From positions 5,150 to 69,149 of the forward strand of contig CAZGRE010000002.1 of assembly GCA_964528085.1 (NCBI GenBank): a DNA stretch of 64,000 bases, written 5' to 3'. The notes under the pieces are model-generated. The model saw only the letters and a list, made by a program, of their open reading frames with translations, had not been told where the DNA came from and made no database searches. The translations under genes were made by a program, and so were the position numbers. The stretch is from an uncultured Thermotogae bacterium (GTDB lineage: Bacteria > Bipolaricaulota > Bipolaricaulia > UBA7950 > UBA9294). This document shows, piece by piece, positions 1 through 64,000 of this stretch (positions are counted from its first letter, which is position 1; the number at the start of each line of letters is the position of its first letter).

Positions 1-318
1 GCCGCGCCCGGCCGGAGGACGGGCTTCTCACCGCCCTCCTGTTGCGGGGGATCGCCTCCCTCGCTGAGCGGCTCCTCCGAACCTCCTGGGACGGGAGCGG
101 GGTCCCGCGCGAGCAGCCGGTTGACCGGGTTGAGTTAAGCTACAGACGGGGGAGGCTCCGCGTCCGTACCCCGGACGGGATGATCCTTCTTGACGGGGTG
201 AAGAAGGAGGAGGCGGAGCGGTTCCTGACGGGGGTGGAGAGGGCGGGAGACGGTTCGCATTGAACGGAGGGAGCGTTTGTCCTAGAATTGAAGGAAGACT
301 AGATGGAGGGGGCGACAG

Positions 319-1344
<1,026 letters not shown>

Positions 1345-1790
1345 CCCTTGGGCCTACCTCGTTAAGCTCCTCCGCTACCGGCCGCGGAGCGTCTTTGAGG
1401 CCCGCGAGCGGCTGAAGCGGCGGGGGTTCTCAGGAGGGGAGATCGAGGAGACGATCAGGGGGGCGCTCGATGCGGGGTTGCTCGACGATCGGGTGTTCGC
1501 CAAGCTGTGGATCTCCGATCGCCTCCTTCACCGCCCGGTTTCGCGCAAGGCGATCAGATTGGAGCTTGCGGAGAAAGGGATCCCACGGGAGCTGATCGAC
1601 TCCCTTCTCGATGAGGCCTATCCGCCGGAGAAGGAGAGGGATGTGGCCTTTGCGCTCGGCTCTGCGCGCTATTCTCGGCTTTCCGGTCTCGATCCTGTGC
1701 AGCGCAGCAGGCGGACGGCCGATTATCTGACGCGGCGGGGATTCTCGCGATCCCTTGCGATCGCGATCGTCAGCCGATTGGAAAGGGGGG

Positions 1791-2273
1791 ATGACTGAGG
1801 TGAGGGTCGGAATGGGGATCGATTTCCACCGCTTCTCCCCCGAGCGGCCGCTCATCCTCGGTGGGGTCGAGATCCCGGATTCTCCAGGGCTTCTCGGCCA
1901 CTCGGACGCCGACGTCCTGACGCATGCGATCTGCGACTCACTCCTCGGTGCGGCCGGCCTCGGCGATATCGGGGTCCACTTCCCCGATTCGGATGAAGAG
2001 TACCGCGGGATATCGAGCATCACCCTGTTGCGGAGGGTCGTGGCCAAGCTCGCCGAGAGCGGGTATCGGCCGGTGAACGTCGACGCCACGGTGATCGCTG
2101 AAAGACCGAGGCTTGTCCCTCATTTTTCCAAGATGCGGGCGGTCCTCGCCAATGCGCTCGGCATTCCGTCCGGATCGGTCGGTTTGAAGGCGACGACGAC
2201 CGAAGGGATGGGCTTCGTCGGTCGGGGCGAGGGGATCGGGGCTATCGCCGTCTGCCTTATCGAAACAACCTGA
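1791..2273 (+). CDS. ispF: 2-C-methyl-D-erythritol 2,4-cyclodiphosphate synthase
   Basis: GIDFHRF...HSDADV...GDIG motifs; ATG at 1791 preceded by GAAAGGGGGG RBS; ATGA overlap with the recX stop. Confidence 0.9.
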   Translation: MTEVRVGMGIDFHRFSPERPLILGGVEIPDSPGLLGHSDADVLTHAICDSLLGAAGLGDIGVHFPDSDEEYRGISSITLLRRVVAKLAESGYRPVNVDATVIAERPRLVPHFSKMRAVLANALGIPSGSVGLKATTTEGMGFVGRGEGIGAIAVCLIETT

Positions 2274-3555
2274 CGATGTCCTTGTAGGTTATAAGGATCA
2301 TCAGCGCGATCAGGATCACGAATCCGATCATGTGGATGATCCCTTCCCTCTCGGGCGGGATCGGCTTTCCCCTTATCCACTCGAGGATCGCAAACCCGAC
2401 GCGGCTTCCGTCGAGGCCGGGGAACGGGATCAGGTTCAACAGGCCGAAGTTAAGGCTGAGGAAGGCGAGGAGCTGGAAGAAGACAGAAGGACCGAGCTTC
2501 GCCCCCTCCTCGAGGATCCGGGCGACCCCGACCGGTCCTTGCAGGGCCTCGCTCGCTGTCACGCGCCCCTGCACGATCCCCCGGATCACCGATCCCATCA
2601 TCCTGATGTACCCGGTGAACTGGGCCGCTCCGAGGGCGATCCCGCCGATGAACCCGGGCCGGTGGTATTCGATCCCAAGGTCGGTGAACGCGACACCGGC
2701 GAGGAGCCGCTCAGCGGTCTTTCCGCTCGTCGGGACCGAGAACTTCAACCGCTCCCCTCCCCGGAGTACGGTCAGGGTGACCGACTCTGCGGGCAGCCGG
2801 GAGTCGAGGGAGAGGATGATGGCAATGGCGGTCTTCACCTCTTCATCCCCCACAGCGACGATCCGATCCCCGGGGGAGAGCCCGGCGGCGGCAAGGGGGG
2901 AGTCAGGGTCGAGGGAGTCGATCTCGTTCGTGAACGCCGCCGCTTGGAAGTAGGCGCCGATCAGGTAGCGGTCCTCTTCATCCGAGTAGGTCGGTGTGAT
3001 CCGGATCTCCTTGCGCTCTCCGTCCCGGATGAGCGAGATCTCGAGCGGTGAGCCGCCCGATCTTTGAACGGCGGATGTTATCTGGTCGATCGTGTAGATC
3101 GTCCGGCCGTCGATGGCGATGATCCGATCCCCGGGGAGGAGTACCTCCGCCGCCGGTCTCCCGGGTATGACCTCAGCGACCTGGAGGATCGGAAAGTTCA
3201 GCCCCCAGACGACCCCGATTGTGACGACAAGGGCGAGGATCAGGTTTGCGATCGGCCCGGCGAGGCTGATCGCCGCCCGGATGTAGGGGGGCTTGTTGTA
3301 CAGGAGCCGGTCCGCCGGGACCTCTCTCCCCTCCTCGCGGCGGTCTTCACCGGCCATCCGAACGTACCCCCCGATCGGGATGGCGCGGAGGGAGTAGCTG
3401 GTCTCACTCCCTGAGAGGGAGAAGAGGCGGGGGCCGAACCCGATCGAAAACTCGATGATCTCAACCCCGCTTGCGCGCGCGACGATGAAGTGTCCGAGCT
3501 CGTGCAGGCCGACGAGGACGAGGATCGAACCGACGAAGATCAAAAACGCGATCAT
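2257..3555 (-). CDS. rseP: RIP site-2 zinc metalloprotease RseP (M50 family with PDZ domains)
   Basis: HELGHF zinc motif in N-terminal TM helix 1; PDZ-like regions; C-terminal LDGS motif. Confidence 0.88.
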   Translation of the reverse strand: MIAFLIFVGSILVLVGLHELGHFIVARASGVEIIEFSIGFGPRLFSLSGSETSYSLRAIPIGGYVRMAGEDRREEGREVPADRLLYNKPPYIRAAISLAGPIANLILALVVTIGVVWGLNFPILQVAEVIPGRPAAEVLLPGDRIIAIDGRTIYTIDQITSAVQRSGGSPLEISLIRDGERKEIRITPTYSDEEDRYLIGAYFQAAAFTNEIDSLDPDSPLAAAGLSPGDRIVAVGDEEVKTAIAIILSLDSRLPAESVTLTVLRGGERLKFSVPTSGKTAERLLAGVAFTDLGIEYHRPGFIGGIALGAAQFTGYIRMMGSVIRGIVQGRVTASEALQGPVGVARILEEGAKLGPSVFFQLLAFLSLNFGLLNLIPFPGLDGSRVGFAILEWIRGKPIPPEREGIIHMIGFVILIALMILITYKDIVRLFR

Positions 3556-4940
3556 GATCCCCTCTCCATCCGCATGACGAGGACCCGCTTCGTCCGTTCC
3601 GTCAGCTTCACCTTGTCTGAAAGCCTGAGGCCTACCACCCAGATTATCCTCTCCCGGTCGCAGAGAAGGGGGAGATCGTCCCGGTCGAAGAACGGTACGG
3701 ACTCGTTTATCAGGAAGTCCTTCAGTCTTACCCTCTCGTCCATCCCGAGCGGGACGAACCGATCCCCCGGTAGCCTCGATCTGACGTGGAGGGGGAACGA
3801 GACGAGATCGGCATCCGCCATCTCGATCGTCCGGTCGTCCGGGATCGGCCTCCCTTCCTCAGAGTCTATCGGGACGATCTTCAGGGTGAGTGAGAAGCCG
3901 AGATTCGGGAATCGGTTCTCCCCGAGTGCGACCTCCTCGAAGAACCCCTCCTTCTCCGGGAATCCTTGCTGGGAGAGGACGAGATCATCCCGAGCGAGGC
4001 GGACGGATACACCGGGAAGGTCGATCGACCCATGCGGGAGCTCGGAGCGGATCAACCTGAGGGTCTCCTCGATGTGGACCGATTCGATTCCGGAGAGGTT
4101 GCCGCGCGCGCGGCGGATCCCCTCCCGAATGATCAGCCTTCCCACTTCTGGTGGGAGTTCCCCAATCCCCTCCCGATCGAGGGTCACCATCCCGCACTTC
4201 TCGTCCTTTACGATCCTCTCAAGGATCGGAGCGATGAGGTGCGAGGTCGCAGAGAGAAGGTCGGCGACGAGCTCCCCCCCGCGGCAGATCGTCTCGATGA
4301 CGCGGGGGTTTATCCGGGAGAGCTCGGGGAGGACGAGATGGCGGATCCGGTTCCGCGAGAATGAGATATCGGCGTTCGTCTTGTCCTCCCTCCAGCGGAG
4401 CCTTCGGCTCTCAGCGTACGATACGATCTCATCCCGCGTCGTCTCGATGAGCGGGCGGATGATCGGCCGGCTCACCGGTTCGACCCCGATCAAGCCGCTC
4501 GGCCCTGCCCCGCGGGTAAGGTTCAACAGGACCGTCTCCGCCCTGTCGTTCGCCGTATGGCCGAGCGCGATCACATCAGCATGTGCACTCTTAGCTGCCC
4601 TCGCGAGGAACGCCCGGCGGGCCTCCCTCGCCCTTCCCTCCGGGCCGAGTCCGGGCCAGAGCTTCGAGGAGGGAAGGTCGATCCTCTCGCTGATTATAGG
4701 GATCCCTTCGCATTCGGCGAGCTCGGTCACGAAGCGAGCATCCTGAGCTGATTCCTCACCGCGGAGGCCGTGGTCGAGGTGGGCGATCGTGAGGGAGAGC
4801 GAATACCGATCGGCGAGCCGCTTCAGGATATCGAACAACACGACCGAGTCGACCCCCCCTGAGACGGCGACGAGGACCCTCTCTCCGCCTGTGAGCATCC
4901 GGTGGCGATCGATCGTCTCCTTCACCTTCTCGATCAGCAT
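3552..4940 (-). CDS. tilS: tRNA(Ile)-lysidine synthetase
   Basis: PP-loop SGGVDS near the N-terminus; 462 aa; 4-nt overlap with the rseP start. Confidence 0.88.
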   Translation of the reverse strand: MLIEKVKETIDRHRMLTGGERVLVAVSGGVDSVVLFDILKRLADRYSLSLTIAHLDHGLRGEESAQDARFVTELAECEGIPIISERIDLPSSKLWPGLGPEGRAREARRAFLARAAKSAHADVIALGHTANDRAETVLLNLTRGAGPSGLIGVEPVSRPIIRPLIETTRDEIVSYAESRRLRWREDKTNADISFSRNRIRHLVLPELSRINPRVIETICRGGELVADLLSATSHLIAPILERIVKDEKCGMVTLDREGIGELPPEVGRLIIREGIRRARGNLSGIESVHIEETLRLIRSELPHGSIDLPGVSVRLARDDLVLSQQGFPEKEGFFEEVALGENRFPNLGFSLTLKIVPIDSEEGRPIPDDRTIEMADADLVSFPLHVRSRLPGDRFVPLGMDERVRLKDFLINESVPFFDRDDLPLLCDRERIIWVVGLRLSDKVKLTERTKRVLVMRMERGS

Positions 4941-5013
4941 AAGACGATTGTGTTTATCCGATCGTCTTAATTCAACGGTTGGTAACCGGCGCGAACCGGG
5001 TTATCCTCAGCGG

Positions 5014-5547
5014 GTGAAGAGACTAGCGATCATCATCTGCCTTCTCGTTTCCGTCCCCGTCCTCGCCTCCGAGGGGATCTTCTTCGGATTCTCGACCGGC
5101 CTCGTGCAGGGGGAGGCGGGGAGGACCGCGATCCTGATCGCGGGGGATGCGAACGCTTGGGAAGGGACGATCGTAAGGGGGATAACCCCGTATCTCGACC
5201 TTGCAGCGACGGGGGGGACGGAGTTCTCGATCGAGGGGAGGCTCCTCGCCATCGATCTTCCACCGATCGGAGGTCTCCTCACCGTGGCCCCCCGCGGATT
5301 CGCGGGGCTCATGCGGCTCTCCCTCGGCCCGGTACGCCTCGATATCTTCCGGCGTTTCGGGGATGAGGGAGAGCGCCGGTTCACCGTCAGCGTATTCCCC
5401 CTGGAGAGGGTCTTCTTTCTCGCCGGCTGGGAAGAGGCATCTCCGTTCCTCGCCCTGCGGGTGAATCCGTTGGCAGGAGGTGCCCTTTGGATCTCCATCC
5501 TTCTCGGCACGGGGCGTCTCTCAGTCGCAGTCGGAGGTGCGTTTTGA
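5014..5547 (+). CDS. Hypothetical secreted protein
   Basis: The ORF-track start at 4789 sits inside tilS and is low-complexity; a GTG at 5014 gives a classic signal peptide KRLAIIICLLVSVPVLASE followed by a beta-rich mature protein. Confidence 0.5.
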   Translation: MKRLAIIICLLVSVPVLASEGIFFGFSTGLVQGEAGRTAILIAGDANAWEGTIVRGITPYLDLAATGGTEFSIEGRLLAIDLPPIGGLLTVAPRGFAGLMRLSLGPVRLDIFRRFGDEGERRFTVSVFPLERVFFLAGWEEASPFLALRVNPLAGGALWISILLGTGRLSVAVGGAF

Positions 5548-6425
5548 AAAGGGCGCTTCTCCTTCCCCTCCTCCTTTTCCTCCTTGGAACGATCGCCGAT
5601 GCAAGATCCGTTCAGATCCTGTACACGAACGATCTTCACCTTCGGTTCTCTCGGATGGCCTCGCTCGCCTCCCTGGTTGAGTCAGCGCGGGAGGATGGGT
5701 ACCCGACGATCCTCCTCGATGCTGGCGACGCTTGGCAGGATTTTCGGAACCCGATATACGCGGTCTGGGGCGGGAGGGCGATGGTCGCCTGGATGAACCA
5801 CATCGGATACGACGCGATGGCGCTGGGGAATCACGAGCTTTACCGGGGAGAAAGGCACCTCGGGGGACTCATCGATCAGGCTGAGTTTCCTATCCTCTGC
5901 GCCAACCTGAAGCCGGTCGTCGGCCAGGAGGAACCGTTTACCTCATCGAAGGTGATCGAGGTCGGTGGGCTGCACATCCTTTTGATCGGCCTCATCACGG
6001 ATGAGTACTTCCCCTATGGTGACTATCAACGGCTCAGGTATCTCCCCCCGGAGGCCGCTCTCAGGGAGGAGATCGATCGGATCGAAGGGCCGGTCGATCT
6101 GATCGTCGTCGTCGCTCACCTCCCGGTCGCTCAGGCGGTGCGGATCGCTGCCGATATCCCGGATGTCGACGTCTTTGTGACCGGCCACTCTCACGAAGAG
6201 ACGCCCGCTCCGGTCGTCGTAGGCGATACGCTGATCGTGCAGGCGGGCGCGTTCGGGGACTACCTGGGGAGGTTATTGATCGACGTCGATGAGGACGGCG
6301 TCCGTCTGATCGAGAATCGGCTGATCCCAACGGAACCGGCCCCGCCGAATCTCCGCCAGGGCTGGTTCCGTCTTGCAGAGGCGTTGCTTATCCTAGCGTT
6401 CGGGCTTATCTCCTTCTTCCGTTAG
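5487..6425 (+). CDS. Secreted calcineurin-like metallophosphoesterase (5'-nucleotidase/UshA N-terminal-domain-like); alternative TTG start at 5544
   Basis: Metallophosphatase motifs DAGD, GNHE and GHSH; signal peptide LKRALLLPLLLFLLGTIADA; GGAGGTG RBS placed for a TTG at 5544. Confidence 0.75.
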   Translation: MDLHPSRHGASLSRSRRCVLKRALLLPLLLFLLGTIADARSVQILYTNDLHLRFSRMASLASLVESAREDGYPTILLDAGDAWQDFRNPIYAVWGGRAMVAWMNHIGYDAMALGNHELYRGERHLGGLIDQAEFPILCANLKPVVGQEEPFTSSKVIEVGGLHILLIGLITDEYFPYGDYQRLRYLPPEAALREEIDRIEGPVDLIVVVAHLPVAQAVRIAADIPDVDVFVTGHSHEETPAPVVVGDTLIVQAGAFGDYLGRLLIDVDEDGVRLIENRLIPTEPAPPNLRQGWFRLAEALLILAFGLISFFR

Positions 6426-6790
6426 AAATTGTAGGAGAAGCCGAGTCCGTTCCCGGTCAGCCCGATCGTGAAGTTCTGCTCCTTCGCCACCGAATACGCG
6501 TCGTAAGCGCTGTACAGAGCCCAGCCGAGGTGGGCCAGGCCGATGAGTGGGTAGCTGTAGTAGGTGTAGGGGAGGAGGGATATTACGTAGATTCCCCCTA
6601 CGTCGATCGCCACTGCGATCCCGAAGTGGAGGAACGCCTTATCCACCTGATCGTTGATCAGTTGTCCCAACCCTGGGAGGACGAACGAGGCCAATCCTGG
6701 TATCCACGCGTCGTTGTCCGCCCCCACCGCTCCGACGGCCAACACCAACACTCCAAATAGAACGAGAAGAGCCACCACCGTCTTGTGCAT
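6422..6790 (-). CDS. Small hypothetical membrane/secreted protein
   Basis: 122 aa; N-terminal hydrophobic segment; lies directly downstream of yebC on the same strand; convergent overlapping stop with the phosphoesterase gene. Confidence 0.5.
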   Translation of the reverse strand: MHKTVVALLVLFGVLVLAVGAVGADNDAWIPGLASFVLPGLGQLINDQVDKAFLHFGIAVAIDVGGIYVISLLPYTYYSYPLIGLAHLGWALYSAYDAYSVAKEQNFTIGLTGNGLGFSYNF

Positions 6791-6806
6791 CCGTTCCCTC
6801 CTTGTG

Positions 6807-7565
6807 CTAATTCGTTTCGATCTTCTCGAGTACTTCGTCAGGGATGTCGAAATTGGCGAAGACCTCCTGAACGTCCTCGTTTTCGTCGAGGGCCTCGATC
6901 AGCCGCAACACCTTGGCCGCTGATTGCCCCTCCACCCTGACCGTGTTCTTAGGGACCATCGTCACCTCGGAGCGGATCGGGGTCAACCCCCTGTTGCGGA
7001 CCGCCTCAGCGACGCTGGGCAGGTCCGCTGGGGCGCAGGTGATCTCGATCGTCTCACCTTGATCGTCGACGTCCTGAGCCCCGGCTTCGATCACCGCCAT
7101 CAGGATCTCGTCGCGGTCCAACCCCTCCGGGAGGTCGGCGAGGACGACGATCCCCCGCCGCTCGAACAGCCAACTGACGCTCCCTGCCGCCGCCATGCTT
7201 CCACCGTGCTTGCTGAAGATATGGCGTATCGCCGCCGCCGCCCGGTTCCGGTTGTCGGTGACCGCCCTGACGAGGACGGCGACCCCTTCGGGGGCGTACC
7301 CTTCGTAGGTTATCTCCTCGTAGCTTACGCCCTCGAGCTCCCCGGTGGCCCGCTTGATCGCCCGTTCGATGTTCTCCTTGGGGAGGTTCGCGGCGCGCGC
7401 CCGTTCCAGGGCCTGTGCGAGGCCGGGGTTGTTCTCCGGGTTCGGATCCCCGTTCCGCGCTTGAAGGGTAATCTCCTTGATCAGCTTGGCGAACAGGTGC
7501 GAGCGCTTCTTATCCTGACGCTCCTTCCGATACTTTATGTTCGCCCATTTGGAATGCCCGGCCAT
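6807..7565 (-). CDS. yebC: YebC/PmpR family DNA-binding transcriptional regulator
   Basis: MAGHSKWANIKYRK hallmark N-terminus; 252 aa. Confidence 0.93.
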   Translation of the reverse strand: MAGHSKWANIKYRKERQDKKRSHLFAKLIKEITLQARNGDPNPENNPGLAQALERARAANLPKENIERAIKRATGELEGVSYEEITYEGYAPEGVAVLVRAVTDNRNRAAAAIRHIFSKHGGSMAAAGSVSWLFERRGIVVLADLPEGLDRDEILMAVIEAGAQDVDDQGETIEITCAPADLPSVAEAVRNRGLTPIRSEVTMVPKNTVRVEGQSAAKVLRLIEALDENEDVQEVFANFDIPDEVLEKIETN

Positions 7566-7622
7566 CTCACCCCCCTTAAAACGACCCTCAGATCATACCA
7601 TCCGGCTCAATTGGGGACAAAT

Positions 7623-8477
7623 TCACTCGCACTCTACCTCAGCGAGGAGCCCCTTCGCCCGGTTCACGGCGAGGGCGTTGTAGAGGGGCCAGCGGCTCAT
7701 CACCCCGGGGTCATCTCCCTTCGCCAGAACCTCCTGCAATAGGGAGCAGAAGCGCGCCTCATCCCCGCTCGGCTTCACCAAAAACTCGGCGAGGTCGACC
7801 AGGTTCTCGAGGAAGTTCGGATCGGCCTCGATTGCGTTCTGAAACGCGATCTCCGCCTGTGCGACGTCCCCTCCGAGGGCGGACGGGACCTGGGAGAGGA
7901 ACGAGCCGAGGGCGCGCCACGGCCCGCCGCCGAGGTGGTCCGGATCGAGTTCGATCGCCCGCTCGAACGCGGCCCTGACGTCCTTCATCCCGCCGAGGAC
8001 CGCGGTCAATGGGTGGGCCTCCAGGTAGCGGCCGAGGTTGTTCCCGTACCAGAAAAGCGCATCGACGTCGCTCGCCGTCGCAAGCGCGGCCCGGAAGCTC
8101 TCCTTCTCCGTCTCGCGGAACGAAGGATCGAGCCGGAGGGAGGCGAGGGCGTAGTCCTTCCCCTTGGCGAACGTCGCCTCGAGCTCGTCCCGATCGGTCA
8201 GGTAGGCGAATCCGAGCTCGAACTCGGCCCGCGCAAGCCGGTTGAGGACGTAGGAACGCGTCTGGACTGCATCCTCAGGGATCGCCGCGAGTGCCCCCTC
8301 GTAAAGGAGGATCGCCCCTTCGAGGTCTTCCCGGTAAGAGGCAAGATTGAATTCACCGTCGAGCCGATCGTATAGGCGATCCGCCTCCCCGAGCAGGAAG
8401 CTCAGATCGGAAGCCGAAGCCCCGACCGACAGGCCGAGCAGAGCGACGAGAAGCGCAATCGATAGACTCTGTCTCAC
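7623..8477 (-). CDS. Secreted TPR-like repeat protein
   Basis: GTG at 8477 with AGGAGGG RBS gives signal peptide VRQSLSIALLVALLGLSVGASA; helical repeat content; the ORF-track start at 8549 adds a Cys/Gln-rich leader that is probably not translated. Confidence 0.55.
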   Translation of the reverse strand: MRQSLSIALLVALLGLSVGASASDLSFLLGEADRLYDRLDGEFNLASYREDLEGAILLYEGALAAIPEDAVQTRSYVLNRLARAEFELGFAYLTDRDELEATFAKGKDYALASLRLDPSFRETEKESFRAALATASDVDALFWYGNNLGRYLEAHPLTAVLGGMKDVRAAFERAIELDPDHLGGGPWRALGSFLSQVPSALGGDVAQAEIAFQNAIEADPNFLENLVDLAEFLVKPSGDEARFCSLLQEVLAKGDDPGVMSRWPLYNALAVNRAKGLLAEVECE

Positions 8478-8591
8478 AATCCCTCCTTTTTCACAGACCC
8501 TTTTTTCCTGATTCGACCCCGCTTGGGGTTGACAGCAGGGGTTGAGCATGGCACAGTGGCGGTAGTTTACACAAAAAGTGAGGGATCGGGG

Positions 8592-9197
8592 ATGCGAAAG
8601 AGATGGAGGACATTGCTGGTAGTCGTTGTCGTTTCTTCTGTGCTCCTTCTGAGCGGGTGTTTCTTCAACATATTCCAGACGGCGAAGACGGTCGGTAAAG
8701 GGAACGTCGCACTTACGATCGGCTCGGGGCTACTCAACTTTCAGTTTGACGAGGACTACAACTGGATGATCACCCCGCAGGCGAGGCTCGCCATCGGGCT
8801 GGGCGACGGGATCGATCTCGGGATTCAGAGCGGAGTGATGATTCCGCTCGAGACAGGTGAGCCGGGCTGGCTCGGCGCGGTCGGGGATCTCAAGTTCTCG
8901 CTCTTCGACGAGCCGGATGCCTTTTCGCTCGCGTTCGGGTTCGGCGGCGGATCGGCGTCGGAGCTCGCCGGCTGGGGGGCGTTCCTCGAGATCTTCTTCG
9001 ACAGCAACATCAAGGCCCTTCCGATCTTCATCTCCTATCGGCCGCTATTCCCGTTCAGCGCTGAGGCGTTCACGGTCTGGCATCACCTCGCCGGTGGGCT
9101 CAGGTTGAGGCTTTCAGATACCGCCGTCCTTTTCGTTCAGGTCGACTCGTTCGGAAGGATGTTCAGCTTCGGGATTGCCCTTGAGGTGACGTTCTAG
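8592..9197 (+). CDS. Hypothetical lipoprotein
   Basis: ATG at 8592 with GAGGGA RBS; signal peptide plus lipobox LLSGC; beta-rich mature region. Confidence 0.55.
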   Translation: MRKRWRTLLVVVVVSSVLLLSGCFFNIFQTAKTVGKGNVALTIGSGLLNFQFDEDYNWMITPQARLAIGLGDGIDLGIQSGVMIPLETGEPGWLGAVGDLKFSLFDEPDAFSLAFGFGGGSASELAGWGAFLEIFFDSNIKALPIFISYRPLFPFSAEAFTVWHHLAGGLRLRLSDTAVLFVQVDSFGRMFSFGIALEVTF

Positions 9198-9584
9198 CGG
9201 CCTGATGAGGGGGATGATCCGCCGATCGGGCGGGGATAGCCGGTAGGTAGTAAGCTCGCCTAACGGGATCCACGCCCACTCGGCGCAGTCGATTGGGGTC
9301 GGTTTGCCTCTCAGGTGCCGGCAGAGAAACGGATGCAGCGCGATCCGAGATCCAGGGTCGGTGTGTAGGATCTTCGGTAATGGGGAGATGACCTCGACCG
9401 TGATCCCGAGTTCCTCCTCAAGCTCGCGGACGAGCGCCTCCTCCAGCCGTTCACCTTCCTCGACGCCGCCGCCGGGGAATTCCCATACCCCGCCGTGTTC
9501 GTCATCGATCCGGCGCTTGGCGATCAGGATCCGCTCCCCCTTCCTGTCCCAGACGATCCCGGCGACGACCTTCTTTTCGATCAC
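9114..9584 (-). CDS. NUDIX hydrolase (MutT-like)
   Basis: Nudix box GGVWEFPGGGVEEGERLEEALVRELEEELG. Confidence 0.85.
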   Translation of the reverse strand: MIEKKVVAGIVWDRKGERILIAKRRIDDEHGGVWEFPGGGVEEGERLEEALVRELEEELGITVEVISPLPKILHTDPGSRIALHPFLCRHLRGKPTPIDCAEWAWIPLGELTTYRLSPPDRRIIPLIRPLERHLKGNPEAEHPSERVDLNEKDGGI

Positions 9585-10951
9585 CTGATCAGAAGCTTCA
9601 TGTACGAGGCGATGTCATCGATCTCCTCGAGGCGCATCGTCTCCTCGACGATCTTTCTTCGCCTTCTCTCATCGAGCTTCTGCGCGTTGGCGTCGAACTT
9701 CTCGATCAGTTCAGCGTCGGTGAGGGGGCGCTCGGCCCGGCCCTTGGCGTGATCCTCGACCTTCGTGAACGAGCGGCCGTCGGTGGTCGTTATCGTCACG
9801 ATCGCCCGCTTGACGGCCGGGAAGAGCCGGTCGATCTCCTCGCTCGCCCGCACCTCGATCTTGTTAAGGAAGCCACGAACGGCCGGGTCCATTATCGCCT
9901 CGTCGGTGAAATCGGACGGGAGGACGTTCCCCTTCGCTATCGCGACGGCGATGCAGTAGGGGAGGGAGTGGTCGGCCGTCTCCTTCGTCTGCGGGGCATA
10001 CTTCGACGGATCGGAGAGGATGTCCGCCCCCCGCGTCGTCGTCTCGATCGTGACCGATTCGACCTGGGAGGGGGCGATCCGGTTCTCGGACATCAGCTCG
10101 AGAACGGCTGTGATCGGTTGGTGGGTTAGCGCCTCGGTCGGGAACGCCTTGTACCCACACTCGGTGATCAGGAACTCATCGCCGAGGCCGCCGAGGATCC
10201 TATCCGGGTTCCAGGTGACGTTCCCTATCACTTCGAAGACCCCTTCCTTCCCCTCGAACACCTCGACCGGACCGGTGTAGCCTGTCTTGGCGAGGAGGGC
10301 GGCGCGGACTCCGGCCTCGGTCGCCATCGGATCGGCCGTGTTCTTCATGTTCGTCAGGTGACCGGCGACCACCCCTCCGAGGGTGAAGTGGCTTGATCCG
10401 GATATCCCGCACGCGGCGACGAGCTCGTCCTCGGTCAGCCCGAGCATTCTCCCGGCGACGAGCGGGCTGACGAACTGGGTGAGGCTCGCATGATGCCAGC
10501 CGACCTCGCGGATCCCCGGATCTGCGGCGAGGCAGAGGCGCATCTCGAGCTCGTAGGCGGTCACGATCCCGACGATCAGATCCTTCCCGCTCAAATGCTC
10601 CCTCTCGGCCGGGGAGAGGGCGGCCGGGATGATGTCGGACGGGTGGGATGGGTCGTTCTTCCAATAGATGTCGTTGTAGTCCATCGCCCGGATGAGGAGC
10701 GAGTTCATCAGCGCCGCGTTCGGGAGGTTCGTCCGCGTTCCATGCCCGATGATCGTCGCTTCCTCGGTCCCGCCGAGGGAGCGGACATACTCATACGCTC
10801 GGAGCATGTCTTCGTTGTCGAGTGCCGCGAGAGCACATCCTATCGAGTCGAGGAGGAAACGCTTCGCCTCCTTCCGCGCCGGAGCCGGTATCCGATCGTA
10901 GCTCAAGTCTCTTGCGAACCGCGCCATCCTCCTGCTGATCGAATCGCTCAT
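9581..10951 (-). CDS. MmgE/PrpD family protein (2-methylcitrate dehydratase-like)
   Basis: 456 aa; overall PrpD/MmgE architecture; 4-nt overlap with the NUDIX gene. Confidence 0.75.
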   Translation of the reverse strand: MSDSISRRMARFARDLSYDRIPAPARKEAKRFLLDSIGCALAALDNEDMLRAYEYVRSLGGTEEATIIGHGTRTNLPNAALMNSLLIRAMDYNDIYWKNDPSHPSDIIPAALSPAEREHLSGKDLIVGIVTAYELEMRLCLAADPGIREVGWHHASLTQFVSPLVAGRMLGLTEDELVAACGISGSSHFTLGGVVAGHLTNMKNTADPMATEAGVRAALLAKTGYTGPVEVFEGKEGVFEVIGNVTWNPDRILGGLGDEFLITECGYKAFPTEALTHQPITAVLELMSENRIAPSQVESVTIETTTRGADILSDPSKYAPQTKETADHSLPYCIAVAIAKGNVLPSDFTDEAIMDPAVRGFLNKIEVRASEEIDRLFPAVKRAIVTITTTDGRSFTKVEDHAKGRAERPLTDAELIEKFDANAQKLDERRRRKIVEETMRLEEIDDIASYMKLLIR

Positions 10952-10952
10952 C

Positions 10953-12077
10953 TCACCCCTCCTTCGCCGCTTCCGCGATCGCCTCTGCCATCTCCGTCGT
11001 CGTCGCGTTCCCGCCCATGTCGTAGGTCCGCACGCGCCCCTCGGCGATGACGCGCGCCACGGCGTCCTCTATCCGGCTCGCCAGAGCGGTTTCGCCGAGG
11101 TAGTCGAGCATCATCTTCGCCGAGCGGATCGTGGCGATCGGGTTCACCTTGTTCAGGCCGGCGTACTTCGGGGCCGAGCCGTGCGTCGGCTCGAAGATCG
11201 CGTAGTCGTCCCCGATGTTCCCGGCGCAGGCGAATCCGAGGCCGCCGACGATCTGGGCGGCGAGGTCGGAGATTATGTCGCCGAACATGTTCGAGCTGAC
11301 GAGGACACCGTAGTCCTGTGGGTTCTTCACGAGCCACATGCACATGGCGTCAACGTTCGTCTCCCAGAGCTCAATCCCTTCGTACTCCTTGGCGATCGCC
11401 CTCGCCTCCCTCACCATCAGTCCCGATGTCTCGCGGATCACGTTCGGCTTCTCGACGACGGTGACCGTCTGGTAGCCGTGCGCCTTAGCGTACTCGAATG
11501 CATTCCGGACGATCCTCCGGCACCCTTTCCTTGTGAATATCCTCGCCGAGACGGCGATGTCCTCGTTTTTCACGCCCTTGAACCGCGCCATCTTCGGATG
11601 GACCTCGAGCGCCCTTCGGACCTCGTCCGGGAGCGGATGCCACTCGACACCGCTGTACAACCCCTCGGTGTTCTCGCGGAAGACGACGAGGTCGATGTCG
11701 TCGCGGAGGTTGAGCGGGTTTCCCGGATAGGCCTTGCACGGACGGAGGTTGGTGTGCAGGTCGAACAGCTGTCTCAGCCCGACGATCGGGCTTGAGTAGA
11801 CGAGCCCCTTCCCCTGTAGCTCCGGGGCGAGCTCGGCCGCCGCCTCCTCCTTTGGCTTCGATGTGATCGCTCCGAACAGGCAGCAGTCGGTCTCCTTCAA
11901 CAGTTCGATCGTCCGCTCTGGAAGGGGGTTCCCTTCTGTCTTCCAAAACTCCCAGCCGATATCCCCATAGCGGTAGTCCGCTTCGAACCCGATCGAGTCG
12001 AGGACGAGCCTTGCCGCTTCCAGAACCTCGCTGCCGACCCCATCGCCGGGGAGGATCGCGATCCGGTACTCTCCCAT
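10953..12077 (-). CDS. Isocitrate/isopropylmalate/homoisocitrate dehydrogenase family protein
   Basis: [12 protein letters not shown]-terminal motif and beta-decarboxylating dehydrogenase fold; ATG at 12077 with AGGAGGG RBS; the ORF-track extension to 12227 is a Pro-rich leader unlikely to be coding. Confidence 0.8.
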
Positions 12078-12303
12078 AATCCCTCCTGTAGCTCGCGGTC
12101 TGCCGTGATTATAGCGGGGAGGGGGTGGGTTGGTCGATCGAGCCAGCTTGTTTTCTGAAACCGGGACGGTCATCGGAGGGTAGATCGATTGCGGGAGGGA
12201 GGACCTTCCGGGAAAGGAGGGTACCATGAAGAATCGACTGAGGGGAGTCCGGCTTCACTTTCGACGTTCATCGCGTTATAGTGGGAAAAAGGAGGTAATC
12301 GCC

Positions 12304-13143
12304 ATGACCGACCGCACTTCGGGCAGCCGGATGTTCGGGCGGCTGATCGTTCCAGTCCTTTTGGTGATCGTACTCGTATTTGTCGCCGCTTCGCCGGCAC
12401 GGAGGGTGATCGCACAGGAAGAGCCGTTCGTAGAGAGGGTCCTTCGAACCTTGACGCTCCTCCCCGAGGATTATCTCCCGGCGTTGGTCCGGCTGATGGG
12501 AGCCATGAATGAGGACGGTGCGCCGTTCTACCTTGCTATCGAGGCCGGGTATATGCCGCGGGAGTTTTTGGCGATGCAGGAGATCGTCGAGCCGATTGAG
12601 CTCTCTCCCAGCGCTTTTCAGATCACCGTATTCAACTTTGAGATCGACCCGGAGAGCGAGGAGGAGCCGTGGTTCAGCGTCGCTGAGCCGCTCGAGGACC
12701 TGGTCTACGATCCGAAGGGGATAGGGATCATGTACCCGAACGTCGGGATCTTCATCCAGGAGGCGCATGAGGCTCCGCCCGAGGGAGAGGCGAGGTTCAC
12801 CGCCGGCCCACCGACCGAGGAGATCGAGGATATGCTCGGCTTGACGGCCCGGCTGACCGGAGATGTGCTCGAGCGACTCCGGATGGTGATGAAGGACCTC
12901 GACCGGATGGATCCCGAGGATCCGATGCGGGTTGGATTCCTGAACAACGTGCGTGAGTTCCTCCTTCGGAGTGGGATCACGCTCCCTGCCTCCGATTATC
13001 GGATCGTTGCCCTCGACTTCCAACGGGCGGAGGCGTTCAACGCGGACATCCCGGATGAGGTGAGGCCAGGCCTCGCTGTCCTTCCGGAGGGGATCGGCGT
13101 ATTCTTCGATCGAATCGGGATCTTCGTTCAGCTTGCGATTTAG
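12304..13143 (+). CDS. Hypothetical secreted protein (first gene of the surface-protein array)
   Basis: ATG at 12304 with AAGGAGGT RBS at 9-nt spacing; N-terminal TM/signal LIVPVLLVIVLVFVAASPA; acidic mature protein. Confidence 0.6.
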   Translation: MTDRTSGSRMFGRLIVPVLLVIVLVFVAASPARRVIAQEEPFVERVLRTLTLLPEDYLPALVRLMGAMNEDGAPFYLAIEAGYMPREFLAMQEIVEPIELSPSAFQITVFNFEIDPESEEEPWFSVAEPLEDLVYDPKGIGIMYPNVGIFIQEAHEAPPEGEARFTAGPPTEEIEDMLGLTARLTGDVLERLRMVMKDLDRMDPEDPMRVGFLNNVREFLLRSGITLPASDYRIVALDFQRAEAFNADIPDEVRPGLAVLPEGIGVFFDRIGIFVQLAI

Positions 13144-13206
13144 TCACAGGATCAGGAAGGAGTGAATGTAGGGTTTCGTGGGGTTACGGGTAAGGGAGGA
13201 GGGCTG

Positions 13207-15417
13207 ATGCTCAGGGAGGCGGTCGGCGGTAAGGGATTGTTTAGCCTGAGGGGGGCCGTGACGGTCCCCCTTTTGATTCTCGTTGTTATGGTCGTGTCGG
13301 TGGCCGTTCGAGCGGACTCAGCCGTCGACATATCGGTTGAGACGATCCGGATCGATCGGTCTCCCGGTGCAGCGAGCGCGGAGGGCTCGCTCGGGTTGGA
13401 TCAGGGCCTCGTGGGGGACACCTTGCACGTGAGTGCCCTCGTCAAGAACGTGGGTACCTCTCCGGTCGGGCAGTTTAAGGTCGATTTCTTCTTCACCGAG
13501 ATGATATCCGGCGAACACGGAAGGATCGGCACACAGACGGTCCTCGGTCTCGATCCCGGGGGGGAGATCCGTCCGGTCGTGGTGGTCGACACCTCGACTT
13601 TCACCCCCGGGATATACGCGTTCTCCGCTGAGGCGGACCCTGACGGGTCATTGGGGGAGGATGAGGATAATCGCTGCAACAACATCGCTCCACGCGGTTC
13701 CTGCGCCGGTCAAGCGAAGGAGAGGCAGGACAAGTACAAGCTCACCCTCCTACGAGAAGGGAAATCGATCTCCGAGCTGAGCGTGACCCCGCGCTTCCCC
13801 GTCTGTCGGATGGGAAAGCTGGAGGAGACGATCACGGTTCACCTGTACAACGTCGGGACGGAGCCGTTGACCAAGGATGACGTCGAGGTCTGGGGCTACT
13901 ACAGGCTGGGACTCGACCCCCCTGCCGATCAATTCACGCCGCTCGTCGTCGATGCGGCGGAGAACCCCGTCCAGTTGTCGGTCAAGAGCTTCGCCGGTCT
14001 AGATCCCGGGAAGGACGGGTACATGACGATAGGCCTCAGCTTCGACGTATTCGACCGGTTGTTCGAGCCACGGAGCACGGAGGAGAATGAAGGGGAGGAC
14101 CTCGGTAATCCCTATCCCGTTCAGCTTCGGATGACGGTCAAGGTCGGAACCGACGAGAAGGACATCTTCCTCCCCGACCAGTTCCGCCTGGCGCAATTCT
14201 ATTCCGCGGTCGATCTGTGGACGTTCCCGGCAAGGCCGGTCTGTTCGTGTACAACTTATGAAGATATAGAGAGTATCTCCGTCCCTCCCGCTGTGGCCGG
14301 GGGGCTCGTCTTTCACGTCGTCTCGACCGCAGCTGGCGATCGGTTGCACGTGTTGAAGGTGAACACCGGCGAGGAGAAGGGGAGTTGGGAGGCGCCGAAC
14401 GGTATCGCCCTCACCTCCCCTGCTGCTTTCTATGATTCGACCGGGAATTCCTACCGGATCTACCTCGGCGGAAGCGACGGGAAGGTCTACTCCCTCCAAG
14501 GTGAGGAGAAGGAGGAGGGGGCGTTCCTGACGAGCCTATGGACGAGCCCCTCTGATATCGTCAGCCCGCCGAGGTCCGGAGGGGCGACGAGTTACCTCCG
14601 TCTTTCCTCCGATGGGACGAAGCTAATCGTCGGTTCGGAGAACGGCGTGTTCGTCCTCGATGCAGCGAGCGGCGATCTCCTCGGGAGCTATACCTCTTAC
14701 GGTCCGGTCAGCACGAAGCCGGCCTACGTCGATGCGACCGGCGCGATCTGGTTCGCGTCGGATGAGGAGATCTATGGAATCCTCCCGAACGGGTCCGAGT
14801 GCACGTACGACGTCAAGGATCGTGTAACGACTTCGCTTGAGCTGAACGGCACGGGGACGAGTCTCTTCTTCGGGACCGAGTCCGGCTCCGTTTACGCCGT
14901 TGATGCCGTTGTCGGCGGAGGGACCTGCACGGTTCTGGCGAGCGCCGATCCCCTGCGGACGGTCGTCGGGATGGCGGTCGCTACCGCGGAGGAGGATGCC
15001 GTCATCTACCTGACGAGTGACATCGGGGAGATCGCCCGCGTCGAGTATGACGAAAGGAAGGGGTTCACGCGGGTCACCACCTCCGAGAGGGATTTCGAGC
15101 CGACGAAGATCCTCGCCGCTCCCGCCATCCTCGAGAACAGGAAGGGCGATGACGCTGATGCCGTGCTGGTTGCAGGAGAATGGAAGGAGAAGGGGGCAAG
15201 GACGTTGCGGCCTGTCCTCCAAGGTTGGAAGAGCGATCTGACGGAGTACGAGACCGTCAAGATATGGGGGTCCTCCGTCTCCCTCGTCTTTGAACCGGAG
15301 GAGGACACCGTCATCCCGCAGGGCCTATTGATGCCGGTCATCGATCAGGATTGGAAGATACTCCTCGTCGCTTCCTCCGACGGGTATCTCTATGCATTCG
15401 ACCTGAGCGGAATTTAG
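13207..15417 (+). CDS. Secreted CARDB-domain protein with C-terminal PQQ-like beta-propeller
   Basis: ATG at 13207 with GGGAGGAGGG RBS; signal/TM VTVPLLILVVMVVSVAVRA; CARDB-type repeat (VSALVKNVGTSPVGQFKVDFFF...EDEDNRCNN); C-terminal propeller blades GKVYSLQG, NGVFVLDAASGDLLG, GSVYAVDA, DGYLYAFDLSG. Confidence 0.7.
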   Translation: MLREAVGGKGLFSLRGAVTVPLLILVVMVVSVAVRADSAVDISVETIRIDRSPGAASAEGSLGLDQGLVGDTLHVSALVKNVGTSPVGQFKVDFFFTEMISGEHGRIGTQTVLGLDPGGEIRPVVVVDTSTFTPGIYAFSAEADPDGSLGEDEDNRCNNIAPRGSCAGQAKERQDKYKLTLLREGKSISELSVTPRFPVCRMGKLEETITVHLYNVGTEPLTKDDVEVWGYYRLGLDPPADQFTPLVVDAAENPVQLSVKSFAGLDPGKDGYMTIGLSFDVFDRLFEPRSTEENEGEDLGNPYPVQLRMTVKVGTDEKDIFLPDQFRLAQFYSAVDLWTFPARPVCSCTTYEDIESISVPPAVAGGLVFHVVSTAAGDRLHVLKVNTGEEKGSWEAPNGIALTSPAAFYDSTGNSYRIYLGGSDGKVYSLQGEEKEEGAFLTSLWTSPSDIVSPPRSGGATSYLRLSSDGTKLIVGSENGVFVLDAASGDLLGSYTSYGPVSTKPAYVDATGAIWFASDEEIYGILPNGSECTYDVKDRVTTSLELNGTGTSLFFGTESGSVYAVDAVVGGGTCTVLASADPLRTVVGMAVATAEEDAVIYLTSDIGEIARVEYDERKGFTRVTTSERDFEPTKILAAPAILENRKGDDADAVLVAGEWKEKGARTLRPVLQGWKSDLTEYETVKIWGSSVSLVFEPEEDTVIPQGLLMPVIDQDWKILLVASSDGYLYAFDLSGI

Positions 15418-15469
15418 GCGGTTTAATTGCAGTGGTTTTTGGTATGATCCGTAGCTAAGTTAAGGGGGC

Positions 15470-18400
15470 ATGATGGGGCGAGGACGTTTCGGCAAGTGTC
15501 TGCTTCTCTTGGGTCTTCTTTCGATTGCGATTATTGTGGTCGGTGCCTACCCGGATGAGCCGCTCCCCGACTTGACGATCGACGGGGTGAGCTTCACTCC
15601 GCAAGGACCGGTCGTCCGCGGTGATCCGCTCTCGGCCGCAGTCGTCATCGTGCGTGCCGGTCAGCCGGTAGACGTGCCGGTCAGGGTTGAGATCAGCTGG
15701 CGGCGGCTGGATGCGGAGGGGGCGTGCGGTTCGGTAATTGAGACGCTCGCTTCCGATGAGGAGACGGTCGAGGTGAAGATCGACACCTCCCTCCTCACCC
15801 CTGGGACGTACGAGCTCGTCGCTCGCGTCGACCCGGAGGATCTGATCGCTGAGAGCGACGAGACGAACAACCGGGCTGTCTTCTACTTCGATGTCCTCCC
15901 TCCGAGGCCGGAGCTTCACCCGGTCAGCCTTAACGTCGACCCGGCCTCCCCGCTCGAGTGGGGGGAGACGGCGACGGTGACCGCTGGCGTCGAGAATACG
16001 GGGAGGCTTTCAGCGGGCGCGTTTCACGTCGAGTTCCTGCTGTTTCCCATCTATTGTCACGACCCGGATACAGGGGAGGCGTGGACGATCTCCGCTCTCG
16101 CTTCCGGTGATGGGGGAATGGCTACCTGGGTCTTCTCCGCGGTGGATGCCCCCCCCGCCGACCTCACCGAGCTGACGGCGGAGATCCCTCCTGGGGCGTG
16201 GATACCGTTTTCGTCCGTCAGGATCCCTGGCCTCGAGCGGGATCAGCAGATAGGGGTGAGTAACCCGTTCTGGACCGGCCAGCCGCTCCGTGATCTTCTT
16301 GCCGCAAGCGGCGAGAAGACGATCAGCGGTTCGATCATGACGCCGCTCAGTGACGACGAGCTGGAGCTTCTCGAGGGGTGCGTGACCACTTACGCGATCG
16401 AGATCCTCGTCGGGGAACCGGCTGGGATGCTCGAAGAGGATCCAATGAACAATCGTCTGAGAAGCGCTCTGACGGTGCAGCCATCGACCCTCGAACTCCC
16501 GGAGCTCGTCCCTGTTCAGATTACGTTCGACCGGGATCTTCCCCTCAACTGGGACGATGACATGGACGCTGAGGTCGTGGTGACGAACCGGGGCGGGAGT
16601 GGGGTACTGAGCGGGTTCGATGTCAGCTACTACTACCGCCGGTCGGGTGAGAGCGAATGGATATTCCTCGACAAGGAGAGGATCTCCCAGTTGGGGATCG
16701 AGGAGGATTCGAACACGGAGAGCGTCAAGGCGACGGTCGACGCCGATCCCAGTCGGCTCTCCCTGAGACCGGGGAGTTACGAGCTGCGGGTCGTCGTCGA
16801 CGAAGCGGACGTGATTCGAGAGCAGAACGAGGAGAACAACGAGCTGGTCGTTGGATTCTCCGTCAAGGGGAGCGAGATTCACCCGATCAGCCTCGACCTC
16901 CCCTCTGCGCCTGTCCATCAAGGGGATACGGTATCCGTCGTTGCCCTCGTGGAGAACACGGGGGAACTCAGCCTTCATGACTTCACCGTCGGCTTTTACG
17001 TCGACGACATCAGGTTCGACACCTTCTACTACCGTTCTCCGGAGAGCGAGGACGGTCTTGAGGAGGATGATAGGACGCGGGTGGAAGGGCTTCTCGATAC
17101 ATCCGATCTCCCGCCGGAGGAGTACACCCTCCGGGTGGTGATCGATCCGGACGACAGGATCCCCGAGCTCGACGAGGGGAACAACACGATCAGCGCTCCC
17201 CTCACGATCCTCCCTCCGCTCAAGCGGCAGGCCGAGCTTCAGCTGACCGGGGTCGATCTCTCACCGGCATCCCCGATCGGGGAGGGGAGTCGCCTCGTCG
17301 TCTCCGCGACCGTCAGGAACGCCGGGGATATCGATGCCGATCGGTTCCAGATCCGATTCGAGGTCTTACCGGTCGAAGGAGGGAGCGCTGTTGAACCTCA
17401 ACCGGGGGATCGGTTCTATATCACCCAGGACGTCCCCGGCCTGGCGCGCTCAGCGAGCCGCGTGATCCAGGTGACGTTCACGACCGATGATTGGCCGAAG
17501 GGATCATACGAGCTTCGCGTCCGCGTCGATCCGCCGTCAACGGATGAGCTCGGGGATCGGGGCGAGGTCGATGAGATCGATGAGCTGAACGATGAGATGA
17601 TCGTGTCGTTTGCGATCGGTCCCCCTCCCGCCGGTGAGGAAGGGGTGGGTCCGACCGATGCCCCGAACCTCGCGTTCGCTGATCTTGCGGTCAGCCCTTC
17701 GACATCGGTCGATGTGGGAACGCCGATCAAGGTCTCCGGGAGCGTCATCAATCGTGGGCGGAGGCCGGCCGGTCCGTTCAGGATCACGATAAAGTGGCTC
17801 GGCCCGGGCGGTGGAGGTTACACGGTCACGACCCAGGACGTCTCCGGCCTCGGAGTCGGGGAATCGGTCGCCATCATACCGGTGACGATCCAGACCTCGT
17901 TCCCGATGGGGACGTACCGGCTCGTGGCGACGGTCGACGCGCGCGCTGCGGTTGAAGAGCAGAACGAGGCCGATAACGAACGGACGATCGAAGTCACGGT
18001 CGGCGGCGGAGCGGGGATCCTCCCCGACCTCGTCCCGACCTCCATCCGCTTCGTCCCTCCCTCCGGCGCTCAGCTCGGCGAGCGGGTGATCGCCTACGTG
18101 ACCGTCCGCAATCAAGGGCCGCTCGCTGTCGGACCGTTCTCGATCGCGTTTACAACCCTGGCGGGGACCGATTACATAATCCGGGATGGCCTCGGCCCGC
18201 TCGGGGAGGTGGAGATCCCATATACCTTCCTTCCGACCGTGGCCGGGGAGTACGAGGTGTCGGTCGTCGTCGACCCGGACGATGCCCTGGCCGAATCGAA
18301 CGAGAAGAACAACGCGATTACGGGCTCGCTCGAAGTCGCTCCTCCGGCGAGGATAGAGGCGGTGGGGGTCGTTCATGACGACTCCCCGGTCAGGCTCCTC

Positions 18401-19417
18401 GCCGTCGATCGTCCTTCAGGGACGGTCTACGCTGCCTGGAGCAACGGGAAGGTGTGGGCGATCGGTCGGAATGGGGAGGTCAGGCTCCTGTTCGATGCCG
18501 GGGAGGGGATCACCGCTCTCGCCATCGATTCCGGCGCGAAGTCAGTCGTCTACGTCGGAACATCGGGGGGTAAGGTCGATAAGGTCGATGCTGCTACCGG
18601 CGAGCTGATCGTCGGATCGGCCCCGTTCGTCTCCCCTGTACGCGTCCTTGTCCTTGCCGGCGGCGGGGGGATCTACGTTGGGACGGAGGAGAGGCTCCTC
18701 CGCCTCGCCAGTGACCTTCAGGTCATTGCCGCGGTCGATGTGAGCGGTGGGATAGTCGATCTCGCATATGACGAGCCGCGGGAGACGGTCTATGCTGTAT
18801 CGCCGGACGGGCTGTATGCGTTCGATGCCGATCTTGCTGCCTTGAGCGATGTCTCCGGTTTTTATGGGAAGCTGAGCGCCCTCTCCCTCGGGAACAGCGG
18901 TCTGTTCGTCGGGACCGACGCCGGGGTCCTGTACGCGTACAGCTATTGCATGTCCCACGCCGGATCTCCGCCGATGATGCTCGCCGGATGGAGGTTTCCG
19001 AAGACGGGGACCCTCGAAGGGGGGATAACGTCGATCGTGGCTGCCGGGGGGACGGGGACAACGTATGTCGCGACCTCCGGCGGGAAGGTCTACGCGGTGA
19101 GCCTGACCGGGGAGTCGATCTGGACCTATCCGGCGATCGAAGGGGAGACGGTCTCTCCGATTCACTCCATCCCGGTGGTGGAAGGGCGATCGGGTCGTCT
19201 CTTCTTCGGTGATGATTCAGGGATACCCTACATTTTGGAGAGCAACGGTTCGCCGGCGTTCAGCGTAGACGCCTCGGCGACGGGTGGTGCGGCGATCCGC
19301 TCCGACCTCGTCGTCGACGAACGGCGAGAGGAGACGGAGTCGGGGAGGGTGTTGGTCCGCACCTATTACTACGGTGCGGAGGACGGTTGGGTTTACAGGA
19401 TCGATTCGCTTAAATAA
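15470..19417 (+). CDS. Giant secreted protein with about 7 tandem CARDB domains and a C-terminal PQQ-like beta-propeller
   Basis: 1315 aa; signal peptide; repeat units of about 110-120 aa, each ending in the CARDB signature DETNN/EENNE/EGNN/NEADNE/NEKNN; propeller blades KVWAIGRNGEV, GGKVDKVDAATGELI, DGLYAFDADL, GGKVYAVSLTGESIW, DGWVYRIDS. Confidence 0.75.
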   Translation: MMGRGRFGKCLLLLGLLSIAIIVVGAYPDEPLPDLTIDGVSFTPQGPVVRGDPLSAAVVIVRAGQPVDVPVRVEISWRRLDAEGACGSVIETLASDEETVEVKIDTSLLTPGTYELVARVDPEDLIAESDETNNRAVFYFDVLPPRPELHPVSLNVDPASPLEWGETATVTAGVENTGRLSAGAFHVEFLLFPIYCHDPDTGEAWTISALASGDGGMATWVFSAVDAPPADLTELTAEIPPGAWIPFSSVRIPGLERDQQIGVSNPFWTGQPLRDLLAASGEKTISGSIMTPLSDDELELLEGCVTTYAIEILVGEPAGMLEEDPMNNRLRSALTVQPSTLELPELVPVQITFDRDLPLNWDDDMDAEVVVTNRGGSGVLSGFDVSYYYRRSGESEWIFLDKERISQLGIEEDSNTESVKATVDADPSRLSLRPGSYELRVVVDEADVIREQNEENNELVVGFSVKGSEIHPISLDLPSAPVHQGDTVSVVALVENTGELSLHDFTVGFYVDDIRFDTFYYRSPESEDGLEEDDRTRVEGLLDTSDLPPEEYTLRVVIDPDDRIPELDEGNNTISAPLTILPPLKRQAELQLTGVDLSPASPIGEGSRLVVSATVRNAGDIDADRFQIRFEVLPVEGGSAVEPQPGDRFYITQDVPGLARSASRVIQVTFTTDDWPKGSYELRVRVDPPSTDELGDRGEVDEIDELNDEMIVSFAIGPPPAGEEGVGPTDAPNLAFADLAVSPSTSVDVGTPIKVSGSVINRGRRPAGPFRITIKWLGPGGGGYTVTTQDVSGLGVGESVAIIPVTIQTSFPMGTYRLVATVDARAAVEEQNEADNERTIEVTVGGGAGILPDLVPTSIRFVPPSGAQLGERVIAYVTVRNQGPLAVGPFSIAFTTLAGTDYIIRDGLGPLGEVEIPYTFLPTVAGEYEVSVVVDPDDALAESNEKNNAITGSLEVAPPARIEAVGVVHDDSPVRLLAVDRPSGTVYAAWSNGKVWAIGRNGEVRLLFDAGEGITALAIDSGAKSVVYVGTSGGKVDKVDAATGELIVGSAPFVSPVRVLVLAGGGGIYVGTEERLLRLASDLQVIAAVDVSGGIVDLAYDEPRETVYAVSPDGLYAFDADLAALSDVSGFYGKLSALSLGNSGLFVGTDAGVLYAYSYCMSHAGSPPMMLAGWRFPKTGTLEGGITSIVAAGGTGTTYVATSGGKVYAVSLTGESIWTYPAIEGETVSPIHSIPVVEGRSGRLFFGDDSGIPYILESNGSPAFSVDASATGGAAIRSDLVVDERREETESGRVLVRTYYYGAEDGWVYRIDSLK

Positions 19418-19452
19418 GCATGGTCGCGCAAGACGGAAGGGAGGCAAGGAGG

Positions 19453-22179
19453 ATGAAGAGAAAGGCTGTACTGGCGGTTGCGGTGCTGCTCTTGGGCCTC
19501 TCGATCGGCCTCGTTGGGCAGGGGATGGAGGAGTTTGCTGAACTGCACGTCACAAAGATCACCTTAGATCCTCCTTCCACGGTCACCCGCGGGGTGCAGG
19601 TCGAGGTTCATGCACGCGTGATGAACACGGGGACTCGGAGCGCTGATCGGTTCGACATCGGCTTCTTCTATCGGCTTCAGGGTAGCTCGGGGAGCTGGAT
19701 CCTGCTCGACAGGGTGGAGGGGGCGAGCCTTGCCCCGAGCCAGCAGGAGTTCCTCGATGTCGTCTTCGATATGGACACCCTTGATATGGCGCTCGGTACC
19801 TACGAGATCAGGGTTGTGGCCGATCTTACGAACGAAATCCCGGAGGTCGATGAGCTGAACAACGAGCTGCGGACGACGATGACGCTCGTCTCATCCTCGC
19901 TTGGCCTCCCCGACCTTCAGCCGGTAGAGCTGACTTACACCTCGACCAATCCTGGGAGCGACGATGACATGCTCCCCTGGAACGTCACCACGTCGATTAC
20001 GAACCTTGGGGAGGAGCAGGCCGGCCCGTTCAGCGTCGTCTTCCTGATCGAGGGCGTTGAATTCGACCGTAAGTTCCTGTTCGCTCTTCCAGCAGGAGGG
20101 TCGACCGAGCTCGTCGGGGAGCTCGACCCCTACGAGCTCGACCTCGGCCCGGGTTCGTACGAGATCACGGTGAGCGTCGATCCCGACGATGAGGTGAAGG
20201 AACAGGATGAGGCGAACAACGAGATATCCGGCTCGCTCACCCTTCTTTCCCCCGAGCTCTACCCGACGAGCCTCGCCTTCGATCGGTCGATCGTCCGGTT
20301 GGACGAGGAGGTTCAGGTTTCGGCTCAGATCAACAACAGCGGGAAGGGGCCGGCGAGCGGCGTCGAGGTCGCGTTCTACGTGAACCACATCCGGTTCGCC
20401 ACACAGACGATCGAGCTTCTCGACCGCGGGTTGAGCACCGTCGTCTCCGGGACCCTGAATCCGGAGAAGCTCGGGTTGACCGATGCCTCGGCCGTTTACG
20501 AGATCAAGGTCGTCGTCGATCCTGACAACGCATTCGACGAGCTCGACGAGGCGAACAACGAGATGATTCGGCCTCTTACGATACTCGCTCCGGAGCCGAA
20601 GCGGCCGGAGATCCATCCGGAGAGCATCGAGCTGAGCCCTCCTTCCCCGGCTGAACTGGGAAGGGCCGCCACGGTGACGGTGTCGACGGTGATAAAGAAC
20701 ACAGGGAGGGCCGTTGCCGATAGGTTCAACGTCGGCTTCTACTATCGGGTGAAGGGAGGCCTCCGTTGGGAGCTCTTCGCATGCAGTGACGAGGAGAGCT
20801 GCAGCGAGGTCAGCCTCAGCCCTGGAGGGCAGATCAAGCTGGTCGGGAGGCTTCCGATCGCCGCGGTCGGACCGGGGATCTACGAGATCCGTGTCCTCGC
20901 CGATTCACAGGACGTGGTCGACGAGCTCGACGAGACGAACAACGAGCTCGTTACGACGTTGACCCTCCTCGCTTCCCGCCTTCCGGATCTTTCGTTCTGC
21001 ATGATGCAGCCGGTTGTGGTCGAGCCCTCGGTTCAGGTCCAACACGGCCAGACGCTCCGCCTCTCCGCATGCGTGACGAACGTTGGGGATCGGGATGCAG
21101 GGGGATTCCTCATCCGCTTCTCCTACTGCCGCGTGAGCGAGGCGGCCGATGGCGCCCCGGCGTGTACCGAGCCGAGCGAGTACAGGACGGCCTACTTCAC
21201 CCCTGGGGCTGAGGTTGAAGTTCAGGGGCTAGCGATCGGGGAGACTGTCCGGGTTCCGGTGTCCCTTGAGACGCGCGACCTCGATCCGGGTCAGTACAAC
21301 ATCCTTGTCCAGATCGACCCTGCGACCGGCTCAGCGAGCGATGGGATGGTTGAGGAGCGTAACGAGCAGAACAACACGACCGTCGTTCAGGTCTCGGTCC
21401 TCGGACCGGACCTGACCGTCGTCGACTTCCGCTCGGAGCCGGAGAGCATCGTTAATAGCGGTGAATCCGTGGAGGTTTCAGCGACGGTTATGAACATCGG
21501 CGTCGAGCCGGCCGGCGGGTTTACGGTCGGGTTCAAGCTCCTCAGGGTAGGCGAGACGACCGAGCCGGTTCGGATCTGGAGCTGCTCGAACGATGAGGCG
21601 ACCGAGTGCATCGGCCCTGAGTACTTCGGGCAGGCGCGGCTCCCCGGGATCGATGTCCTCGTGCCTGAGGAGGTGCGATGCAGCCTCGATACGAGCGGTA
21701 TTGAGGCGGGTGAATACGTCCTCCGCGTCGAGGTTGACGTGAAGGATGCGGTTGTCGAGCACACCGAGATGAACAACTTCGCTGAGATTCCGCTTTTGAT
21801 CGTCGGCGAAGGGGAGGAGGCCATCAGCGAGGGGGCCGATCTGGCCATCGAATCGTTTCGCATCTATAAGATGGGTATGCGCTCGGACGAAGTGCGGTTA
21901 TGGGTGACGCTCATCAATATAGGGAGCACGGACGTTGGCCCGTTTGAAGTTAGTTTCTTCTGTATAAATTCTTCTGCTGCAGAACCGGTTTTCCTTGGTT
22001 CGTGGACCGTGCGCGGTCTTGCAGCTGGGGCAGAAGTAACAATCGTCCGGTCCTTGAATACGTCGACTCTTTCACCCGGAGCGTATGCTGTGGGAGTTAT
22101 TGTCGATTCTGCGAACGCCATTGTCGAGGTGAATGAGGAGAATAATACACAAGAAGGGACCCTCTGGATCCATTATTAG
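19453..22179 (+). CDS. Secreted protein with about 7 tandem CARDB domains
   Basis: ATG at 19453 after GGGAGG/AGGAGG; signal peptide MKRKAVLAVAVLLLGLSIGLVG; repeats ending DELNNE, DEANNE (twice), DETNNE, NEQNNT, TEMNNF, NEENNT. Confidence 0.75.
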   Translation: MKRKAVLAVAVLLLGLSIGLVGQGMEEFAELHVTKITLDPPSTVTRGVQVEVHARVMNTGTRSADRFDIGFFYRLQGSSGSWILLDRVEGASLAPSQQEFLDVVFDMDTLDMALGTYEIRVVADLTNEIPEVDELNNELRTTMTLVSSSLGLPDLQPVELTYTSTNPGSDDDMLPWNVTTSITNLGEEQAGPFSVVFLIEGVEFDRKFLFALPAGGSTELVGELDPYELDLGPGSYEITVSVDPDDEVKEQDEANNEISGSLTLLSPELYPTSLAFDRSIVRLDEEVQVSAQINNSGKGPASGVEVAFYVNHIRFATQTIELLDRGLSTVVSGTLNPEKLGLTDASAVYEIKVVVDPDNAFDELDEANNEMIRPLTILAPEPKRPEIHPESIELSPPSPAELGRAATVTVSTVIKNTGRAVADRFNVGFYYRVKGGLRWELFACSDEESCSEVSLSPGGQIKLVGRLPIAAVGPGIYEIRVLADSQDVVDELDETNNELVTTLTLLASRLPDLSFCMMQPVVVEPSVQVQHGQTLRLSACVTNVGDRDAGGFLIRFSYCRVSEAADGAPACTEPSEYRTAYFTPGAEVEVQGLAIGETVRVPVSLETRDLDPGQYNILVQIDPATGSASDGMVEERNEQNNTTVVQVSVLGPDLTVVDFRSEPESIVNSGESVEVSATVMNIGVEPAGGFTVGFKLLRVGETTEPVRIWSCSNDEATECIGPEYFGQARLPGIDVLVPEEVRCSLDTSGIEAGEYVLRVEVDVKDAVVEHTEMNNFAEIPLLIVGEGEEAISEGADLAIESFRIYKMGMRSDEVRLWVTLINIGSTDVGPFEVSFFCINSSAAEPVFLGSWTVRGLAAGAEVTIVRSLNTSTLSPGAYAVGVIVDSANAIVEVNEENNTQEGTLWIHY

Positions 22180-22303
22180 CATCGGATATGGAATTTCCTT
22201 CGTCCTTGAGGGGGAGTGCGGCTGAAGGGGGGAGCCGATAACCGGCGGTTCACCTTTTTCTGAAACGAAGGTGGAGCTTTCGGTGTATAGTTGAATAACG
22301 GAG

Positions 22304-22885
22304 GTGAGAGCTGTGAGGCGATATGTTGGTGTTGCGTTGGTCCTTTTGGTCGTGTCAGTAGCTATGTTCAGCGTGGCTGCGGCTACCTCGACGGTTTATG
22401 GAACCCGCTTCAAGGTGGGAGAGACGATCCAGTTCAAGATCGAGGATTCCACGATCTGGTGGGGGGGCTGCTGCTGTTGCACATCCTGTACGGAGACTTC
22501 CGTCCTCGGATGGCATATCACCAACAGCGCAGGGCAGACGATCTACAACGCCATCAATGATGCCCCTGTCCCTGCGTCAAGCTGGGTCGGGACCTGGACG
22601 CAGATCGACGCGAACGACAACCCCGTCGGCGCAGGACAGTACATGCTCTACGTTGATACGTCCATCGGCACGCTGTCGCGCTGTTTCACGATCTACGATC
22701 CGTGCGGGTGTAACTATCCGTACTGGTGTAACGCGTGTACGTGCGAGGAGCTCCCGTCGATAACGAACTGCGGGTGCAAGACGACGCTCGTGTTCGTAGA
22801 TACGTGCCAGAACTGTTATTTCCCGTTCTTCTGGTGGTTCGGATGCTGCTCTTCGCCGTGCAGTAGCTGCGCAGGTTCTCCGTAG
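22304..22885 (+). CDS. Small secreted cysteine-rich protein (20 Cys, CCCC motif); start may be the GTG at 22313
   Basis: GTG starts at 22304/22313 after GGAGG; signal peptide VGVALVLLVVSVAMFSVAAA; mature protein has GGCCCCTSCTE and a C-terminal CGCNYPYWCNACTCEE...CGCK...CQNCYFPFFWWFGCCSSPCSSC. Confidence 0.6.
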   Translation: MRAVRRYVGVALVLLVVSVAMFSVAAATSTVYGTRFKVGETIQFKIEDSTIWWGGCCCCTSCTETSVLGWHITNSAGQTIYNAINDAPVPASSWVGTWTQIDANDNPVGAGQYMLYVDTSIGTLSRCFTIYDPCGCNYPYWCNACTCEELPSITNCGCKTTLVFVDTCQNCYFPFFWWFGCCSSPCSSCAGSP

Positions 22886-22946
22886 AGAGAATCCCGGGGG
22901 TCTTGAACGCCTACCTCGCAGCTGATACGCTTCTTTGTAGAGGCTT

Positions 22947-23029
22947 GCGAGGGTGGCGGAACTGGCAGACGCGCTAGCCTTAGGAGCTAGTGCCTTCGGG
23001 CGTGCGGGTTCGAATCCCGCCCTTCGCAT
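22947..23029 (+). tRNA. tRNA-Leu (anticodon TAG)
   Basis: Cloverleaf with long variable arm; anticodon loop CTTAGGA; acceptor GCGAGGG/CCCTTCGC; T-loop GGTTCGAATCC. Confidence 0.8.
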
Positions 23030-23069
23030 TTGAAGCTCCGTTGCGGACGGGCTATAATGTTGAGCTCAA

Positions 23070-23144
23070 GCGGGAATAGCTCAGCGGTAGAGCACTGCCT
23101 TGCCAAGGCAGGGGTCGCGGGTTCAAATCCCGTTTCCCGCTCCA
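23070..23144 (+). tRNA. tRNA-Gly (anticodon GCC), CCA encoded
   Basis: GCGGGAATAGCTCAGCGGTAGAGCA...anticodon loop TTGCCAA...GGTTCAAATCC...CCA. Confidence 0.85.
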
Positions 23145-23169
23145 AGCATCGAGCCGGGGAATGCCGACA

Positions 23170-23253
23170 GCCGGGATGGCGGAATTGGCAGACGCAAGGG
23201 ACTTAAAATCCTTTGAGGGTTTCCTCGTGCGGGTTCGACTCCCGCTCCCGGCA
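23170..23253 (+). tRNA. tRNA-Leu (anticodon TAA)
   Basis: GCCGGGATGGCGGAATTGGCAGACGC...anticodon loop CTTAAAA; long variable arm; GGTTCGACTCC; acceptor TCCCGGC. Confidence 0.8.
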
Positions 23254-23267
23254 AAACGAGAAGATAC

Positions 23268-23344
23268 CGCGGGGTGGAGCAATCTGGAAGCTCGTCGGGC
23301 TCATAACCCGGAGGTTGCCGGTTCGAATCCGGCCCCCGCAACCA
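23268..23344 (+). tRNA. Initiator tRNA-fMet (anticodon CAT), CCA encoded
   Basis: Near-identical to canonical bacterial tRNA-fMet (CGCGGGGTGGAGCA...CTCATAACCCG...GGTTCGAATCCGGCCCCCGCAACCA); unpaired C1:A72; three consecutive G-C pairs in the anticodon stem. Confidence 0.9.
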
Positions 23345-23349
23345 GACGA

Positions 23350-23424
23350 GGCGGCGTAGCTCAACCGGTTTAGAGCGCTCGGCTCATATCCGAGAGGTTC
23401 GGGGTTCGAGTCCCTGCGCCGCTA
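23350..23424 (+). tRNA. tRNA-Met (anticodon CAT; elongator Met or lysidine-modified Ile2, not distinguishable by eye)
   Basis: GGCGGCGTAGCTCAACCGGTTTAGAGCG...anticodon loop CTCATAT...GGTTCGAGTCC; acceptor closes with a G1:U72 wobble. Confidence 0.7.
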
Positions 23425-23432
23425 GTGATTTT

Positions 23433-23506
23433 GGGGGCGTAGCTCTAATCGGGAGAGCGCTGCGTTCGCAACGCAGAGGTTGGCGGTTCGAATCCGCTCG
23501 CCTCCA
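23433..23506 (+). tRNA. tRNA-Ala (anticodon CGC)
   Basis: GGGGGCGTAGCTC...anticodon loop TTCGCAA...GGTTCGAATCC; G3:U70 alanine identity pair. Confidence 0.85.
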
Positions 23507-23548
23507 CACTTTCCTCCAGGTTTCCTTTTCTCCAAACCCTCAAAGGAA

Positions 23549-23577
23549 AGCCGGGGGAGTTATTCACTCCCCCGGCT
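23549..23577 (-). terminator. GC-rich hairpin; intrinsic terminator for the minus-strand gene ending at 23605
   Basis: GCCGGGGGAGT-tattc-ACTCCCCCGGC, an 11-bp stem; on the minus strand it is followed by TTTCCTTT, on the plus strand by CTATGAC (not T-rich). Confidence 0.5.
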
Positions 23578-23604
23578 CTATGACAGAGTGATTAACCGAT
23601 TCAC

Positions 23605-24864
23605 CTACCAGCTCAGCCTGACTGAGAGCTTCCAGGCGGTAAAACCGGTTGTATCCACCGTGATCGAGCTAGACATACGGATTGAGGAGCCCAAGGCGAG
23701 GGTGACGCCCATCGTGCTCTGTGCCCAATCGAAAAGGAGACCGGTGGATGTGCTGAAGAACGTGTCCGCTGAGAAGGAGAACCCGCTTCCAAAAGGAGGT
23801 ACATCGACGGTGAGTGAGACGATCTCCCAATAGTCTTGGGGGTAGTAGATGTGCCCCTCTGTGATTGCTTCAGTGAGCGGTTCGACGACCGAGCCGAAGG
23901 CAGGGGTTGTGATCACGTAGTCGGTTGTATTCAGGTTCGAGATGCTGGTAAGGGAGGCTCCACCTATCTCCGCGGTAAACTTTATCCCGTAGATTTCAAG
24001 TGCGGTGATCGTCCCTCCGCTTTCAAGGAGGTTCGTATAAACAGATAGACAACCGTAGTCTGTCTCTAGCGATGGGGAGAACGTGTAGCTTGCCGACTGG
24101 AGGGTATAGGTGAAGTCGAGGACGAGGTTGAAAGGGATTCCGAATAGATGCAGGAAAGAGAGCTCGATCTCTTCACTTTCAAACCCTGTCTTCCCGAAAC
24201 TGGTTGTGCTCGACAGTTCGACACAGGTGAAAGCGTTGGCGGTGAACGTGAGATCCGCCCCGCAGAAGTAAGCCGGGATCGGCTCAATTGTTGGATCAGT
24301 CTCATACGTCTTCGACAGCACCGAGGGATCGGTATGGTCTCCCGTAGCGGTGAACGTGATTCCACTTAGATCCGCTCCGAAGTATATAGCGCTCTCGAAG
24401 GTAAAAAACCCGTCGATGATCTCTCCGTATAGATCGACTACGTACCCGTAGTTCACCGGTTCCGACTGTGTCTCTCCGACCATTGCTCCGTACAGGCTCA
24501 GCGTGAGGGGTGGGATCAAGACGGCCATTCTCCCCTGAGCGTAAAGGAATGAGCCACTCTGCGGCTCAAACAACAACTGCCCCGAGAAGCTAACTGGCCC
24601 TAACGCTGCGTCAAGGTCGAATTCTTGCCAGAGCCAGCCGTCAAATACGAAATCCGAGATGCTTGAAATCTCCAAGAAATCTAGGTGGAGTCCGACATCG
24701 AGCGTCGATTGGAAAGAGGTGAACGGCCTTGTCTGTTGGGGGGAGAGACCGATTTCGGCGAACCAACTGCCGGTGATGTATTCGCTTCCTCCGTTGTTTC
24801 CGGTTGCGATGACAAACGCCCCTAAGACTAATGCGATCGCGATCAGCAAGCCTCTGATGTTCAC
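23605..24864 (-). CDS. Hypothetical secreted beta-rich protein
   Basis: 419 aa; signal peptide MNIRGLLIAIALVLGAFVIATG; S/T/G-rich mature protein with alternating beta-strand pattern. Confidence 0.55.
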   Translation of the reverse strand: MNIRGLLIAIALVLGAFVIATGNNGGSEYITGSWFAEIGLSPQQTRPFTSFQSTLDVGLHLDFLEISSISDFVFDGWLWQEFDLDAALGPVSFSGQLLFEPQSGSFLYAQGRMAVLIPPLTLSLYGAMVGETQSEPVNYGYVVDLYGEIIDGFFTFESAIYFGADLSGITFTATGDHTDPSVLSKTYETDPTIEPIPAYFCGADLTFTANAFTCVELSSTTSFGKTGFESEEIELSFLHLFGIPFNLVLDFTYTLQSASYTFSPSLETDYGCLSVYTNLLESGGTITALEIYGIKFTAEIGGASLTSISNLNTTDYVITTPAFGSVVEPLTEAITEGHIYYPQDYWEIVSLTVDVPPFGSGFSFSADTFFSTSTGLLFDWAQSTMGVTLALGSSIRMSSSITVDTTGFTAWKLSVRLSW

Positions 24865-25106
24865 CGTCCACTCCCCTTTGTCCGCCTTGGAACCACTGCT
24901 GATTCAGGTAAGTTCCTCATCTAAGTGGTGTCCTCTCTGTCGCATTGACCGTAGTTCGAACTTGCCTTTCTCTCTACGGTGCACGACCGGAGGGAAGCGG
25001 AAATGGATCACCCGATCGGCCAGCGAACGTCCTCTCGGCTCCTGACAGACTCCCTCTTTATCGTTCCGTCTTGGCGGGCTCACCCCCTCCGGGTAGACTT
25101 CAGGGT

Positions 25107-25916
25107 ATGAGACGCTTTCTTATCGTCGCCCATAAGGCGCCGCTCGAGCCGGCGTTTTCGCTCGATGACCTCCCCGGCGGTGCGGGGAGGATCGATGTCC
25201 TCTGCCGGGCGATCGGCGCGTCGCTCTTCCTCTCCCACGGGATCAGGCGTGACGTGGAGACGATCCTTGTCCTTCGGGATGCCGTTCAGATCAGGATCGT
25301 CGGTGGACGCGTCAAGCGGCTCAACCCGGATGAGCGCTCGACCGCAGCCCTGATCAAGCATGCCCTTGCCGCCCTCGATTCGGAAGAGGTGGAGAGCACG
25401 CCCGGGATCTTCGCCTCGCGGGCCAGCCTCTCCGATGCCCTCGATCGGATCTACCAGTTGGGGGCGAGACCGGTCGTCCTTTCGGAGGGCGGTACCCCTG
25501 CCGAATCGTTCGACTTCCCGGCTGAGCCGGCGTTCATCCTCTCCGATCATCTCGATTTCACCCCGGAGGAGGATCTCCTCCTCTCGGACATCCCTCGCCT
25601 CTCCCTCGGCGAAAGGTCGCTTCATACGAGCCAGTGCATAACGATCCTCCACTACCTCCTCGACCGACGGGAGAGGGACAAGGAGGGCGATCTCGCCGTT
25701 TGCCACGTCGTGTGGGGCGAGCCAAAGGCGCAGCTGATCAAGGGGCTCCTCGAGGATTTCGGGATCCCTGCCAACCTCGTCGGGGACGTCCCGGCATCGG
25801 TCTACCCCTTCTCCCTCGACGGGCTCGCCAAGCGTCGGATCATGGTGAGGGAACGCGACCTCGAGCGGGCGCGGTCGATCATCCGCGATTATTTCGAGGA
25901 GCCGGTCGAGGAATGA
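25107..25916 (+). CDS. SPOUT-family RNA methyltransferase (TrmY/DUF358-like, tRNA pseudouridine-N1-methyltransferase type) fused to a C-terminal DUF2007-like domain
   Basis: ATG at 25107; MRRFLIVAHKAP...LDDLPGGAGRIDVLCRAIGASLFLSHGIRRDV resembles the TrmY N-terminal signature; C-terminal 70 aa (CHVVWGEPKAQLIKGLLEDFGIPANLV...VRERDLERARSII) resemble DUF2007. Confidence 0.5.
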   Translation: MRRFLIVAHKAPLEPAFSLDDLPGGAGRIDVLCRAIGASLFLSHGIRRDVETILVLRDAVQIRIVGGRVKRLNPDERSTAALIKHALAALDSEEVESTPGIFASRASLSDALDRIYQLGARPVVLSEGGTPAESFDFPAEPAFILSDHLDFTPEEDLLLSDIPRLSLGERSLHTSQCITILHYLLDRRERDKEGDLAVCHVVWGEPKAQLIKGLLEDFGIPANLVGDVPASVYPFSLDGLAKRRIMVRERDLERARSIIRDYFEEPVEE

Positions 25917-25950
25917 TCCGGCTCTTCCTCCGTTTTGCTAGAATGCTGAT

Positions 25951-26622
25951 GTGACCAGGAAGGGCAGGGAGGGAGACGAGTTCGCCGAACGCCGCGCATT
26001 CATGGTCGAACACCATCTGAGGCGGCGGGGGATCCGCGACGAGCGCGTATTGAAGGCGTTCCTCTCCGTCAGGCGGGAGGAGTTCGTCCCTCCGGAATGG
26101 AGGTACGCCGCGTACGCCGATCACCCCCTTCCGATCGGAGAGGGACAGACGATATCCCAGCCATATATAGTCGCTCTGATGACCGAGGAGCTCAAGCTGT
26201 CCGGGGGTGAAAGGGTCCTCGAGATTGGGACTGGTTCCGGGTATCAGACCGCGATCCTAGCCGAGCTAGAAGCTGATATCTGGACGATCGAGCGCTCAGC
26301 GGCCCTCAGCCGCGCAGCACAGGAGAGGCTCCACAGGCTCGGCTACAGGGGTATCCGGTTCGTGGTCGGTGATGGGACGATTGGCCTTCCCGCGGAGGCC
26401 CCGTTCGATCGGATAATCGCCACCGGCAGTTTTCCCTCCATTCCGACCGGGCTCCTCGCCCAGCTTCGGGAGGGAGGGATCTTCGTCGGCCCGGTCGGTG
26501 ACCTTTATGATCAGCGCCTCATCAAGGTAGAGTACCATCCCCCTCGATTCATAAGGAAGGACCTCGGCGCATGCCGGTTCGTCCCGCTGATCGGGAGGAG
26601 CGGATGGAGGACCGACCGGTGA
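25951..26622 (+). CDS. pcm: Protein-L-isoaspartate O-methyltransferase
   Basis: ISQPYIVALM and SAM-binding motif VLEIGTGSGYQTA. Confidence 0.9.
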   Translation: MTRKGREGDEFAERRAFMVEHHLRRRGIRDERVLKAFLSVRREEFVPPEWRYAAYADHPLPIGEGQTISQPYIVALMTEELKLSGGERVLEIGTGSGYQTAILAELEADIWTIERSAALSRAAQERLHRLGYRGIRFVVGDGTIGLPAEAPFDRIIATGSFPSIPTGLLAQLREGGIFVGPVGDLYDQRLIKVEYHPPRFIRKDLGACRFVPLIGRSGWRTDR

Positions 26623-26636
26623 GAAAGGAGGAACGG

Positions 26637-27713
26637 ATGAGGATCATCGATCTTCGAAGCGATACCGTCACCCGGCCGTCACTCGGGATGCGCAGGGCGA
26701 TGGCGGAGGCGAAGGTGGGGGATGACGTATTCAGTGAGGATCCTACCGTTCGCGAGCTTGAGGAGCGGATGGCAGAGCGGCTCGGGAAGGAGGCCGGTCT
26801 GTTCGTGGCCAGCGGGACGATGGGGAACCTCGTTGCGATCCTCACCCACGCCGGTCGGGGAGATGAGATGCTCCTCGGCGATCTATCCCATACGTTCATC
26901 TACGAGGGAGGGGGTCCGGCCGCTCTCGGTGGGGTACATCCCCATCCCCTGCCGAACCTCCTCGATGGGACGCTCGACATCGACCGGTTGAGGAGGGCGA
27001 TCCGGAATCCGACTGACATCCACCAGCCGCCGACCCGGCTGATCTGTCTTGAGAATACGCACAACCGCTGCGGCGGGGTCGTCCTTACCCCCTCCTATAC
27101 CGAGGCGGTCGCTGAGCTCGCCCACGATGCAGGGGCTCGCCTCCATCTCGACGGTGCGCGCCTGTTCAACGCCTCGGTCGCAACAGGGATCCCTGCCGCT
27201 AGCCTCGCCCGCGGGGCGGACTCGGTGATGGTCTGTCTGTCGAAGGGGCTTGGCTGCCCGGTCGGTTCGATCCTGTGCGGTGATCGCCGGTTCATCGAGC
27301 GGGCGCGTCGGATCAGAAAGCTTGTCGGCGGAGGGATGCGTCAAGCCGGGATCATCGCCGCCGCCGGGATCTACGCCCTTAAAAACAACATCGAACGCTT
27401 AGCTGATGATCACAGAAACGCAGTCAGGCTCGCATCCGGGATCGATGAGATCCCCGGGCTCTCCTCCCCCCAGGCGGGCAAGCCGCCTACTGCATGGACG
27501 AACCTCGTCTATTTCAGGATCGATCCTGATGCAGGTCGCGGCCGCCCCCTCACCGCTGCGAACCTCGTTGAGCGCCTCCGACGTAGGGGGGTGTTGGCTA
27601 TCTCGCTCGGAGGCAAAGGGGATCAAATCCGCATGGTGACGCATCTTGATATTAGGGAGTCGGACATCGATGCGGCCCTCGACGCCCTTCGGTCCGCGGT
27701 CGAGGAGACATGA
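26637..27713 (+). CDS. ltaE: Low-specificity L-threonine aldolase
   Basis: ATG at 26637 with AAGGAGG RBS; DLRSDTVTRP...GTMGN...SKGLGCPVGS (PLP lysine) motifs. Confidence 0.85.
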   Translation: MRIIDLRSDTVTRPSLGMRRAMAEAKVGDDVFSEDPTVRELEERMAERLGKEAGLFVASGTMGNLVAILTHAGRGDEMLLGDLSHTFIYEGGGPAALGGVHPHPLPNLLDGTLDIDRLRRAIRNPTDIHQPPTRLICLENTHNRCGGVVLTPSYTEAVAELAHDAGARLHLDGARLFNASVATGIPAASLARGADSVMVCLSKGLGCPVGSILCGDRRFIERARRIRKLVGGGMRQAGIIAAAGIYALKNNIERLADDHRNAVRLASGIDEIPGLSSPQAGKPPTAWTNLVYFRIDPDAGRGRPLTAANLVERLRRRGVLAISLGGKGDQIRMVTHLDIRESDIDAALDALRSAVEET

Positions 27714-27861
27714 GTCCCACCTTTTCCTGAATCACGTCGTCGCAGCAGACCGTCTGTGGGCTTCTCCGGCGAGAAGGCCGCCTTTATCGTGATGTACACC
27801 GGGTGGTGAGGGGCTGACTTGAGGCCCCGTCCCGGCTCATCGACCGCGCAAAGGGGGAACG

Positions 27862-28665
27862 ATGAAGGGGCTAGCGATTGGTCTGCTTGTAATCCTGCTG
27901 GGCGGCGCTGCTACGAGCGCTGGTCAGCTTGAGATGTCGATCGGCGGTGGACCGACCGCGATCTCCCTCAAAGGGATCAACGGATCGATCGGCGTCATCA
28001 ACACGGTTATCGATCTTCTAAACGAAACGTTCGCCATCCATCCGGATGTCACCGGCTCGGTCGACAGCCTCAAACCGATGTCGAGCGGGCTCGCCCTTTG
28101 CGCGGAGGAGCGCTACTGGCTGACCGATTGGTTCGCGTTCGGCGGGAGGTTCGAGTACCTCCGCTCCACGAGCGCCGTCTCGGGTGAATACCACGGGAGC
28201 GAGGTCTCGACGATCGACATCGCGCTCGACCTGAACGGGATCGGGCTCGTCCTCGGCGCCCGGGTGGTCTTCCTCGATATGGGGCTCGTCCTCGCCGCTG
28301 AAGGGGGAGTCGGCTACTACTACACGATGTTCGACCGCTCGATCACATTCGAGATCCCTTCCGAATACCCGGATGTGATATCCGTCGTCCCTCCCGAGGG
28401 GGAAGGACGCTACACCGGCGGAACGTTCGGCCTCGAGCTCGGCATCTCCCTCTACTACAGGATTGCTCCCTGGTTTTCAATAGGATCCAGCGTTTCATAT
28501 CGAAGTGGGTCGATCGAAGCCCCGTCCGATCGGGACGGGGATGGGCTCGATCTCGATGGAGATGGGGTGACGGAGGGGATTGACCTCGATGGGGTCTCGG
28601 TTCAGTTTACATTCTCTGTGAGTATCGATCTCGCCCTGACCGGGGAGAAAGGAGTGGCACAATGA
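27862..28665 (+). CDS. Hypothetical outer-membrane beta-barrel-like protein
   Basis: Signal peptide MKGLAIGLLVILLGGAATSAG; alternating aromatic/hydrophobic beta strands (WFAFGGRFEY, GYYYTMF, LYYRIAPWFSIGSSVSY); Asp-Gly repeats DRDGDGLDLDGDG. Confidence 0.5.
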   Translation: MKGLAIGLLVILLGGAATSAGQLEMSIGGGPTAISLKGINGSIGVINTVIDLLNETFAIHPDVTGSVDSLKPMSSGLALCAEERYWLTDWFAFGGRFEYLRSTSAVSGEYHGSEVSTIDIALDLNGIGLVLGARVVFLDMGLVLAAEGGVGYYYTMFDRSITFEIPSEYPDVISVVPPEGEGRYTGGTFGLELGISLYYRIAPWFSIGSSVSYRSGSIEAPSDRDGDGLDLDGDGVTEGIDLDGVSVQFTFSVSIDLALTGEKGVAQ

Positions 28666-29339
28666 GGGCTGCTAGGTTCTGTCTGCTTATCGTTGCGGCG
28701 ATCATCGTCGCTGTTTCGCTCAGCGGGTGCCTGATGAAGGACACGCATCCGAAGGCGGTGTTCACCGCCTCGCGCGCTGAGCAAGTGGTCCCGTTCACGG
28801 TCAGTTTCGATGGGACCCCCTCCTACAAGCCGAACGGGAAGATCGCTTCCTATCTTTGGACGTTCGGGGACGGGGCGGCCGATACCGGACCGGTCGTCGA
28901 TCATACCTACGTGGAGGATGGCGACTACGAGGTCCGCCTGACCGTGATCGACGAGGAAGGGATGTCGACCTCAAGCACGTTGACCGTCCACGCGCTCAAC
29001 CCTCCTCCGTCGGCCGAGTTCTCCTACAGTCCGAAGAGCAACATGGAGGGGGAGTACGTCGTCGGCGCGAGCGAGTGGATAACCTTCGACGGGACGGAGT
29101 CGACGGACGACGGTGAGGTCATGACTTACGAGTGGAACTTCGGTGACGGTACGACCGACTCCGGCCCCATCGTCCAGCATCGCTACCTGTATCCGGGGAC
29201 GTACAACGTCGTCCTCACCGTGACGGATAACGATGGAGGGAAGTCGAACTACGTGGAGAAGGTGACGATCGTCGGGGGGCCTCCGTGCAACGCCGATATC
29301 ACCGGGGATGTAACGTGGAACAGCGGGGGGCACAAATGA
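28662..29339 (+). CDS. PKD-domain lipoprotein (two PKD domains)
   Basis: Lipobox LSGC; two copies of the PKD signature WTFGDG / WNFGDG...Y.V.LTVTD. Confidence 0.8.
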   Translation: MRAARFCLLIVAAIIVAVSLSGCLMKDTHPKAVFTASRAEQVVPFTVSFDGTPSYKPNGKIASYLWTFGDGAADTGPVVDHTYVEDGDYEVRLTVIDEEGMSTSSTLTVHALNPPPSAEFSYSPKSNMEGEYVVGASEWITFDGTESTDDGEVMTYEWNFGDGTTDSGPIVQHRYLYPGTYNVVLTVTDNDGGKSNYVEKVTIVGGPPCNADITGDVTWNSGGHK

Positions 29340-30295
29340 CAAAGAGGCTGCTTATCATCGGGTTACTTCTCTCTCCGCTCTTCCTCTCTGGGTGCGTTCT
29401 CGACACGATCCTAAGCGATGTTGTCAATCATCCGCCGACGGCTGTTATCGATGCGTCGCCGTTGAGTGGGCCGGCCCCGCTCACCGTGTCGCTCGATGCC
29501 CACTTCTCTCACGACGAAGACGGCTCGATCATCGAGTACCACTGGGAGGTGGGGGATCCGGCGGCGACCGGTCCGCTCACCGGGAGTGCGTGCGAGTACA
29601 CGTTTACAAATCCCGGGACCTACCTCGTCAAGCTGACCGTGGTCGACGATGACGGGGCGAGCGACTCACAACAGGTCGCAATCGTCGTCACGAATGCCCC
29701 TCCGGTCGCCCAGGCGAAGGCGAACAAGACCTCCCCCTACCCAGGGGTCGAGGTAACGTTCAGCGCCGAGGGATCATACGACTACGACGGGACGATCGTC
29801 GACTACCGCTGGGATTTCGGGGACGGCGGATCGGCGATCGGTGAGACGGTGACCCACACCTATGCCGAAGGCGGCTACTACGTCGTCACCCTCGTCGTCA
29901 CCGACGATGAGGGGGCGAAGGGGTCGACCCATTTCGGGATCAACGTCCTCCCCGGGCACAGCAACTGCACGACCCCCCCGGCCGGTGGGGGTTCGTGTAA
30001 CGGCTCGTCGGTCACCCCGCTTGCCGTGATCACCGGCCTCCCCTCTTGTAGCGGGGGGGAGGCAGGGGTACCGCTTACGTTCGATGGGACCGCTTCCCGT
30101 CCGGCTGTCGGGAAGATCGTGACCTACCAGTGGGATTTCGGTGATGGCACGACCGCGACCGGTCCTGTCGTCACGCACACCTACACGAAGGCGTGGACGT
30201 ACATGGTCACTCTGACGGTCGTTGACGAGGGCGGAGGGGTCGGGACCGCGATCGGCTCTTGTCCGATCAGCGGAGGCACCTGCACCGGGGAATAG
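29336..30295 (+). CDS. PKD-domain lipoprotein (three to four PKD domains)
   Basis: ATG at 29336 overlapping the previous stop; lipobox FLSGC; repeated WEVGD/WDFGDG...TLVVTDDEG motifs. Confidence 0.8.
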   Translation: MTKRLLIIGLLLSPLFLSGCVLDTILSDVVNHPPTAVIDASPLSGPAPLTVSLDAHFSHDEDGSIIEYHWEVGDPAATGPLTGSACEYTFTNPGTYLVKLTVVDDDGASDSQQVAIVVTNAPPVAQAKANKTSPYPGVEVTFSAEGSYDYDGTIVDYRWDFGDGGSAIGETVTHTYAEGGYYVVTLVVTDDEGAKGSTHFGINVLPGHSNCTTPPAGGGSCNGSSVTPLAVITGLPSCSGGEAGVPLTFDGTASRPAVGKIVTYQWDFGDGTTATGPVVTHTYTKAWTYMVTLTVVDEGGGVGTAIGSCPISGGTCTGE

Positions 30296-30320
30296 GGGAT
30301 TCGGCAGTTCGCTCGGTCGA

Positions 30321-33151
30321 TCAGCCCGCGACCTCCATCATGGGAGCGAGGACGCGGGCGAGGAATCGACCAGTGTAGGACTGCGGGACCGCTATGATCT
30401 CCTCAGGGGTCCCGGTCGCGATCACCTCTCCTCCTCCGTCCCCGCCCTCCGGGCCAAGGTCGATCAGCCAATCCGCGGTCTTGATAACGTCCATGTTGTG
30501 TTCGATGACGATCACCGTGTTCCCTGCATCGACGAGGCGATGGAGGACGTTCAGGAGCTTCTCCACGTCGGCTGCGTGCAGGCCGGTCGTCGGCTCATCG
30601 AGGATGTACAGCGTCTTCCCGGTAGCTCGCTTCGACAGCTCCTTCGCCAGCTTGATCCGCTGCGCTTCCCCGCCGGAGAGCTCGGTCGCCGGCTGCCCGA
30701 GTTCGATGTAGGAGAGGCCGACGTCGTACAGGGTCTGAAGCCGGCGGCGGATCCGCGGAACGTTCTCGAAGAAGTCGAGCGCCTCCTCGACCGACATCGC
30801 AAGGACGTCGGCGATCGACTTCCCCTTGTAGCGGACCTGAAGTGTCTCGCGGTTGTAGCGTGTACCGTGGCAGACCTCGCACGGGACGTAAACGTCAGGG
30901 AGGAAGTGCATCTCTATCCTCTCCACCCCCTGCCCCTGGCATGCCTCGCATCTCCCTCCCTTCACGTTGAAGCTGAACCTCCCGGCCGCGTATCCGCGGA
31001 GCTTCGCATCCGGCGTCCTGGCGAACAGGGTGCGGATGTCGTCGAACACCTTTGTATAGGTCGCCGGGTTGGAACGCGGGGTCCGGCCGATCGGCGACTG
31101 GTCGATCTCGATCACCTTGTCGATATGCTCAACGCCGCAGATCTCCCGGTGCCTCCCCGGTCGGCGCGTCGCCAGGTGAAGGCGGTGCGCGACCCCGCGG
31201 TAGAGGACGTCCTCCACCAGCGTGCTCTTCCCCGATCCTGAGACGCCGGTGACGCAGATGAACAGACCGAGGGGGAACTCGACGTCGATTCCACGCAGGT
31301 TGTGCTCCGCCGCTCCGATCACCTTAAGCGACTTTCCATTCCCCTTCCGCCGCTTTTCCGGGATCGGGATCCTGAACTTACCGGCGAGGTAACGCCCGGT
31401 TATCGACCGATCGCATGCTGCGATCTCCTCCGGCGTTCCGGCTGCTACGACCTCACCCCCGTGTTCCCCCGCCCCCGGTCCGAGGTCGAGGATGAAGTCG
31501 CTCTCGCGCATCGTCTCCTCGTCGTGCTCGACCACGATCACCGTGTTCCCTAGGTCGCGGAGGTCCTTCAGCGTCTTGAGGAGGCGGCGGTTATCCCGCT
31601 GGTGAAGCCCGATCGACGGCTCGTCGAGGACGTATAGGACCCCGGTCAGCTGGCTTCCGATCTGGGTGGCGAGCCTGATCCGCTGCGCCTCCCCGCCGGC
31701 GAGGGTCCCCGCCCTCCGGTTGAGGGTCAGATAATCGAGGCCGACCGCGACCATGAACCCGAGCCGCGCTTTGATCTCCTTCAGGATCTGATGGGCGATC
31801 GCCTCCTCGCGTTCTGATAGCTTCAGGTTCTCGAAGAACGTGAGTGCGCTCCTGATCGAGAGGGATGTCACCTCGTGGATGTTCAGCCCATCGATCGTCA
31901 CCGCGAGCGGCTCCGGCTTGAGCCGCGCCCCGCCGCAGACCGGGCAGGGGAGGGTCGCCATGAACTGCTCGAGCTCATCCCGCCACTCCTGTGAGCTCGT
32001 CTCCCGGTACCAGCGCTCGATGGAAGGGACGATCCCCCGGAACGGGCGCTTTATCGTCCGCCTGTATCCGGAGCTCGAGCGGTATTCGAATGTTATCGGC
32101 TCGCTCCCCGTCCCGTAGAGGATGACATCGAGCTTCTCCTTCGGCAGCTTTCCGAGCGGCCTGTGCGGGTCGATCTTCAGGTTCTTCGCCAGCCCGATCA
32201 TCTGCCCCTCGATCCAGCGCGACTTCCTCCCGGCGAACGGGAGGATCCCGCCGTCGAGGAGGCCGCGCTCCGGGTCGATCACGAGATCGGGGTCGACCTC
32301 TTTCCGTTCTCCCAGCCCGCCGCACTCCGGGCAGGCGCCGTAGGGGTTGTTGAACGAGAACATCCGCGGTGAGAGCTCCTCGTAGCTGATCCCGCACTTC
32401 AGGCAGGCGTAGTGCTCGCTGTACAGCTCCTCTCGACCATCATCGAAGAGTATCCCGACGAGCCCGCCCCCTTGTTTGAGTGCCGTCTCGATCGAATCGG
32501 CGATCCGAGCGCGCTTCTCCGGGGCGATCGTAACGCGATCGACGACGATCTCGATCGTGTGCTTCCGCTGCTTGACGAGCTCGATCTCCTCGTATAGGGT
32601 CCTGATCACCCCATCGACGCGGACGCGGGTGAACCCCTCCTGGCGGATCTCCTCGAACGTACGCTTGTACTCCCCCTTCCTCCCGCGAACGACCGGGGAG
32701 AGGATCTGGATCCGTGTCCCTTCCGGAAGCTTCATTATTGCGTCGATGATCTGCTGAGGGGTCTGCTGGCTGATCGGCTCGCCGCATTTCGGGCAGTGGG
32801 GGTGACCGATCCGCGCGTAGAGGAGGCGGAGGTAGTCGTAGATCTCGGTCACCGTCCCCACGGTCGAGCGGGGGTTGTGGCTCCGCGTCTTCTGATCGAT
32901 CGAGATCGCCGGAGAGAGCCCCTCGATCAGGTCGACGTCCGGCTTCTCCAGCCTCCCGAGGAACTGGCGGGCATAGGCGGATAGGGACTCGACGTAGCGG
33001 CGCTGCCCTTCGGCGTAGATCGTGTCGAACGCGAGTGAGCTCTTCCCCGACCCTGAGATCCCGGTGATGACGATCAGCCTCTCCCGCGGGAGGGTGACGT
33101 CGATATTCTTCAGGTTGTGCTCGCGCGCTCCCTTTACGCGGATCACCCCGC

Positions 33152-33155
<4 letters not shown>
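30321..33155 (-). CDS. uvrA: Excinuclease ABC subunit A
   Basis: 944 aa; two ABC ATPase modules ([10 protein letters not shown] and [10 protein letters not shown]) plus zinc-finger Cys clusters. Confidence 0.97.
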
Positions 33156-35146
<1,991 letters not shown>

Positions 35147-35192
35147 CCTAGTCTAGGATGGTACCTGATCACCGAAAACCGGTCAACGGACG

Positions 35193-35480
35193 TCAGTGAA
35201 CGATCCTGAAATCGGGGAAGCTCCCGGTCGCCTCCTCCCAGCGGACCTCTACCTTCTCCACGATCGCCGCGTCCGGGCCGTGATGGAGCCAGGCTAAAAA
35301 CTCGTTCAGCCGCTCCTTCGGCCCCTCGGCGATCACCTCTACGCTTCCGTCCGGGAGGTTACGGACCGTCCCGGTTATCCCGAGCCGCTCCGCCTCGAGC
35401 CGCGTGTTGTACCGGAAGAAGACCCCTTGAACGATCCCATGTACGATTGCAAAAAGTCGCCCCTTGTCATCCATCGGCAT
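35193..35480 (-). CDS. acyP: Acylphosphatase
   Basis: VHGIVQGVFFRY...GTVRNLPDGSVEV signature motifs. Confidence 0.88.
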   Translation of the reverse strand: MPMDDKGRLFAIVHGIVQGVFFRYNTRLEAERLGITGTVRNLPDGSVEVIAEGPKERLNEFLAWLHHGPDAAIVEKVEVRWEEATGSFPDFRIVH

Positions 35481-35523
35481 CCTCCGGGTGAATTCTACCG
35501 TTGCGGGGGGGCGAGTAAAGCAT

Positions 35524-35551
35524 TTGCCTCGCAGGCCTTATCGAATAGAAT
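35524..35551 (+). promoter_or_regulatory. Sigma-70-like promoter candidate (TTGCCT - 16 nt - TAGAAT) for the small ORF at 35585
   Basis: -35 TTGCCT at 35524-29 and -10 TAGAAT at 35546-51 with a 16-nt spacer; about 20 nt upstream of the AAGGAGGG RBS; lies in a divergent intergenic region. Confidence 0.4.
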
Positions 35552-35584
35552 CAAGCCCGATTAAACCTCAACAAGGAGGGAGAT

Positions 35585-35737
35585 ATGGCGTTTGTCTCGA
35601 AGAAGGACCTGATCGAGAAGCTTCGGCCCCTCGTCGAGAAGCTCTCCCGCCTGCAGGAGGAGCTCGACGACCTCTCCGACGGGGTGGAGAACCTGGTGAG
35701 GGATATCGAGGACGCCCTCGACGAGGCCGAGGACTGA
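35585..35737 (+). CDS. Small acidic coiled-coil protein (50 aa), hypothetical; not in the ORF track because it is under 60 aa
   Basis: ATG at 35585 preceded by AAGGAGGG at 4-nt spacing; MAFVSKKDLIEKLRPLVEKLSRLQEELDDLSDGVENLVRDIEDALDEAED has a heptad pattern; GC3-rich codon usage matches the neighbours. Confidence 0.55.
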   Translation: MAFVSKKDLIEKLRPLVEKLSRLQEELDDLSDGVENLVRDIEDALDEAED

Positions 35738-35773
35738 GCTACGAGCCGGCCTGACGGCCGGCTCCTCCTCCGA

Positions 35774-36262
35774 TCAGGTGCTTCCTTCTGGTCTTTGCTC
35801 GAGGTAGGGATCGAGGAGGGAGAGGATCCGCATGAGCGGTTCGATGTCCTCGTCGCTGAACGCAGCAGGTTCGGTCGAGTCGATATCGAGGACGGCGACC
35901 GGCCTCTTTCCGCTTAGAAGAGGAATCGCGATCTCGCTTTTCGTTCGCGGGTCGCACGGTATATGGCCGGGGAATTCATCGACGTTCGGGACGACGACCG
36001 GTAGCCTCATTTGCACGGCGGCGAGGCAGACCCCCTCCCCTTTTAGAGTCTGACATGCGACCGGCCCCTGGTACGGCCCGACGTGGAGCTCAGTATCCCC
36101 TGCGACGAAGTAGAAGCCGGTCCATGAGTGATGCGGCATCTTTGCATGGAGGATGGCGCACGCTGTAGACATCGCTGCGATCAGGTTCGGGGATCTCCCT
36201 CTGATGAGGGGTTCCAACTGCTCATAGATCCTCCGGTAGCGTGATAGGCGCTTCTCATCCAT
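35774..36262 (-). CDS. msrC: GAF-domain free methionine-(R)-sulfoxide reductase
   Basis: HSWTGFYFV...GPYQGPVACQ...GEGVCLAAV...HIPCDPRTKSEIAIPL...VAVLDIDS match the fRMsr (YebR) signature blocks. Confidence 0.85.
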   Translation of the reverse strand: MDEKRLSRYRRIYEQLEPLIRGRSPNLIAAMSTACAILHAKMPHHSWTGFYFVAGDTELHVGPYQGPVACQTLKGEGVCLAAVQMRLPVVVPNVDEFPGHIPCDPRTKSEIAIPLLSGKRPVAVLDIDSTEPAAFSDEDIEPLMRILSLLDPYLEQRPEGST

Positions 36263-36313
36263 GAATATCTCCTTACAGGCTTAAAAGTACTCAGGATTAT
36301 AAGGGGATTTATC

Positions 36314-37696
36314 TCACGGGGCGGGATGCGGGGCGGGGCAGGCCCCGGCGGCCGCAGGCCGGGGTTCGCTCCGCTTCGCCGTTTCCCCCTGCGGCTCGGG
36401 GACGGTCCGGAGAATCCCAAGGCTGAGGACGAGGAGGATGGCCGCTCCGGCGAACGCAAGCTCGTACCCGCCGGATCTGGCGAGGAGCCCGCTTCCTATC
36501 CCGGCGACGATCCAGCCGGCACCGGCGAGGGCGTTGTACGCCCCGAGGGCGAGGCCGCGGTTCTCCCTCTTGGCGAGCCGCGAGGTCAGGGCGACTCCCG
36601 ATAGCTGGAAGAACGACCAGGTGATCCCGTAGACGAGGAATGCAGGGACCATCACCCAAGGAGGGGGAGCCCCTCGGGACAGGCCGAGGAATAGGGCCGA
36701 TCCGCCGAAGAGGAGAGCGCGTATGAGGAGCGAGCCGGTCTGAACGCGCTTGTTCCCCCTCCGCTTGATCCTCCGTGCCGCGATCGGGTAGGCGGCGATC
36801 ACCCCGAGCTGCTGAATCGTGAAGTAGAGGAAGACGGACGACGCCGGTAGGGAGAAACGTTCGACGAGGAGGAGGGGGAGGGGGATCCCGAACATTCCGA
36901 GGGCGGCGAACGCGACGAACGTCGAAGCGAGGAACCGCTTCGTCCCCGTGAGGAAGCCGTCCGGATGGGAGAGTGACTCGATCACCCTCCGCGGGTGGAA
37001 GCGGTGATAGATGTGGAACGGGGCGAACCTCGCCCGTTCGATCAGGAGGTTCCCCAACGCCAGGGCCGCTCCGAGGAACCGCCGGCGGGTGTAGACCGGC
37101 CGTGTCCGCGGTATCAGCCGGCCGGCGAGGAACGCCGCGGCCATGCTCGCCATCCCGCTTACCAGAAAGAGAACCCTGATTGCCCCTGTCTCGGGGAGGA
37201 TCCGCTCGGCTAGGGTGAGGAGGCCGCTTCCGAGGAGGAGGCCACTCAGCCAGCCGATTGCGCCGATCTGATTCAGCCGCCCGATCTTCCCCTCCCATGT
37301 CGACTGATCGCGGTTCTCGATCACGAGGAGGACGGTCACCGCCGCGCTCGCCACCCAGAAGAAGTTCATGAACATGTTGAGCCCGAGAAGCTGGTCGAAC
37401 GAGCCGGAGAAGGATATGGCGACGAACGAAGCGGCGCTGGCAGCGTAGCTCGCGACAACGAACGGCTTCCTCCGGTGAACGGCGTCGGAGGCCCTCCCCC
37501 AGATCAGGCTTCCGATCAGTCCGGCGAAGCTCGCCGCGCTGGCGAGAAACCCGAGCGAGCCCGCCGATCGGCCGAAGACCTCGGATACAGAAAGAGGGAT
37601 CAATACGGAGGAGGTCCCCATGACGAGGTTGGCGAGGAAGACGGCGGCGTACCACCCTTCCGTCTCGTTCAGCCAGCTTCGAACCCTTGTGCGCAT
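36314..37696 (-). CDS. MFS transporter
   Basis: 460 aa; 12 predicted TM helices; the 36309..37655 minus ORF in another frame is a shadow. Confidence 0.8.
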   Translation of the reverse strand: MRTRVRSWLNETEGWYAAVFLANLVMGTSSVLIPLSVSEVFGRSAGSLGFLASAASFAGLIGSLIWGRASDAVHRRKPFVVASYAASAASFVAISFSGSFDQLLGLNMFMNFFWVASAAVTVLLVIENRDQSTWEGKIGRLNQIGAIGWLSGLLLGSGLLTLAERILPETGAIRVLFLVSGMASMAAAFLAGRLIPRTRPVYTRRRFLGAALALGNLLIERARFAPFHIYHRFHPRRVIESLSHPDGFLTGTKRFLASTFVAFAALGMFGIPLPLLLVERFSLPASSVFLYFTIQQLGVIAAYPIAARRIKRRGNKRVQTGSLLIRALLFGGSALFLGLSRGAPPPWVMVPAFLVYGITWSFFQLSGVALTSRLAKRENRGLALGAYNALAGAGWIVAGIGSGLLARSGGYELAFAGAAILLVLSLGILRTVPEPQGETAKRSEPRPAAAGACPAPHPAP

Positions 37697-37883
37697 CGCT
37701 GCTCCTTCTTCCCGCCTCTCTCAGAATGGGCGGGAATGATCCGCGGAGTATACACCCCTATCTCAGCTTGTCAAGGGCGTGGAATTTGCATGGTTTGGGA
37801 ACTTTCGTCTAACGTTCGGCTGAGCCTTCCCCGTTCGGATAAGATTCGAATCGAAGGAAGGCCGACACGAGAAGGAGGGGCTG

Positions 37884-38402
37884 ATGGAAGACATTCTCCG
37901 GTTGATCGAGAAGAGACGGTCGATCCGCAGGTTCACCGGTGAGCCGGTCGAGCGGGAGAGGCTCGTGGTTGCGCTCAAGGCGGCGATGGCGGCTCCGTCC
38001 GCCAACAATAGCAGGCCGTGGCGATTCATCGTCGTGACCGAGAAGGAGAAGGTCCAAGCCTTATGCCGCGCGCACCCGTACGCTGCGTTTGGGGTCGACG
38101 CCGGTGCCGTTGTTCTCCCGTTCGGGAAGAAGGAGGGATACGACTGGTTCGATCAAGACATGGCCGCTGCGACCGAGAACCTCCTGATCGCCGTCGCGAA
38201 CCTCGGCCTCGGCGCGACGTGGTGTGGGATGCGCGATCGCTATCAAGACAAGATACGCGAGATCGTCGGCCTCCCGGCCGATCAGTACGTCTTCGCCCTC
38301 ATCCCGGTCGGCGTCCCGGCGGAGGAGAAGGGGCCGCGGGGCGATTACGAGGAGGATAGGGTCTACTGGGAATCGTACTCGCGAAATCCAGGTATGGCGT
38401 AG
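37884..38402 (+). CDS. Nitroreductase family protein
   Basis: RRSIRRF...PSANNSRPWRF FMN-binding nitroreductase motifs. Confidence 0.85.
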   Translation: MEDILRLIEKRRSIRRFTGEPVERERLVVALKAAMAAPSANNSRPWRFIVVTEKEKVQALCRAHPYAAFGVDAGAVVLPFGKKEGYDWFDQDMAAATENLLIAVANLGLGATWCGMRDRYQDKIREIVGLPADQYVFALIPVGVPAEEKGPRGDYEEDRVYWESYSRNPGMA

Positions 38403-39070
38403 CCGACCCTCTCCGCCTTGCAGTGGGAGCGGAGGAGTTCAGCGTAGTCGGCGGCGATCCCGACGAGACGCTCGGGGGGTTCATCAGCCGGCGCGTAGAG
38501 GACGGCGATGACATCCCTGGTTGCCTCGCTGATCTTCGTTTCCATCGCGTCCTTCACCGGGTTTCCGCATGGAACCCAGGTGTCGTTCCTCAGCCGACAG
38601 ACGACGAGTAGGTCCTCGAGATCGATCGTCTGACCGGATCGGTTGAATGCGTACGACTCCCCGGGGCGTCCCCACCTGAGGAGGAGCCTTCTTCCGGAGA
38701 GCCTAGCGTCGAAGATCGATCCGGGAAGCCCGGTCTCCAGGCTTATCGCGTTGTTGACATCGACAGGGGGGTTGATGAGAGGGAACCTTCCATTGAGCGC
38801 AGCGCGGAGGAGGAACTCGCTCGCCGGCCTCCCCCGCCCGCTCGCCCGGTATTTTCCATGCTTCAACATCCGCCTCACACGCGCTCTTTGCTCCTGCGGG
38901 ATGAATCCCTCTCCGATCTTTTGCGCCCGGGCGATCGTATCAGCAAGGAACGGAGGCGCCTCAACGGTCGGGTGAGGGGGTGCGATCCCTTCGGCGTAGA
39001 TCAAGGCGGGGAGGACGGGGGATGGCGATAAGGAGGGGTCAAGCTCGATTTTGTATCCGTTTTCGTTCAT
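38363..39070 (-). CDS. B3/B4 tRNA-binding-domain protein (COG3382, PheT-like domain)
   Basis: GRGRPASEFLLRAALNGRFPLINPPVDVNNAISLETGLPGSIFD...LLVVCRLRNDTW matches the stand-alone B3/4 domain consensus. Confidence 0.55.
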   Translation of the reverse strand: MNENGYKIELDPSLSPSPVLPALIYAEGIAPPHPTVEAPPFLADTIARAQKIGEGFIPQEQRARVRRMLKHGKYRASGRGRPASEFLLRAALNGRFPLINPPVDVNNAISLETGLPGSIFDARLSGRRLLLRWGRPGESYAFNRSGQTIDLEDLLVVCRLRNDTWVPCGNPVKDAMETKISEATRDVIAVLYAPADEPPERLVGIAADYAELLRSHCKAERVGYAIPGFREYDSQ

Positions 39071-39089
39071 GTGGGTCCTGGGCTTCTCA

Positions 39090-39503
39090 TCACCGCGTCG
39101 GGACGGGGGTGCCGGTCTTGAGCTCGAAGCTTGCCGTCACGTCGTTGGCGATCACTGTATACACCCCGGCCGGCATCCCCTCCACAGCGAGAGGGGTGGT
39201 GATCTCGAACGGTGTGGTCGTTTGGGCGCAGATCTCATGGACCGGCCGGCGGGTCGTGATCGTGAGGATGAAGGTGTGGTTCCGGATCTCTTGTTTCACC
39301 GAATCGATCTCGGTGCACGCGTCCGGGAGGGTACCGTGGACGATGACACTAACCTGCGGCGGGACCGAGTCCGTTGTCCTCACCTCCACGGCATCGATCC
39401 TCGCCTCGCGGTAGAAGTACTCGGGCGATCCCTTGTTGGAACGGCAACCGGAGAGGATGAGAAGGAGGGCGATAATAATGCCAAAAGAAACGTAACGTCC
39501 CAT
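39090..39503 (-). CDS. Hypothetical lipoprotein (137 aa)
   Basis: ATG at 39503 gives MGRYVSFGIIIALLLILSGC (lipobox); the rest of the 39090..40394 track ORF is antisense to the nucleoside hydrolase and low-complexity. Confidence 0.55.
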   Translation of the reverse strand: MGRYVSFGIIIALLLILSGCRSNKGSPEYFYREARIDAVEVRTTDSVPPQVSVIVHGTLPDACTEIDSVKQEIRNHTFILTITTRRPVHEICAQTTTPFEITTPLAVEGMPAGVYTVIANDVTASFELKTGTPVPTR

Positions 39504-39636
39504 TCTCACCGCTCTTCCTCTCCTCCTTGCGCCTGGTGCACCTATTGCTCTCCGATATCCTACACCAGAATCGCCGGAGGGGAAACTTCGGGACCGACCG
39601 ATTGCTGAACCCCCCTCCAGTCGAATAGTATTCCCG

Positions 39637-40578
39637 TTGGCGGAGGAGGCTGATTTGAGACACTTCCTGATCGATACGGATACCGCATCCGACGATGCGG
39701 TCGCCCTTCTTATGGCCCTTCGCACGGAAGGGATCAGAGTCGAGGCGATAACGGTCGTTGCGGGTAACGTTCCCCTTGAGCAAGGGGTGCAGAATGCCCT
39801 GTACACGGTCGAGCGCTCCGGGGCGAAGGCCCCGGTGTATCCCGGCCTTGCAAAGCCGCTCCTCCGGCCGCTACGCACAGCACAATTCTGCCATGGGAAC
39901 GACGGGATGGGTGATATCGGCCTCCCGTTGTCCGGGCGGAGGCCCGCATCTGGGAACGGGGTCGATGCGATCGTCGACACGATCCGTCGCTTTCCGGGTG
40001 AGATCACCCTCGTCACCCTCGGCCCGCTGACGAACGTGGCCGTGGCGATCCTTAAGGAGCCGGCGCTCGTTGGGATGGTGAAGGAATGCGTGGTGATGGG
40101 AGGGATCGGTCTCGGGCACGGTAACGTCGTCCCGGCGGCCGAGTACAACATATGGGTCGATCCCGAGGCGGCGAGGATCGTCTTTAACTCCGGCCTTCCG
40201 ATCACGATGGTCGGATGGGAGATCTCCCGCAGGTATGCGGCGTTTAACGCTGACGATGCCGAGGGGCTCCGGAGTGTATCGGAGCTCGGGGAGTTCGTCG
40301 TCTCGATCCAGAAGGCGATGCGTGTCTTCTGCATCGAGAAGCTGAAGCAGGATGGGTTCGATCTCCCCGATCCGATTGCCATGGCTGTAGCCATCGACCC
40401 GGAGGTCGCCGTCAGGATGGAGCGCCTCCACGTCGACGTCGAAACGAAGGGGGAGCTGACCGCTGGTGAGACCGTCGTCGATCATCTTGGGATCACAGGG
40501 GAGCCGGCGAACGCGAACGTAGTCCTTGAAGCATCGCGCGAACGGTTCCTCTCCGTGTTGTACGACTCCCTCCGCTGA
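39637..40578 (+). CDS. Inosine-uridine preferring nucleoside hydrolase; probable TTG start at 39655
   Basis: N-terminal DTDTASDD calcium-binding motif; IUNH fold; GGAGGAGG RBS 8 nt before the TTG at 39655. Confidence 0.85.
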   Translation: MAEEADLRHFLIDTDTASDDAVALLMALRTEGIRVEAITVVAGNVPLEQGVQNALYTVERSGAKAPVYPGLAKPLLRPLRTAQFCHGNDGMGDIGLPLSGRRPASGNGVDAIVDTIRRFPGEITLVTLGPLTNVAVAILKEPALVGMVKECVVMGGIGLGHGNVVPAAEYNIWVDPEAARIVFNSGLPITMVGWEISRRYAAFNADDAEGLRSVSELGEFVVSIQKAMRVFCIEKLKQDGFDLPDPIAMAVAIDPEVAVRMERLHVDVETKGELTAGETVVDHLGITGEPANANVVLEASRERFLSVLYDSLR

Positions 40579-40622
40579 GGCCGTCGATCCTGTACAATCT
40601 TTGGCTTACGAAAGGAGATTGG

Positions 40623-41606
40623 ATGCCGGAGGGTTTAGGGCGCGTGATAGGGAGGATCAAGGAGGGGGAGCGGTTCCTCGTCATCGGGCACATAAAGCCC
40701 GACGGGGATGACATAAGCTCGGTCGCCTCCCTTACGATGATCCTCCGCAAGGCGGGGAAGATCGCAGAAGGGTGCATCGCCGATCGGATCCCGTGGTTCT
40801 TCAGGAGGCTCGCCGGAGCCGGATCGATAAAGGGTGTCGATGAGCTGCGCGGATATCGATTCGACACTTCGATCACCGTCGATGCCTCCGATCTCTTCCG
40901 GATCGGGGAGGCGGTCGAGCTCCTCGGAGGTGATATCCCCGATATCACCCTCGATCACCACAAAACGAACAAGGGGTTCGGGAAGATCGATTTCTGCGAT
41001 CCCTCCTACGCCGCAGCCGCGATGATCGTCTATGAGATCGGAAAACAGCTGGTCGACTACGATCCCGAGCTCGCCGAGGCGACCCTCCTCGGGATCGCCA
41101 CCGACACCGGCTTCTTCAAGTATGCGAACACCGACGAGCGGGTCTTCGCCTACGCCGCTGAGCTCGTCCGGAACGGGGCCGACATCCAGCGGATCGCATC
41201 CGCTGTCCTCGAGCATCGGACGGTGGACGAGATAAAGCTTCTGATCGACATGTTCGCCACCCTCAAGCTCTCATTGGGCGGGAGGCTCGCCACGGCGTAC
41301 GTCTCAGCAGAGATGATCGAAAGAAACGGCTGCACCGAGGATGATACCTCGGGGATGGTCGGTGAGATCCGCGCGATAGACGGGGTCGAGGTTGCAATCC
41401 TGTTCATCGAGTGGCCGCGGAGGAACGTCCATGTATCGTTCCGCTCGAAGGAGTACGTCGACGTGAGCGAGATCGCGATCGCCTTCCGCGGCGGAGGTCA
41501 CTCCCGTGCCGCCGGGTGCAGCCTTGCGGGCGTGGAGTTGGAGGATGTGATGAAGAAGGTCATCCCCTTCGCTGAGAAGGCGATCGAGGCGGCTTCTCCG
41601 GCCTGA
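40623..41606 (+). CDS. nrnA: DHH/DHHA1 phosphoesterase (NrnA-type oligoribonuclease/pAp phosphatase)
   Basis: DHH motifs HIKPDGDDISS...DHH; C-terminal DHHA1 GGGH motif (AFRGGGHSRAAG). Confidence 0.85.
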   Translation: MPEGLGRVIGRIKEGERFLVIGHIKPDGDDISSVASLTMILRKAGKIAEGCIADRIPWFFRRLAGAGSIKGVDELRGYRFDTSITVDASDLFRIGEAVELLGGDIPDITLDHHKTNKGFGKIDFCDPSYAAAAMIVYEIGKQLVDYDPELAEATLLGIATDTGFFKYANTDERVFAYAAELVRNGADIQRIASAVLEHRTVDEIKLLIDMFATLKLSLGGRLATAYVSAEMIERNGCTEDDTSGMVGEIRAIDGVEVAILFIEWPRRNVHVSFRSKEYVDVSEIAIAFRGGGHSRAAGCSLAGVELEDVMKKVIPFAEKAIEAASPA

Positions 41607-41628
41607 CCCTTGATCCTTAGAAAAGAAA

Positions 41629-41654
41629 AGGCGCGACCCGCTTGGGCCGCGCCT
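41629..41654. terminator. Bidirectional intrinsic terminator between convergent nrnA and the S8 protease gene
   Basis: AGGCGCG-12 nt-CGCGCCT hairpin flanked by AAAAGAAAAG on the plus side (a T-run for the minus strand) and TTTCG after the stem. Confidence 0.55.
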
Positions 41655-41670
41655 TTCGATCGCTAGACCG

Positions 41671-43038
41671 CTAGAGGGCTCCGAGGGCGGCGTCGGCCTG
41701 AACCAGACCGGAACCGGTCGCATCGCTCCCCCAGCTGAAAGTCTCACCGGCGACGAGGGCGCTTCCCGGAGGGATCGGAAGTGCGGTTTCCTCAAGGATC
41801 TCCTCGACCGCCGCTGCATCGAGCGAGCCGTCCTTCTCGAGCATCAGGGCGACCAGCCCGGCGACGTGCGGGGTTGCCATGCTCGTCCCGCCGAGGTAGT
41901 AGTACTGCCCTGGGACTCCGTTCGCCCAGATCGGTGGATGAGCGGCGCCGTAGGCGAGGTACGGCCCGACGACCCAGCTTCCCGGGGCGAGGACGTCGAG
42001 ATCCTGCCCCGGCTTCTCCCTACCGCTGAAGTCGCAGACGTAGACGTCGCCAACTGCAGTCGGATCGGCGACGTCACCGTGCCACCAGCCGCTTGCCGCC
42101 CACTCGGAGGTCCACCCGGCCGCTCCGACGCTGATCACAGGGGCGTACGCCCCTGGATAGTCCATCCCTGCATCACCCGAGTTCCCGGCCGCCGCGACGA
42201 CGATCACTCCCTTGTCGATCGCGTAGTCGATCGCAGCCTGCTCGAGCGGGGAGAGGTACGGTCCGCCGAGGCTCATGTTGATCACCATCGGTGCCCCGAG
42301 GGACTCTTTCAGATCGGCGATATGGAGGATCCCTTCCGCTACGATCGTCGACCAGCCGGACCCGCTGTTCCCGAGGACCTTGACCGGGATAACCATCGCC
42401 TTCGTGGCGGCGCCGTTCACCGTGTAGAACCCGTAGACGCTGAACCCGAGGATCGAGCTTGCCACGTGTGTCCCGTGGGAGTTCGTGTCCCGTTCCCACA
42501 GGTTGGCCGGCTCTGATATGTTCGCGTTCGTGCTCCCGCCTCCGGAGAACGCCTTTGCGTACTCGGTGGCGACTTGATCGGCGGGGAGATAGTCGCGCCA
42601 GTTCTTGACGAGACCGGTGTCGAGGACTGCGACGTAGACCCCTTCACCGTCGTAGTCGACGACCCGGCCGACCCCGTAATCGGTAACGTTGATGATGTCT
42701 TGATCCCAAGTGCTGATTCCCGAGGAGTAATCGAGGGCATGTCGTTCCGCTTGGTCGGCGACAGCATCGACGTAAGGGAGGGCGGCCAGCTCTGCGACGG
42801 CCGATCCCCTGACGTCCATCGCCACCCCGCCGATCTCATCGAACCGCTTCGTTATCCTTCCGTATCCCTCGAGCTCGGCGATGACCGAGTCGGTCAGCCC
42901 GCCGCTGACGATGAGCTCGATGTGGCGGGTCTGATTCGATGCGAGAGGGGATATTGACTCCACCCCGAACCATGTGCAGCCACCAAGGAGCGCTGCAATT
43001 GCGATGAGGATCCCTACTCCGATCAATCGTTTTCTCAT
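41671..43038 (-). CDS. Subtilisin-like serine protease (S8) lipoprotein
   Basis: Lipobox LLGGC; catalytic-triad motifs DTG (VAVLDTGL), HGTHVAS, GTSMATPHVAG. Confidence 0.9.
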   Translation of the reverse strand: MRKRLIGVGILIAIAALLGGCTWFGVESISPLASNQTRHIELIVSGGLTDSVIAELEGYGRITKRFDEIGGVAMDVRGSAVAELAALPYVDAVADQAERHALDYSSGISTWDQDIINVTDYGVGRVVDYDGEGVYVAVLDTGLVKNWRDYLPADQVATEYAKAFSGGGSTNANISEPANLWERDTNSHGTHVASSILGFSVYGFYTVNGAATKAMVIPVKVLGNSGSGWSTIVAEGILHIADLKESLGAPMVINMSLGGPYLSPLEQAAIDYAIDKGVIVVAAAGNSGDAGMDYPGAYAPVISVGAAGWTSEWAASGWWHGDVADPTAVGDVYVCDFSGREKPGQDLDVLAPGSWVVGPYLAYGAAHPPIWANGVPGQYYYLGGTSMATPHVAGLVALMLEKDGSLDAAAVEEILEETALPIPPGSALVAGETFSWGSDATGSGLVQADAALGAL

Positions 43039-43184
43039 ATCTCCCTCCTGCAGCCCGTCGCGGGCTCGAAACTAGGATATGGGGGCTGCACTCATAAGTC
43101 AACCGTCTGGCTTGCACTCCTTTTCCTATGGAAGTAGACTCCTTTTAAAGATCGATATGGAGCAATCTGGGGAAAGGAGGACGA

Positions 43185-44123
43185 ATGAAGGTACAGACAG
43201 TTCTTTGTGGGATGATCCTCCTTGCTTTCACCCCTGTTCTTTCCCAGGGGGTTCAGACCCCTCCTAGCGTGATCGGGCCGTGCTGGGTGATCGCCGTGCA
43301 TGATGGAGATTCGATAACCGTCCGCGCACCCGATGGGGAGCCGATTCCTGTCCGTTACATGGGTATCGACGCCCCTGAGAAGGAGGATGCGTTCGGCGAG
43401 GAGGCATTGAACCGGAACAAAGTGCTCGTCGAAGGCCGATCTGTGTGGCTCGAAGTGGATACGACCGATGGGGGATACCTGACCGATCGAGACGATCGGG
43501 TCCTCGCGTACGTCTTCCTTGATGCTACGTGTGCGCAATCGGTGCAGCAGATGCTTATCTCCGAAGGGATGGCCCTGATCGACGTGCGGAACGTCGTCGA
43601 TCGCGACCTCGATCCGGACGCGTTTCCCATCCGTCATGCATCTTCTCTTATCCAAGCCCAGATCGAAGCCGCATGCAGCCGGAGCGGGTTATGGGAAGAG
43701 ATGGTCCCAGAGAAAAATGGGCTTGTCATTGCCGCAATCCAGTTCTGGGGCGAGATTGAGACCGTCTACCTCGTTAACGCCGGCGAAGATGAGATCGATC
43801 TTGCCGCCACTTGGATATTGATGGACGAACGCGCTCATGAGAAGTTGGAGAAAGGCGAGAGCAGCCATAACGTGCTAAAGTTCGGACTGGCCTTCGGCCC
43901 TGAATGTACCCTTCCCCCACGCGGAGTCTTGAAGATCTGCACCGGACCTGGAATTCCGGAGGGGGAGAGAGGAACGCGCACGGGCTGTGGGACCGACGAG
44001 GTGATCTTCTACTGGTTTGGGTGCAAGGTTTGGAACAGCGACGGTGACACCGCTTACCTCTACTCGCCGGATGGGAACCTCTGTTCCATCTATCAGTATC
44101 CGTGGCAGAAAACTGAGGACTAG
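43185..44123 (+). CDS. Secreted thermonuclease (SNase) fused to a lamin-tail (LTD) domain
   Basis: Signal peptide; SNase motifs DGDSITV...RYMGIDAPE; C-terminal LTD-like beta-sandwich (VYLVNAGEDEIDLAATWILMDE...VWNSDGDTAYLYSPDGNL). Confidence 0.75.
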   Translation: MKVQTVLCGMILLAFTPVLSQGVQTPPSVIGPCWVIAVHDGDSITVRAPDGEPIPVRYMGIDAPEKEDAFGEEALNRNKVLVEGRSVWLEVDTTDGGYLTDRDDRVLAYVFLDATCAQSVQQMLISEGMALIDVRNVVDRDLDPDAFPIRHASSLIQAQIEAACSRSGLWEEMVPEKNGLVIAAIQFWGEIETVYLVNAGEDEIDLAATWILMDERAHEKLEKGESSHNVLKFGLAFGPECTLPPRGVLKICTGPGIPEGERGTRTGCGTDEVIFYWFGCKVWNSDGDTAYLYSPDGNLCSIYQYPWQKTED

Positions 44124-44191
44124 CAAGTCACGGCCGGCCGGTTAGGCGAGAAGCTTACCCCGGTCAGGCCTCTGTAGATCCGACGTTTTAG

Positions 44192-44398
44192 TGTCGTGAG
44201 AAGGGCGTTAAGCTCATCCTGAAGTGGATCGAGGCGCTTGCTGCTATACCCCCGCCCCGATCAGCGCGAAAAGCTAACGGATCAGGAGTGCTGTTGGACC
44301 GCCTGGGCCCATACCGGGTCATCTACAAGGTTGACGACGATGCAGGCATCGTCGTTGTGGTCAAGGTCGGCCACCGTGGGGATGTCTACCAACGCTGA
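44192..44398 (+). pseudogene. RelE/ParE-family toxin remnant (C-terminal about 65 aa only; no start codon, no antitoxin)
   Basis: In-frame stretch KLILKWIEALAAIPPPRSARKANGSGVLLDRLGPYRVIYKVDDDAGIVVVVKVGHRGDVYQR aligns with the RelE core (NP..L.G....YRLVY.V.DE...V.VI.VG.R..VY); a TAG lies immediately upstream and the preceding frame is non-RelE-like. Confidence 0.6.
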
Positions 44399-44876
44399 TA
44401 ATCTCTCCTAGCAGAACCCGTTTATCAAAGAGTGAGTTCTCTTTCACAACGGAAGGCACGCCTGTCCATTCTTGTCTGTTTACTAGTAGTTTCTTTTGTA
44501 ACTAGGACGGGGGGCTGCTGATCTTCGTCGGGATATTCCTTGCGATCTTTACTTCTGTCCCCTACGGATTTGTGAGCGTAGTTAAGGTTGTTGACTTCTT
44601 CGGCACGCGGAACTGGTCAATCACAGTTGTATCTTTCGTCCTCTTGGGCATATCGTTGGCTTTGTAGATATTTGGGCTCACTCCGTAAGTTTTTGCTTGG
44701 CCCGGAGGCCATGAAGAGGTCTCCGGTGTGCTCACGCAATAGTGCACAGGACGTGAATGGGGCTCAGGTAACCGTTTGTAACTGAATAGGGGGAGGTAAT
44801 GAGTCTGGCGGCCGGTTGTCGCTTTGGGGCCCTCTTCGCGTAGAATGGGAGGCGTTTCTGGAGAAGGAGGATGGGG

Positions 44877-45503
44877 ATGAGAAAGCTTTCAATCGCTCTT
44901 TTGCTGTTGATCTCCTTTGCGGTGAGCGGGGCGTCGCTGACGCTGACCGAGATCGGGTTCAGGCTCGACCTCGCGTTGAACCCTTTCCGGATCGATGGAA
45001 GGGCGAAGTGGGATATCACGGTCGGCGCGTACGCTCGGATCAAGATCGACGATCAATGGAGCGCACGGTTGTCGGTCGGTTCGCGGGTCGATCGGTTCTA
45101 CCCATTCGCCGATATCGGGGTCGATCGGACGATCATCCCGCATCTGTTCGCCGAAGGGGTCCTCTCGATCCGTTCCCTTCCCCGCCGCGGCCTTTCGACC
45201 TCGGCCTTTGTCGGGGGACGTTACATCCCGGATGTCGGAACGGACGGCCGCGTTGAGATTGCAAGCCTCCCGTTCGGCTGGATCCTGACGGGCTATGCGG
45301 GTGAGCTGCACGGCCAATTCTTCCTCCAGCCGAACCTGACCCTCGATGGGACGCTGATCTCCCTCCAGGGCGGGATGATCGGTCAAGGGATTACGCTCTT
45401 TGTCGTCAGTCGCCCGGCCGGAGCAGGGGAACCGCTTCTCACGATCGGCGGGGGCTATGCCATTTCAGGGAGCCTCGCCACCCATATCGGCTTCGCACCG
45501 TAA
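44877..45503 (+). CDS. Hypothetical secreted beta-rich protein
   Basis: GAAGGAGG RBS; signal peptide MRKLSIALLLLISFAVSGA; beta-strand-rich. Confidence 0.5.
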   Translation: MRKLSIALLLLISFAVSGASLTLTEIGFRLDLALNPFRIDGRAKWDITVGAYARIKIDDQWSARLSVGSRVDRFYPFADIGVDRTIIPHLFAEGVLSIRSLPRRGLSTSAFVGGRYIPDVGTDGRVEIASLPFGWILTGYAGELHGQFFLQPNLTLDGTLISLQGGMIGQGITLFVVSRPAGAGEPLLTIGGGYAISGSLATHIGFAP

Positions 45504-45517
45504 GGAACGTTCCCCAT

Positions 45518-46735
45518 CTACTCGGCATCCGGAACGAGGATGGGCGACTCCTTCAGCCTCGCTGCGAGGATCACCCCTATGCCGAGAAGCCCGATCAGGA
45601 TGAGCAACGGGGCGCTCATCGATCCGGATGGTCCCTTGAAGGCGTCCATCCCGATGATGAACGCGATCCCTGAGATCTGCCCCATCAACAGGAGGAGGCC
45701 GTTCGACGTCCCCTCCGGCGCCGGATAGGTCACCTCGGCTGCGTACTGGAATCCGATCGGTCCGGAGGAGAGGAGGAAGAGCCCGAGGATGAACGCCGAG
45801 GCGGCGAGGAGCGGGTATGCAGTCGCGAACGTCAGGCCGATCAGGCCGACGATCCCGCCTCCTAGGGCGAGGAGGATGAACGGTACGCGGCGGCGGAGCC
45901 GGTCGGATAGAGGGGGGATGACGAGCGCCCCGACCACCCCGCCGAGGACCATCAGCCCGCCGGCGAACCCGGCCTGGCCGGTCGAGAACCCGCGCGGCCG
46001 GAGGATATCCTCGATCCACGTCGTTATCGCGTTGAACGCGCCGAGCCCGATGAAGAACAGAACGAGAAGGAGGATGAACTCGCGGTTTTTTATCATGCTT
46101 CTGAGCCCGTCGAGGACGAGGGAGCGTTCCTCAGGGCCGACCGGCTTAGGCGGGCGCTCCCGTGCAAGGGAGAGGAAGAGGAGAGCAGTCCCGGCTGAAA
46201 TGGCGCCGTAGATCAGAAGCATCCCCTTGATACCGCTTCCGATGACAAGATGCGGTGTGACGGCGAGTCCGGCGAATATCCCAAGATAGATTGCGAGCGA
46301 GCCGAGGCCGGTCGCCGTCGCCCGCTCACTGAGTGGGAACCACCGTCCGGCGATCTTGGCAATTGCGTTCAGGATGAACGGCTGCCCGACGGCGATCCCG
46401 ATCTGCGAGATGAGGACGAATGTGTAGTCGGCAGCGAAGATCCCACGCAGAAGCCCGAACCCGCCGGTCAATATCGCCCCTATTCCGACCCCGATCCTGA
46501 TCCCATAGGTGTCGATCACCCATGAGGCAGGGATAGAGACGAGGATGAAAACGATCATGAAGACCATCGACAGAAGCCCGATCGAGAGATCACTTACGCC
46601 GTAGAACGAGGCCGCCTTCCCGGTTATCGGAGCGAAGCTGATCCAAAGGGCCTGGTTGATCGCGACTATCCCCATGAAAACGGCGAGGATCGTCCAGCGG
46701 TAACGGGATACATGAACCGCCGTTCGGTTCTCCAT
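45518..46735 (-). CDS. MFS transporter
   Basis: 405 aa; 12 TM helices; MFS signature-like GRWFPLSERA. Confidence 0.8.
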   Translation of the reverse strand: MENRTAVHVSRYRWTILAVFMGIVAINQALWISFAPITGKAASFYGVSDLSIGLLSMVFMIVFILVSIPASWVIDTYGIRIGVGIGAILTGGFGLLRGIFAADYTFVLISQIGIAVGQPFILNAIAKIAGRWFPLSERATATGLGSLAIYLGIFAGLAVTPHLVIGSGIKGMLLIYGAISAGTALLFLSLARERPPKPVGPEERSLVLDGLRSMIKNREFILLLVLFFIGLGAFNAITTWIEDILRPRGFSTGQAGFAGGLMVLGGVVGALVIPPLSDRLRRRVPFILLALGGGIVGLIGLTFATAYPLLAASAFILGLFLLSSGPIGFQYAAEVTYPAPEGTSNGLLLLMGQISGIAFIIGMDAFKGPSGSMSAPLLILIGLLGIGVILAARLKESPILVPDAE

Positions 46736-46809
46736 TTTACTCCTTGGAAGCCTTCATAAAGGCCTCGGCCCCCACCATTCGGTGGAGGCCGAAGACCCGT
46801 CACTGGCCG

Positions 46810-47916
46810 TTACAAGAGGTCCATCGCGGCCGATACCGATACGTCGATCGACCAGCCGGGATCCCCTGCTTCGCGCGTCAGCGAGATCTGAAGGACGACG
46901 TCCGCCCCACCGATGTCGAACCCGACGGAAAGGGAGGCCGCGTGGTTTATGTTCGCCGGAAGGCCGGCCGGCTTCACCCGTTGGAGCGAATAGCCGGCGG
47001 TTACCGTGCTCGTCTCGGATAGGAGGTACTCATAGGTCAGGTTCGCCGTCAGGGTGTTCTCGTCGGCGATGTTGAACGGGCCGGAGAAGCCGGCGTGGAA
47101 GAGGAGCTGGTCGCTCGGGCATGAGGCCATCGCCGCGTCTGCCGAAGCGGTGATGACGATGTTCTGCGCTCCGCCATAGGGATCGATCAGCTCATAGCCG
47201 ATCCCAGCCTGAAGAGCCCAGCCGCACTTCCGCCCGTTCCCCGTCTCAAGGATAATCTCCTCGATCGACAGGAGGGCGACCGCGTCGAGGGTGACGCCCG
47301 CCGCCGCCTCAATCGCCCCTTCGATATCTGCGACCATATCCTTCACCGTGTCGTATTCTGCTCCCCTTCCGATCACGCTCGCAATTCCAAGGAGGACGTC
47401 GTCGGTGAGGCCTTGTGCGATCGCCCCGAGCGAGAGGAGTTTATCCTCGATCAGAAACGCCTTGGAGAGGGGGGTGACATCGGTGAATCTCCCGACCCCA
47501 CCTCCGACGCTCACATCGAGTCCGGGCTGCGGCTGGCTGGTCGCCATCGATGCACGCAGCCCTCCGAAAGCGAAGTAGAGACCATCCTCAACCGGATAGT
47601 AACGGAACGTCGCCGCCCCTTGGCCGAGCCATCCGGTTGGTAGGAACTGGTCGAGAACCACCTCCGCCGAGCCGGCGAGGGTGAATCCGTAGTTCGGCGA
47701 GTCGTAGAGTTGATCGTAATCGACGCCCACCCGTCCGGAGTTGACGTCGATCGTCGGTGTCGCCGCATCGTTGTAGTACCTGTAGGTGAACGATAGGCCG
47801 GCGTCGGTCAGCGCCGTCACCGGCGAGCGATAGTCGCACAACGATAACCCGTAGCCGGCAGCCCCCAAACCGATCAGGAACGTGCCGAGCAGAATCACTA
47901 CCCTCATTCTCTTCAT
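46810..47916 (-). CDS. Hypothetical secreted/outer-membrane-like protein
   Basis: Signal peptide MKRMRVVILLGTFLIGLGAAGYG; beta-rich with a C-terminal aromatic-rich tail; the start could be 47946. Confidence 0.5.
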   Translation of the reverse strand: MKRMRVVILLGTFLIGLGAAGYGLSLCDYRSPVTALTDAGLSFTYRYYNDAATPTIDVNSGRVGVDYDQLYDSPNYGFTLAGSAEVVLDQFLPTGWLGQGAATFRYYPVEDGLYFAFGGLRASMATSQPQPGLDVSVGGGVGRFTDVTPLSKAFLIEDKLLSLGAIAQGLTDDVLLGIASVIGRGAEYDTVKDMVADIEGAIEAAAGVTLDAVALLSIEEIILETGNGRKCGWALQAGIGYELIDPYGGAQNIVITASADAAMASCPSDQLLFHAGFSGPFNIADENTLTANLTYEYLLSETSTVTAGYSLQRVKPAGLPANINHAASLSVGFDIGGADVVLQISLTREAGDPGWSIDVSVSAAMDLL

Positions 47917-48080
47917 CCGTTCCACCTCCTTAGTGGAAGTCATCACTTACTACAGTCTAGATGAATTATACCATCATGCAAAACCAACCACCTTTGACCG
48001 AACTGGTGCGTACGTGTATCCTTCGCCAACGTCTCACTATTCGGTAAGGCGAGTGAATTGGGGGAAGAGGGGGGTACGTC

Positions 48081-49337
48081 TTGCGCGCGAAGGTAGATCG
48101 TTCGAGTAGGAAGAGGGTGCTCGTCACCGGCTTGTTCGAGCCGGCAGCGCTTCACGTAATCAGGCGGTTCGGACAGATGGGGTACGAGGTTCACGCTGCC
48201 GAGGGGCATCTGCTGGCGTTCGCCGGCTTCTCCAAGTACGTGAAGAAGCGGATCCGACTCCCGAACATGCGGTACTTTCCGGAGCGCTACGCAGAGAGGC
48301 TCCTATCGGTACTCGAGGAGGGGGATTACGACTACTACTTCCCCTCCTACGAGGAGATCATCCTGTTGAGCCATCACCGCGACCGGCTCCTCGCGGCGGC
48401 GAGGAGCATCATCCCCGAGACGGATACGCTGATGCGCCTCCACGACAAGGTGAGGCTCGGCGAGCTCGCCCGCGAGGTGGGGATCGACACCCCGGAGACG
48501 TTCGCCCCGGGATCGAGCGAGGAGGCGCGCGAGCTGATGGCGAGGATCGAGCTTCCGGTCGTGATCAAGATGCGGAAGACCTCGGGCGCAGCCGGGTTCA
48601 GGAAGGTCTACGAACGCAGGGACCTTGAGAAGCTCTACTTCGATGTGGTCAAGGTGAACTCCCTCGACGAGGATAACCTCCCGCTGCTCCAGCGGCTGAT
48701 CGAGGGGCCGACGATCTGTACGCTCGAGCTGTGCAACAACGGGGATGTCGCCGGCGAGGTGATGTACAAAGGGATCAGGACGATGCCGAGGACGGGGGGG
48801 ACGACCGTCTTCCGCGAGAGCATAACGGATCAGGTCTGCTCTGAGGCGGCGGCGAAGCTGATCGATCACCTCGGGTACCACGGCTTCTGCGGGTTCGACT
48901 TCATCATGGAAGAGAATACCGGCCGGCCGTTCCTCGTCGACGGGAACTGTAGGATTACGCCGGCTGTATCAATGGCCTACTACGGTGGTTGCGATATGGT
49001 CGACGGCTGGGTGAGGATCGTCGATGGCGACGAGGGCGTGAAGCTCCCCGCTGCGCAAGAGGGGGTGCGGACGAAGATGCAGTTCGGCGACTTCGTCTGG
49101 CTTCTGGAGAGCTACCTCGGAAGCCTCAAGGACTGGTCGGGTGAGAGGAGGCTGAGGAAACAGTGGTGGGCGGACAAGGACTTCCATTACGACATCACGA
49201 GCCTCGCCGATCCGATGCCGATCGTGATGATTTGGGTCTATATCCTCACCAATCTTTACAAGCTCGTGTTCACCGACTTCGACTCGGCGCAGCTGTTCAT
49301 ATTCCACAACCAGTACGTCGAGCAGAAGCGCGGCTGA
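48081..49337 (+). CDS. ATP-grasp domain protein (orphan; unusual Trp/hydrophobic C-terminal tail)
   Basis: TTG start after a GA-rich RBS; ATP-grasp core (ELPVVIKMRKTSGAAGFRKV...GFCGFDFIMEE...FLVDGNCR); about 70 C-terminal residues (WWADKDFHYDITSLADPMPIVMIWVYILTNLYKLVF) outside the usual fold. Confidence 0.7.
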   Translation: MRAKVDRSSRKRVLVTGLFEPAALHVIRRFGQMGYEVHAAEGHLLAFAGFSKYVKKRIRLPNMRYFPERYAERLLSVLEEGDYDYYFPSYEEIILLSHHRDRLLAAARSIIPETDTLMRLHDKVRLGELAREVGIDTPETFAPGSSEEARELMARIELPVVIKMRKTSGAAGFRKVYERRDLEKLYFDVVKVNSLDEDNLPLLQRLIEGPTICTLELCNNGDVAGEVMYKGIRTMPRTGGTTVFRESITDQVCSEAAAKLIDHLGYHGFCGFDFIMEENTGRPFLVDGNCRITPAVSMAYYGGCDMVDGWVRIVDGDEGVKLPAAQEGVRTKMQFGDFVWLLESYLGSLKDWSGERRLRKQWWADKDFHYDITSLADPMPIVMIWVYILTNLYKLVFTDFDSAQLFIFHNQYVEQKRG

Positions 49338-49340
49338 TCG

Positions 49341-50429
49341 CTAGCCTCCGCCTTCGAACAGGACCTTGACCCCGCGGCGGCGGAGCTCCTCGATCGCCTT
49401 CCTCTCCGCCGATCCTTCTGTCAGATCGAGGTTTGTACCCCGTAAGTCGAGCTCGTCTCCGGCATCGAGCCCGGGGTTTTCAAGGAGGGGTTCGATGTCG
49501 GTTATTTTCGTCTCCGAAAGGCCGAGGATTCGGATCGAGGCGAGGTGGGAGAGGGGGCTTATCTCCTCGATCGGGTTTCGATCGAGCCAGAGTTTGACGA
49601 GACGGGTCATCCCTGAGAGGGGGGAGATGTCGGATATCGAGTTTCCCCACAGGCTCAGCCGCTGCAGGCGGACGAGGCCTGAGAGGGGGGAGATGTCGGT
49701 TATCCGGTTGTCGCTCAAGCCGAGGCCTTCGAGGTTCGTCAGATTCGACAGCGGGGAGAGATCACTTATCCTGTTGCCTCCCAGGCTTAGCTTGACGAGG
49801 TTCCTGAGCCCAGCGAGGAACGAGATATCATCGATCCCGATGTTCGGCAGGCCGAGCCATTCGAGGTCTGTGAGGCCGGAGAGAGGGGTCGGATCCTCGA
49901 TCGGGTTCCCCCCGAGGCCGAGCTCGGTCAGCCTCGTTAAGCCGGCAAGCGGCGAGACGTCCCTTATCCGGCTGTCCCAAAGCCCGAGCCAAGTGAGGTT
50001 CGTAAGCCCAGAGAGCGGGCCGGCATCGGCGACGGTGTTGAAATCGAGGTCGAGCTTCCGAAGACGGGTGAGCGAGGAGAGAGGGGAGACGTCTTCGACG
50101 TAATTGCTCCTTAAGATCAGCGTCTCAAGCCGCCTGAGCCCTGAGAGCGGGGTAAGATCTGCGATATGGTTCTCGGCCAAGTCAAGGTATCTGAGGTTCC
50201 TGCAGGTCTCGATCCCGTCGAGGTGTGATATTCCCTGATCAGAAGCGGTGAGCTTCGTCAGCCGGAGGAGGTCAAGACGCGTGATCGGGCGGGATTCGAT
50301 TTTGAGCTCGGCGCGAATCGCTGTCTCCAGGTGCGGATCGCGGAAGGGGACGGGTCGCATCCAGATAGAGGCGCTAACAATGATCCCGATGAGTGCAACC
50401 GCGATTATCGCCTTCAGGGAGTCATCCAT
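49341..50429 (-). CDS. Leucine-rich-repeat (internalin-like) protein with N-terminal membrane anchor
   Basis: About 13 consecutive 22-residue LRRs (L..L..L.L..N.I.D.SPLSGLT.L); N-terminal TM AIIAVALIGIIVSASIW. Confidence 0.8.
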   Translation of the reverse strand: MDDSLKAIIAVALIGIIVSASIWMRPVPFRDPHLETAIRAELKIESRPITRLDLLRLTKLTASDQGISHLDGIETCRNLRYLDLAENHIADLTPLSGLRRLETLILRSNYVEDVSPLSSLTRLRKLDLDFNTVADAGPLSGLTNLTWLGLWDSRIRDVSPLAGLTRLTELGLGGNPIEDPTPLSGLTDLEWLGLPNIGIDDISFLAGLRNLVKLSLGGNRISDLSPLSNLTNLEGLGLSDNRITDISPLSGLVRLQRLSLWGNSISDISPLSGMTRLVKLWLDRNPIEEISPLSHLASIRILGLSETKITDIEPLLENPGLDAGDELDLRGTNLDLTEGSAERKAIEELRRRGVKVLFEGGG

Positions 50430-50617
50430 TCCGGCCGGATTCTACTTTTCCGGATCGATGATCTCCACAACCTTCTCGTATCTCTGATTTTCCGATGTTA
50501 GAGTCCAGGCATGTGATGTATTGGTGCGGAAGTGAAGAAAGGGTTTGAAATGAACGACCATCGCTGCCATCTTCGGTTAACCAACAAGCCGACGTCAGTC
50601 GGACCGAGGAGGAAGCG

Positions 50618-51650
50618 ATGGTCAACGAGAGGATAGGGAGTTTGGCCTGGTTGCGCAAGCGGATCGAGCAGGCGGACACGGATCTGTTACGCGAGATGGT
50701 GCAAATGATGGCTGAGGCCCTGATGTCAGCTGAAGTAGATGCGAAGTGCGGTGCACCGTACCACCAACCGAGCGCGGATCGGGTCAACCGACGTAACGGC
50801 TACCGTGGACGTCGTTGGGATACCCGCCTCGGCACGATTGAGCTTGAGATCCCCAAGCTCCGCAAAGGGAGCTACTTCCCCGCGTGGTTGCTGGAACCAC
50901 GCCGTCGCTCGGAACGGGCATTGGTTCAAGTGGTGACCGAGTGCTACGTGCATTATTCCGTACATTGGGGCTGGAAGGGATGAGCAAAAGCCAGGTATCT
51001 GAGCTGGCCAAAGAGCTTGACCCGTTGGTGGAGAGGTTCCGTAACCGTCCGTTGGACAGTAGGTCGTACACGTTCGTCTGGCTCGATGCGATGACGCAGC
51101 GCTGCCGCGATGGTGGAGTGGTGGTGAACGTGGTGACGGTGATCGCCACCGGGGTGAACGGGGACGGTCACCGCGAGATCCTGGGACTGGAGGTGATGAC
51201 GAGCGAGGATGGTACGGGATGGACCGAGTTCTTACGCGGGTTGGTGGCACGTGGGTTGAGTGGGGTAAAGCTCGTCATCTCCGCTGCTCAGCACCGGCGC
51301 GTCGTTGCTGAGCTTGAGCGCAGGTTCCCTTAAGCCGCTGCCATGCTGGACGAGGCGAGAGAAGAGATCCTGGCGTTTTCGGTGTTCCCTGTTGAGGTGT
51401 GGCGGCAGATCTGGTCGAACAACCCGCAGGAGCGGCTGAACCGGGAGATCCGGCGGCGGAGCGATGTGGTTGGATCTTTCCCAACCGGGAATCGATCGTT
51501 CGGTTGGTCGGGGCTGTGCTCGCTGAGTACAACGACGAATGAATGGTCAGCCGCAGGTACATGTCGGTGGGGGTGTTGGAGAAGGCTCAACAGGATGTGA
51601 TCAACGATCCAGAGAAGGAGGGAGCACTGGTCGAGCAGGTCGCCGCTTGA
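50618..51650 (+). mobile_element. IS256-family (Mutator-type) transposase pseudogene; at least 3 frameshifts and an internal deletion; no terminal inverted repeats recognised
   Basis: Three frames carry successive IS256 transposase blocks (RNGYRGRRWDTRLGTIELEIPKLRKGSYFPAWLLEPRRRSERAL / MSKSQVSELAKELDPLVERFRNRPLDSRSYTFVWLDAMTQRCRDGGVVVN...REILGLEV...WTEFLRGLVARGLSGVKLVIS / [41 protein letters not shown]); total length about 344 aa versus about 400 expected. Confidence 0.8.
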
Positions 51651-52207
51651 TCGGTCAGCGAAGATGGCGCGATGTCATTACACCACTTGACTGGACGTGA
51701 CCAGAAGTCGCCCAAGTATCCCTCCCAGAAGCGAGTTCGGATGCACTTGCAAGTAGGCGATCAGGTCGAACAAAAAGCCGGAAGCCCAGTGCTTAAGGAA
51801 CGGAGGGTGCACAAGCGCGCTTCCCCTGCATGGTACTTCGAGCGGCATCATTGATGCGAAGACCGGCGAGGTGATTCACGAGTGCTCGGAGCCATTGGAG
51901 AAGCACACAGGGCACGGAAGTGCTAAGGAATATGAGAAGAAAAAGCCCAAGATCACACGTACGTGTAGAGGAGGACGAATGACGCTATCTGAAGGCATCC
52001 ACCTCGTTAGGCAGAAGCATCTGGAGGAGAAAGATGGGAAGACTGGTGGCCCCATTGCAGATAAGTACCAACAAGCCTTGGTCAACTACCCAGCGACCAT
52101 GGCGATTGCACATCCATCTGTTCGCGCTTGAGGCGCACAAGACTACAGCTTAATCTGCATAGAGGAACTGCAGTTCCCTAAAAGAAAGTTAGTTTAGAAC
52201 AGCGCTT

Positions 52208-52280
<73 letters not shown>

Positions 52281-52315
52281 GGTTTAGGGTATTGTCGGGG
52301 AAGAGCCACTTCCGG

Positions 52316-55207
52316 TCAAGAGCGGACCACGATGCTCACCATCTTCTTCGGAACGGCGATCGTCTTCACCACGTCCTTCCCCTCGATCCTACTGCGGACC
52401 TGGCCGTCGGCGAGGGCGGCCTGAGCGAGGGCGTCCGCATCCTCGGCGATCTCGCGCGGGACGACGATCCGGGCGCGGAGCCTCCCGTTTATCTGCACCG
52501 GGATCTCGATCGTATCCTCTTGGAGGGCGTCCTCACGATACGACGGCCAAGGCTCCCTCAGAACGGCGTCATCGTGGCCGAGGCGCCGCCAGAGCTCCTC
52601 GCAGAGGAACGGTGCCATCGGGGAGAGGATCAGGATCAACCCGTCGAACGCCTCGCGGAGGAGGGAGGGGTCCGTATCACCTTCTAGATAACGGGAGAGG
52701 TCATTCGTGAACTCCATGATCGCAGCAACGGCCGTGTTGAAGCTGAACCGCTTCTCTATGTCCTCGGTCACCTTCTTCACGGTCGCGTGATAGCACCGCC
52801 AGATGCGGAGGCCGGGCTCATCGAGCTCTCGTAGATCGGTCCTCTCCCCGATCGGCGCAACCCGATCGAGGTTTCCGACGATCAAGGAATAGAGGCGGTT
52901 TAGGAACCGGAACGAGCCGCGGATCCCCTCCTCGGTCCAGTCGATGTCACGATCCGGCGGGCCCATGAACAGCGTATAGACCCGCTCGGTGTCGGCCCCG
53001 TAGCGGTCGATGATCTCCTCCGGGGAGACGACGTTCTTCTTCGACTTCGACATCGAGAAGTTGTAGGTCTCGAGCTCCCGCCCGCAATGGGGGCAGCGGC
53101 CGTCCTCCGCCTCGTGCGGATAGAGCCAGCCGTGCTCAGGGCAGCGGTAGGCGGTATGGCAGATCATCCCCTGGGTGAACAGCCGCTCGAACGGCTCGTC
53201 GAACGAGAGATACCCCATGTCGTGGAGGGCCTTGGTGATGAACCGGGAATAGAGGAGATGGAGGATCGCGTGTTCGACCCCGCCGACGTACTGGTCGACC
53301 GGGAGCCACCGGTCTACGTCCTCCTTGACGAACGGGGCCTCCCGTTCGTGCGGGTTTATGTAGCGGAGGTAGTACCAGGATGAGTCGACGAACGTGTCCA
53401 TCGTGTCCGTATCCCGCTTCGCCGGCTTCCCGCAGATCGGGCATGCCGCATCGGCGTACCCTGGGATGTCGGCGAGCCCCTTCTTCCCGATGAACTCGAC
53501 CTCGGGGAGGAGGACGGGAAGATCCTCCTCAGGGACAGGGACGATCCCGCAATCGTCGCAATAGACGATCGGGATTGGCGCCCCCCAGTAGCGCTGACGG
53601 GAGATCAGCCAGTCGTGCAACCGGTAGTTCACCGCCTGCTTCCCTTTACCCGTCTCCTCGAGCCAGGAGATCACCGCATCGGCGGCCTCATCCCCCGGCG
53701 TTCCGGTGAATTCACCCGAATTCATCATCGCCCCGTAATCGGCATGGAAGAGGAGATCGCGGTAGGGTGGAATATCCCCCAGGATCTCCATGGCGGTCCG
53801 CTTCTCCCCGAGGTCCGGGTCGAGGCCGGTGAGCCGCTCGAGGATCTTCCGGTCGGCGCTGACCGAGCCGAGCTCCATCACCCCATCCTCGAACACGAAC
53901 GAGAAACGCACACCGACGATCTCCGTCCAGCAGTTCGGCTTCAGGTGCGAGCGGGCGAGATCGATGTATCGGTCAATCTCACCCTTCGAGAGCTCGACGA
54001 TGATCCCCCTATCCCCGTCCTTAAACCGGATCCCCGCCCGTTCTAGATCCGCGGGGAACCCCTCGTCCATCGTACCGGGACGGACGAACGACCTTGCGCG
54101 GCCGTCTAAGCGTTCGATAACAGGAACGATCGGGATCCCGTACTTGAGGGCGAATGCGAAGTCGCGCTCGTCGTGGGCCGGAACGGCCATGATCGCTCCG
54201 GTCCCGTAGGTCATGAGGACGTAGTCGGCGATGAATACAGGGATCTTCTCCCCGTTCACCGGGTTGATCGCATACCCACCGGTGAAGACCCCGGTCTTTT
54301 CCCGCTCGGTCGAGCTCCGCTCGATCTCGGTCCGCCGGGCGGCTTCATCCCGGTATGCGTCTACCCGAGCGCGGTTCTCATCCGTCGTAAGGGCGTCGAC
54401 GAGCGGGTGCTCGGGGGCGAGGACCATGAACGTCGCCCCCCACAGCGTGTCCGGCCTGGTGGTGAATACGACGATATCCTGTCCCGATTCGGTCTTGAAG
54501 GAGACCTCGGCCCCCGAGCTGCGGCCGATCCAGTTCGACTGCATCTTTTTCACGTTCTCCGGCCAGCCGGTGAGCCCCTCGAGGTCGTCCAACAGCCGGT
54601 CGGCGTAGTCGGTTATCTTGAAGAACCACTGCTCGAGCTCCCTCGGCTCAGGAGGGGTCCCGCACCGCTCGCAGACCCCGCCGACGACCTGCTCGTTGGC
54701 GAGAACGGTCTGGCAGGTCGGGCAGTAGTTCACCGTGGCGCGCTTCTTGTACGCGAGGCCGCGCTCGTAGAGCTTGAGGAAGAGCCACTGCGTCCATTTG
54801 TAGTAGTCGGGGAGGCAGGTCGTGATCTCGCGATCCCAATCGAACTCGACCCCCCAGGCGCGGAACTGCTCCTTGGCGTGCTCGATGTTCTTCAGCGTCC
54901 AATCGCGGGGATGGATCCCCCGCTCGATTGCCGCGTTCTCCGCCGGCAGGCCGAACGCGTCCCAGCCCATCGGGTTCAGGACGTGGTAGCCGCGCATCAG
55001 GTAGAACCGCGTGACTACGTCCCCGATGATGTAATTCCTCCCGTGCCCGACGTGGAGATACCCCGAGGGGTAGGGGAACATGTTAAGATAGTAGAACTTC
55101 TTGTCGACATCGGCGTTGTCGACCCTAAACAGCCCCTCGTCCCGCCAGTAGTCGCGCCAGCGCTCCTCGATCCCCTTGAAGTCGTACCGCTCTGAGCTTC
55201 CTGCCAT
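52316..55207 (-). CDS. leuS: Leucyl-tRNA synthetase
   Basis: 963 aa; HIGH-type motif [11 protein letters not shown]; KMSKS-type motif FSMSKSK; CP1 editing domain. Confidence 0.95.
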
Positions 55208-55209
55208 CG

Positions 55210-56679
55210 TCAGATTCCCTCTCGCGCGAGGCGTTCCGCCTCGTCCAACAGCTTTTGCACGTCGCTTTCCCGCTCCATCTCACAGTAGAGCCGGAGGATC
55301 GGCTCTGTCCCCGAGGCGCGGAACAGGAGCCATCCCCGATCGAACCGGAGCTTCACGCCGTCTAAGGTCTCGACCGATCGTACAGGCAATCCCGCGAACC
55401 GCTCCGGCGGATCGTCCTTGAGTTTCTCCACGACCTCCAACCGCGCCGGGACGTGGATGTCGCGGCGATGGTAGAATCGCGGTCCGTACTCGTCGAACAG
55501 CGACTGGACGACCTCGCTCATCGGCCGATTTGCGCTCGCCGCGATCTCGGTCAGGAGGAGCGAGCAGAGCACACCGTCGCGCTCGGGGATGTGCCCACTG
55601 ATCGCGATGCTCCCGCTCTCCTCGGCAGCGATCAGGACGTCTCCCCGCTTCAGGATCTGCTCGCAGTGATGCTTGAACCCGATCGGGACGACGATCTGGG
55701 GGAGGCCGTAGTCCTCGCACATGTCGCGCGCCATGTCGGTGAGGTTGAACGAGGTGACGACCGCGCCGCGCATCCCCCTCTCCTCTACAAGGTAGCGGAG
55801 GATGAGGGCGAACGTCCGGTGGGGGTCGATGAACCCCCCGCGCTCGTCCATCGCCGAGATCCGGTCGCCGTCGCCGTCGGTCACCACACCGATCAACCGC
55901 TTCTTCTTAGGACGGAGCGATGCGATCACCGCGCGCAAGGGGACGAGGTTCTCCTCGAGCGGCTCCGGCTTTACCCCCCCGAAGAGGGGATCGCGCCGGG
56001 CGCGGATCTCGGTGTAGGGGACGCGATTCTCGCTCAGGATCTCGGCGACCCACCCCTGCGCCGAGCCGTACATCGAATCGATCACGACGTGCACCGGGGA
56101 GGCCTTCAGCCGCGCCGGATCGATGAGCGCTCGGATCTTGTCGAGGAACGGCGCCCGCAGGTCGACCTGCGGGATCGCTTCATTCGGACTGCGAGGCACG
56201 GGGTTCTGTCCGCGCAGGTTCGCCACGACCCCGTCGGTCACCTCTTCCGGTGCGGATCCGCCGTACTCGGCCTTGTACTTGATCCCGTTATAGACTGGGG
56301 GGTTGTGGGAGGCGGTGATCACGATCCCGGCGGCGGCACGGCGGTCGACGACCGCGTAGGAGACGGCCGGGGTGGTGACGGGCGTGTCCGCGACCACGAC
56401 CGGGATCCCGGAGTCGTAGAGGACCCTGGCGAAGTGGTGAGCGAACTCCCGCGACAGGAACCGCATGTCGTAGCCGACCACGACCCCGTCCTCCGCCGGA
56501 CGGTACTCCGCCCCCCAGTCGGTGTAGATCAAAAGCTTATCCCGATCAGCGGAAGGGAGGAACCTCCCCGTCGCCGCGGCGACCCGACCGACGTTCGCGA
56601 ACGTGAAATCGCGGGCGATGATCCCGCGCCACCCGTCCGTCCCGAACCGGACGGGCTCATCTGCGCTTCGTCTTCCCAC
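55210..56679 (-). CDS. Phosphoglucomutase/phosphomannomutase family protein
   Basis: Active-site serine motif TASHNP; alpha-D-phosphohexomutase four-domain layout. Confidence 0.85.
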
Positions 56680-56935
56680 TTCTCTTTCCCCTTTGCTTAA
56701 GGCGCGAGGTCATGTTGATCCGCTCGACGTTCTCCGGAAGCTTCAGATCGTCACGGCGGAGGATCTCCTCGAGGAGGGTATAAGGGAGGGAGGTCTCGAT
56801 CCAGATCGAGTCGATATCGACGACCCCATTCCGCACCGGAACGCGAGGGATGACCCGTTCGACCGCCTCCTTGTACCGGAGCGACATCCCCTCCCCACCG
56901 GGACGATACCCGTCGGTCTCTTCTTCGGTAACCAT
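56657..56935 (-). CDS. Small hypothetical protein (92 aa) upstream of the phosphohexomutase
   Basis: ATG at 56935 with GAAGGGGA RBS; basic C-terminal tail; overlaps the phosphohexomutase start by 23 nt; the ORF-track N-terminal extension to 57229 is Arg-rich low complexity. Confidence 0.45.
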   Translation of the reverse strand: MVTEEETDGYRPGGEGMSLRYKEAVERVIPRVPVRNGVVDIDSIWIETSLPYTLLEEILRRDDLKLPENVERINMTSRLKQRGKRSGKTKRR

Positions 56936-57123
56936 ACTTAAAAATCCCCTTCGATCGCAGTCGGTTATGGCCGATCGCCGGCCGTGAGAAAGGCGAACGG
57001 AGGCCCGTCCGTCTCGAACCGGCGGCCGATCATAGCACAGCCGCAGGATCGGTGTAAAGGAGCCCGGTTGGTGAGCGGTAAAGGATATGCTAAAATCCCT
57101 GTTTAAGCCCGAGGGGGGATCAC

Positions 57124-59280
57124 GTGATAAAACGGCTGATAGTCTTGTTCCTTTTCGCGATCGCACTCCTTTCGTTCTGTGCGCTCGCCTCCCTCGATCA
57201 GAGCGATCTCGCGCGCCTCGATCCGGCACTCAGGGCAGCGCTCATCACGAGCGAGGGTGGAAACTCCCCCCAGGGTTTCCTCTACCCGCTGTTCGATTCA
57301 GAGCGCTTTCAGATCACGTTCTCCCCATCGACCGGCGAGGCGAAGATTGGCGTCCTGGTGAAGGTGGACCGGCCGATCCCTGGGATGGCGTACGCCGGGA
57401 TACCGATCCGGGGGAAGGCCGGCTCGATAATCAGCCTTTCGGTCAGCCTCGGCGAGCTCTATCGACTCGCAGAGGACGATGACGTCGTCTACATCGAGCC
57501 GGCGTGGAAGACATCCCCCAAGCTCGACTACAGCGTCCCGGCGATCGGGGCGGCCGAGGTCCATGCGGCCTCCCCGCCGGTCATCGGGGAGGGGGCGATC
57601 GTCGGGCTGGTCGACACGGGGATAGACTACACGCACCTTGACTTCCGCTATGATTCGGATGGGGATGGATTCGAGGAATCCTCTCGGATCCTTGCAATCT
57701 GGGATCAGACGTGGGGGCTCCTCGGTGCGAGCTACGACAGGACAGAGATCGAGGAGGATATCGCCCTCGGCTACGGCTCTGGGGAGGGGGCGGTCCGCGA
57801 GTCGGATACGGACGGGCATGGGACGCACGTCGCGAGCATCGCAGCCGGGGATGGGTCCTCTTCTCCCTACGGGTTCGTCGGGGTCGCTCCCGGAGCCGAC
57901 ATCATCGCTGTAAAGACCTCGTTCTACACCTCGGACATCCTCTCCGGGGTCGAGTACATCTTCGATCGGGCGACGGAACTGAACCGGCCGGCCGTTGTCA
58001 ACCTCAGCCTCGGCGGGCACGAAGGACCGCACGACGGGACGAGCCTGTTCGAGGAGGGACTCGACCGGCTCGCCGTCGGGCCGGGGAGGGCGATCGTCGT
58101 CTCGGCCGGGAACGAGGGTGACGAGAAGATTCATGCCTCCTCCACCCTGAACGGGGGCGCATTCACGTTCGAGGTGATCCCGGACGATTGGGAGATCGAG
58201 CTCAACATCTGGTACCCCGGATCGTCCGAGTTCACGATAACGGTCGTCTCTCCCTCGGATCTGCCGACCATTGCCCCGAAGGGGACGAACACCGGTCCGG
58301 TCCTCACCCCGGACGGAATCGTGTACATCGACAATGCATCGGCCGGTGTCAACCCGAACAACGGGGACAACGAGGGGTTCATCAGGCTGACCAATGTGAC
58401 GCGGGGGGACCGCTGGCGGGTCGTGATAACCGATACGGACGGCGGCGGGAGGTTCGACGCGTGGATCTCGAGCGGATCTGCGAGGATCGCAGGCGGGGAT
58501 TCAAACTCCACGATCGACGAACCGGGAAACGCACACCGCGTGATTACGGTCGGGGCGTTTACGACCAAGGCGGCATGGCCGTCGCAGGCGGGGGAGGAGG
58601 ACTTCTCCGCCGACTACACCGTGGGGGCGATCGCCTACTTCTCGAGCCGAGGGCCGACGCGCGACGGGAGGACGAAGCCGGACCTCGCCGCCCCGGGAGC
58701 GTGGATCTGCGCCGCCCGCTCGGCGGACGCAACGGCGTACTCCTACCTCCTCCACCCCGATGGGAAGCACATGATCGAACTCGGAACGAGCATGGCCGCA
58801 CCGCACGTGGCGGGGGCGCTCGCCCTCCTCTTCTCCCTCGATCCCGATCTGACCGCCGATGAGGCGAGGGGGATCCTGACCTCGACGGCACGGGAGGATT
58901 ACTTCACGGGTGCGACCCCGAACGACATCTGGGGATGGGGGAAGATCGACGTCACAGGGGCGGTGGCGAGTGTCGAGCCGCCCGAGCCGGTGAATCCGCC
59001 GGAGGAGGATCTCCCTTCGATCTCGCTCGAGGAGAATCCGGCCGTCGATGCGGCCCGGTTCACCTACGAGACCCCGGACGGTGCGACAGAAGCGACCCTC
59101 CGGATCTACACGGTGAGTGGAAGGCTCGTCTTTGCGGTCGATCTCCCTCCGGGGGATGGGGCCTATAGGTGGAACCTGACATCGCTGCGCGGGGAGAGGC
59201 TCGCCGCCGGGCTCTACCTCTACGTCCTCGTCACCGACCGGGGAATATCGGAGGTCGGAAGGCTGGTGATCGAACGATGA
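57124..59280 (+). CDS. Secreted subtilisin-like (S8) protease with C-terminal T9SS-type sorting domain (Por_Secre_tail / FlgD Ig-like)
   Basis: GTG start after GAGGGGGG; signal peptide; catalytic D (VGLVDTGID), H (HGTHVASI) and S (GTSMAAPHVAG); last about 70 aa (ATLRIYTVSGRLVFAVDLPPGDGAYRWNLTSLRGERLAAGLYLYVLVTDRGISEVGRLVIER) match the T9SS CTD consensus. Confidence 0.8.
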   Translation: MIKRLIVLFLFAIALLSFCALASLDQSDLARLDPALRAALITSEGGNSPQGFLYPLFDSERFQITFSPSTGEAKIGVLVKVDRPIPGMAYAGIPIRGKAGSIISLSVSLGELYRLAEDDDVVYIEPAWKTSPKLDYSVPAIGAAEVHAASPPVIGEGAIVGLVDTGIDYTHLDFRYDSDGDGFEESSRILAIWDQTWGLLGASYDRTEIEEDIALGYGSGEGAVRESDTDGHGTHVASIAAGDGSSSPYGFVGVAPGADIIAVKTSFYTSDILSGVEYIFDRATELNRPAVVNLSLGGHEGPHDGTSLFEEGLDRLAVGPGRAIVVSAGNEGDEKIHASSTLNGGAFTFEVIPDDWEIELNIWYPGSSEFTITVVSPSDLPTIAPKGTNTGPVLTPDGIVYIDNASAGVNPNNGDNEGFIRLTNVTRGDRWRVVITDTDGGGRFDAWISSGSARIAGGDSNSTIDEPGNAHRVITVGAFTTKAAWPSQAGEEDFSADYTVGAIAYFSSRGPTRDGRTKPDLAAPGAWICAARSADATAYSYLLHPDGKHMIELGTSMAAPHVAGALALLFSLDPDLTADEARGILTSTAREDYFTGATPNDIWGWGKIDVTGAVASVEPPEPVNPPEEDLPSISLEENPAVDAARFTYETPDGATEATLRIYTVSGRLVFAVDLPPGDGAYRWNLTSLRGERLAAGLYLYVLVTDRGISEVGRLVIER

Positions 59281-60122
59281 ACGGCTTCAGAGGGCTTGCC
59301 CTCGTTGCATTGATCCTCCTTCTCAGCGCGTTCTCCGCCGGAGCTGTGGAGAACGTCGGTGGGCTATTCGACATCGGAATCTCGGCCCGCGGGGAGGGGC
59401 TCGGGGGAGGATACTCAGCGCTCGTCGACGACGAGACGGCCGTCCTCTACAACCCCGCTGCCCTCGGATGGTATAAGGGGTTGGGTCTCTCCTCGATCTT
59501 CACCCGCCAGTTCGGGGTAGCGTCGTACGGATCGATCGGGTTGGCCGGCTCGTACGTCGGGATCGATCTTCTCTTCCTCGAGTCAGGACCGATCTCATCG
59601 GGAGACGATACGTTCAACTACGCGAGCCAAGGGATCGTCGCTGCGATCGGGATTCCGCTCGGGAACGCCGCTGTCGGCATCCGATGGCGGTATCTCAACG
59701 TATCATCCCCGTTCACTGGAAGCGGGTGGGCGATCGATCCGGCCATCCTCGTCGTCACCGACACCGTCCGGGTCGCCCTCCTCTACGAAGGGGCGGCATC
59801 CGCACCGGTCGGCTACAGCACGGGGGGGAGCGATCCCTGGGAGAGCTCCCTCCGGCTCGGCCTCGCCCTCACCCTCAGCCCGACCCCGGGCGTCCTGTGG
59901 AACGCGACGTTCGAGGCCTCAGGCCTCTTCTCGTCCGCCTCCGCTCTCTCCGGCGGAATCGAGTCATGGATCGGGGGGATCGGCGCGCGCATCGGCTACG
60001 ACGGGGACGGCCCGACGTTCGGATTGTCGATTCGGTTCACCGCCCTGGAGATCGACTGGGCTTACACGACGCGGAGCGATCTCGGCGATACCCACCGCGT
60101 CTCCCTCTCCCTCAGGTTTTAG
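59277..60122 (+). CDS. FadL/PorV-like outer-membrane beta-barrel protein
   Basis: ATG overlaps the protease stop (ATGA); signal peptide; N-terminal block GEGLGGGYSALVDDETAVLYNPAALGW matches the FadL/PorV plug motif; amphipathic beta strands ending in an aromatic residue (SLSLRF). Confidence 0.55.
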   Translation: MNGFRGLALVALILLLSAFSAGAVENVGGLFDIGISARGEGLGGGYSALVDDETAVLYNPAALGWYKGLGLSSIFTRQFGVASYGSIGLAGSYVGIDLLFLESGPISSGDDTFNYASQGIVAAIGIPLGNAAVGIRWRYLNVSSPFTGSGWAIDPAILVVTDTVRVALLYEGAASAPVGYSTGGSDPWESSLRLGLALTLSPTPGVLWNATFEASGLFSSASALSGGIESWIGGIGARIGYDGDGPTFGLSIRFTALEIDWAYTTRSDLGDTHRVSLSLRF

Positions 60123-60133
60123 AAGGCGACTGC

Positions 60134-63100
60134 ATGCTGAGATCATTACGGAAGATAGCGATAGCCGGCCTCCTCATCGCCTCCATCGCCGCCCCCCTCC
60201 TCGGGGGAGATGACGAACCGTTCACCACCGAGATAACCGGGCGAAAGACGTGGACGATCCGCTATGGGTTCGGTGATCCGATCGGGCTTGCAGCCGCCGG
60301 CCTCGCGCCGGGGCAGATCAGCCTCGATCAGACGCTCGCCGTCGACATCCACGGCGAGGCGCTCTCCGTCCTGACGATCGAGGGGCACTTCGACGATCAG
60401 CAGCCGGAGAGCATGCAGTCCCTGACCGTCTACCTCGATACCGACCGCCTGGACGGATCGTTCGGGGATTTCACCCTCGAGGGGCTCTCTCCGTTCGCCG
60501 TGCATCGGCGGAAGATGAAAGGGGGGAGGCTCGACTACGAGATAGGGAACGCCACGATAACCGCTATCGGTTCTCGGTTCGAAGGGATCACCGAATCGAA
60601 GACGTTCATCGGTTCGACCTCCTCCGCTCAAGTCCTCTACTCCGCATCCCTCCCGGACCGGCCGTGGGTCCCCCAGCCGTATGCAAGGAACATCGAAGGG
60701 TTGTACGCATATCCGCTCTCCATCACCTACGTCGAGGACTTCACCGACGTCACCCTCTCCCTTCCGGTGACAAGCGGGGTCGAATCGATCCTCGCCGAGT
60801 ACTCCCTCTCCTACCTGACCGATTGGCTGAGCGCGAATCAACAGGAAAAGATCGATGAGAAGAAGTTCGCAGTCGTCGGGGACGAGCAGCAGACCCTCGT
60901 ATTGAAGGTGAGGCCGATCGACCTTCTCCGCAGCCGGATAAAGGAGGGGATCGACGCCTACAACCGGGAGAACGCCCTCTCCGGATCGGAGGGGATGATC
61001 TACCCGTTCAACGAAGGGTCGGAATATGAGCTTTCATTCCTAACAGCCCTTTCCCAATCGGCGAAGCTCCTCGTCGACTCGGAGGAACACGAATTGATGA
61101 ACGGCATCCTCCGGCGGTTCTACGATCTCGGCCAGACGGGGATCGTGAGCGATTCCCTCCTCGTCGAGGTCAGCCGCGACGGGATGACGTTCACCTCCAT
61201 CTCCCATCCCGATTATGCCGATTACAAGGTAGAGGTATATCCGGACGAGGGGATGATCGAGGTCGATTTCCCCGATGATTTCTTCGCGGAACCGGCCCGG
61301 GCGTTCCGCGTCTCGTTCTCGTACTCGGTCTCCGGTGGGACGTACTCGCTCGGCTTCTCCCTCGTCCCGGGGAGCGAGCGGGTGACGCTGAACGGGGAGG
61401 TCCTGACGCGTGATACGGATTACATGATCGACTACGAGGCCGGGCTCCTCGTCCTCCTCGTTGAGGTGAAGAATAACGATGTGATCCAGGTCGACTACGA
61501 GAGGTTCACCGGCGGCCTTGGGAGCGGGGCCGATTACGCGCGCTACTTCTACGGGATCTTGCTCGACCTCCCGATCTCGGAGGGGTTCTCTCTCGTCGGC
61601 CGGCTGGTGGAGACGGCCGACGATCCCCGCTCGATCGCCGATCCGGAGTCGGCGAGGACGATGCCGAACCGGCATACGGTCGGCGGGATCGTCGGCTCGA
61701 TCTCCCTCCCTGACTTCATCGGATCGTTCACCATCGGGTACGGCCGCGACCGGTTCCCGTTCGACGACAACCTCCGCGCTCCCCGACCGAACAGGATTCA
61801 TACGATCGCCGCCGGAGGGGGATACGTATTCGCCGGGCATGCCGCCGGGCTGAGCGCCTACCGAGACGGGGAATGGCGCGCCTACGGGGTCGGCGACGGC
61901 CTCTCCGGCCGGGATGTCCGTGCGATCGCTGTCATAGATGACCGCGCCTACATCGGGACCGGCTCCGGCCTGACGGTCGTCTCCCTGATCGGGGTAGCGC
62001 CGCTCGACAGGGTCGACAGCTGGGACCGCTACTACGAGGAGGACGGGCTTCCGGACGACTCCCTCCGCTCCCTCATCCTCCACGACGGTCGGCTCTGGAT
62101 CGGGACCGACGCGGGCCTCGCCTCCGTCCCGGTGGACGAGATCGATGACCCGTCCGCCTGGGTCTCCTACAGCAATGAACGGCTGATCGGCCTCGGCGGG
62201 ATACTCTCCCTCGCCGCTGACGGGGATTACATCTACCTCGGGACGGGGGCCGGGCTTTACCGTTTTTCCCCCGACGATGGGGGGATCACCCTCCTTCCCG
62301 GGACAGAGGGGGCGCGGATCTTTGCCCTTTACCTTGCGGGAGGGACGTTATACGCCGGTTCAGACCGGGGCCTTCGCGCCTTCCGATCCGGGATCGGAGC
62401 GGGGTGGCTCACCATCGGCGAGCCGGTCTACGCCATCGGCGCCATTGACGGGGAGATCTATTACGGGACGGACGACGGCCTCGTCCGGGGAGCGGACGGG
62501 AAGAGGTTATACCGCGGCTGGACGATCACAGCGATCGGGAGCACTCCGGACGGCTCCCTCTGGGTCGGGACCGAGGCGGACACGGACTACACCCTCTTCA
62601 TCTGGCGGCTGGACGAGAGGGAGGAGGGATTCGACAACGAGACGGCGAAGATCAGCGGCGAGGACCCTTCCGGTTTCCTCGACATCCCTGCCGACGAGCA
62701 CACCTCCCGCGGCGGGTTGATCCGCGCCTCGTTCGACCGGTCGGGCGATCGGTTCTCCCTTTCTGGAAGGGTGGAGAGCATCTCCCCCGGATATTCGGCG
62801 ATCGGGAGCTTCGGCCGCCAGGATACAGCCGGCTGGGAGCTCGATGGGACGGTCGAGCTGTGGGAGGGGGCGGGGCTTTCCGCTTCCCACAGCTATCATA
62901 TGGACGATCTCCACTCCGGTTCACCCCGCGCACGGCTGGAGAACGACGTCTCGTTCTCCGCTTCGTTCGGGCCGGAGCTCTCTCTATCAGCCCATCAGGA
63001 GAGCGTCGATACCGATCCCCACCGCCGAGGGGCGGAGACGAGCTACCTCTCCTACCGGTTCTCCCTCGCCGATGCCCTGTTCGATGACGCACTTCACCTC

Positions 63101-64000
63101 TCCCTCTCCTGGAATGACGGGTTCACGAACGATCGGGACTACGGGACGAAGCGGAGGGAGAACTCCCTCTCCGCTGATGTCGATCTCTCCCTGTCGCCTT
63201 CGCTTTCGTTCTCAGGGAGCTGGTCGCGGCCGATACAGGTGCAGGACGGCAATTGGAGCGGCCAGGAGAGTTGGGGGTTCACCGCCCACGGTGAGGGGAG
63301 GGTCCCGCTCGTATCAGGGAGGCTCGACTACGAGGCTCACCGGACGCGTGCCCTGCCGGATGGGGAGTACCGGACCGAGCACAAGGTCGAGATCGGGTTC
63401 GACTTCGATCCGTTCGAGCTCGTCGGCTGGCGGCTGATACCGAGGAGCGACCTCACGATCGAACGGAAGGATAACGAAACGGACCTCTCCGGAAGGGCGA
63501 TCGTCAACGCCACCTTGGATGCACTCACCGTTCGCACGACGCTGAGCGGGAGCGTATCGAGCCTCGGAGCCCCGCTGCGAGAGGAGTCGGGGAAGGTATC
63601 GGTCTCCATCAACTACAGCGGGATCGAGGGGCTTCGCCCCTCTCTCACCTATACCCAGAATCGGAAGAGGAAGATCTACGAAGGGGTGGATAGGCTCTCG
63701 TCGGTCGACCACTCCTTAAACGGGAGATTGACCTGGTCAGGGAGGGATGGAGAGAGCGATCGGCTCTCCTTCACCGTCCGCGTGAGTGAGAGCGATGGCG
63801 CTCCCCGGGTGAACGGCTCGATCGATAACTCCTATCAGATCGATCTCAGCGATCGAATTCCCTCCCTTTACGGAGAAAAGTTAGAGTCGGGGTTTCCGAC
63901 CCTCAACCTGACGATAGACACCTCGGGGGATTACCGGTTCGACGGGGAGGAACCGGATATCTCCGTGACGGTCAAGGGGAGGTTCGACATCGGCCTCTCC
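60134..64000 (+). CDS. Giant exported protein (>1288 aa, continues past the window end) with Reg_prop (two-component-regulator propeller)-like repeats and a beta-rich C-terminal region
   Basis: ATG at 60134; signal peptide MLRSLRKIAIAGLLIASIAAPLLG; GC3-biased codons throughout 60134-64000; repeats YIGTGSGLTVVS / LWIGTDAGLASV / IYLGTGAGLYRF / LYAGSDRGLRAF / IYYGTDDGLVRG; absent from the ORF track because it has no stop in the window. Confidence 0.65.
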   Translation, partial: MLRSLRKIAIAGLLIASIAAPLLGGDDEPFTTEITGRKTWTIRYGFGDPIGLAAAGLAPGQISLDQTLAVDIHGEALSVLTIEGHFDDQQPESMQSLTVYLDTDRLDGSFGDFTLEGLSPFAVHRRKMKGGRLDYEIGNATITAIGSRFEGITESKTFIGSTSSAQVLYSASLPDRPWVPQPYARNIEGLYAYPLSITYVEDFTDVTLSLPVTSGVESILAEYSLSYLTDWLSANQQEKIDEKKFAVVGDEQQTLVLKVRPIDLLRSRIKEGIDAYNRENALSGSEGMIYPFNEGSEYELSFLTALSQSAKLLVDSEEHELMNGILRRFYDLGQTGIVSDSLLVEVSRDGMTFTSISHPDYADYKVEVYPDEGMIEVDFPDDFFAEPARAFRVSFSYSVSGGTYSLGFSLVPGSERVTLNGEVLTRDTDYMIDYEAGLLVLLVEVKNNDVIQVDYERFTGGLGSGADYARYFYGILLDLPISEGFSLVGRLVETADDPRSIADPESARTMPNRHTVGGIVGSISLPDFIGSFTIGYGRDRFPFDDNLRAPRPNRIHTIAAGGGYVFAGHAAGLSAYRDGEWRAYGVGDGLSGRDVRAIAVIDDRAYIGTGSGLTVVSLIGVAPLDRVDSWDRYYEEDGLPDDSLRSLILHDGRLWIGTDAGLASVPVDEIDDPSAWVSYSNERLIGLGGILSLAADGDYIYLGTGAGLYRFSPDDGGITLLPGTEGARIFALYLAGGTLYAGSDRGLRAFRSGIGAGWLTIGEPVYAIGAIDGEIYYGTDDGLVRGADGKRLYRGWTITAIGSTPDGSLWVGTEADTDYTLFIWRLDEREEGFDNETAKISGEDPSGFLDIPADEHTSRGGLIRASFDRSGDRFSLSGRVESISPGYSAIGSFGRQDTAGWELDGTVELWEGAGLSASHSYHMDDLHSGSPRARLENDVSFSASFGPELSLSAHQESVDTDPHRRGAETSYLSYRFSLADALFDDALHLSLSWNDGFTNDRDYGTKRRENSLSADVDLSLSPSLSFSGSWSRPIQVQDGNWSGQESWGFTAHGEGRVPLVSGRLDYEAHRTRALPDGEYRTEHKVEIGFDFDPFELVGWRLIPRSDLTIERKDNETDLSGRAIVNATLDALTVRTTLSGSVSSLGAPLREESGKVSVSINYSGIEGLRPSLTYTQNRKRKIYEGVDRLSSVDHSLNGRLTWSGRDGESDRLSFTVRVSESDGAPRVNGSIDNSYQIDLSDRIPSLYGEKLESGFPTLNLTIDTSGDYRFDGEEPDISVTVKGRFDIGLS

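Follow-up and report, generated by a model that had tools for sequence, protein, structure and literature searches.

The S-layer protein HPI of Deinococcus is built of Ig-like domains, and in Thermotoga the rod protein Omp-alpha is thought to hold the outer sheath off the cell body. The eight-bladed beta-propeller, another fold relevant to this work, is roughly 5 nm across. In the Thermococcales, the VARTIG module includes a large secreted protein with multiple Ig domains related to CARDB; recombination between strains swaps its C-terminal Ig domain, the variable part (Makarova et al. 2021, PMC8416519). Candidatus Bipolaricaulota, a phylum that branches deeply and is almost uncultured, has polar toga-like sheaths and an S-layer that have only just been imaged, with no proteins assigned to them. 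In its first cultured member the toga-like sheaths carry a hexagonal S-layer with a spacing of 6.25 nm, the proteins being unnamed (bioRxiv 10.1101/2025.11.21.689855). The genome of Ca. Bipolaricaulis anaerobius Ran1 has no LPS genes and revealed no recognisable adhesins (PMC6092417). Our literature search found no paper linking Bipolaricaulota or Acetothermia with CARDB.

Here we analyse a 64,000-nucleotide (64-kb) stretch of DNA from such a genome, referred to below as the window. It contains a rigidly conserved operon for four predicted exported proteins, A to D, one of them from a family without known relatives, which makes these genes concrete candidates for envelope functions. With a probability of roughly 0.6, we infer that A–D form one operon whose products build a cell-envelope structure of fixed stoichiometry outside the cytoplasmic membrane.

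Organisation of the locus

Five open reading frames follow one another co-directionally on the plus strand, separated by 18, 52, 2 and 124 nt (Table 1). All five proteins, A to E, begin with a basic segment followed by a hydrophobic stretch, seen as helices in the structure models, which agrees with what a preliminary description had said of five consecutive genes for exported proteins. The reading frames are also unbroken in the independent assemblies L011 (99.7% identity, zero indels), L005 (indels inside genes all in-frame) and L033 (encoded D identical to that of the window). Frameshifts in L006 and L007 are only apparent and correspond to runs of N at scaffold joins.

The cassette proper consists of four genes, A–D, spanning 12254–22262. 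Its putative operon limits are set by consensus matches, a promoter-like site before A and a terminator-like hairpin after D, the stem of which is perfect in the strain contig L005; matches of these two types are about equally common in shuffled sequence.

Table 1. Positions of the cassette genes, their predicted domains and neighbouring features in the window.
Feature	Position	Strand	Remark
Promoter-like site TTCACT-17-TATAGT	12254..12282	+	upstream of gene A; consensus match, putative
Shine-Dalgarno AAGGAGGT		+	7 nt 5' of the gene A ATG at 12304
Gene A	12304..13143	+	279 aa
Gene B	13207..15417	+	736 aa (751 aa if GTG 13162)
CARDB unit of B	13324..13695	+	
Second beta-sandwich of B	~13738..14226	+	
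Propeller of B	~14269..15414	+	BamB/PQQ-like
Gene C	15470..19417	+	1315 aa
CARDB units of C	15557..18340	+	seven units
Propeller of C	~18341..19414	+	PQQ_2/BamB-like
Gene D	19420..22179	+	919 aa (908 aa if ATG 19453)
CARDB units of D	19528..22176	+	seven units, back-to-back
Replaced module	21816..22245	+	D7 + 3' UTR to the terminator's left arm; low GC, sharp boundaries
Terminator-like hairpin + T-run	22232..22262	+	between D and E; consensus match, putative
Gene E	22304..22885	+	193 aa; outside the A–D cassette
Six-tRNA cluster	22946..23507	+	Leu-Gly-Leu-Met-Met-Ala

The array had been described as ending in a cysteine-rich protein. E does contain 19 cysteines, but the terminator-like hairpin lies between it and D, and in relatives E keeps its synteny with the tRNA genes downstream, the CARDB cassette being located elsewhere, even on a different contig of the same genome. 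Even in distant relatives the six-tRNA cluster still follows E; E is an unrelated neighbour of A–D and belongs with the tRNA cluster. In its product a signal peptide precedes a beta-rich domain, which contains a WWWGCC-type motif, and a cysteine-rich tail ending in CP. Gene callers place its start codon three residues downstream, and an exact-sequence look-up gave no match. In L008 the large gene that follows E matches neither CARDB nor anything else in Pfam, so a general association of E with giant surface proteins does not hold.

Domain architecture of the four proteins

The repeats of the large proteins had been taken for CARDB units, and a profile search agrees: against Pfam PF07705 (gathering cut-off 22.7 bits) B scores 27.1 bits with 1 unit, C 213.8 bits with 7 units (E 3e-64) and D 277.4 bits with 7 units (E 5e-84), and a purpose-built HMM recovers the same 1 + 7 + 7 = 15 units. 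The notion of three multi-CARDB giants stands for C and D and fails for B, because B has a single recognisable unit and a second beta-sandwich between its signal or anchor helix and a C-terminal propeller. C has a signal peptide, seven units and likewise a propeller, whereas D has a signal peptide, seven units and no other domain. Unit 2 of C is about 195 aa long compared with about 115 in the others, hence an extra stretch lies inside it. The acidic signature E-x-N-N had been counted about 15 times, which matches the 15 units; strict matches, however, number 11 (4 of them in C and 7 in D), and in the remaining four units the motif is degenerate. In B, the only protein for which this region was modelled, residues ~40–145 are all-beta with pLDDT ~87–91, an Ig-like beta-sandwich fold. 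Giant multi-CARDB proteins are common in general, a search with a single CARDB unit matching 2649 cluster representatives.

That two of the proteins end in PQQ-type propellers is also supported, the two being B and C. When the model of B (pLDDT 84) is superposed on Cake8/9 and BamB, the target-normalised TM scores are 0.64–0.76 (0.68–0.76 for Cake8 and BamB), and a profile of its C-terminus matches the designed PQQ-like propeller Cake10 (1e-25), 3hxj (3e-10) and BamB 4imm (5e-3) in the PDB; that of C likewise matches designed propellers (Cake10, 8e-15), 3hxj and BamB. With the family HMMs for PQQ-like propellers (PF13360, PF13570) the outcome is mixed: C narrowly passes PQQ_2 (29.1 bits, cut-off 27.6) and B fails, its 34 bits being against Beta-prop_ACSF4 (cut-off 133). 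The propeller of B is of the eight-blade, BamB/PQQ-like type, and that of C is distantly related to it, with a mutual identity of just 24–26%. Matches to Lysyl_oxidase (PF01186), limited to model positions 156–192 of 204 with 0–1 significant stretches, fall where the acidic E-x-N-N motif recurs in the CARDB units; like the TcfC, A2M and PorU-related hits, they represent no true domains and arise as short cross-matches to Ig-like stretches or acidic motifs.

A is a small protein with two copies of a fold without known relatives: after a signal peptide with a conserved AxA|QEEP it carries a ~115-aa alpha+beta domain in tandem duplicate. Members of the family have been seen in Bipolaricaulota-type MAGs only. 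All four proteins have Sec-type signal peptides and are predicted to be exported, and their orthologues keep the N-terminal basic and hydrophobic segments with small-residue sites. The products are strongly acidic (D+E against K+R: A 47/23, B 107/62, C 201/90, D 145/61). Pfam and NCBIfam scans found no SLH or other anchoring family in A–E, and the operon's proteins showed neither a lipobox nor a sortase signal, nor any TM segment at the C-terminus.

Conservation and age of the cassette

A–D occur in the same order and with the same sizes (about 277, 723–777, 1236–1360 and 917–1109 aa) in every locus long enough to hold them, from about 16 Bipolaricaulota genomes, which is at odds with the earlier label of an accessory unit. 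These include L012, L014 and 12 of the 14 loci of a species-level genome scan, in which two peptide patterns only were used. Across the syntenic loci A is 37–58% identical, and B has 49 full-length orthologues of 724–765 aa with 46–98% identity. The surroundings of the cassette vary: its neighbours are Iso_dh and E both in the window and in the sister species (L030/L032), GlnRS on the upstream side in L012, and in L014 a sensor kinase and an M20 peptidase on either side.

CARDB units are 42–71% identical to their positional orthologues and 21–44% to their paralogues, and the number and boundaries of the units are kept across genomes. As the units are closer to positional orthologues than to paralogues, the duplications are ancient, and the recent duplication proposed in the preliminary description does not hold. 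Judged by these comparisons, A–D appear to be an old, vertically inherited operon of Candidatus Bipolaricaulota-type genomes. Conservation is uneven within the proteins. In D it drops from the N- to the C-terminus, with identities to orthologues of 50–57% for D1–D4, 42–44% for D5–D6 and 31% for D7; in C, units 3–4 are 58–62% identical and units 6–7 and the propeller 32–34%. Selection is purifying in the three large proteins (dN/dS: B 0.07, C 0.16, D 0.30).

Replacement of the last unit of D

Diversification, suggested earlier for the array as a whole, applies more narrowly, to one unit. In this strain D7 is a module replacement from a foreign donor: strain contigs with 98–99% identity on both sides differ from the window by about 36% within the segment, and its GC3 is 0.54 against 0.76–0.85. 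The same allele was independently assembled in L033. This is one event in one sample, with two alleles known in the species; more generally, the last unit of D is the least conserved in most orthologue pairs, its divergence in other clades being gradual. Among the 2649 CARDB representatives matched none exceeds 41% identity to D7, a search for a donor among phages gave no match, and metagenome scans found no further strain variants of D (with units 5–6) and no exact match to a 33-mer from the D7 allele of the window. A diversity-generating retroelement target finds no support: there is no second copy of D7 within 64 kb, and the substitutions in D7 come from all four bases and fall at all codon positions.

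A candidate envelope structure

The preliminary description had offered an envelope scaffold operon as one alternative, and this is the best reading of a set of exported CARDB proteins, two with PQQ-like propellers. In such a structure the four products would assemble outside the cytoplasmic membrane in fixed stoichiometry, with the Ig-like CARDB rods serving as spacers or fibrils roughly 25–30 nm long and the propellers as protein–protein docking hubs. A core close to the cell would consist of the conserved N-terminal regions, and D would end C-terminally in an exposed tip, the part that evolves fastest and that recombination has exchanged in this strain. Most likely the structure belongs to the surface coat or toga-like sheath of these bacteria, and it may be related to the toga and S-layer known from the phylum. 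The stronger proposal, in which A–D are themselves the proteins of the Bipolaricaulota toga and hexagonal S-layer, with CARDB rods as spacers and the terminal unit of D as an exposed, recombination-exchanged face recognised by phages or predators, we regard as quite unlikely; in its favour, a propeller about 5 nm across is close to the lattice spacing of 6.25 nm.

Of the competing explanations, the one that survives best, though still rather unlikely, makes A–D periplasmic machinery, either for outer-membrane protein assembly in the manner of BamB or as rods that space the toga-like sheath from the cell body, comparable to Omp-alpha of Thermotoga. A Sec signal alone in a diderm-like cell would lead to periplasmic placement and counts against the surface model, and the genes next to the operon include none for a dedicated secretion system; the phylum has a toga-like envelope, and the propellers have a BamB-like fold, B being auto-named 'BamB' in the source databases. 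Against this, C reaches only 19.6 bits in the BamB equivalog model TIGR03300 (cut-off 285 bits) and B has no match, a lipobox L-x-[AG]-C is absent from B, C and their orthologues, and a fast-evolving terminal unit replaced by recombination is easier to explain on an exposed surface.

It is also very doubtful that the main function of the locus is that of a self/non-self or conflict module like VARTIG, with the exchanged hypervariable C-terminus used in kin recognition or targeted by phages or predators. The sharply bounded swap of D7 for a divergent version of low GC would suit such a role, as would the fact that in most orthologue pairs the last unit is the least conserved, and the same type of C-terminal Ig variability arises by inter-strain recombination in VARTIG (PMC8416519). 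However, gene order and content are fixed and not shuffled, no small Ig cassettes, toxins or immunity genes lie downstream, the replacement is a single event beside gradual divergence in other clades, and the dN/dS of D overall is 0.30.

Still less can be said for a recently duplicated, diversifying array of adhesins capable of phase or antigenic variation, within a five-gene accessory island that includes the cysteine-rich protein; this is highly improbable and already largely refuted. CARDB units are indeed common to the three large proteins, and the last unit of D is sharply different between strains. Nevertheless the orthologue and paralogue identities given above, the conservation of the cassette across genomes and the unlinked position of E in relatives all speak against it, and so do the features that variation would call for: the array has no simple-sequence tracts, no invertible elements and no near-identical DNA repeats (those present are at most 93 nt long and 60–75% identical), no silent CARDB cassette or extra CARDB unit occurs in any frame of the 64-kb window, and four strain contigs are collinear with copy number unchanged. 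The domain-by-domain orthology illustrates that tandem genes for repeat proteins are on their own no sign of recent duplication or antigenic variation.

That the proteins are secreted enzymes, PQQ-dependent dehydrogenases or lysyl-oxidase-like, is scarcely credible. Hits named PQQ_2 and Lysyl_oxidase do exceed their Pfam cut-offs, but PQQ_2 stands for propellers of the BamB type and not for dehydrogenases, the Lysyl_oxidase match is partial and falls on the acidic motif, and the best structural matches are non-enzymatic propellers.

Comparison with known systems

With CARDB-repeat surface proteins (PF07705, E-set Ig-like clan) the locus shares the repeats themselves, seven units each in C and D and well above the cut-off; it differs from them in that the number and order of units and the gene partners are fixed across the lineage, in a four-gene operon that includes family A. 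The C-termini of B and C have the fold and repeat type of the BamB/PQQ-like eight-bladed propellers (PF13360; PDB 3q7m, 4imm, 3hxj, YxaL 7dxn), but unlike BamB they are fused to CARDB, are not lipoproteins and fail the equivalog model. The Ig-array S-layer proteins, Deinococcus HPI (a protein named in the title of PMC10743373) and those of archaea, resemble A–D as predicted exported, acidic, multi-Ig envelope proteins, and a hexagonal S-layer is present in the host phylum; the resemblance is architectural only, with no known anchoring domain found in A–D. VARTIG loci are shuffled, with variable small Ig genes downstream, whereas the operon described here is rigid, bacterial and free of cassettes. 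What the two may have in common is a large multi-Ig protein with a variable C-terminal Ig unit, and the swap of D7 is a bacterial case, with clean boundaries, of the exchange of a terminal Ig domain known from archaeal VARTIG.

Domain content of the tandem genes

Five plus-strand open reading frames stand in tandem, as the preliminary description had it, with gaps of 18, 52, 2 and 124 nt between A and B, B and C, C and D, and D and E. Their third-position GC of 0.74-0.78, in a host genome of 62% GC, fits real coding sequence, and the frames are intact, apparent frameshifts in two strain contigs being runs of N at scaffold joins. The longest frame for A begins at 12226, which gives a 2-nt overlap with the divergent Iso_dh gene at that gene's start (its start codon ends at 12227); the start at 12304 is favoured by the gene call in the database, by a Shine-Dalgarno sequence and by the N-termini of orthologues.

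Positions of genes A to E and of the tRNA genes that follow them
Feature	Position	Strand	Description
A	12304-13143	+	ORF, 279 aa
B	13162/13207-15417	+	ORF, 751/736 aa (two candidate starts)
C	15470-19417	+	ORF, 1315 aa
D	19420/19453-22179	+	ORF, 919/908 aa (two candidate starts)
E	22304-22885	+	ORF, 193 aa
Six-tRNA cluster	22946-23507	+	Leu(tag)-Gly(gcc)-Leu(taa)-Met-Met-Ala(cgc), tight

The Pfam CARDB model matches B once (27.1 bits), C seven times (213.8 bits) and D seven times (277.4 bits); an HMM built from the units of D also recovers these 15 units and, over all frames of the whole 64 kb, none outside B, C and D. Of the three multi-CARDB giants that had been proposed, only C and D are multi-CARDB, B having a single unit, and the roughly 15 E-x-N-N signatures correspond to 15 units, 11 of which carry the strict motif and four degenerate forms. 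The C-termini of B and C, described as PQQ-type propellers, match PQQ-like designed propellers, 3hxj, YxaL and BamB in the PDB, and C narrowly exceeds the Pfam PQQ_2 cut-off. Modelled with AlphaFold (pLDDT 84.2, pTM 0.71), B begins with a helix, continues with a CARDB sandwich and then another beta-sandwich, and ends in a propeller whose fold can be superposed on those of Cake8/9 and BamB. D consists of a signal peptide and its CARDB units, with no other domain, and the two halves of A are homologous to each other (hhalign 99.6%, E 1e-24). The products of A to D are strongly acidic and their signal-peptide-like N-termini are kept in orthologues, including the conserved junction AxA|QEEP in A. 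Since frames, CARDB matches, propellers, motif counts and the 19 cysteines of the terminal protein E agree, the original observation is correct, with the caveat on B.

Operon boundaries and gene E

A, B, C and D appear to form the functional unit, rather than all five genes as first proposed, because the block recurs elsewhere without E, E keeps its synteny with the tRNA genes, and promoter-like and hairpin signals bound A to D. Upstream of A lies a promoter-like site with a strong Shine-Dalgarno sequence, and downstream of D a hairpin with a T-run, its stem perfect in the strain contig L005. A species-level genome scan with the alignment of A found 14 loci; wherever enough downstream DNA is available, B, C and D follow in identical order (723-777, 1236-1360 and 917-1109 aa). 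The block sits after GlnRS in one genome (L012) and is flanked by an M20 peptidase and a sensor kinase in another (L014, GCA_040961015.1), where E is on a different contig. The sister species, whose B is 74% identical, has the exact neighbourhood of the window including E. In one MAG, CAYUSW01, A-B(-C) occurs twice (loci L016 and L023), the A proteins having 58% and 47% identity to that of the window; this is either a second operon copy or a mixed bin.

The genes flanking A to E are bacterial housekeeping genes (RseP, TilS, YebC, PrpD, Iso_dh, UvrA and UvrB). A protein on an NCBI contig matches A at 100% identity; homologues of A, B and E were found only in MAGs, the labelled ones mostly from Candidatus Bipolaricaulota/Bipolaricaulia, several from "uncultured Thermotogae bacterium" and one from Candidatus Atribacteria.

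E has 68 homologues (47-99% identical, about 185-195 aa) and matched no Pfam family. In the distant relatives L001 and L003 it is directly followed by the same six tRNAs in unchanged order, and beyond them by a minus-strand gene as in the window, an RNA methyltransferase, PCMT, an aminotransferase, PKD proteins and UvrA. The relatives have different genes 5' of E, an ABC peptide transporter in one and amidase and xanthine dehydrogenase genes in another. E is therefore a neighbour of the operon and goes with the tRNA block.

Several side observations concern this region. The minus-strand gene (23605-24864) encodes a 419-aa protein without a Pfam family, with syntenic homologues of 424-461 aa just past the tRNA cluster in relatives. 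In L001 (9652-9825), L003 (9720-9893) and L008 (2710-2883), gene calls place a 57-aa minus-strand gene just 5' of E; it has no counterpart in the short D-E gap of the window. All proteins of the E family have CP as their last two residues, and C orthologues of one clade (L014, L017, L018, L021 and L022) end in RGGCP, which the window's C does not; a C-terminal signal common to both is possible. A second conserved surface-protein trio, at 27862-30295 on the plus strand and also in L001 and L003, opens with a 267-aa protein that weakly matches an outer-membrane beta-barrel family (E 1e-4, below cut-off), followed by two PKD-repeat proteins.

Age of the CARDB duplications

The proposal of a recent duplication does not hold: B, C and D are ancient paralogues, each with its own fixed role. 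The units of the window are only 21-44% identical to one another, and 13 of the 15 find their best match in the positionally equivalent unit of the corresponding gene in L012 and L014 (42-71%). C6 and C7 do so in L012 only, the positional unit being absent from the top matches in L014, and the last unit of D is the other exception. Unit boundaries and number are the same across orthologues, except for one lineage with eight units in D (1079 aa; L012 17291-20530, L020 17174-20413), the extra one near the C-terminal end. DNA repeats in the CARDB genes are at most 93 nt long, 60-75% identical, and coincide with the conserved motif Y-E-x-x-V-x-V-D-P-D...E-x-N-N.

Replacement of the last unit of D

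The preliminary description had also raised the potential for phase or antigenic variation. The CARDB genes contain no simple-sequence tracts, and no unit has been gained or lost in four contigs of other assemblies, which align collinearly with the window (94-99.7% identity). Against L005, dN/dS is 0.07 for B, 0.16 for C, 0.05 for E and 0.30 for D, the excess in D being limited to 21816-22245, the last CARDB unit and the 3' UTR up to the terminator, where about 36% of nucleotides differ, with sharp boundaries, as against 1-2% elsewhere. Over units 1-6 of D, window and L005 share 96-100% identity, and each shares 81-91% with the sister species (L030); in unit 7, L005 and L030 share 79%, and the window only 52-56% with either. 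The sister-species comparison shows the odd allele to be that of the window. Its GC is 0.51 and GC3 0.54, against 0.59-0.64 and 0.76-0.85 in all other units.

An assembler artefact is unlikely, because an identical D, this allele included, was assembled independently from run SRR15988953. The 64-kb window holds no second copy of the unit and the substitutions are not adenine-specific, which speaks against a silent cassette and against a diversity-generating retroelement; searches of CARDB representatives, phage and metagenomes found no donor. Conservation falls from N- to C-terminus in both D and C, and of nine orthologue pairs compared, eight have their lowest conservation in the last unit of D.

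Proposed envelope role and comparison with known systems

A to D are four co-transcribed-looking genes with a conserved N-terminal core and variable C-terminal ends, encoding Ig-like rods and propellers. We suggest that their products form an extracytoplasmic assembly, in which the propellers of B and C may serve as docking hubs, the seven-unit rods as spacers or fibrils, and the C-terminus of D as the exposed end. If each Ig domain adds about 4 nm, the rods would measure about 25-30 nm. The main points against such an assembly are that the searches revealed neither a known anchor nor a secretion system for these proteins, and that a Sec signal alone would leave them in the periplasm of a diderm-like cell. 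In the first isolate of the phylum, toga-like sheaths carry a hexagonal S-layer, with no protein named for it (bioRxiv 10.1101/2025.11.21.689855), and an earlier genome study reported no LPS genes and recognised no adhesins (PMC6092417). The operon may reasonably be considered a candidate for encoding part of this toga/S-layer envelope.

The domains of B, C and D belong to the CARDB and BamB/PQQ-like propeller classes, and giants with many CARDB units are common in themselves. Neither B nor C is BamB itself, as both fall short of the BamB equivalog model and lack a lipobox; lysyl oxidases and quinoproteins were ruled out on the Pfam scan. The literature searched contained no paper linking CARDB with Bipolaricaulota. 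The closest described analogue of the terminal-unit exchange in D is VARTIG of Thermococcales, which, unlike the A-D locus, has shuffled content and downstream cassettes. A-D is a real, well-conserved operon of known domain types, including one orphan family, in an organisation apparently not described before.

Follow-up and report, generated by a model that had tools for sequence, protein, structure and literature searches.

A family of small cysteine-rich secreted proteins in Bipolaricaulota and its conserved gene neighbourhood

Bipolaricaulota is a globally distributed, uncultured and deep-branching phylum, and its cell envelope may be monoderm or a simple diderm of the Thermotoga type. We analyzed a stretch of 64,000 nucleotides (hereafter the window) in which a short gene for a cysteine-rich protein adjoins an array of genes for CARDB-containing surface proteins. 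The initial annotation had regarded this gene as the last member of the array and its product as a possible anchor or partner of the CARDB giants. The question raised by the locus is whether the small protein belongs to these neighbours at all, and, if not, which genes accompany it and what its role might be.

The small protein and its family

The open reading frame on the forward strand (22304..22885, +, with the stop codon TAG at 22883-22885) is real, and its translation agrees exactly with that reported in the initial annotation, including WWGGCCCCTSCTETS and the C-terminal strings. The longest reading gives 193 aa, but its start at 22304, the earliest possible one, falls inside the Shine-Dalgarno sequence GGAGGTG (22300..22306, +). 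Because of this, and because GTG 22313 has the same Shine-Dalgarno spacing as in homologues and is equivalent to the gene-caller start in a 99% identical protein of 190 aa (P0001), the latter codon is probably the true start, giving 190 aa. In the 193-aa numbering used here, the protein contains 19 Cys residues (56-59, 62, 127, 134, 136, 142, 145, 147, 156, 158, 168, 171, 181, 182, 186 and 189), not 20 as previously counted, and residues 134-193 hold 13 of them instead of the 15 assigned to the C-terminal ~60 residues. Cys accounts for 9.8% of the open reading frame and 11.4% of the 166-aa mature protein versus 0.98% over 47 window genes, an enrichment far beyond chance. The six frames of the 64 kb contain no CCCC run other than that at residues 56-59 (codons 22469..22480, +), and 24 residues of the mature protein are aromatic.

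No Pfam or NCBIfam match was found for the small protein at E up to 0.1, and the sequence-profile search of the PDB gave no significant match (best E = 0.2 for CGTase, followed by FlgD with E = 0.79). Homologues were obtained as 68 clusters, with E-values of 1e-39 to 1e-127 and 47-99% identity to the window protein, and only 27 proteins emerged when 1.84 billion representatives were scanned exhaustively with HMMER. The homologue loci belong to 35 GTDB species, mostly labelled Bipolaricaulota, Acetothermia or 'uncultured Thermotogae'. Judging from these sequences, the small protein is a member of a so far unannotated secreted-protein family that occurs almost only in Bipolaricaulota/Acetothermia MAGs. 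Family members have 175-210 aa, a signal peptide, a LYVDTSxGTLSRCF...DPC core, eleven conserved Cys residues and a C-terminal xP, and the window protein shares all of these features. Our literature search retrieved nothing on this family or on the (Ala-X)n giant described below, and the previously unannotated small Cys-rich family is defined here. The gene is under strong purifying selection, with dN/dS values of 0.04-0.07 against conspecific strains and 0.16 against L007 (80% identical, the closest other relative), and both halves of the protein are constrained.

Residues 4-27 (22313..22384, +) form a predicted Sec-type signal peptide, read from the sequence and from alignment A1 and modelled by AF2 as a helix (residues 2-26), with three Arg residues, ~18 hydrophobic residues and the cleavage motif AAA|TS. 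The AxA motif for SPase I is conserved. The earlier proposal of a secreted protein is supported, and export by Sec appears genuine. A lipoprotein was rejected, as there is no lipobox, the first Cys is residue 56, and the signal peptide ends at the motif given above. The same holds for a type IV pilin, given the lack of Glu at +5 and the presence of the SPase I motif instead of a class III signal; a Foldseek match to 8fk7, an archaeal pilus, falls short of significance (E = 4e-3) and reflects the arrangement of a helix with a subsequent beta domain. Export of a cofactor protein by the Tat pathway was also discarded, since the RR pair is not conserved and the consensus reads K/R-R/x-W.

The mature protein is predicted to comprise three parts. 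Residues 34-131 (22403..22696, +) are modelled as a beta-sandwich with pLDDT >90, which structure comparison identifies as a generic Ig-like fold, and which carries the Trp/Cys loop STIWWGGCCCCTSC (residues 49-62) with the CCCC run. This domain is followed by a Cys-stapled extension (residues 132-168, 22697..22807, +; CxC-x5-CxxCxC-x8-CxC-x9-C; pLDDT 66-86 for residues 133-168), whose beta-hairpin 152-164 packs onto the sandwich in the AF2 model. According to this model, the extension folds back onto the sandwich and would be held there by conserved, co-varying Cys pairs. The last part is an aromatic/Cys tail, QNCYFPFFWWFGCCSSPCSSCAGSP (residues 169-193, 22808..22882, +; pLDDT <50), which ends in Pro, has neither a transmembrane helix nor a basic cluster, and mirrors with its Trp/Phe/Cys composition the aromatic-Gly-Cys-Cys loop of the sandwich. 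In A1, no variation is seen at F176 or at the terminal P193, and conservation of G180 reaches at least 90%; about 102 of the 106 full-length members end in xP and 75 of them in CP. Sorting signals of the LPXTG, PEP-CTERM, GlyGly-CTERM and MYXO-CTERM types (sortase, exosortase, rhombosortase) do not fit this 25-residue tail, which ends in ...CAGSP, contains no hydrophobic stretch of at least 15 residues and no Arg or Lys, and has no NCBIfam match. A ferredoxin-like 4Fe-4S protein was rejected as well; a CxxCxxCP end is found in only 15/106 members, and the window protein ends in CSSCAGSP.

Conservation of the Cys positions had been suggested as a check on the module. Among 117 homologues, 11 Cys columns are at least 88% conserved: C56 (97%), C57 (90%) and C62 in the sandwich loop, C134, C136, C145, C147, C156 and C158 in the extension (88-98% for these six), and C186 (92%) and C189 (90%) in the tail. 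Losses tend to be paired. In several lineages both C62 and C158 have disappeared, C127 and C147 are jointly missing in L007 and P0002, and C127, C142, C168 and C181 behave as a block that is either kept or missing as a whole, with co-loss of C142 and C168. Together with a C-terminal dN/dS of 0.19, this pattern supports the view that the Cys-rich C-terminal module is genuine and functionally constrained. The CCCC run, highlighted in the initial annotation, turned out not to be a family feature. C58 and C59 are conserved in only 21% and 13% of homologues, respectively; a run of at least four Cys residues occurs in 17/106 full-length members and only CC in 73/106, and the L007 counterpart reads WWWGCCSC. 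The run thus appears to have grown from a conserved CC recently and in a lineage-specific manner. The total Cys number shows no even-number bias among the 106 members (57 even, 49 odd), and Cys runs of up to six are tolerated in the loop and tail, which suggests that some thiols are free or intermolecular.

The CARDB block and the promoter of the small gene

The array upstream of the small gene is an accessory block of ~10 kb (12226..22179, +) with Pfam CARDB matches, comprising a 305-aa ORF, a 751-aa protein with CARDB and beta-propeller domains, and two CARDB-repeat giants of 1315 aa and 919 aa. That the small protein is the terminal product of this array and serves as its anchor or partner is suggested by the co-oriented adjacency of the genes in the window and in three conspecific contigs, with only a weak terminator-like site and no strong terminator in between. 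Co-occurrence with CARDB arrays, which had been named beforehand as the refuting test, came out against the link: tblastn searches with the 751-aa, 1315-aa and 919-aa proteins revealed no CARDB gene within 10 kb at any of 41 homologue loci from 35 species, and the block was present elsewhere only in the three 99%-identical conspecific contigs (L042-44). In L007, the block has been cleanly deleted, leaving its promoter, Shine-Dalgarno sequence and first ~4 codons fused to the promoter region of the small gene, which is itself retained along with its promoter, the tRNAs and the downstream gene. Moreover, the C-terminal third of the 919-aa protein has diverged to 72% and 83% identity in two conspecific contigs (in the third contig, the full-length identity is 92%), whereas the mature small protein is 100% identical across these strains, so that the two evolve under decoupled regimes. 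The proposed partnership is therefore highly improbable, and the CARDB genes are, as far as these sequence comparisons indicate, unrelated accessory cargo that lies next to the small gene by accident. A tempting but false functional link is thereby removed.

The region between the block and the small gene points in the same direction. A putative terminator-like site recognized by a consensus scan (22232..22261, +; GC-rich stem 22232-22251 followed by a T-run) lies downstream of the last CARDB gene and overlaps an inverted repeat, TTCACCTT-N11-AAGGTGGA (22249..22275). The core of this repeat (CACCTT at 22251-22256 pairing with AAGGTG at 22268-22273) had been described as a 6-bp hairpin in the 5' leader. 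The hairpin is real and extends to 8 bp over 22249-22275, and a longer imperfect stem reaches -17.5 kcal/mol (z = -2.85; equalled by 3/200 shuffles). It is a perfect 8 bp in L042 and its stem is retained in L007 with one compensatory C-G to A-T change; comparison of upstream regions showed no conservation in more distant family loci. Its assignment to the leader did not hold, since it lies upstream of the conserved -10 box, and its loop contains the -35-like box TGAAAC (22261..22266, +). The position of the latter is conserved in the upstream regions of 42 loci, with TTGACA or TGACAC elsewhere in the family. The extended -10 box TGTATAGT (22284..22291, +) lies in a stretch that is invariant in alignment A3, and the forms GGTGTATAGT, GGTGTATATT and close variants (GGTGTACATT, GTATAGA, TAGAAT) precede the Shine-Dalgarno sequence in nearly all 42 loci. 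The Shine-Dalgarno sequence is likewise invariant in A3 and is kept in nearly all family loci, 6 nt before GTG/ATG. With conservation extending to about 40 loci, the small gene appears to have its own phylum-wide sigma-70-type promoter, a short leader and a strong Shine-Dalgarno sequence, which further argues against membership in the CARDB array.

A conserved cassette with an (Ala-X)n giant

If the CARDB genes are not the partners, the conserved neighbours deserve attention. Neighbourhoods were compared by targeted checks, as clustering of all ORFs was noisy because of shadow ORFs in DNA of 62% GC. Across the phylum, the small gene is the first gene of a cassette that reads, in order, a divergent RHH-like gene (-), the small gene, a giant gene, six tRNA genes and a convergent OMP-like gene. 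In the window, the tRNA array (22946..23507, +; Leu(tag), Gly(gcc), Leu(taa), Met, Met, Ala(cgc)) starts 60 nt past the stop codon of the small gene, and in all informative loci it follows, with its order kept, either the small gene (type A) or the giant (type B). A promoter-like sequence for the tRNA operon, TTGAAC-N17-TACGCT (22903..22931, +), has equivalents of the form CTTGA(A/C)C...GATACGCT in L007 and L020, and a terminator scan found no terminator between it and the stop codon of the small gene. At the far end of the cassette lies the gene for OMP419 (23605..24864, -), a 419-aa protein with a signal peptide and homologues at the equivalent position in more than 25 loci. Its C-terminus (...LSVRLSW) resembles those of beta-barrel outer membrane proteins, so that OMP419 may be one of them; it has no Pfam or PDB sequence match.

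The giant gene is found directly downstream of the small gene in 17/30 informative GTDB species, from both deep clades of the family tree, at a distance of 55-103 nt, on the same strand and with a strong Shine-Dalgarno sequence of its own. In the reverse test, in which metagenome loci were fetched through the C-terminus of the giant, the small gene was located directly upstream in 19/19 informative loci, with the RHH-like gene beyond it. It should be noted that conserved gene order is weaker evidence than co-transfer, as synteny is generally conserved in this phylum. The giant is missing at the locus in the window and in 12/30 informative species, which indicates that the small protein is not strictly dependent on a giant encoded in cis. 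A tblastn search with 12 giants yielded no giant anywhere in the 64-kb window, and no RHH gene was found there either; the flanks of the cassette (the tRNA array and OMP419) are present.

The giants are secreted proteins of 1,100-1,300 aa with a signal peptide, 47-49% Ala and only ~2% Cys. A strict (Ala-X)n repeat spans ~850 of their residues and carries Cys at periodic positions; its period-2 register is kept over 700-900 residues and the Cys spacings are mostly even, with a recurring conserved series. This repeat is followed by a C-terminal part made up of a Cys/Pro-rich linker and three tandem Ig-like modules. A protein search with the C-terminus of the giant gave 15 matches, each of them (15/15) a fragment located at the end of a contig, since assemblies break at the repeats. 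Applied to a fragment of a giant, AF2 modelled the Ala-X part as one long helix with confidence falling from 87 to 54; this helix conflicts with the period-2 pattern and is not decisive. Between the small-protein family and the giants, no common domain or motif was detected (best hmmsearch E 0.8 for the family profile versus 12 giants), and no paralogues of the small protein were found near the loci. The cassette identified here is phylum-specific and strongly conserved, looks highly expressed, and encodes an Ig-fold thiol/aromatic protein, an (Ala-X)n giant and an OMP-like protein as candidate structural parts of the envelope or of appendages.

Comparison with known systems and possible roles

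Several known systems resemble the small protein or its cassette in part. FlgD-Ig-like domains, T9SS C-terminal sorting domains and macroglobulin MG domains share an Ig-like beta-sandwich with it, but the small protein reaches none of their HMM thresholds, and nothing in these families corresponds to its Cys/aromatic extension and tail. A T9SS sorting tag is located at the C-terminus of its cargo, whereas the domain here is N-terminal in a stand-alone 166-aa protein; assignment as FlgD_ig or as a T9SS sorting domain was therefore rejected, and to our knowledge Bipolaricaulota are not T9SS organisms. In Chlamydia, which has an atypical envelope, the small Cys-rich lipoprotein OmcA is encoded upstream of the large OmcB. 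The similarity lies in a gene order that places a small secreted protein rich in Cys immediately upstream of a large secreted protein of the envelope, in an organism whose envelope is atypical, and, by analogy, possibly in thiol cross-linking of an envelope layer. In contrast to OmcA, the small protein lacks a lipobox, no sequence or domain homology exists, and the large partner here, absent in the window, contains ~48% Ala and has a fibrous character. The CsgB/CsgA and TapA/TasA systems likewise combine a small secreted protein with a co-encoded repetitive major one, a dedicated promoter and a small regulator nearby, but the cassette contains no dedicated secretion or assembly genes and the strict (Ala-X)n repeat chemistry differs. 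CsgB and CsgA of curli are paralogues, whereas neither a repeat nor a domain is common to the small protein and the giant, so that a curli-type pair of nucleator and major subunit was discarded.

We tentatively favour the reading that the small protein, rich in thiols and aromatic residues, serves as an adaptor or cross-linker in a fibre or layer of the envelope, a reading that may well be true but falls short of being probable. It would act as an accessory subunit, such as an anchor, cap, nucleator or cross-linker, of a surface fibre or envelope layer that the giant makes up or helps to build, and its exposed thiol/aromatic loop and tail could make intermolecular disulfide, thiolate or hydrophobic contacts. 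AF2 confidence is low for the tail, the very part on which such a mechanism would rely. Since the giant and the RHH gene are absent at the window locus while purifying selection is strong, the partner would have to be encoded elsewhere, or the protein has an envelope role independent of the giant. The envelope of Acetothermia has been reported to be atypical, possibly a Thermotoga-like diderm (PMC6092417).

Two other explanations have to be weighed against this adaptor reading. It is uncertain whether disulfides form outside the cytoplasm of these organisms, which are anaerobes, and the Cys residues could thus be metal ligands instead. The small protein would then be an extracytoplasmic buffer, chaperone or metallothionein-like sink for Zn, Cu, Ni, Fe or Co, with its CxC, CxxC and CC thiolates binding metal ions or a metal-sulfur cluster on a CopC-comparable Ig-like scaffold in a reduced, sulfidic periplasm. 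High Cys density and these spacings are indeed reminiscent of metallothioneins, but the small protein is secreted, rich in aromatic residues and joined to an Ig-like domain, and its Cys residues are lost in pairs. Bacterial metallothioneins of the SmtA/BmtA type were rejected on the grounds of the signal peptide, the aromatic content (24/166) and the lack of an HMM match at E up to 0.1, and no other metal-binding family was matched. In addition, strongly conserved Trp, Phe, Tyr and Pro residues are interspersed throughout the Cys part, which is atypical of metallothioneins, and His, Asp or Glu ligands are nearly absent around the Cys clusters. A pre-assembled Fe-S cluster is unlikely as the twin-arginine is not conserved, and hundreds of other Ig-like domains match the small protein at least as well as CopC does. 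Genes for metal transport or resistance do not recur in the neighbourhood, where the recurrent neighbour is a fibrous surface protein, and we regard metal binding as unlikely.

A similarly doubtful possibility is that of a disulfide-knotted envelope protein working on its own, as a rigid small adhesin or a module binding the wall or outer membrane. Its WWW loop and FPFFxWF tail patch would bind glycan, peptidoglycan or the membrane interface in the manner of a CBM, and adjacency to the giant would reflect co-regulation without physical partnership. Against this reading, no CBM family was detected, no glycan-related genes recur nearby, and the Cys count lacks an even bias; the 19/19 reverse linkage with the giant also exceeds what mere co-regulation would lead one to expect.

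Within the preferred adaptor reading, a more specific picture, which we consider speculative and somewhat unlikely, is that the small protein and the (Ala-X)n giant constitute an undescribed, Bipolaricaulota-specific extracellular fibre or sheath system. The giant would provide a silk-like or other period-2 Ala polymer of ~850 residues with a conserved Cys ladder, which the Ig-fold adaptor would cap, anchor or cross-link through thiols, using the WWWGCC loop and the FPFFxWFGCC tail as its attachment surface. If so, the window would represent a natural 'adaptor-only' lineage, pointing to a second, fibre-independent envelope role of the small protein. Apart from its function, a protein that keeps its (Ala-X)n register over ~850 residues is in itself an unusual kind of sequence, which may be of interest for protein materials.

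A constrained family of cysteine-rich secreted proteins

The ORF at 22304-22885 (+), whose translation is identical to that quoted in the initial annotation, is a real and constrained gene of an orphan family. Position 22304 is its earliest possible start codon and falls within the Shine-Dalgarno (SD) sequence GGAGGTG (22300-22306). The GTG at 22313 has the same SD spacing as in all homologues, and P0001, a 99% identical database protein of 190 aa, begins at the equivalent of this codon; residue numbers here follow the 193-aa reading from 22304. Three conspecific contigs differ from the gene by 4-7 synonymous substitutions and a single non-synonymous one, located in the signal peptide (dN/dS 0.04-0.07). 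Compared with L007, the locus of an 80% identical relative, dN/dS is 0.16 (0.14 for residues 1-132 and 0.19 from residue 133 to the end).

The family is new and uncharacterised. Pfam and NCBIfam scans of the protein gave no matching model, a PDB sequence search returned nothing significant (best profile E 0.2), and a literature search found no publication on this family or on the giant protein encoded next to it in other genomes. A word-indexed search retrieved 68 homologue clusters with 47-99% identity and lengths of 149-238 aa (175-209 aa in nearly all), and HMMER, run exhaustively over 1.84 billion representatives, yielded 27 matches only, each a family member or fragment. When one genome per GTDB species was scanned, 35 loci were identified, labelled as Bipolaricaulota/Acetothermia/Bipolaricaulis (16), 'uncultured Thermotogae'/Thermotogota (11), 'uncultured bacterium' (5), or other (3). 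Since one syntenic backbone is common to most of the longer loci, the family was taken as restricted to Bipolaricaulota.

The signal peptide combines a basic n-region with about 18 hydrophobic residues and the motif AAA|TS; neither a lipobox nor a conserved twin-arginine was seen in the sequence or the homologue alignment. An AF2 model built from a 30-sequence alignment (mean pLDDT 78) contains a beta-sandwich at residues 34-131 (pLDDT above 90 except in the Trp/Cys loop, 51-60), an extension at residues 133-168 whose hairpin (152-164) is packed on the sandwich (pLDDT 66-86), and a tail at residues 169-193 (pLDDT below 50). Family members carry an aromatic-Gly-Cys-Cys motif at two sites, as WWWGCC in the loop (91 of 106 full-length members) and as FxWFGCC in the tail (68 of 106), and about 102 of the 106 end in xP.

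Cysteine accounts for 9.8% of the ORF versus 0.98% across 47 genes of the window, an enrichment far beyond chance. The actual counts are 19 in total and 13 in residues 134-193, rather than the 20 and 15 (C-terminal ~60 residues) previously claimed. The second highest cysteine content in the window (4.1%) belongs to a 121-aa ORF at 50422-50787 (-). Among 117 aligned homologues, 11 positions are 88-98% conserved: C56 (97%), C57 (90%), C62 (91%), C134 (95%), C136 (92%), C145 (98%), C147 (93%), C156 (97%), C158 (88%), C186 (92%), and C189 (90%). A further four, C127 (79%), C142 (75%), C168 (64%), and C181 (66%), vary as a block. Cysteines are also lost together: C62 and C158 are jointly missing in eight sequences from several lineages, with only three and two single losses; C142 always accompanies C168, both being missing in 24 sequences; and L007 and P0002, a database homologue, have lost C127 together with C147. 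Judged from the alignment, such joint loss is as expected of cross-linked pairs, which may be either disulfides or shared ligand sets. Conservation and joint loss thus bear out the view that the cysteine-rich module matters.

The importance attached to the CCCC run, which has no second copy in any of the window's six frames, was not borne out. Its extra residues C58 and C59 are conserved in only 21% and 13% of the 117 homologues, and the longest run in the 106 full-length members is two cysteines in 73, three in 14, four in 10, five in six, and six in one. The run is recent, because the equivalent loop of L007 reads WWWGCCSC. The modal core count is 13 cysteines, compared with 19 in the window protein, and totals are even in 57 and odd in 49 of the 106 members. 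With no bias toward even numbers, not all cysteines can be in intramolecular disulfides.

A conserved cassette independent of the CARDB block

The gene is not conserved downstream of CARDB arrays in relatives, which by the initial annotation's own test refutes the partnership with the upstream CARDB proteins that it had proposed; the link is accidental. A tblastn search with the 751-, 1315-, and 919-aa proteins of the block against 41 homologue loci gave zero matches, and the only other carriers of the block were three contigs from other samples, each 99% identical. In L007 the gene order is PrpD(-), IsoDH(-), small protein(+), tRNAs, OMP419(-), the last being a convergent signal-peptide protein. 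There, positions 5040-5215 correspond to 12215-12285 and 22240-22300 of the window, so that the promoter (TATAGTG), the SD, and about four initial codons of the first gene of the block are joined to the promoter region of the small protein. This 5' remnant indicates that the ~10-kb block (12.2-22.2 kb) was deleted in L007 and the small protein gene left unaffected. A potential 19-codon upstream ORF overlaps the promoter at this junction. The 919-aa CARDB protein (19420-22179) has 92% identity over its full length in the conspecific contig L042, and its C-terminal third has 72% identity in L044 and 83% in L043, versus a mature small protein that is 100% identical in all three. This difference suggests diversifying or recombining surface repeats in the CARDB protein.

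The conserved neighbors lie on the other side and take two forms. In type A, which the window shares with 12 GTDB species, the small protein gene is directly followed by six tRNAs (Leu-Gly-Leu-Met-Met-Ala) and then by convergent OMP419 (415-461 aa). In type B, found in 17 GTDB species, a gap of 55-103 nt separates it from a same-strand ORF of 1,100-1,310 aa with a strong SD (the giant), followed, where the sequence reaches, by the same tRNA array and OMP419. One other GTDB species differs, and five loci are too short for classification. Type B is probably ancestral, because both deep clades of the family tree contain it. Linkage also holds in the reverse direction: the C-terminus of the giant retrieved 27 metagenome loci, and all 19 that reach far enough (the other eight are truncated upstream) have a gene of this family directly upstream and, beyond it, a divergent RHH-like gene. 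The latter encodes 56-57 aa (KLSIYIP...RDRSVNYLVVEAILQYL; RHH_1 sub-threshold, 17.4 bits versus a cut-off of 20.5) and is probably the cassette regulator. In 14 GTDB loci, such as L003 (9720-9893), L001 (9652-9825), L005 (9636-9806), and L006 (3462-3635), all (-), it lies immediately upstream in divergent orientation; it is displaced in L030 and absent from the 64-kb window.

In the window, OMP419 (23605-24864, (-), 419 aa) has a signal peptide, is beta-rich by eye, and has a C-terminus, ...LSVRLSW, that at the sequence level resembles that of an outer-membrane beta-barrel; Pfam and PDB sequence searches with it were without match. More than 25 loci have a homologue at this convergent position, a conservation that bears on whether Bipolaricaulota are diderm. 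The envelope of Acetothermia has been described as atypical, possibly Thermotoga-like (PMC6092417). A 267-aa protein in the region 27862-30295 (+) scores below threshold on OMP_b-brl (E = 1e-4, 22.9 bits versus a cut-off of 28.7) and precedes two PKD-repeat proteins of 225 and 336 aa; these three genes keep their synteny in every long homologue locus and may form a further envelope module.

Pairing with an (Ala-X)n giant

The most informative feature of the family, a conserved genomic association with a giant of strict (Ala-X)n type, lies outside the window. Giants were located in L019 (10629-14507), L009 (3980-7864), L023 (10617-14555), L029 (9879-13466), L031 (10572-14174), L033 (6382-9678), L037 (5168-8770), L040 (858-4463), and L041 (2010-5696), and also in L045-L070. 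A Pfam scan detected no domain in them. A signal peptide and a conserved motif, PVLPDIVAxAQAAA, precede a repeat of 710-900 residues with 47-49% Ala in strict period-2 register: the probability of Ala at i+d is 0.63-0.79 at every even d up to 14 and 0.24-0.35 at odd d. Cysteines mostly take X positions, typically as ACA, and most of their spacings are even; the series 14, 18, 14, 32, 98, 142, 32, 60 recurs in four of eight giants examined, distant homologues among them. A Cys/Pro-rich linker (e.g. PECLxPVCEEYEPCPPCPE) then leads to three C-terminal beta-sandwich (Ig-like) modules ending in QQGGxxRAVY, which resemble the Ig/Fn3 modules arrayed in tandem in adhesins and S-layer proteins. The AF2 model of a sampled Ala-X segment is a single long helix whose confidence drops from 87 to 54, leaving the period-2 pattern unexplained; the repeat is either helical or silk-like beta.

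Given the secretion signals, the fold, the constrained and paired cysteines, operon linkage in both directions, and independence from CARDB proteins, the small protein is best read as an envelope component that acts jointly with the giant or has evolved alongside it. It could be an Ig-fold adaptor located at the cell surface and in physical contact with the giant; its loop and tail, rich in thiols and aromatic residues, would use thiol chemistry for anchoring, capping, nucleating, or cross-linking a fibrous layer at the surface. A periplasmic metal-binding protein, favored by the odd and variable cysteine counts of the family and an anaerobic lifestyle, remains an alternative, as does a stand-alone disulfide-knotted module that binds the wall or membrane. 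For the adaptor reading, the window lineage keeps the gene without a cis-encoded giant, none being found in the 64 kb; this leaves either a giant encoded at another site or a second role for the adaptor. The C-terminus of the giant has 15 database homologues (P0094-P0108), every one a contig-end fragment, because the Ala-X repeat breaks short-read assemblies, so its apparent absence from draft MAGs is unreliable.

Promoter and tRNA operon signals

In nearly all of 42 loci, a -35-like TTGACA or TGAAAC is followed by GGTGTATAGT, GGTGTATATT, or a close variant, and 13-32 nt (mostly 16-24) past this box by the SD GGAGGTG before a GTG or ATG start; the two boxes lie at 22261-22266 and 22284-22291 in the window. 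The CACCTT/AAGGTG hairpin exists and extends to an 8-bp stem (TTCACCTT/AAGGTGGA, 22249-22275); a longer stem has a folding energy of -17.5 kcal/mol, matched by 3 of 200 shuffles. It had been assigned to the 5' leader; its loop contains the -35 box and it lies upstream of the predicted transcription start, so it is not a leader element. The hairpin overlaps a terminator-like site (22232-22261) of the CARDB gene. The inverted repeat is kept in L007 (about 5165-5195) with one compensatory C-G to A-T change and was not seen around the -35 box of more distant loci among the 42; one possibility is an operator specific to the clade, another the remnant of a terminator.

No terminator was found by scanning between the stop codon of the small protein gene and the tRNA operon. 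A promoter-like TTGAAC-N17-TACGCT (22903-22931), also present in L007 and L020, precedes the six-tRNA array (Leu-tag, Gly-gcc, Leu-taa, Met, Met, Ala-cgc; 22946-23507), whose order and position are conserved across the phylum. A second consensus promoter-like sequence, TTGAAG-17-TATAAT, lies between tRNA-Leu and tRNA-Gly at 23030-23058.

Follow-up and report, generated by a model that had tools for sequence, protein, structure and literature searches.

Three adjacent genes at a Bipolaricaulota locus

The window, by which we mean the whole 64-kb stretch of DNA that was analysed, belongs to a MAG that record titles assign to Bipolaricaulota (Acetothermia/OP1). Near its end lie three open reading frames (ORFs) on the forward strand, all of them present where an earlier sequence-only reading had placed them. 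The features of the locus are as follows:

57124 to 59280, + strand: gene for an S8 (subtilisin-family) serine protease with C-terminal sorting domain (CTD), 718 aa (Pfam Peptidase_S8)
59014 to 59277, + strand: type A-like CTD of a type IX secretion system (T9SS), aa 631-718 of the protease (TIGR04183)
59277 to 59280, + strand: ATGA overlap of the protease stop (TGA) and the barrel start (ATG), read in the sequence
59277 to 60122, + strand: compact PorV/PorQ-like outer-membrane barrel of FadL fold, 281 aa (NCBIfam PorV/PorQ)
60134 to 64000, + strand: gene for an SprA/Sov-like protein of the outer membrane, cut by the window end so that aa 1-1288 of 1324 are covered
60233 to 61717, + strand: N-terminal region of the large protein, aa 34-528, sharing homology with the N-terminal portion of SprA-like proteins (hhalign)
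61778 to 62695, + strand: Reg_prop-type beta-propeller inserted in the large-protein barrel, about aa 549-854 (Pfam, PDB profile)
62702 to 64000, + strand: C-terminal long antiparallel strands of the large protein, aa 857 onward (AF2 model)

Bipolaricaulota are described as atypical diderms with a toga-like outer membrane and an S-layer, and no LPS genes were found in one closed genome examined (PMC6092417; bioRxiv 10.1101/2025.11.21.689855; bioRxiv 10.1101/2021.05.31.446380).

An S8 protease with a T9SS-like sorting domain

The first gene starts with GTG, is preceded by GAGGGGGG, and encodes a protein whose N-terminus, MIKRLIVLFLFAIALLSFCALA, reads as signal-peptide-like. Pfam Peptidase_S8 matches at E 4.3e-50, its 171 bits far exceeding the 21.8-bit cutoff, and among solved structures the germination protease CspB (4i0w) comes nearest, at E 6e-32. 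D164, H232 and S556, the catalytic residues, do not vary among 57 orthologues, 55 of which also keep the oxyanion Asn. Because the triad never varies, the protease looks active and we predict that it is.

The sequence-only reading had recognized a Por secretion CTD at the end of this protease, and model searches agree. In the full-length protein, the T9SS type A sorting domain model TIGR04183 scores 21.5 bits against a cutoff of 23, and the isolated 90-aa tail reaches 25.6 bits. The match spans aa 638-716 of 718, with a matching C-terminal stretch of ~88 aa. At E<=0.01, TIGR04183 matches the tails of all 38 orthologous proteases examined; 33 of these tails also resemble the CTD portion of the PorZ model and 25 that of the PorU model. 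Pfam Por_Secre_tail (PF18962) matches 9/38 tails at E<=0.01, a threshold at which the window protease has no match, and Pfam FlgD_ig matches 32/38. The domain lies at the extreme C-terminus of a protein with an N-terminal Sec signal peptide, and this position is the same in all orthologues. By analogy, we propose that secretion of the protease would depend on both its CTD and a translocon.

Such a domain could instead be a generic FlgD-type Ig domain. If so, the locus might encode no secretion system, its barrels would serve hydrophobic-compound uptake or envelope-lipid and outer-membrane biogenesis, and the clustering would reflect a shared envelope function only. We regard this as very improbable. 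The CTD does score comparably on FlgD_ig, and the T9SS models score under their cutoffs on all of the full proteins (SprA 27/200, PorV_fam 38/90, CTD 21.5/23), which we count against reading the locus as a secretion module. Nevertheless, the proteins with a CTD are all exported, each has it at its very C-terminus, and all the CTDs match TIGR04183.

Custom CTD HMMs run on all six-frame ORFs of the window match the S8 protease alone, as the earlier reading had supposed, and find no further CTD proteins in most of ~0.85 Mb of related loci. Others do occur: L004 encodes a PKD protein and a 407-aa protein with CTDs, and in L078 an ORF with signal peptide and CTD overlaps the gene for a CARDB protein. 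That the protease may be a dedicated substrate, as the earlier reading suggested, is plausible, although other CTD proteins are present in some Bipolaricaulota.

A compact PorV/PorQ-like barrel

Besides a signal peptide, the 281-aa product of the second gene has a hatch motif in its N-terminal part and, at the C-terminus, a beta-signal (...SLSLRF). It matches the NCBIfam PorV/PorQ family (NF033709) at E 1.8e-9, its 37.6 bits lying under the cutoff of 90, and all 33 barrel orthologues match the same model, the best at E 1.3e-15. The Pfam PorV model (PF19572) has no match in the window barrel; a relative with 26% identity, P0205, passes it. The sequence-only reading left room for a FadL transporter as the alternative to a PorV-type shuttle. 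The best structural and HMM matches are to PorV/PorQ rather than FadL: FadL/Toluene_X (PF03349) has no match in the window barrel at E<=1, and FadL-type NCBIfam models match 0/33 orthologues. With FadL/TodX transporters it has only the fold in common. Use of alkanes has been reported for a cultured member of the phylum (bioRxiv 10.1101/2025.11.21.689855), which speaks for hydrophobic-compound uptake, but the uniform failure of the orthologues to match FadL models speaks against it. With 38/38 CTDs matching TIGR04183 and 33/33 barrels matching PorV/PorQ, the earlier proposal of a T9SS-like cargo and a PorV-like shuttle outside the classical Bacteroidetes is supported.

The large protein is a remote homologue of SprA/Sov

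The third ORF begins with ATG at 60134 and stays open to the window end, giving 1288 aa. The earlier reading described its product as an uncharacterised giant of open length, and neither part of this description survives. A database protein, P0001, is 100% identical and ends after 1324 aa (...LELTVSAQF), which leaves just 36 aa outside the window; and the protein is SprA/Sov-like, which makes it the very gene that had been proposed for a search elsewhere in the genome.

The large protein carries a signal peptide. SprA model TIGR04189 matches it at E 4.6e-7 over one 65-aa stretch (27.4 bits, cutoff 200) and matches 27/32 of its orthologues, and the family profile matches SprA in the PDB (6h3i_A, E 6.6e-5). 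For the N-terminal region, when the family profile (A1) is aligned by hhalign with that of a group of 1.6-2.2 kaa SprA-like proteins (A7), the probability is 99.8% and E is 3.4e-28 over 437 aligned columns; three A7 proteins run against TIGR04189 reach 150-198 bits. Searching with a profile built from the first 557 positions likewise brings up proteins of 1.7-2.2 kaa, at E 1e-21 to 1e-31. Sequence homology to SprA is thus found in a protein that stays under the TIGR04189 cutoff and short of the ~2300-2400 aa length.

Structure points the same way. An AF2 model of aa 25-1224 (pLDDT 84.5) has three SprA chains, 8gl6_A, 8gl8_A and 6h3i_A, as its top Foldseek matches in the PDB (E 6.5e-19 to 5.4e-16), ahead of propeller-only matches (4.5e-12), Deinococcus SlpA (1.8e-8) and LptD (about 5e-8); the TM-scores of the SprA matches are only moderate, at 0.35-0.38. 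Residues 34-528 comprise barrel strands with an inserted alpha/beta and beta-sandwich region. The propeller noted by the sequence-only reading is confirmed by Pfam Reg_prop (25.5 bits) and by PDB profiles of Bacteroides hybrid-kinase propellers (E 1.9e-23); it probably acts as a cap, a placement taken from strand parity only. Twenty consecutive long strands occupy residues 833-1196 of the model, Pfam OMP_b-brl_3 gives a weak match, and the C-terminal strands from aa 857 onward are modelled as the bulk of the giant barrel wall. The model omits the last 100 residues, and barrel closure, strand number and lateral opening fall outside its view. Overall, the large protein is remotely homologous to SprA/Sov, which is the T9SS translocon; it has about half the size and carries an inserted Reg_prop propeller.

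Gene linkage and conservation across the phylum

Among 52 non-redundant loci with sufficient upstream sequence, 49 have the three genes together. They stay together in a different genomic context in L004 and, in the distant L074, in another order (large protein, S8-CTD protein, PorV-like barrel). The ATGA overlap between protease and barrel reported from the window is indeed seen there, and a 4-base overlap of this kind is inferred, with start codons chosen heuristically, in some 50 of 57 related, non-redundant loci, indicating a predicted translational coupling of the two genes. In L038 the S8 and PorV-like genes are duplicated in tandem as a pair, and in a second such pair in L004 the PKD protein with a CTD overlaps a PorV-like paralogue by 4 bases. 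Conservation of the set extends across Bipolaricaulota, which lie far from Bacteroidota.

Not all linkage is of this kind. Four relatives of the large protein (L006, L032, L035 and L066) have no adjacent S8 and PorV genes. SprA-like genes adjoin lptF/lptG in three lineages, are divergently paired with them in L075-L077, and in L032 neighbour a gene for a fusion of LptF/G permease and LptA/LptD_N-like domain. These neighbours hint at a possible envelope-lipid connection instead and would suit a role in outer-membrane biogenesis. Against that role, three independent T9SS-specific signatures (CTD, PorV/PorQ and SprA) occur in one operon and remain together despite changes of context and order, so chance or generic envelope clustering fails as an explanation. 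In addition, pairs of a CTD protein and a PorV-like barrel recur with different cargo types, namely S8, PKD and M6.

The T9SS motor and ring genes (GldK/L/M/N, SprE and SprT) were not seen in the 64-kb window or in the <=10-kb flanks of related loci, which counts against a T9SS-like module. Could the trio then be only the outer-membrane part of a standard T9SS that is complete but sits in a new phylum, with GldK/L/M/N, SprE/PorW, SprT/PorT and others encoded elsewhere? In that case the module would be neither minimal nor different in mechanism. T9SS genes are scattered in Bacteroidota, sprA and porV being 'loner' genes in the TXSScan model (defined by GldK, GldL, GldM, GldN, SprA, SprE, SprT, PorU, PorV and PorQ), and for this reason the lack of motor genes from the window says little. 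However, TXSScan finds T9SS in Bacteroidetes only, reviews restrict it to Bacteroidota or the FCB group (PMC7463736 among them), and the literature searched holds no paper linking T9SS components to Bipolaricaulota and no description of the three-gene module. Moreover, the proteins are so divergent and so reduced (1324 versus about 2400 aa, 281 versus about 400 aa) that the standard partner set is not expected. We consider a complete T9SS improbable.

A proposed compact module for export and anchoring

The homologies, folds, operon structure and phylum-wide conservation are observed. We think it fairly probable that the trio is one operon whose products make up a compact module for export and anchoring in the outer membrane of Bipolaricaulota, resembling type IX secretion. 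What we infer concerns its physical interactions, transport direction, surface anchoring and energy source. All three products would reach the periplasm by their Sec signal peptides. The 1324-aa SprA/Sov homologue would form a very large beta-barrel with an inserted propeller, and the 281-aa protein a minimal PorV/PorQ-type barrel of FadL fold. By analogy with Bacteroidota, the type A-like CTD would target the S8 protease through the SprA-like pore, after which the PorV-like barrel would take up the protease and hold it on the cell surface. Adjacency and coupling of the genes are seen directly; that the PorV-like barrel may bind CTDs and dock at a lateral opening of the SprA-like protein is argued by analogy. 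Attachment to A-LPS, canonical for type A cargo, cannot apply where no LPS genes are found, and this is a point against the proposed module.

A CTD-bearing peptidase gene followed by a porV-like gene mirrors porU-porV of Bacteroidota, the trio as a whole being a parallel to porU-porV plus sprA, and the surface protease could therefore feed the cell, process other CTD proteins, or both. Feeding would mean acquisition of peptides and amino acids, a natural role given that one closed Bipolaricaulota genome is reported to have a single extracellular protease and a dependence on amino acids (PMC6092417).

The single extracellular protease and the amino-acid dependence weigh against a second view of the machinery, in which the S8 protease is a built-in component, a non-homologous functional analogue of the C-terminal signal peptidase PorU. 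An uncleaved CTD would seat the protease on the PorV-like barrel, where it would clip the CTDs of CARDB, PKD and S-layer-type proteins. The gene order argues for this view, as does the retention of a CTD by PorU itself, which PorV anchors. Near-universal retention with pore and barrel and strict translational coupling fit a housekeeping enzyme better than a nutritional one, the closest relatives are CspB-type processing subtilases, and the PorU and PorZ models, in their CTD segments, match the protease CTD as well. Potential clients exist in L004 (the PKD and 407-aa proteins) and in the ORF of L078. Conversely, PorU is of C25 type and has no relationship to S8 proteases, the window and most of the related loci contain no added CTD proteins, and in L004 another CTD protein comes with a PorV-like partner of its own, a sign of cargo paired with anchor more than of one processing enzyme for all. 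We therefore find a built-in processing protease rather unlikely.

T9SS has been thought confined to Bacteroidota, and the trio is conserved in the distant Bipolaricaulota. More tentatively, the SprA-PorV pore and shuttle together with CTD targeting might be an ancient outer-membrane export device that predates, or is independent of, the gliding/T9SS motor of Bacteroidota, and that in Bipolaricaulota is self-contained in three proteins, working in an LPS-free, toga-like outer membrane with a serine protease instead of the cysteine sortase PorU; we hold this possible, at somewhat unfavourable odds. The wider superfamily of the large protein comprises 1443 cluster representatives, including a 'Bacillota' MAG protein and 1.7-kaa forms adjoining lptFG. 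If the idea is right, giant barrels of the SprA type would form a class of outer-membrane translocon that is general among diderm bacteria and has been overlooked.

Comparison with known systems

The large protein resembles SprA/Sov (TIGR04189; PDB 6H3I, 6H3J, 8GL6, 8GL8) in its homologous N-terminal ~500 residues, in being a very large outer-membrane beta-barrel with SprA chains as best PDB structural matches, and in the adjacency of its gene to those for a PorV-type barrel and a CTD protein. Characteristic of SprA/Sov is a giant barrel of 36 strands that has a cap and opens both laterally and to the periplasm. The Bipolaricaulota protein differs in size (1324 versus about 2400 aa), in score (27 bits against 200) and in host, which is Terrabacteria-side, toga-bearing and devoid of detected LPS genes, whereas SprA/Sov T9SS belongs to Bacteroidota. 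It also has a Reg_prop propeller, in contrast to the 1.6-2.2 kaa SprA-like group, whose alignment consensus (the basis of this contrast, rather than SprA itself) has Asp-rich repeats and no propeller match.

The second protein is likewise smaller than PorV/PorQ (NF033709, PF19572; PDB 6H3I chain F), at 281 versus about 390-400 aa and 37.6 bits against 90; given this length, most of the extracellular loop mass is missing. Unlike FadL/TodX channels, it is shorter, lacks a FadL/Toluene_X model match and has a CTD protease and an SprA-like barrel as partners. Its coupling to one CTD protein brings it nearer to the dedicated PorP/SprF shuttles of type B cargo than to general PorV. Cargo-shuttle gene pairs with cognate PorP/SprF are common for type B CTDs (PMC12618676); the protease CTD, by contrast, is type A-like.

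In P. gingivalis, porU lies beside porV, the F. johnsoniae orthologues of the two have consecutive locus tags, and the peptidase PorU is anchored by PorV with its CTD still in place (PMC5445135; PMC7463736). The Bipolaricaulota peptidase differs from PorU in being a CspB-type S8 serine rather than a C25 cysteine peptidase, and sortase-like transfer to A-LPS is unexpected with no LPS genes found. It shares with PorU-PorV and the type B pairs an arrangement in which the gene for a CTD surface protein adjoins that for the outer-membrane barrel that holds it, or in Bipolaricaulota would hold it.

A compact operon encoding three exported proteins

The sequence contains three ORFs on the forward strand, running from 57124 to the end of the window, that form a tightly coupled operon:

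57124-59280 (+), S8 protease gene; 718 aa; GTG start with upstream sequence GAGGGGGG; signal-peptide-like N-terminus
59277-60122 (+), small barrel gene; 281 aa; start lies within the protease stop, ...CGATGAACGG, an ATGA overlap
60134-64000 (+), large protein gene; ATG start 11 bases past the barrel gene; open at base 64000

The sequence-only reading described the third product as an open-ended giant protein, which proves not to be the case. All 1288 of its in-window residues are identical to those of a database protein (P0001) that is 1324 aa long and ends ...LELTVSAQF, and therefore only 36 residues are missing from the window. The G+C content of the region (0.64-0.66, versus ~0.62 overall) is in line with the rest of the window, and relatives down to 43% identity keep the same leuS-PGM ... 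thiS-metG-L21-L27-obg neighborhood. This uniform composition and common gene context led us to reject contamination or a recent horizontal island. A scan of the sequence for sigma-70 promoters and intrinsic terminators found none above shuffled expectation. Between the phosphoglucomutase-like and protease genes lies a conserved 92-aa ORF (56660-56935, -) that has no family match and is also present at two related loci (L001 and L002).

The large protein is a relative of SprA

The first hints to the identity of the large protein were a single Reg_prop repeat detected by Pfam and a weak match to TIGR04189, the SprA/Sov model (E 4.6e-7). SprA is, to our knowledge, the largest outer-membrane barrel made from a single chain. 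Four further lines of evidence agree with the initial hints. Specifically, a profile built from 32 family members and compared with the PDB matches SprA (E 6.6e-5), in addition to strong propeller matches. Furthermore, an AF2 model of residues 25-1224 (pLDDT 84.5) places three SprA chains at the top of a Foldseek search (E 6.5e-19 to 5.4e-16, TM 0.35-0.38). When the N-terminal 557-position profile was searched against 1.84 billion cluster representatives, 1443 proteins were recovered at E<=1e-3, with the 1.3-1.4 kaa family itself ranking first, followed by proteins of 1.6-2.2 kaa. On TIGR04189, whose cutoff is 200 bits, three of these longer proteins reach 150, 190 and 198. Finally, hhalign aligns residues 34-528 of the large-protein family with residues 124-600 of the 1.6-2.2 kaa SprA-like proteins over 437 columns (99.8% probability, E 3.4e-28). 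The TIGR04189 model is also matched individually by 27 of 32 orthologues.

Structural readings are taken from AF2 models and search summaries. In the model, nine strands at the N terminus are followed by an alpha/beta insert, four long strands, the propeller, and then 20 long strands. The Foldseek matches ranking below SprA are to propellers only (4.5e-12), Deinococcus SlpA (1.8e-8) and LptD (~5e-8). LptD, BamA/TamA, SlpA and TonB-dependent receptors were each considered as identities for the large protein and rejected, given Foldseek E values about 10 or more orders weaker than those of SprA and no support from sequence.

A PorV-like barrel and a protease with a putative C-terminal sorting domain

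The small barrel has no Pfam match, and its hit to the NCBIfam PorV/PorQ family (E 1.8e-9) falls under the cutoff. Its orthologues are more informative: 33 of 33 match the PorV/PorQ family model (best 1.3e-15) as well as the PorV2 and PorQ models, and none of the 33 matches FadL models. From these profile comparisons we predict a minimal barrel of FadL fold, grouping with PorV/PorQ. Grouping with true FadL transporters, the outcome that would have counted against the sequence-only reading, is not seen.

The protease belongs to Pfam Peptidase_S8 (E 4.3e-50), and its closest solved structures are the CspB-type germination (processing) subtilases (E 6e-32). Its catalytic residues (D164, H232, S556) do not vary among 57 orthologues, and we therefore predict that the enzyme is active. 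The last ~88 residues score 21.5 bits on TIGR04183, the C-terminal sorting domain (CTD) model for type IX secretion systems (T9SS), when scanned within the full protein, and 25.6 bits when scanned alone (cutoff 23). Every orthologous tail (38 of 38) matches this model; 33 of them also match the CTD portion of the PorZ model, and 25 match the corresponding portion of the PorU model. Pfam assigns these 38 tails to FlgD_ig (32), CHU_C (23) and Por_Secre_tail (9). The protease tail, judging from these profiles, is best classed as a divergent, type A-like CTD that sits on the borderline of curated thresholds. A CTD-profile search of a large protein database returned only 13 proteins, all short, and does not represent a genome-wide count of CTDs.

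Distribution and linkage of the three genes

Genomic context was read from the loci of relatives. Scanning a single genome for each GTDB species yielded 67 loci, almost all titled Bipolaricaulota, Acetothermia or 'uncultured Thermotogae' MAGs, and the named homologues of all three proteins come from Candidatus Bipolaricaulota/Acetothermia MAGs. Because their sequences share 40-50% identity and synteny, we infer that the MAGs labelled 'uncultured Thermotogae', a submitter's label, belong to the same phylum as Bipolaricaulota. The operon is conserved through this phylum. The S8-CTD and PorV-like genes lie directly upstream of the large gene in 49 of the 52 non-redundant loci where at least 3.3 kb precedes that gene. 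Protease and barrel genes are inferred, from start codons picked heuristically, to share the 4-base ATGA overlap in ~50 of 57 loci.

Linkage also persists where the arrangement varies. At L004 (33% identity) the three genes reside in another context, near ftsH, dxr and exosortase genes. The more distant L074 has the large gene first, then S8-CTD and then PorV-like. In L038 (2-6004, +) the protease and PorV-like genes are tandemly duplicated as a unit ahead of the large gene (S8-PorV-S8-PorV-large). The opposite strand of L004 carries a second pair, in which the gene for a PKD protein with the same CTD overlaps that of a 328-aa PorV-like paralogue by 4 bases. L077 has a 402-aa PorV-like barrel and, after it, a CTD-bearing M6 peptidase, 2 kb from an SprA-like gene. 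L006, L032, L035 and L066 are exceptions, in that the S8 and PorV-like genes are missing beside the large gene.

A 1340-aa relative of the large protein (P0104; L006 1719-5741, +; 26% identity) occurs in MAGs labelled Bacillota/Firmicutes (ADurb.Bin153), and therefore the family reaches other Terrabacteria-labelled lineages. Its gene adjoins Germane, DegV and V-ATPase genes, without protease or barrel genes. In three lineages, SprA-like genes are divergently paired with lptF/lptG (L032 1909-5124, -; L075 7351-9530, -; L077 7708-9896, -). The neighbor in L032, an Acetothermia MAG, is a single 1072-aa protein in which an LptF/G permease is fused to an LptA/LptD_N-like domain. The adjacency thus recurs in a phylum without reported LPS genes.

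Other features of the window

At 13162-22179 (+), three large proteins encoded in succession (751, 1315 and 919 aa) carry many CARDB repeats and propeller/PQQ-like segments, and two of them begin with signal-peptide-like segments. None of the three contains a CTD. A cysteine-rich exported ORF immediately after these genes (22295-22882, +) exhibits a marginal internal CTD/FlgD-Ig likeness (E 0.06) that was judged insignificant. L078, from another Bipolaricaulota genome, has a 113-aa ORF that overlaps a CARDB gene by 4 bases and comprises a signal peptide and a CTD-like domain; this ORF recalls PorA, a small CTD-only T9SS protein.

An IS256/Mutator-family transposase is split over three reading frames at 50618-51600 (+), with pieces corresponding to positions 11-113, 118-245 and 311-358 of the 379 in PF00872. 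This is a decayed insertion sequence, located between leuS and the gene for a leucine-rich-repeat protein, where G+C falls locally to 0.58 and GC skew is high. The latter protein (49341-50429, -) has 362 aa, a hydrophobic N-terminal segment and a Pfam LRR_4 match of E 4e-50.

A possible route for protease display

Two products of the operon are predicted outer-membrane barrels with homology to the pore and shuttle of the T9SS; the third is a predicted active protease carrying a T9SS-type C-terminal domain. By analogy with the Bacteroidota system (PMC7463736, PMC5445135), the protease would fold in the periplasm and its CTD would steer it into the SprA-like barrel. Next, the CTD would be bound by the PorV-like barrel, which would carry the protease out to the surface and keep it bound there. 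Translational coupling points to production at roughly 1:1. Since 13 strands precede the propeller in the model, strand parity suggests that this domain might cap the extracellular side of the large barrel.

The protease/PorV-like gene pair mirrors porU-porV of Bacteroidota. In P. gingivalis these genes are 75 bp apart, and PorU retains its CTD and is anchored by PorV (PMC5445135). Given this resemblance, the protease may be a cell-displayed feeding enzyme, a CTD-processing enzyme, or both.

Relationship to known type IX secretion systems

T9SS has been regarded as restricted to Bacteroidota or the FCB group (reviews, including PMC7463736), and TXSScan detections of it were limited to Bacteroidetes, where 60 of 97 genomes had it. 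Our full-text literature search, combining T9SS with Bipolaricaulota and covering SprA-like, PorV-like and T9SS-like systems, returned no account of this three-gene module, and database copies of its proteins that have a name are called 'hypothetical protein'. Bipolaricaulota is the sister group of Thermotogae among diderm Terrabacteria and uses Omp-alpha/Omp-beta tethering (bioRxiv 10.1101/2021.05.31.446380). In the closed genome of Ran1, no LPS genes were found and only one extracellular protease is encoded (PMC6092417). For the first isolate of the phylum, a toga-like outer membrane and an S-layer are described (bioRxiv 10.1101/2025.11.21.689855).

Conservation of this operon through a whole phylum on the Terrabacteria side of the bacterial tree would shift the point where the pore, shuttle and CTD core arose to outside the FCB group. 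The operon would also offer a stripped-down natural system for defining the minimal needs of CTD-dependent export, including any dependence on a GldLM-type motor and on A-LPS attachment. Moreover, it would be the first concrete candidate for placing proteins on the toga-like outer membrane of Bipolaricaulota, an idea that can be tested experimentally now that a cultured strain exists.

The module is a reduced form of the T9SS pore, shuttle and CTD core. It differs from the Bacteroidota system in its peptidase class and inserted propeller, and in its host, an unrelated phylum with no reported LPS genes. Compared with SprA, the large protein is about half the size, and it is encoded in one operon with a PorV-like barrel of minimal size and just one CTD protease.
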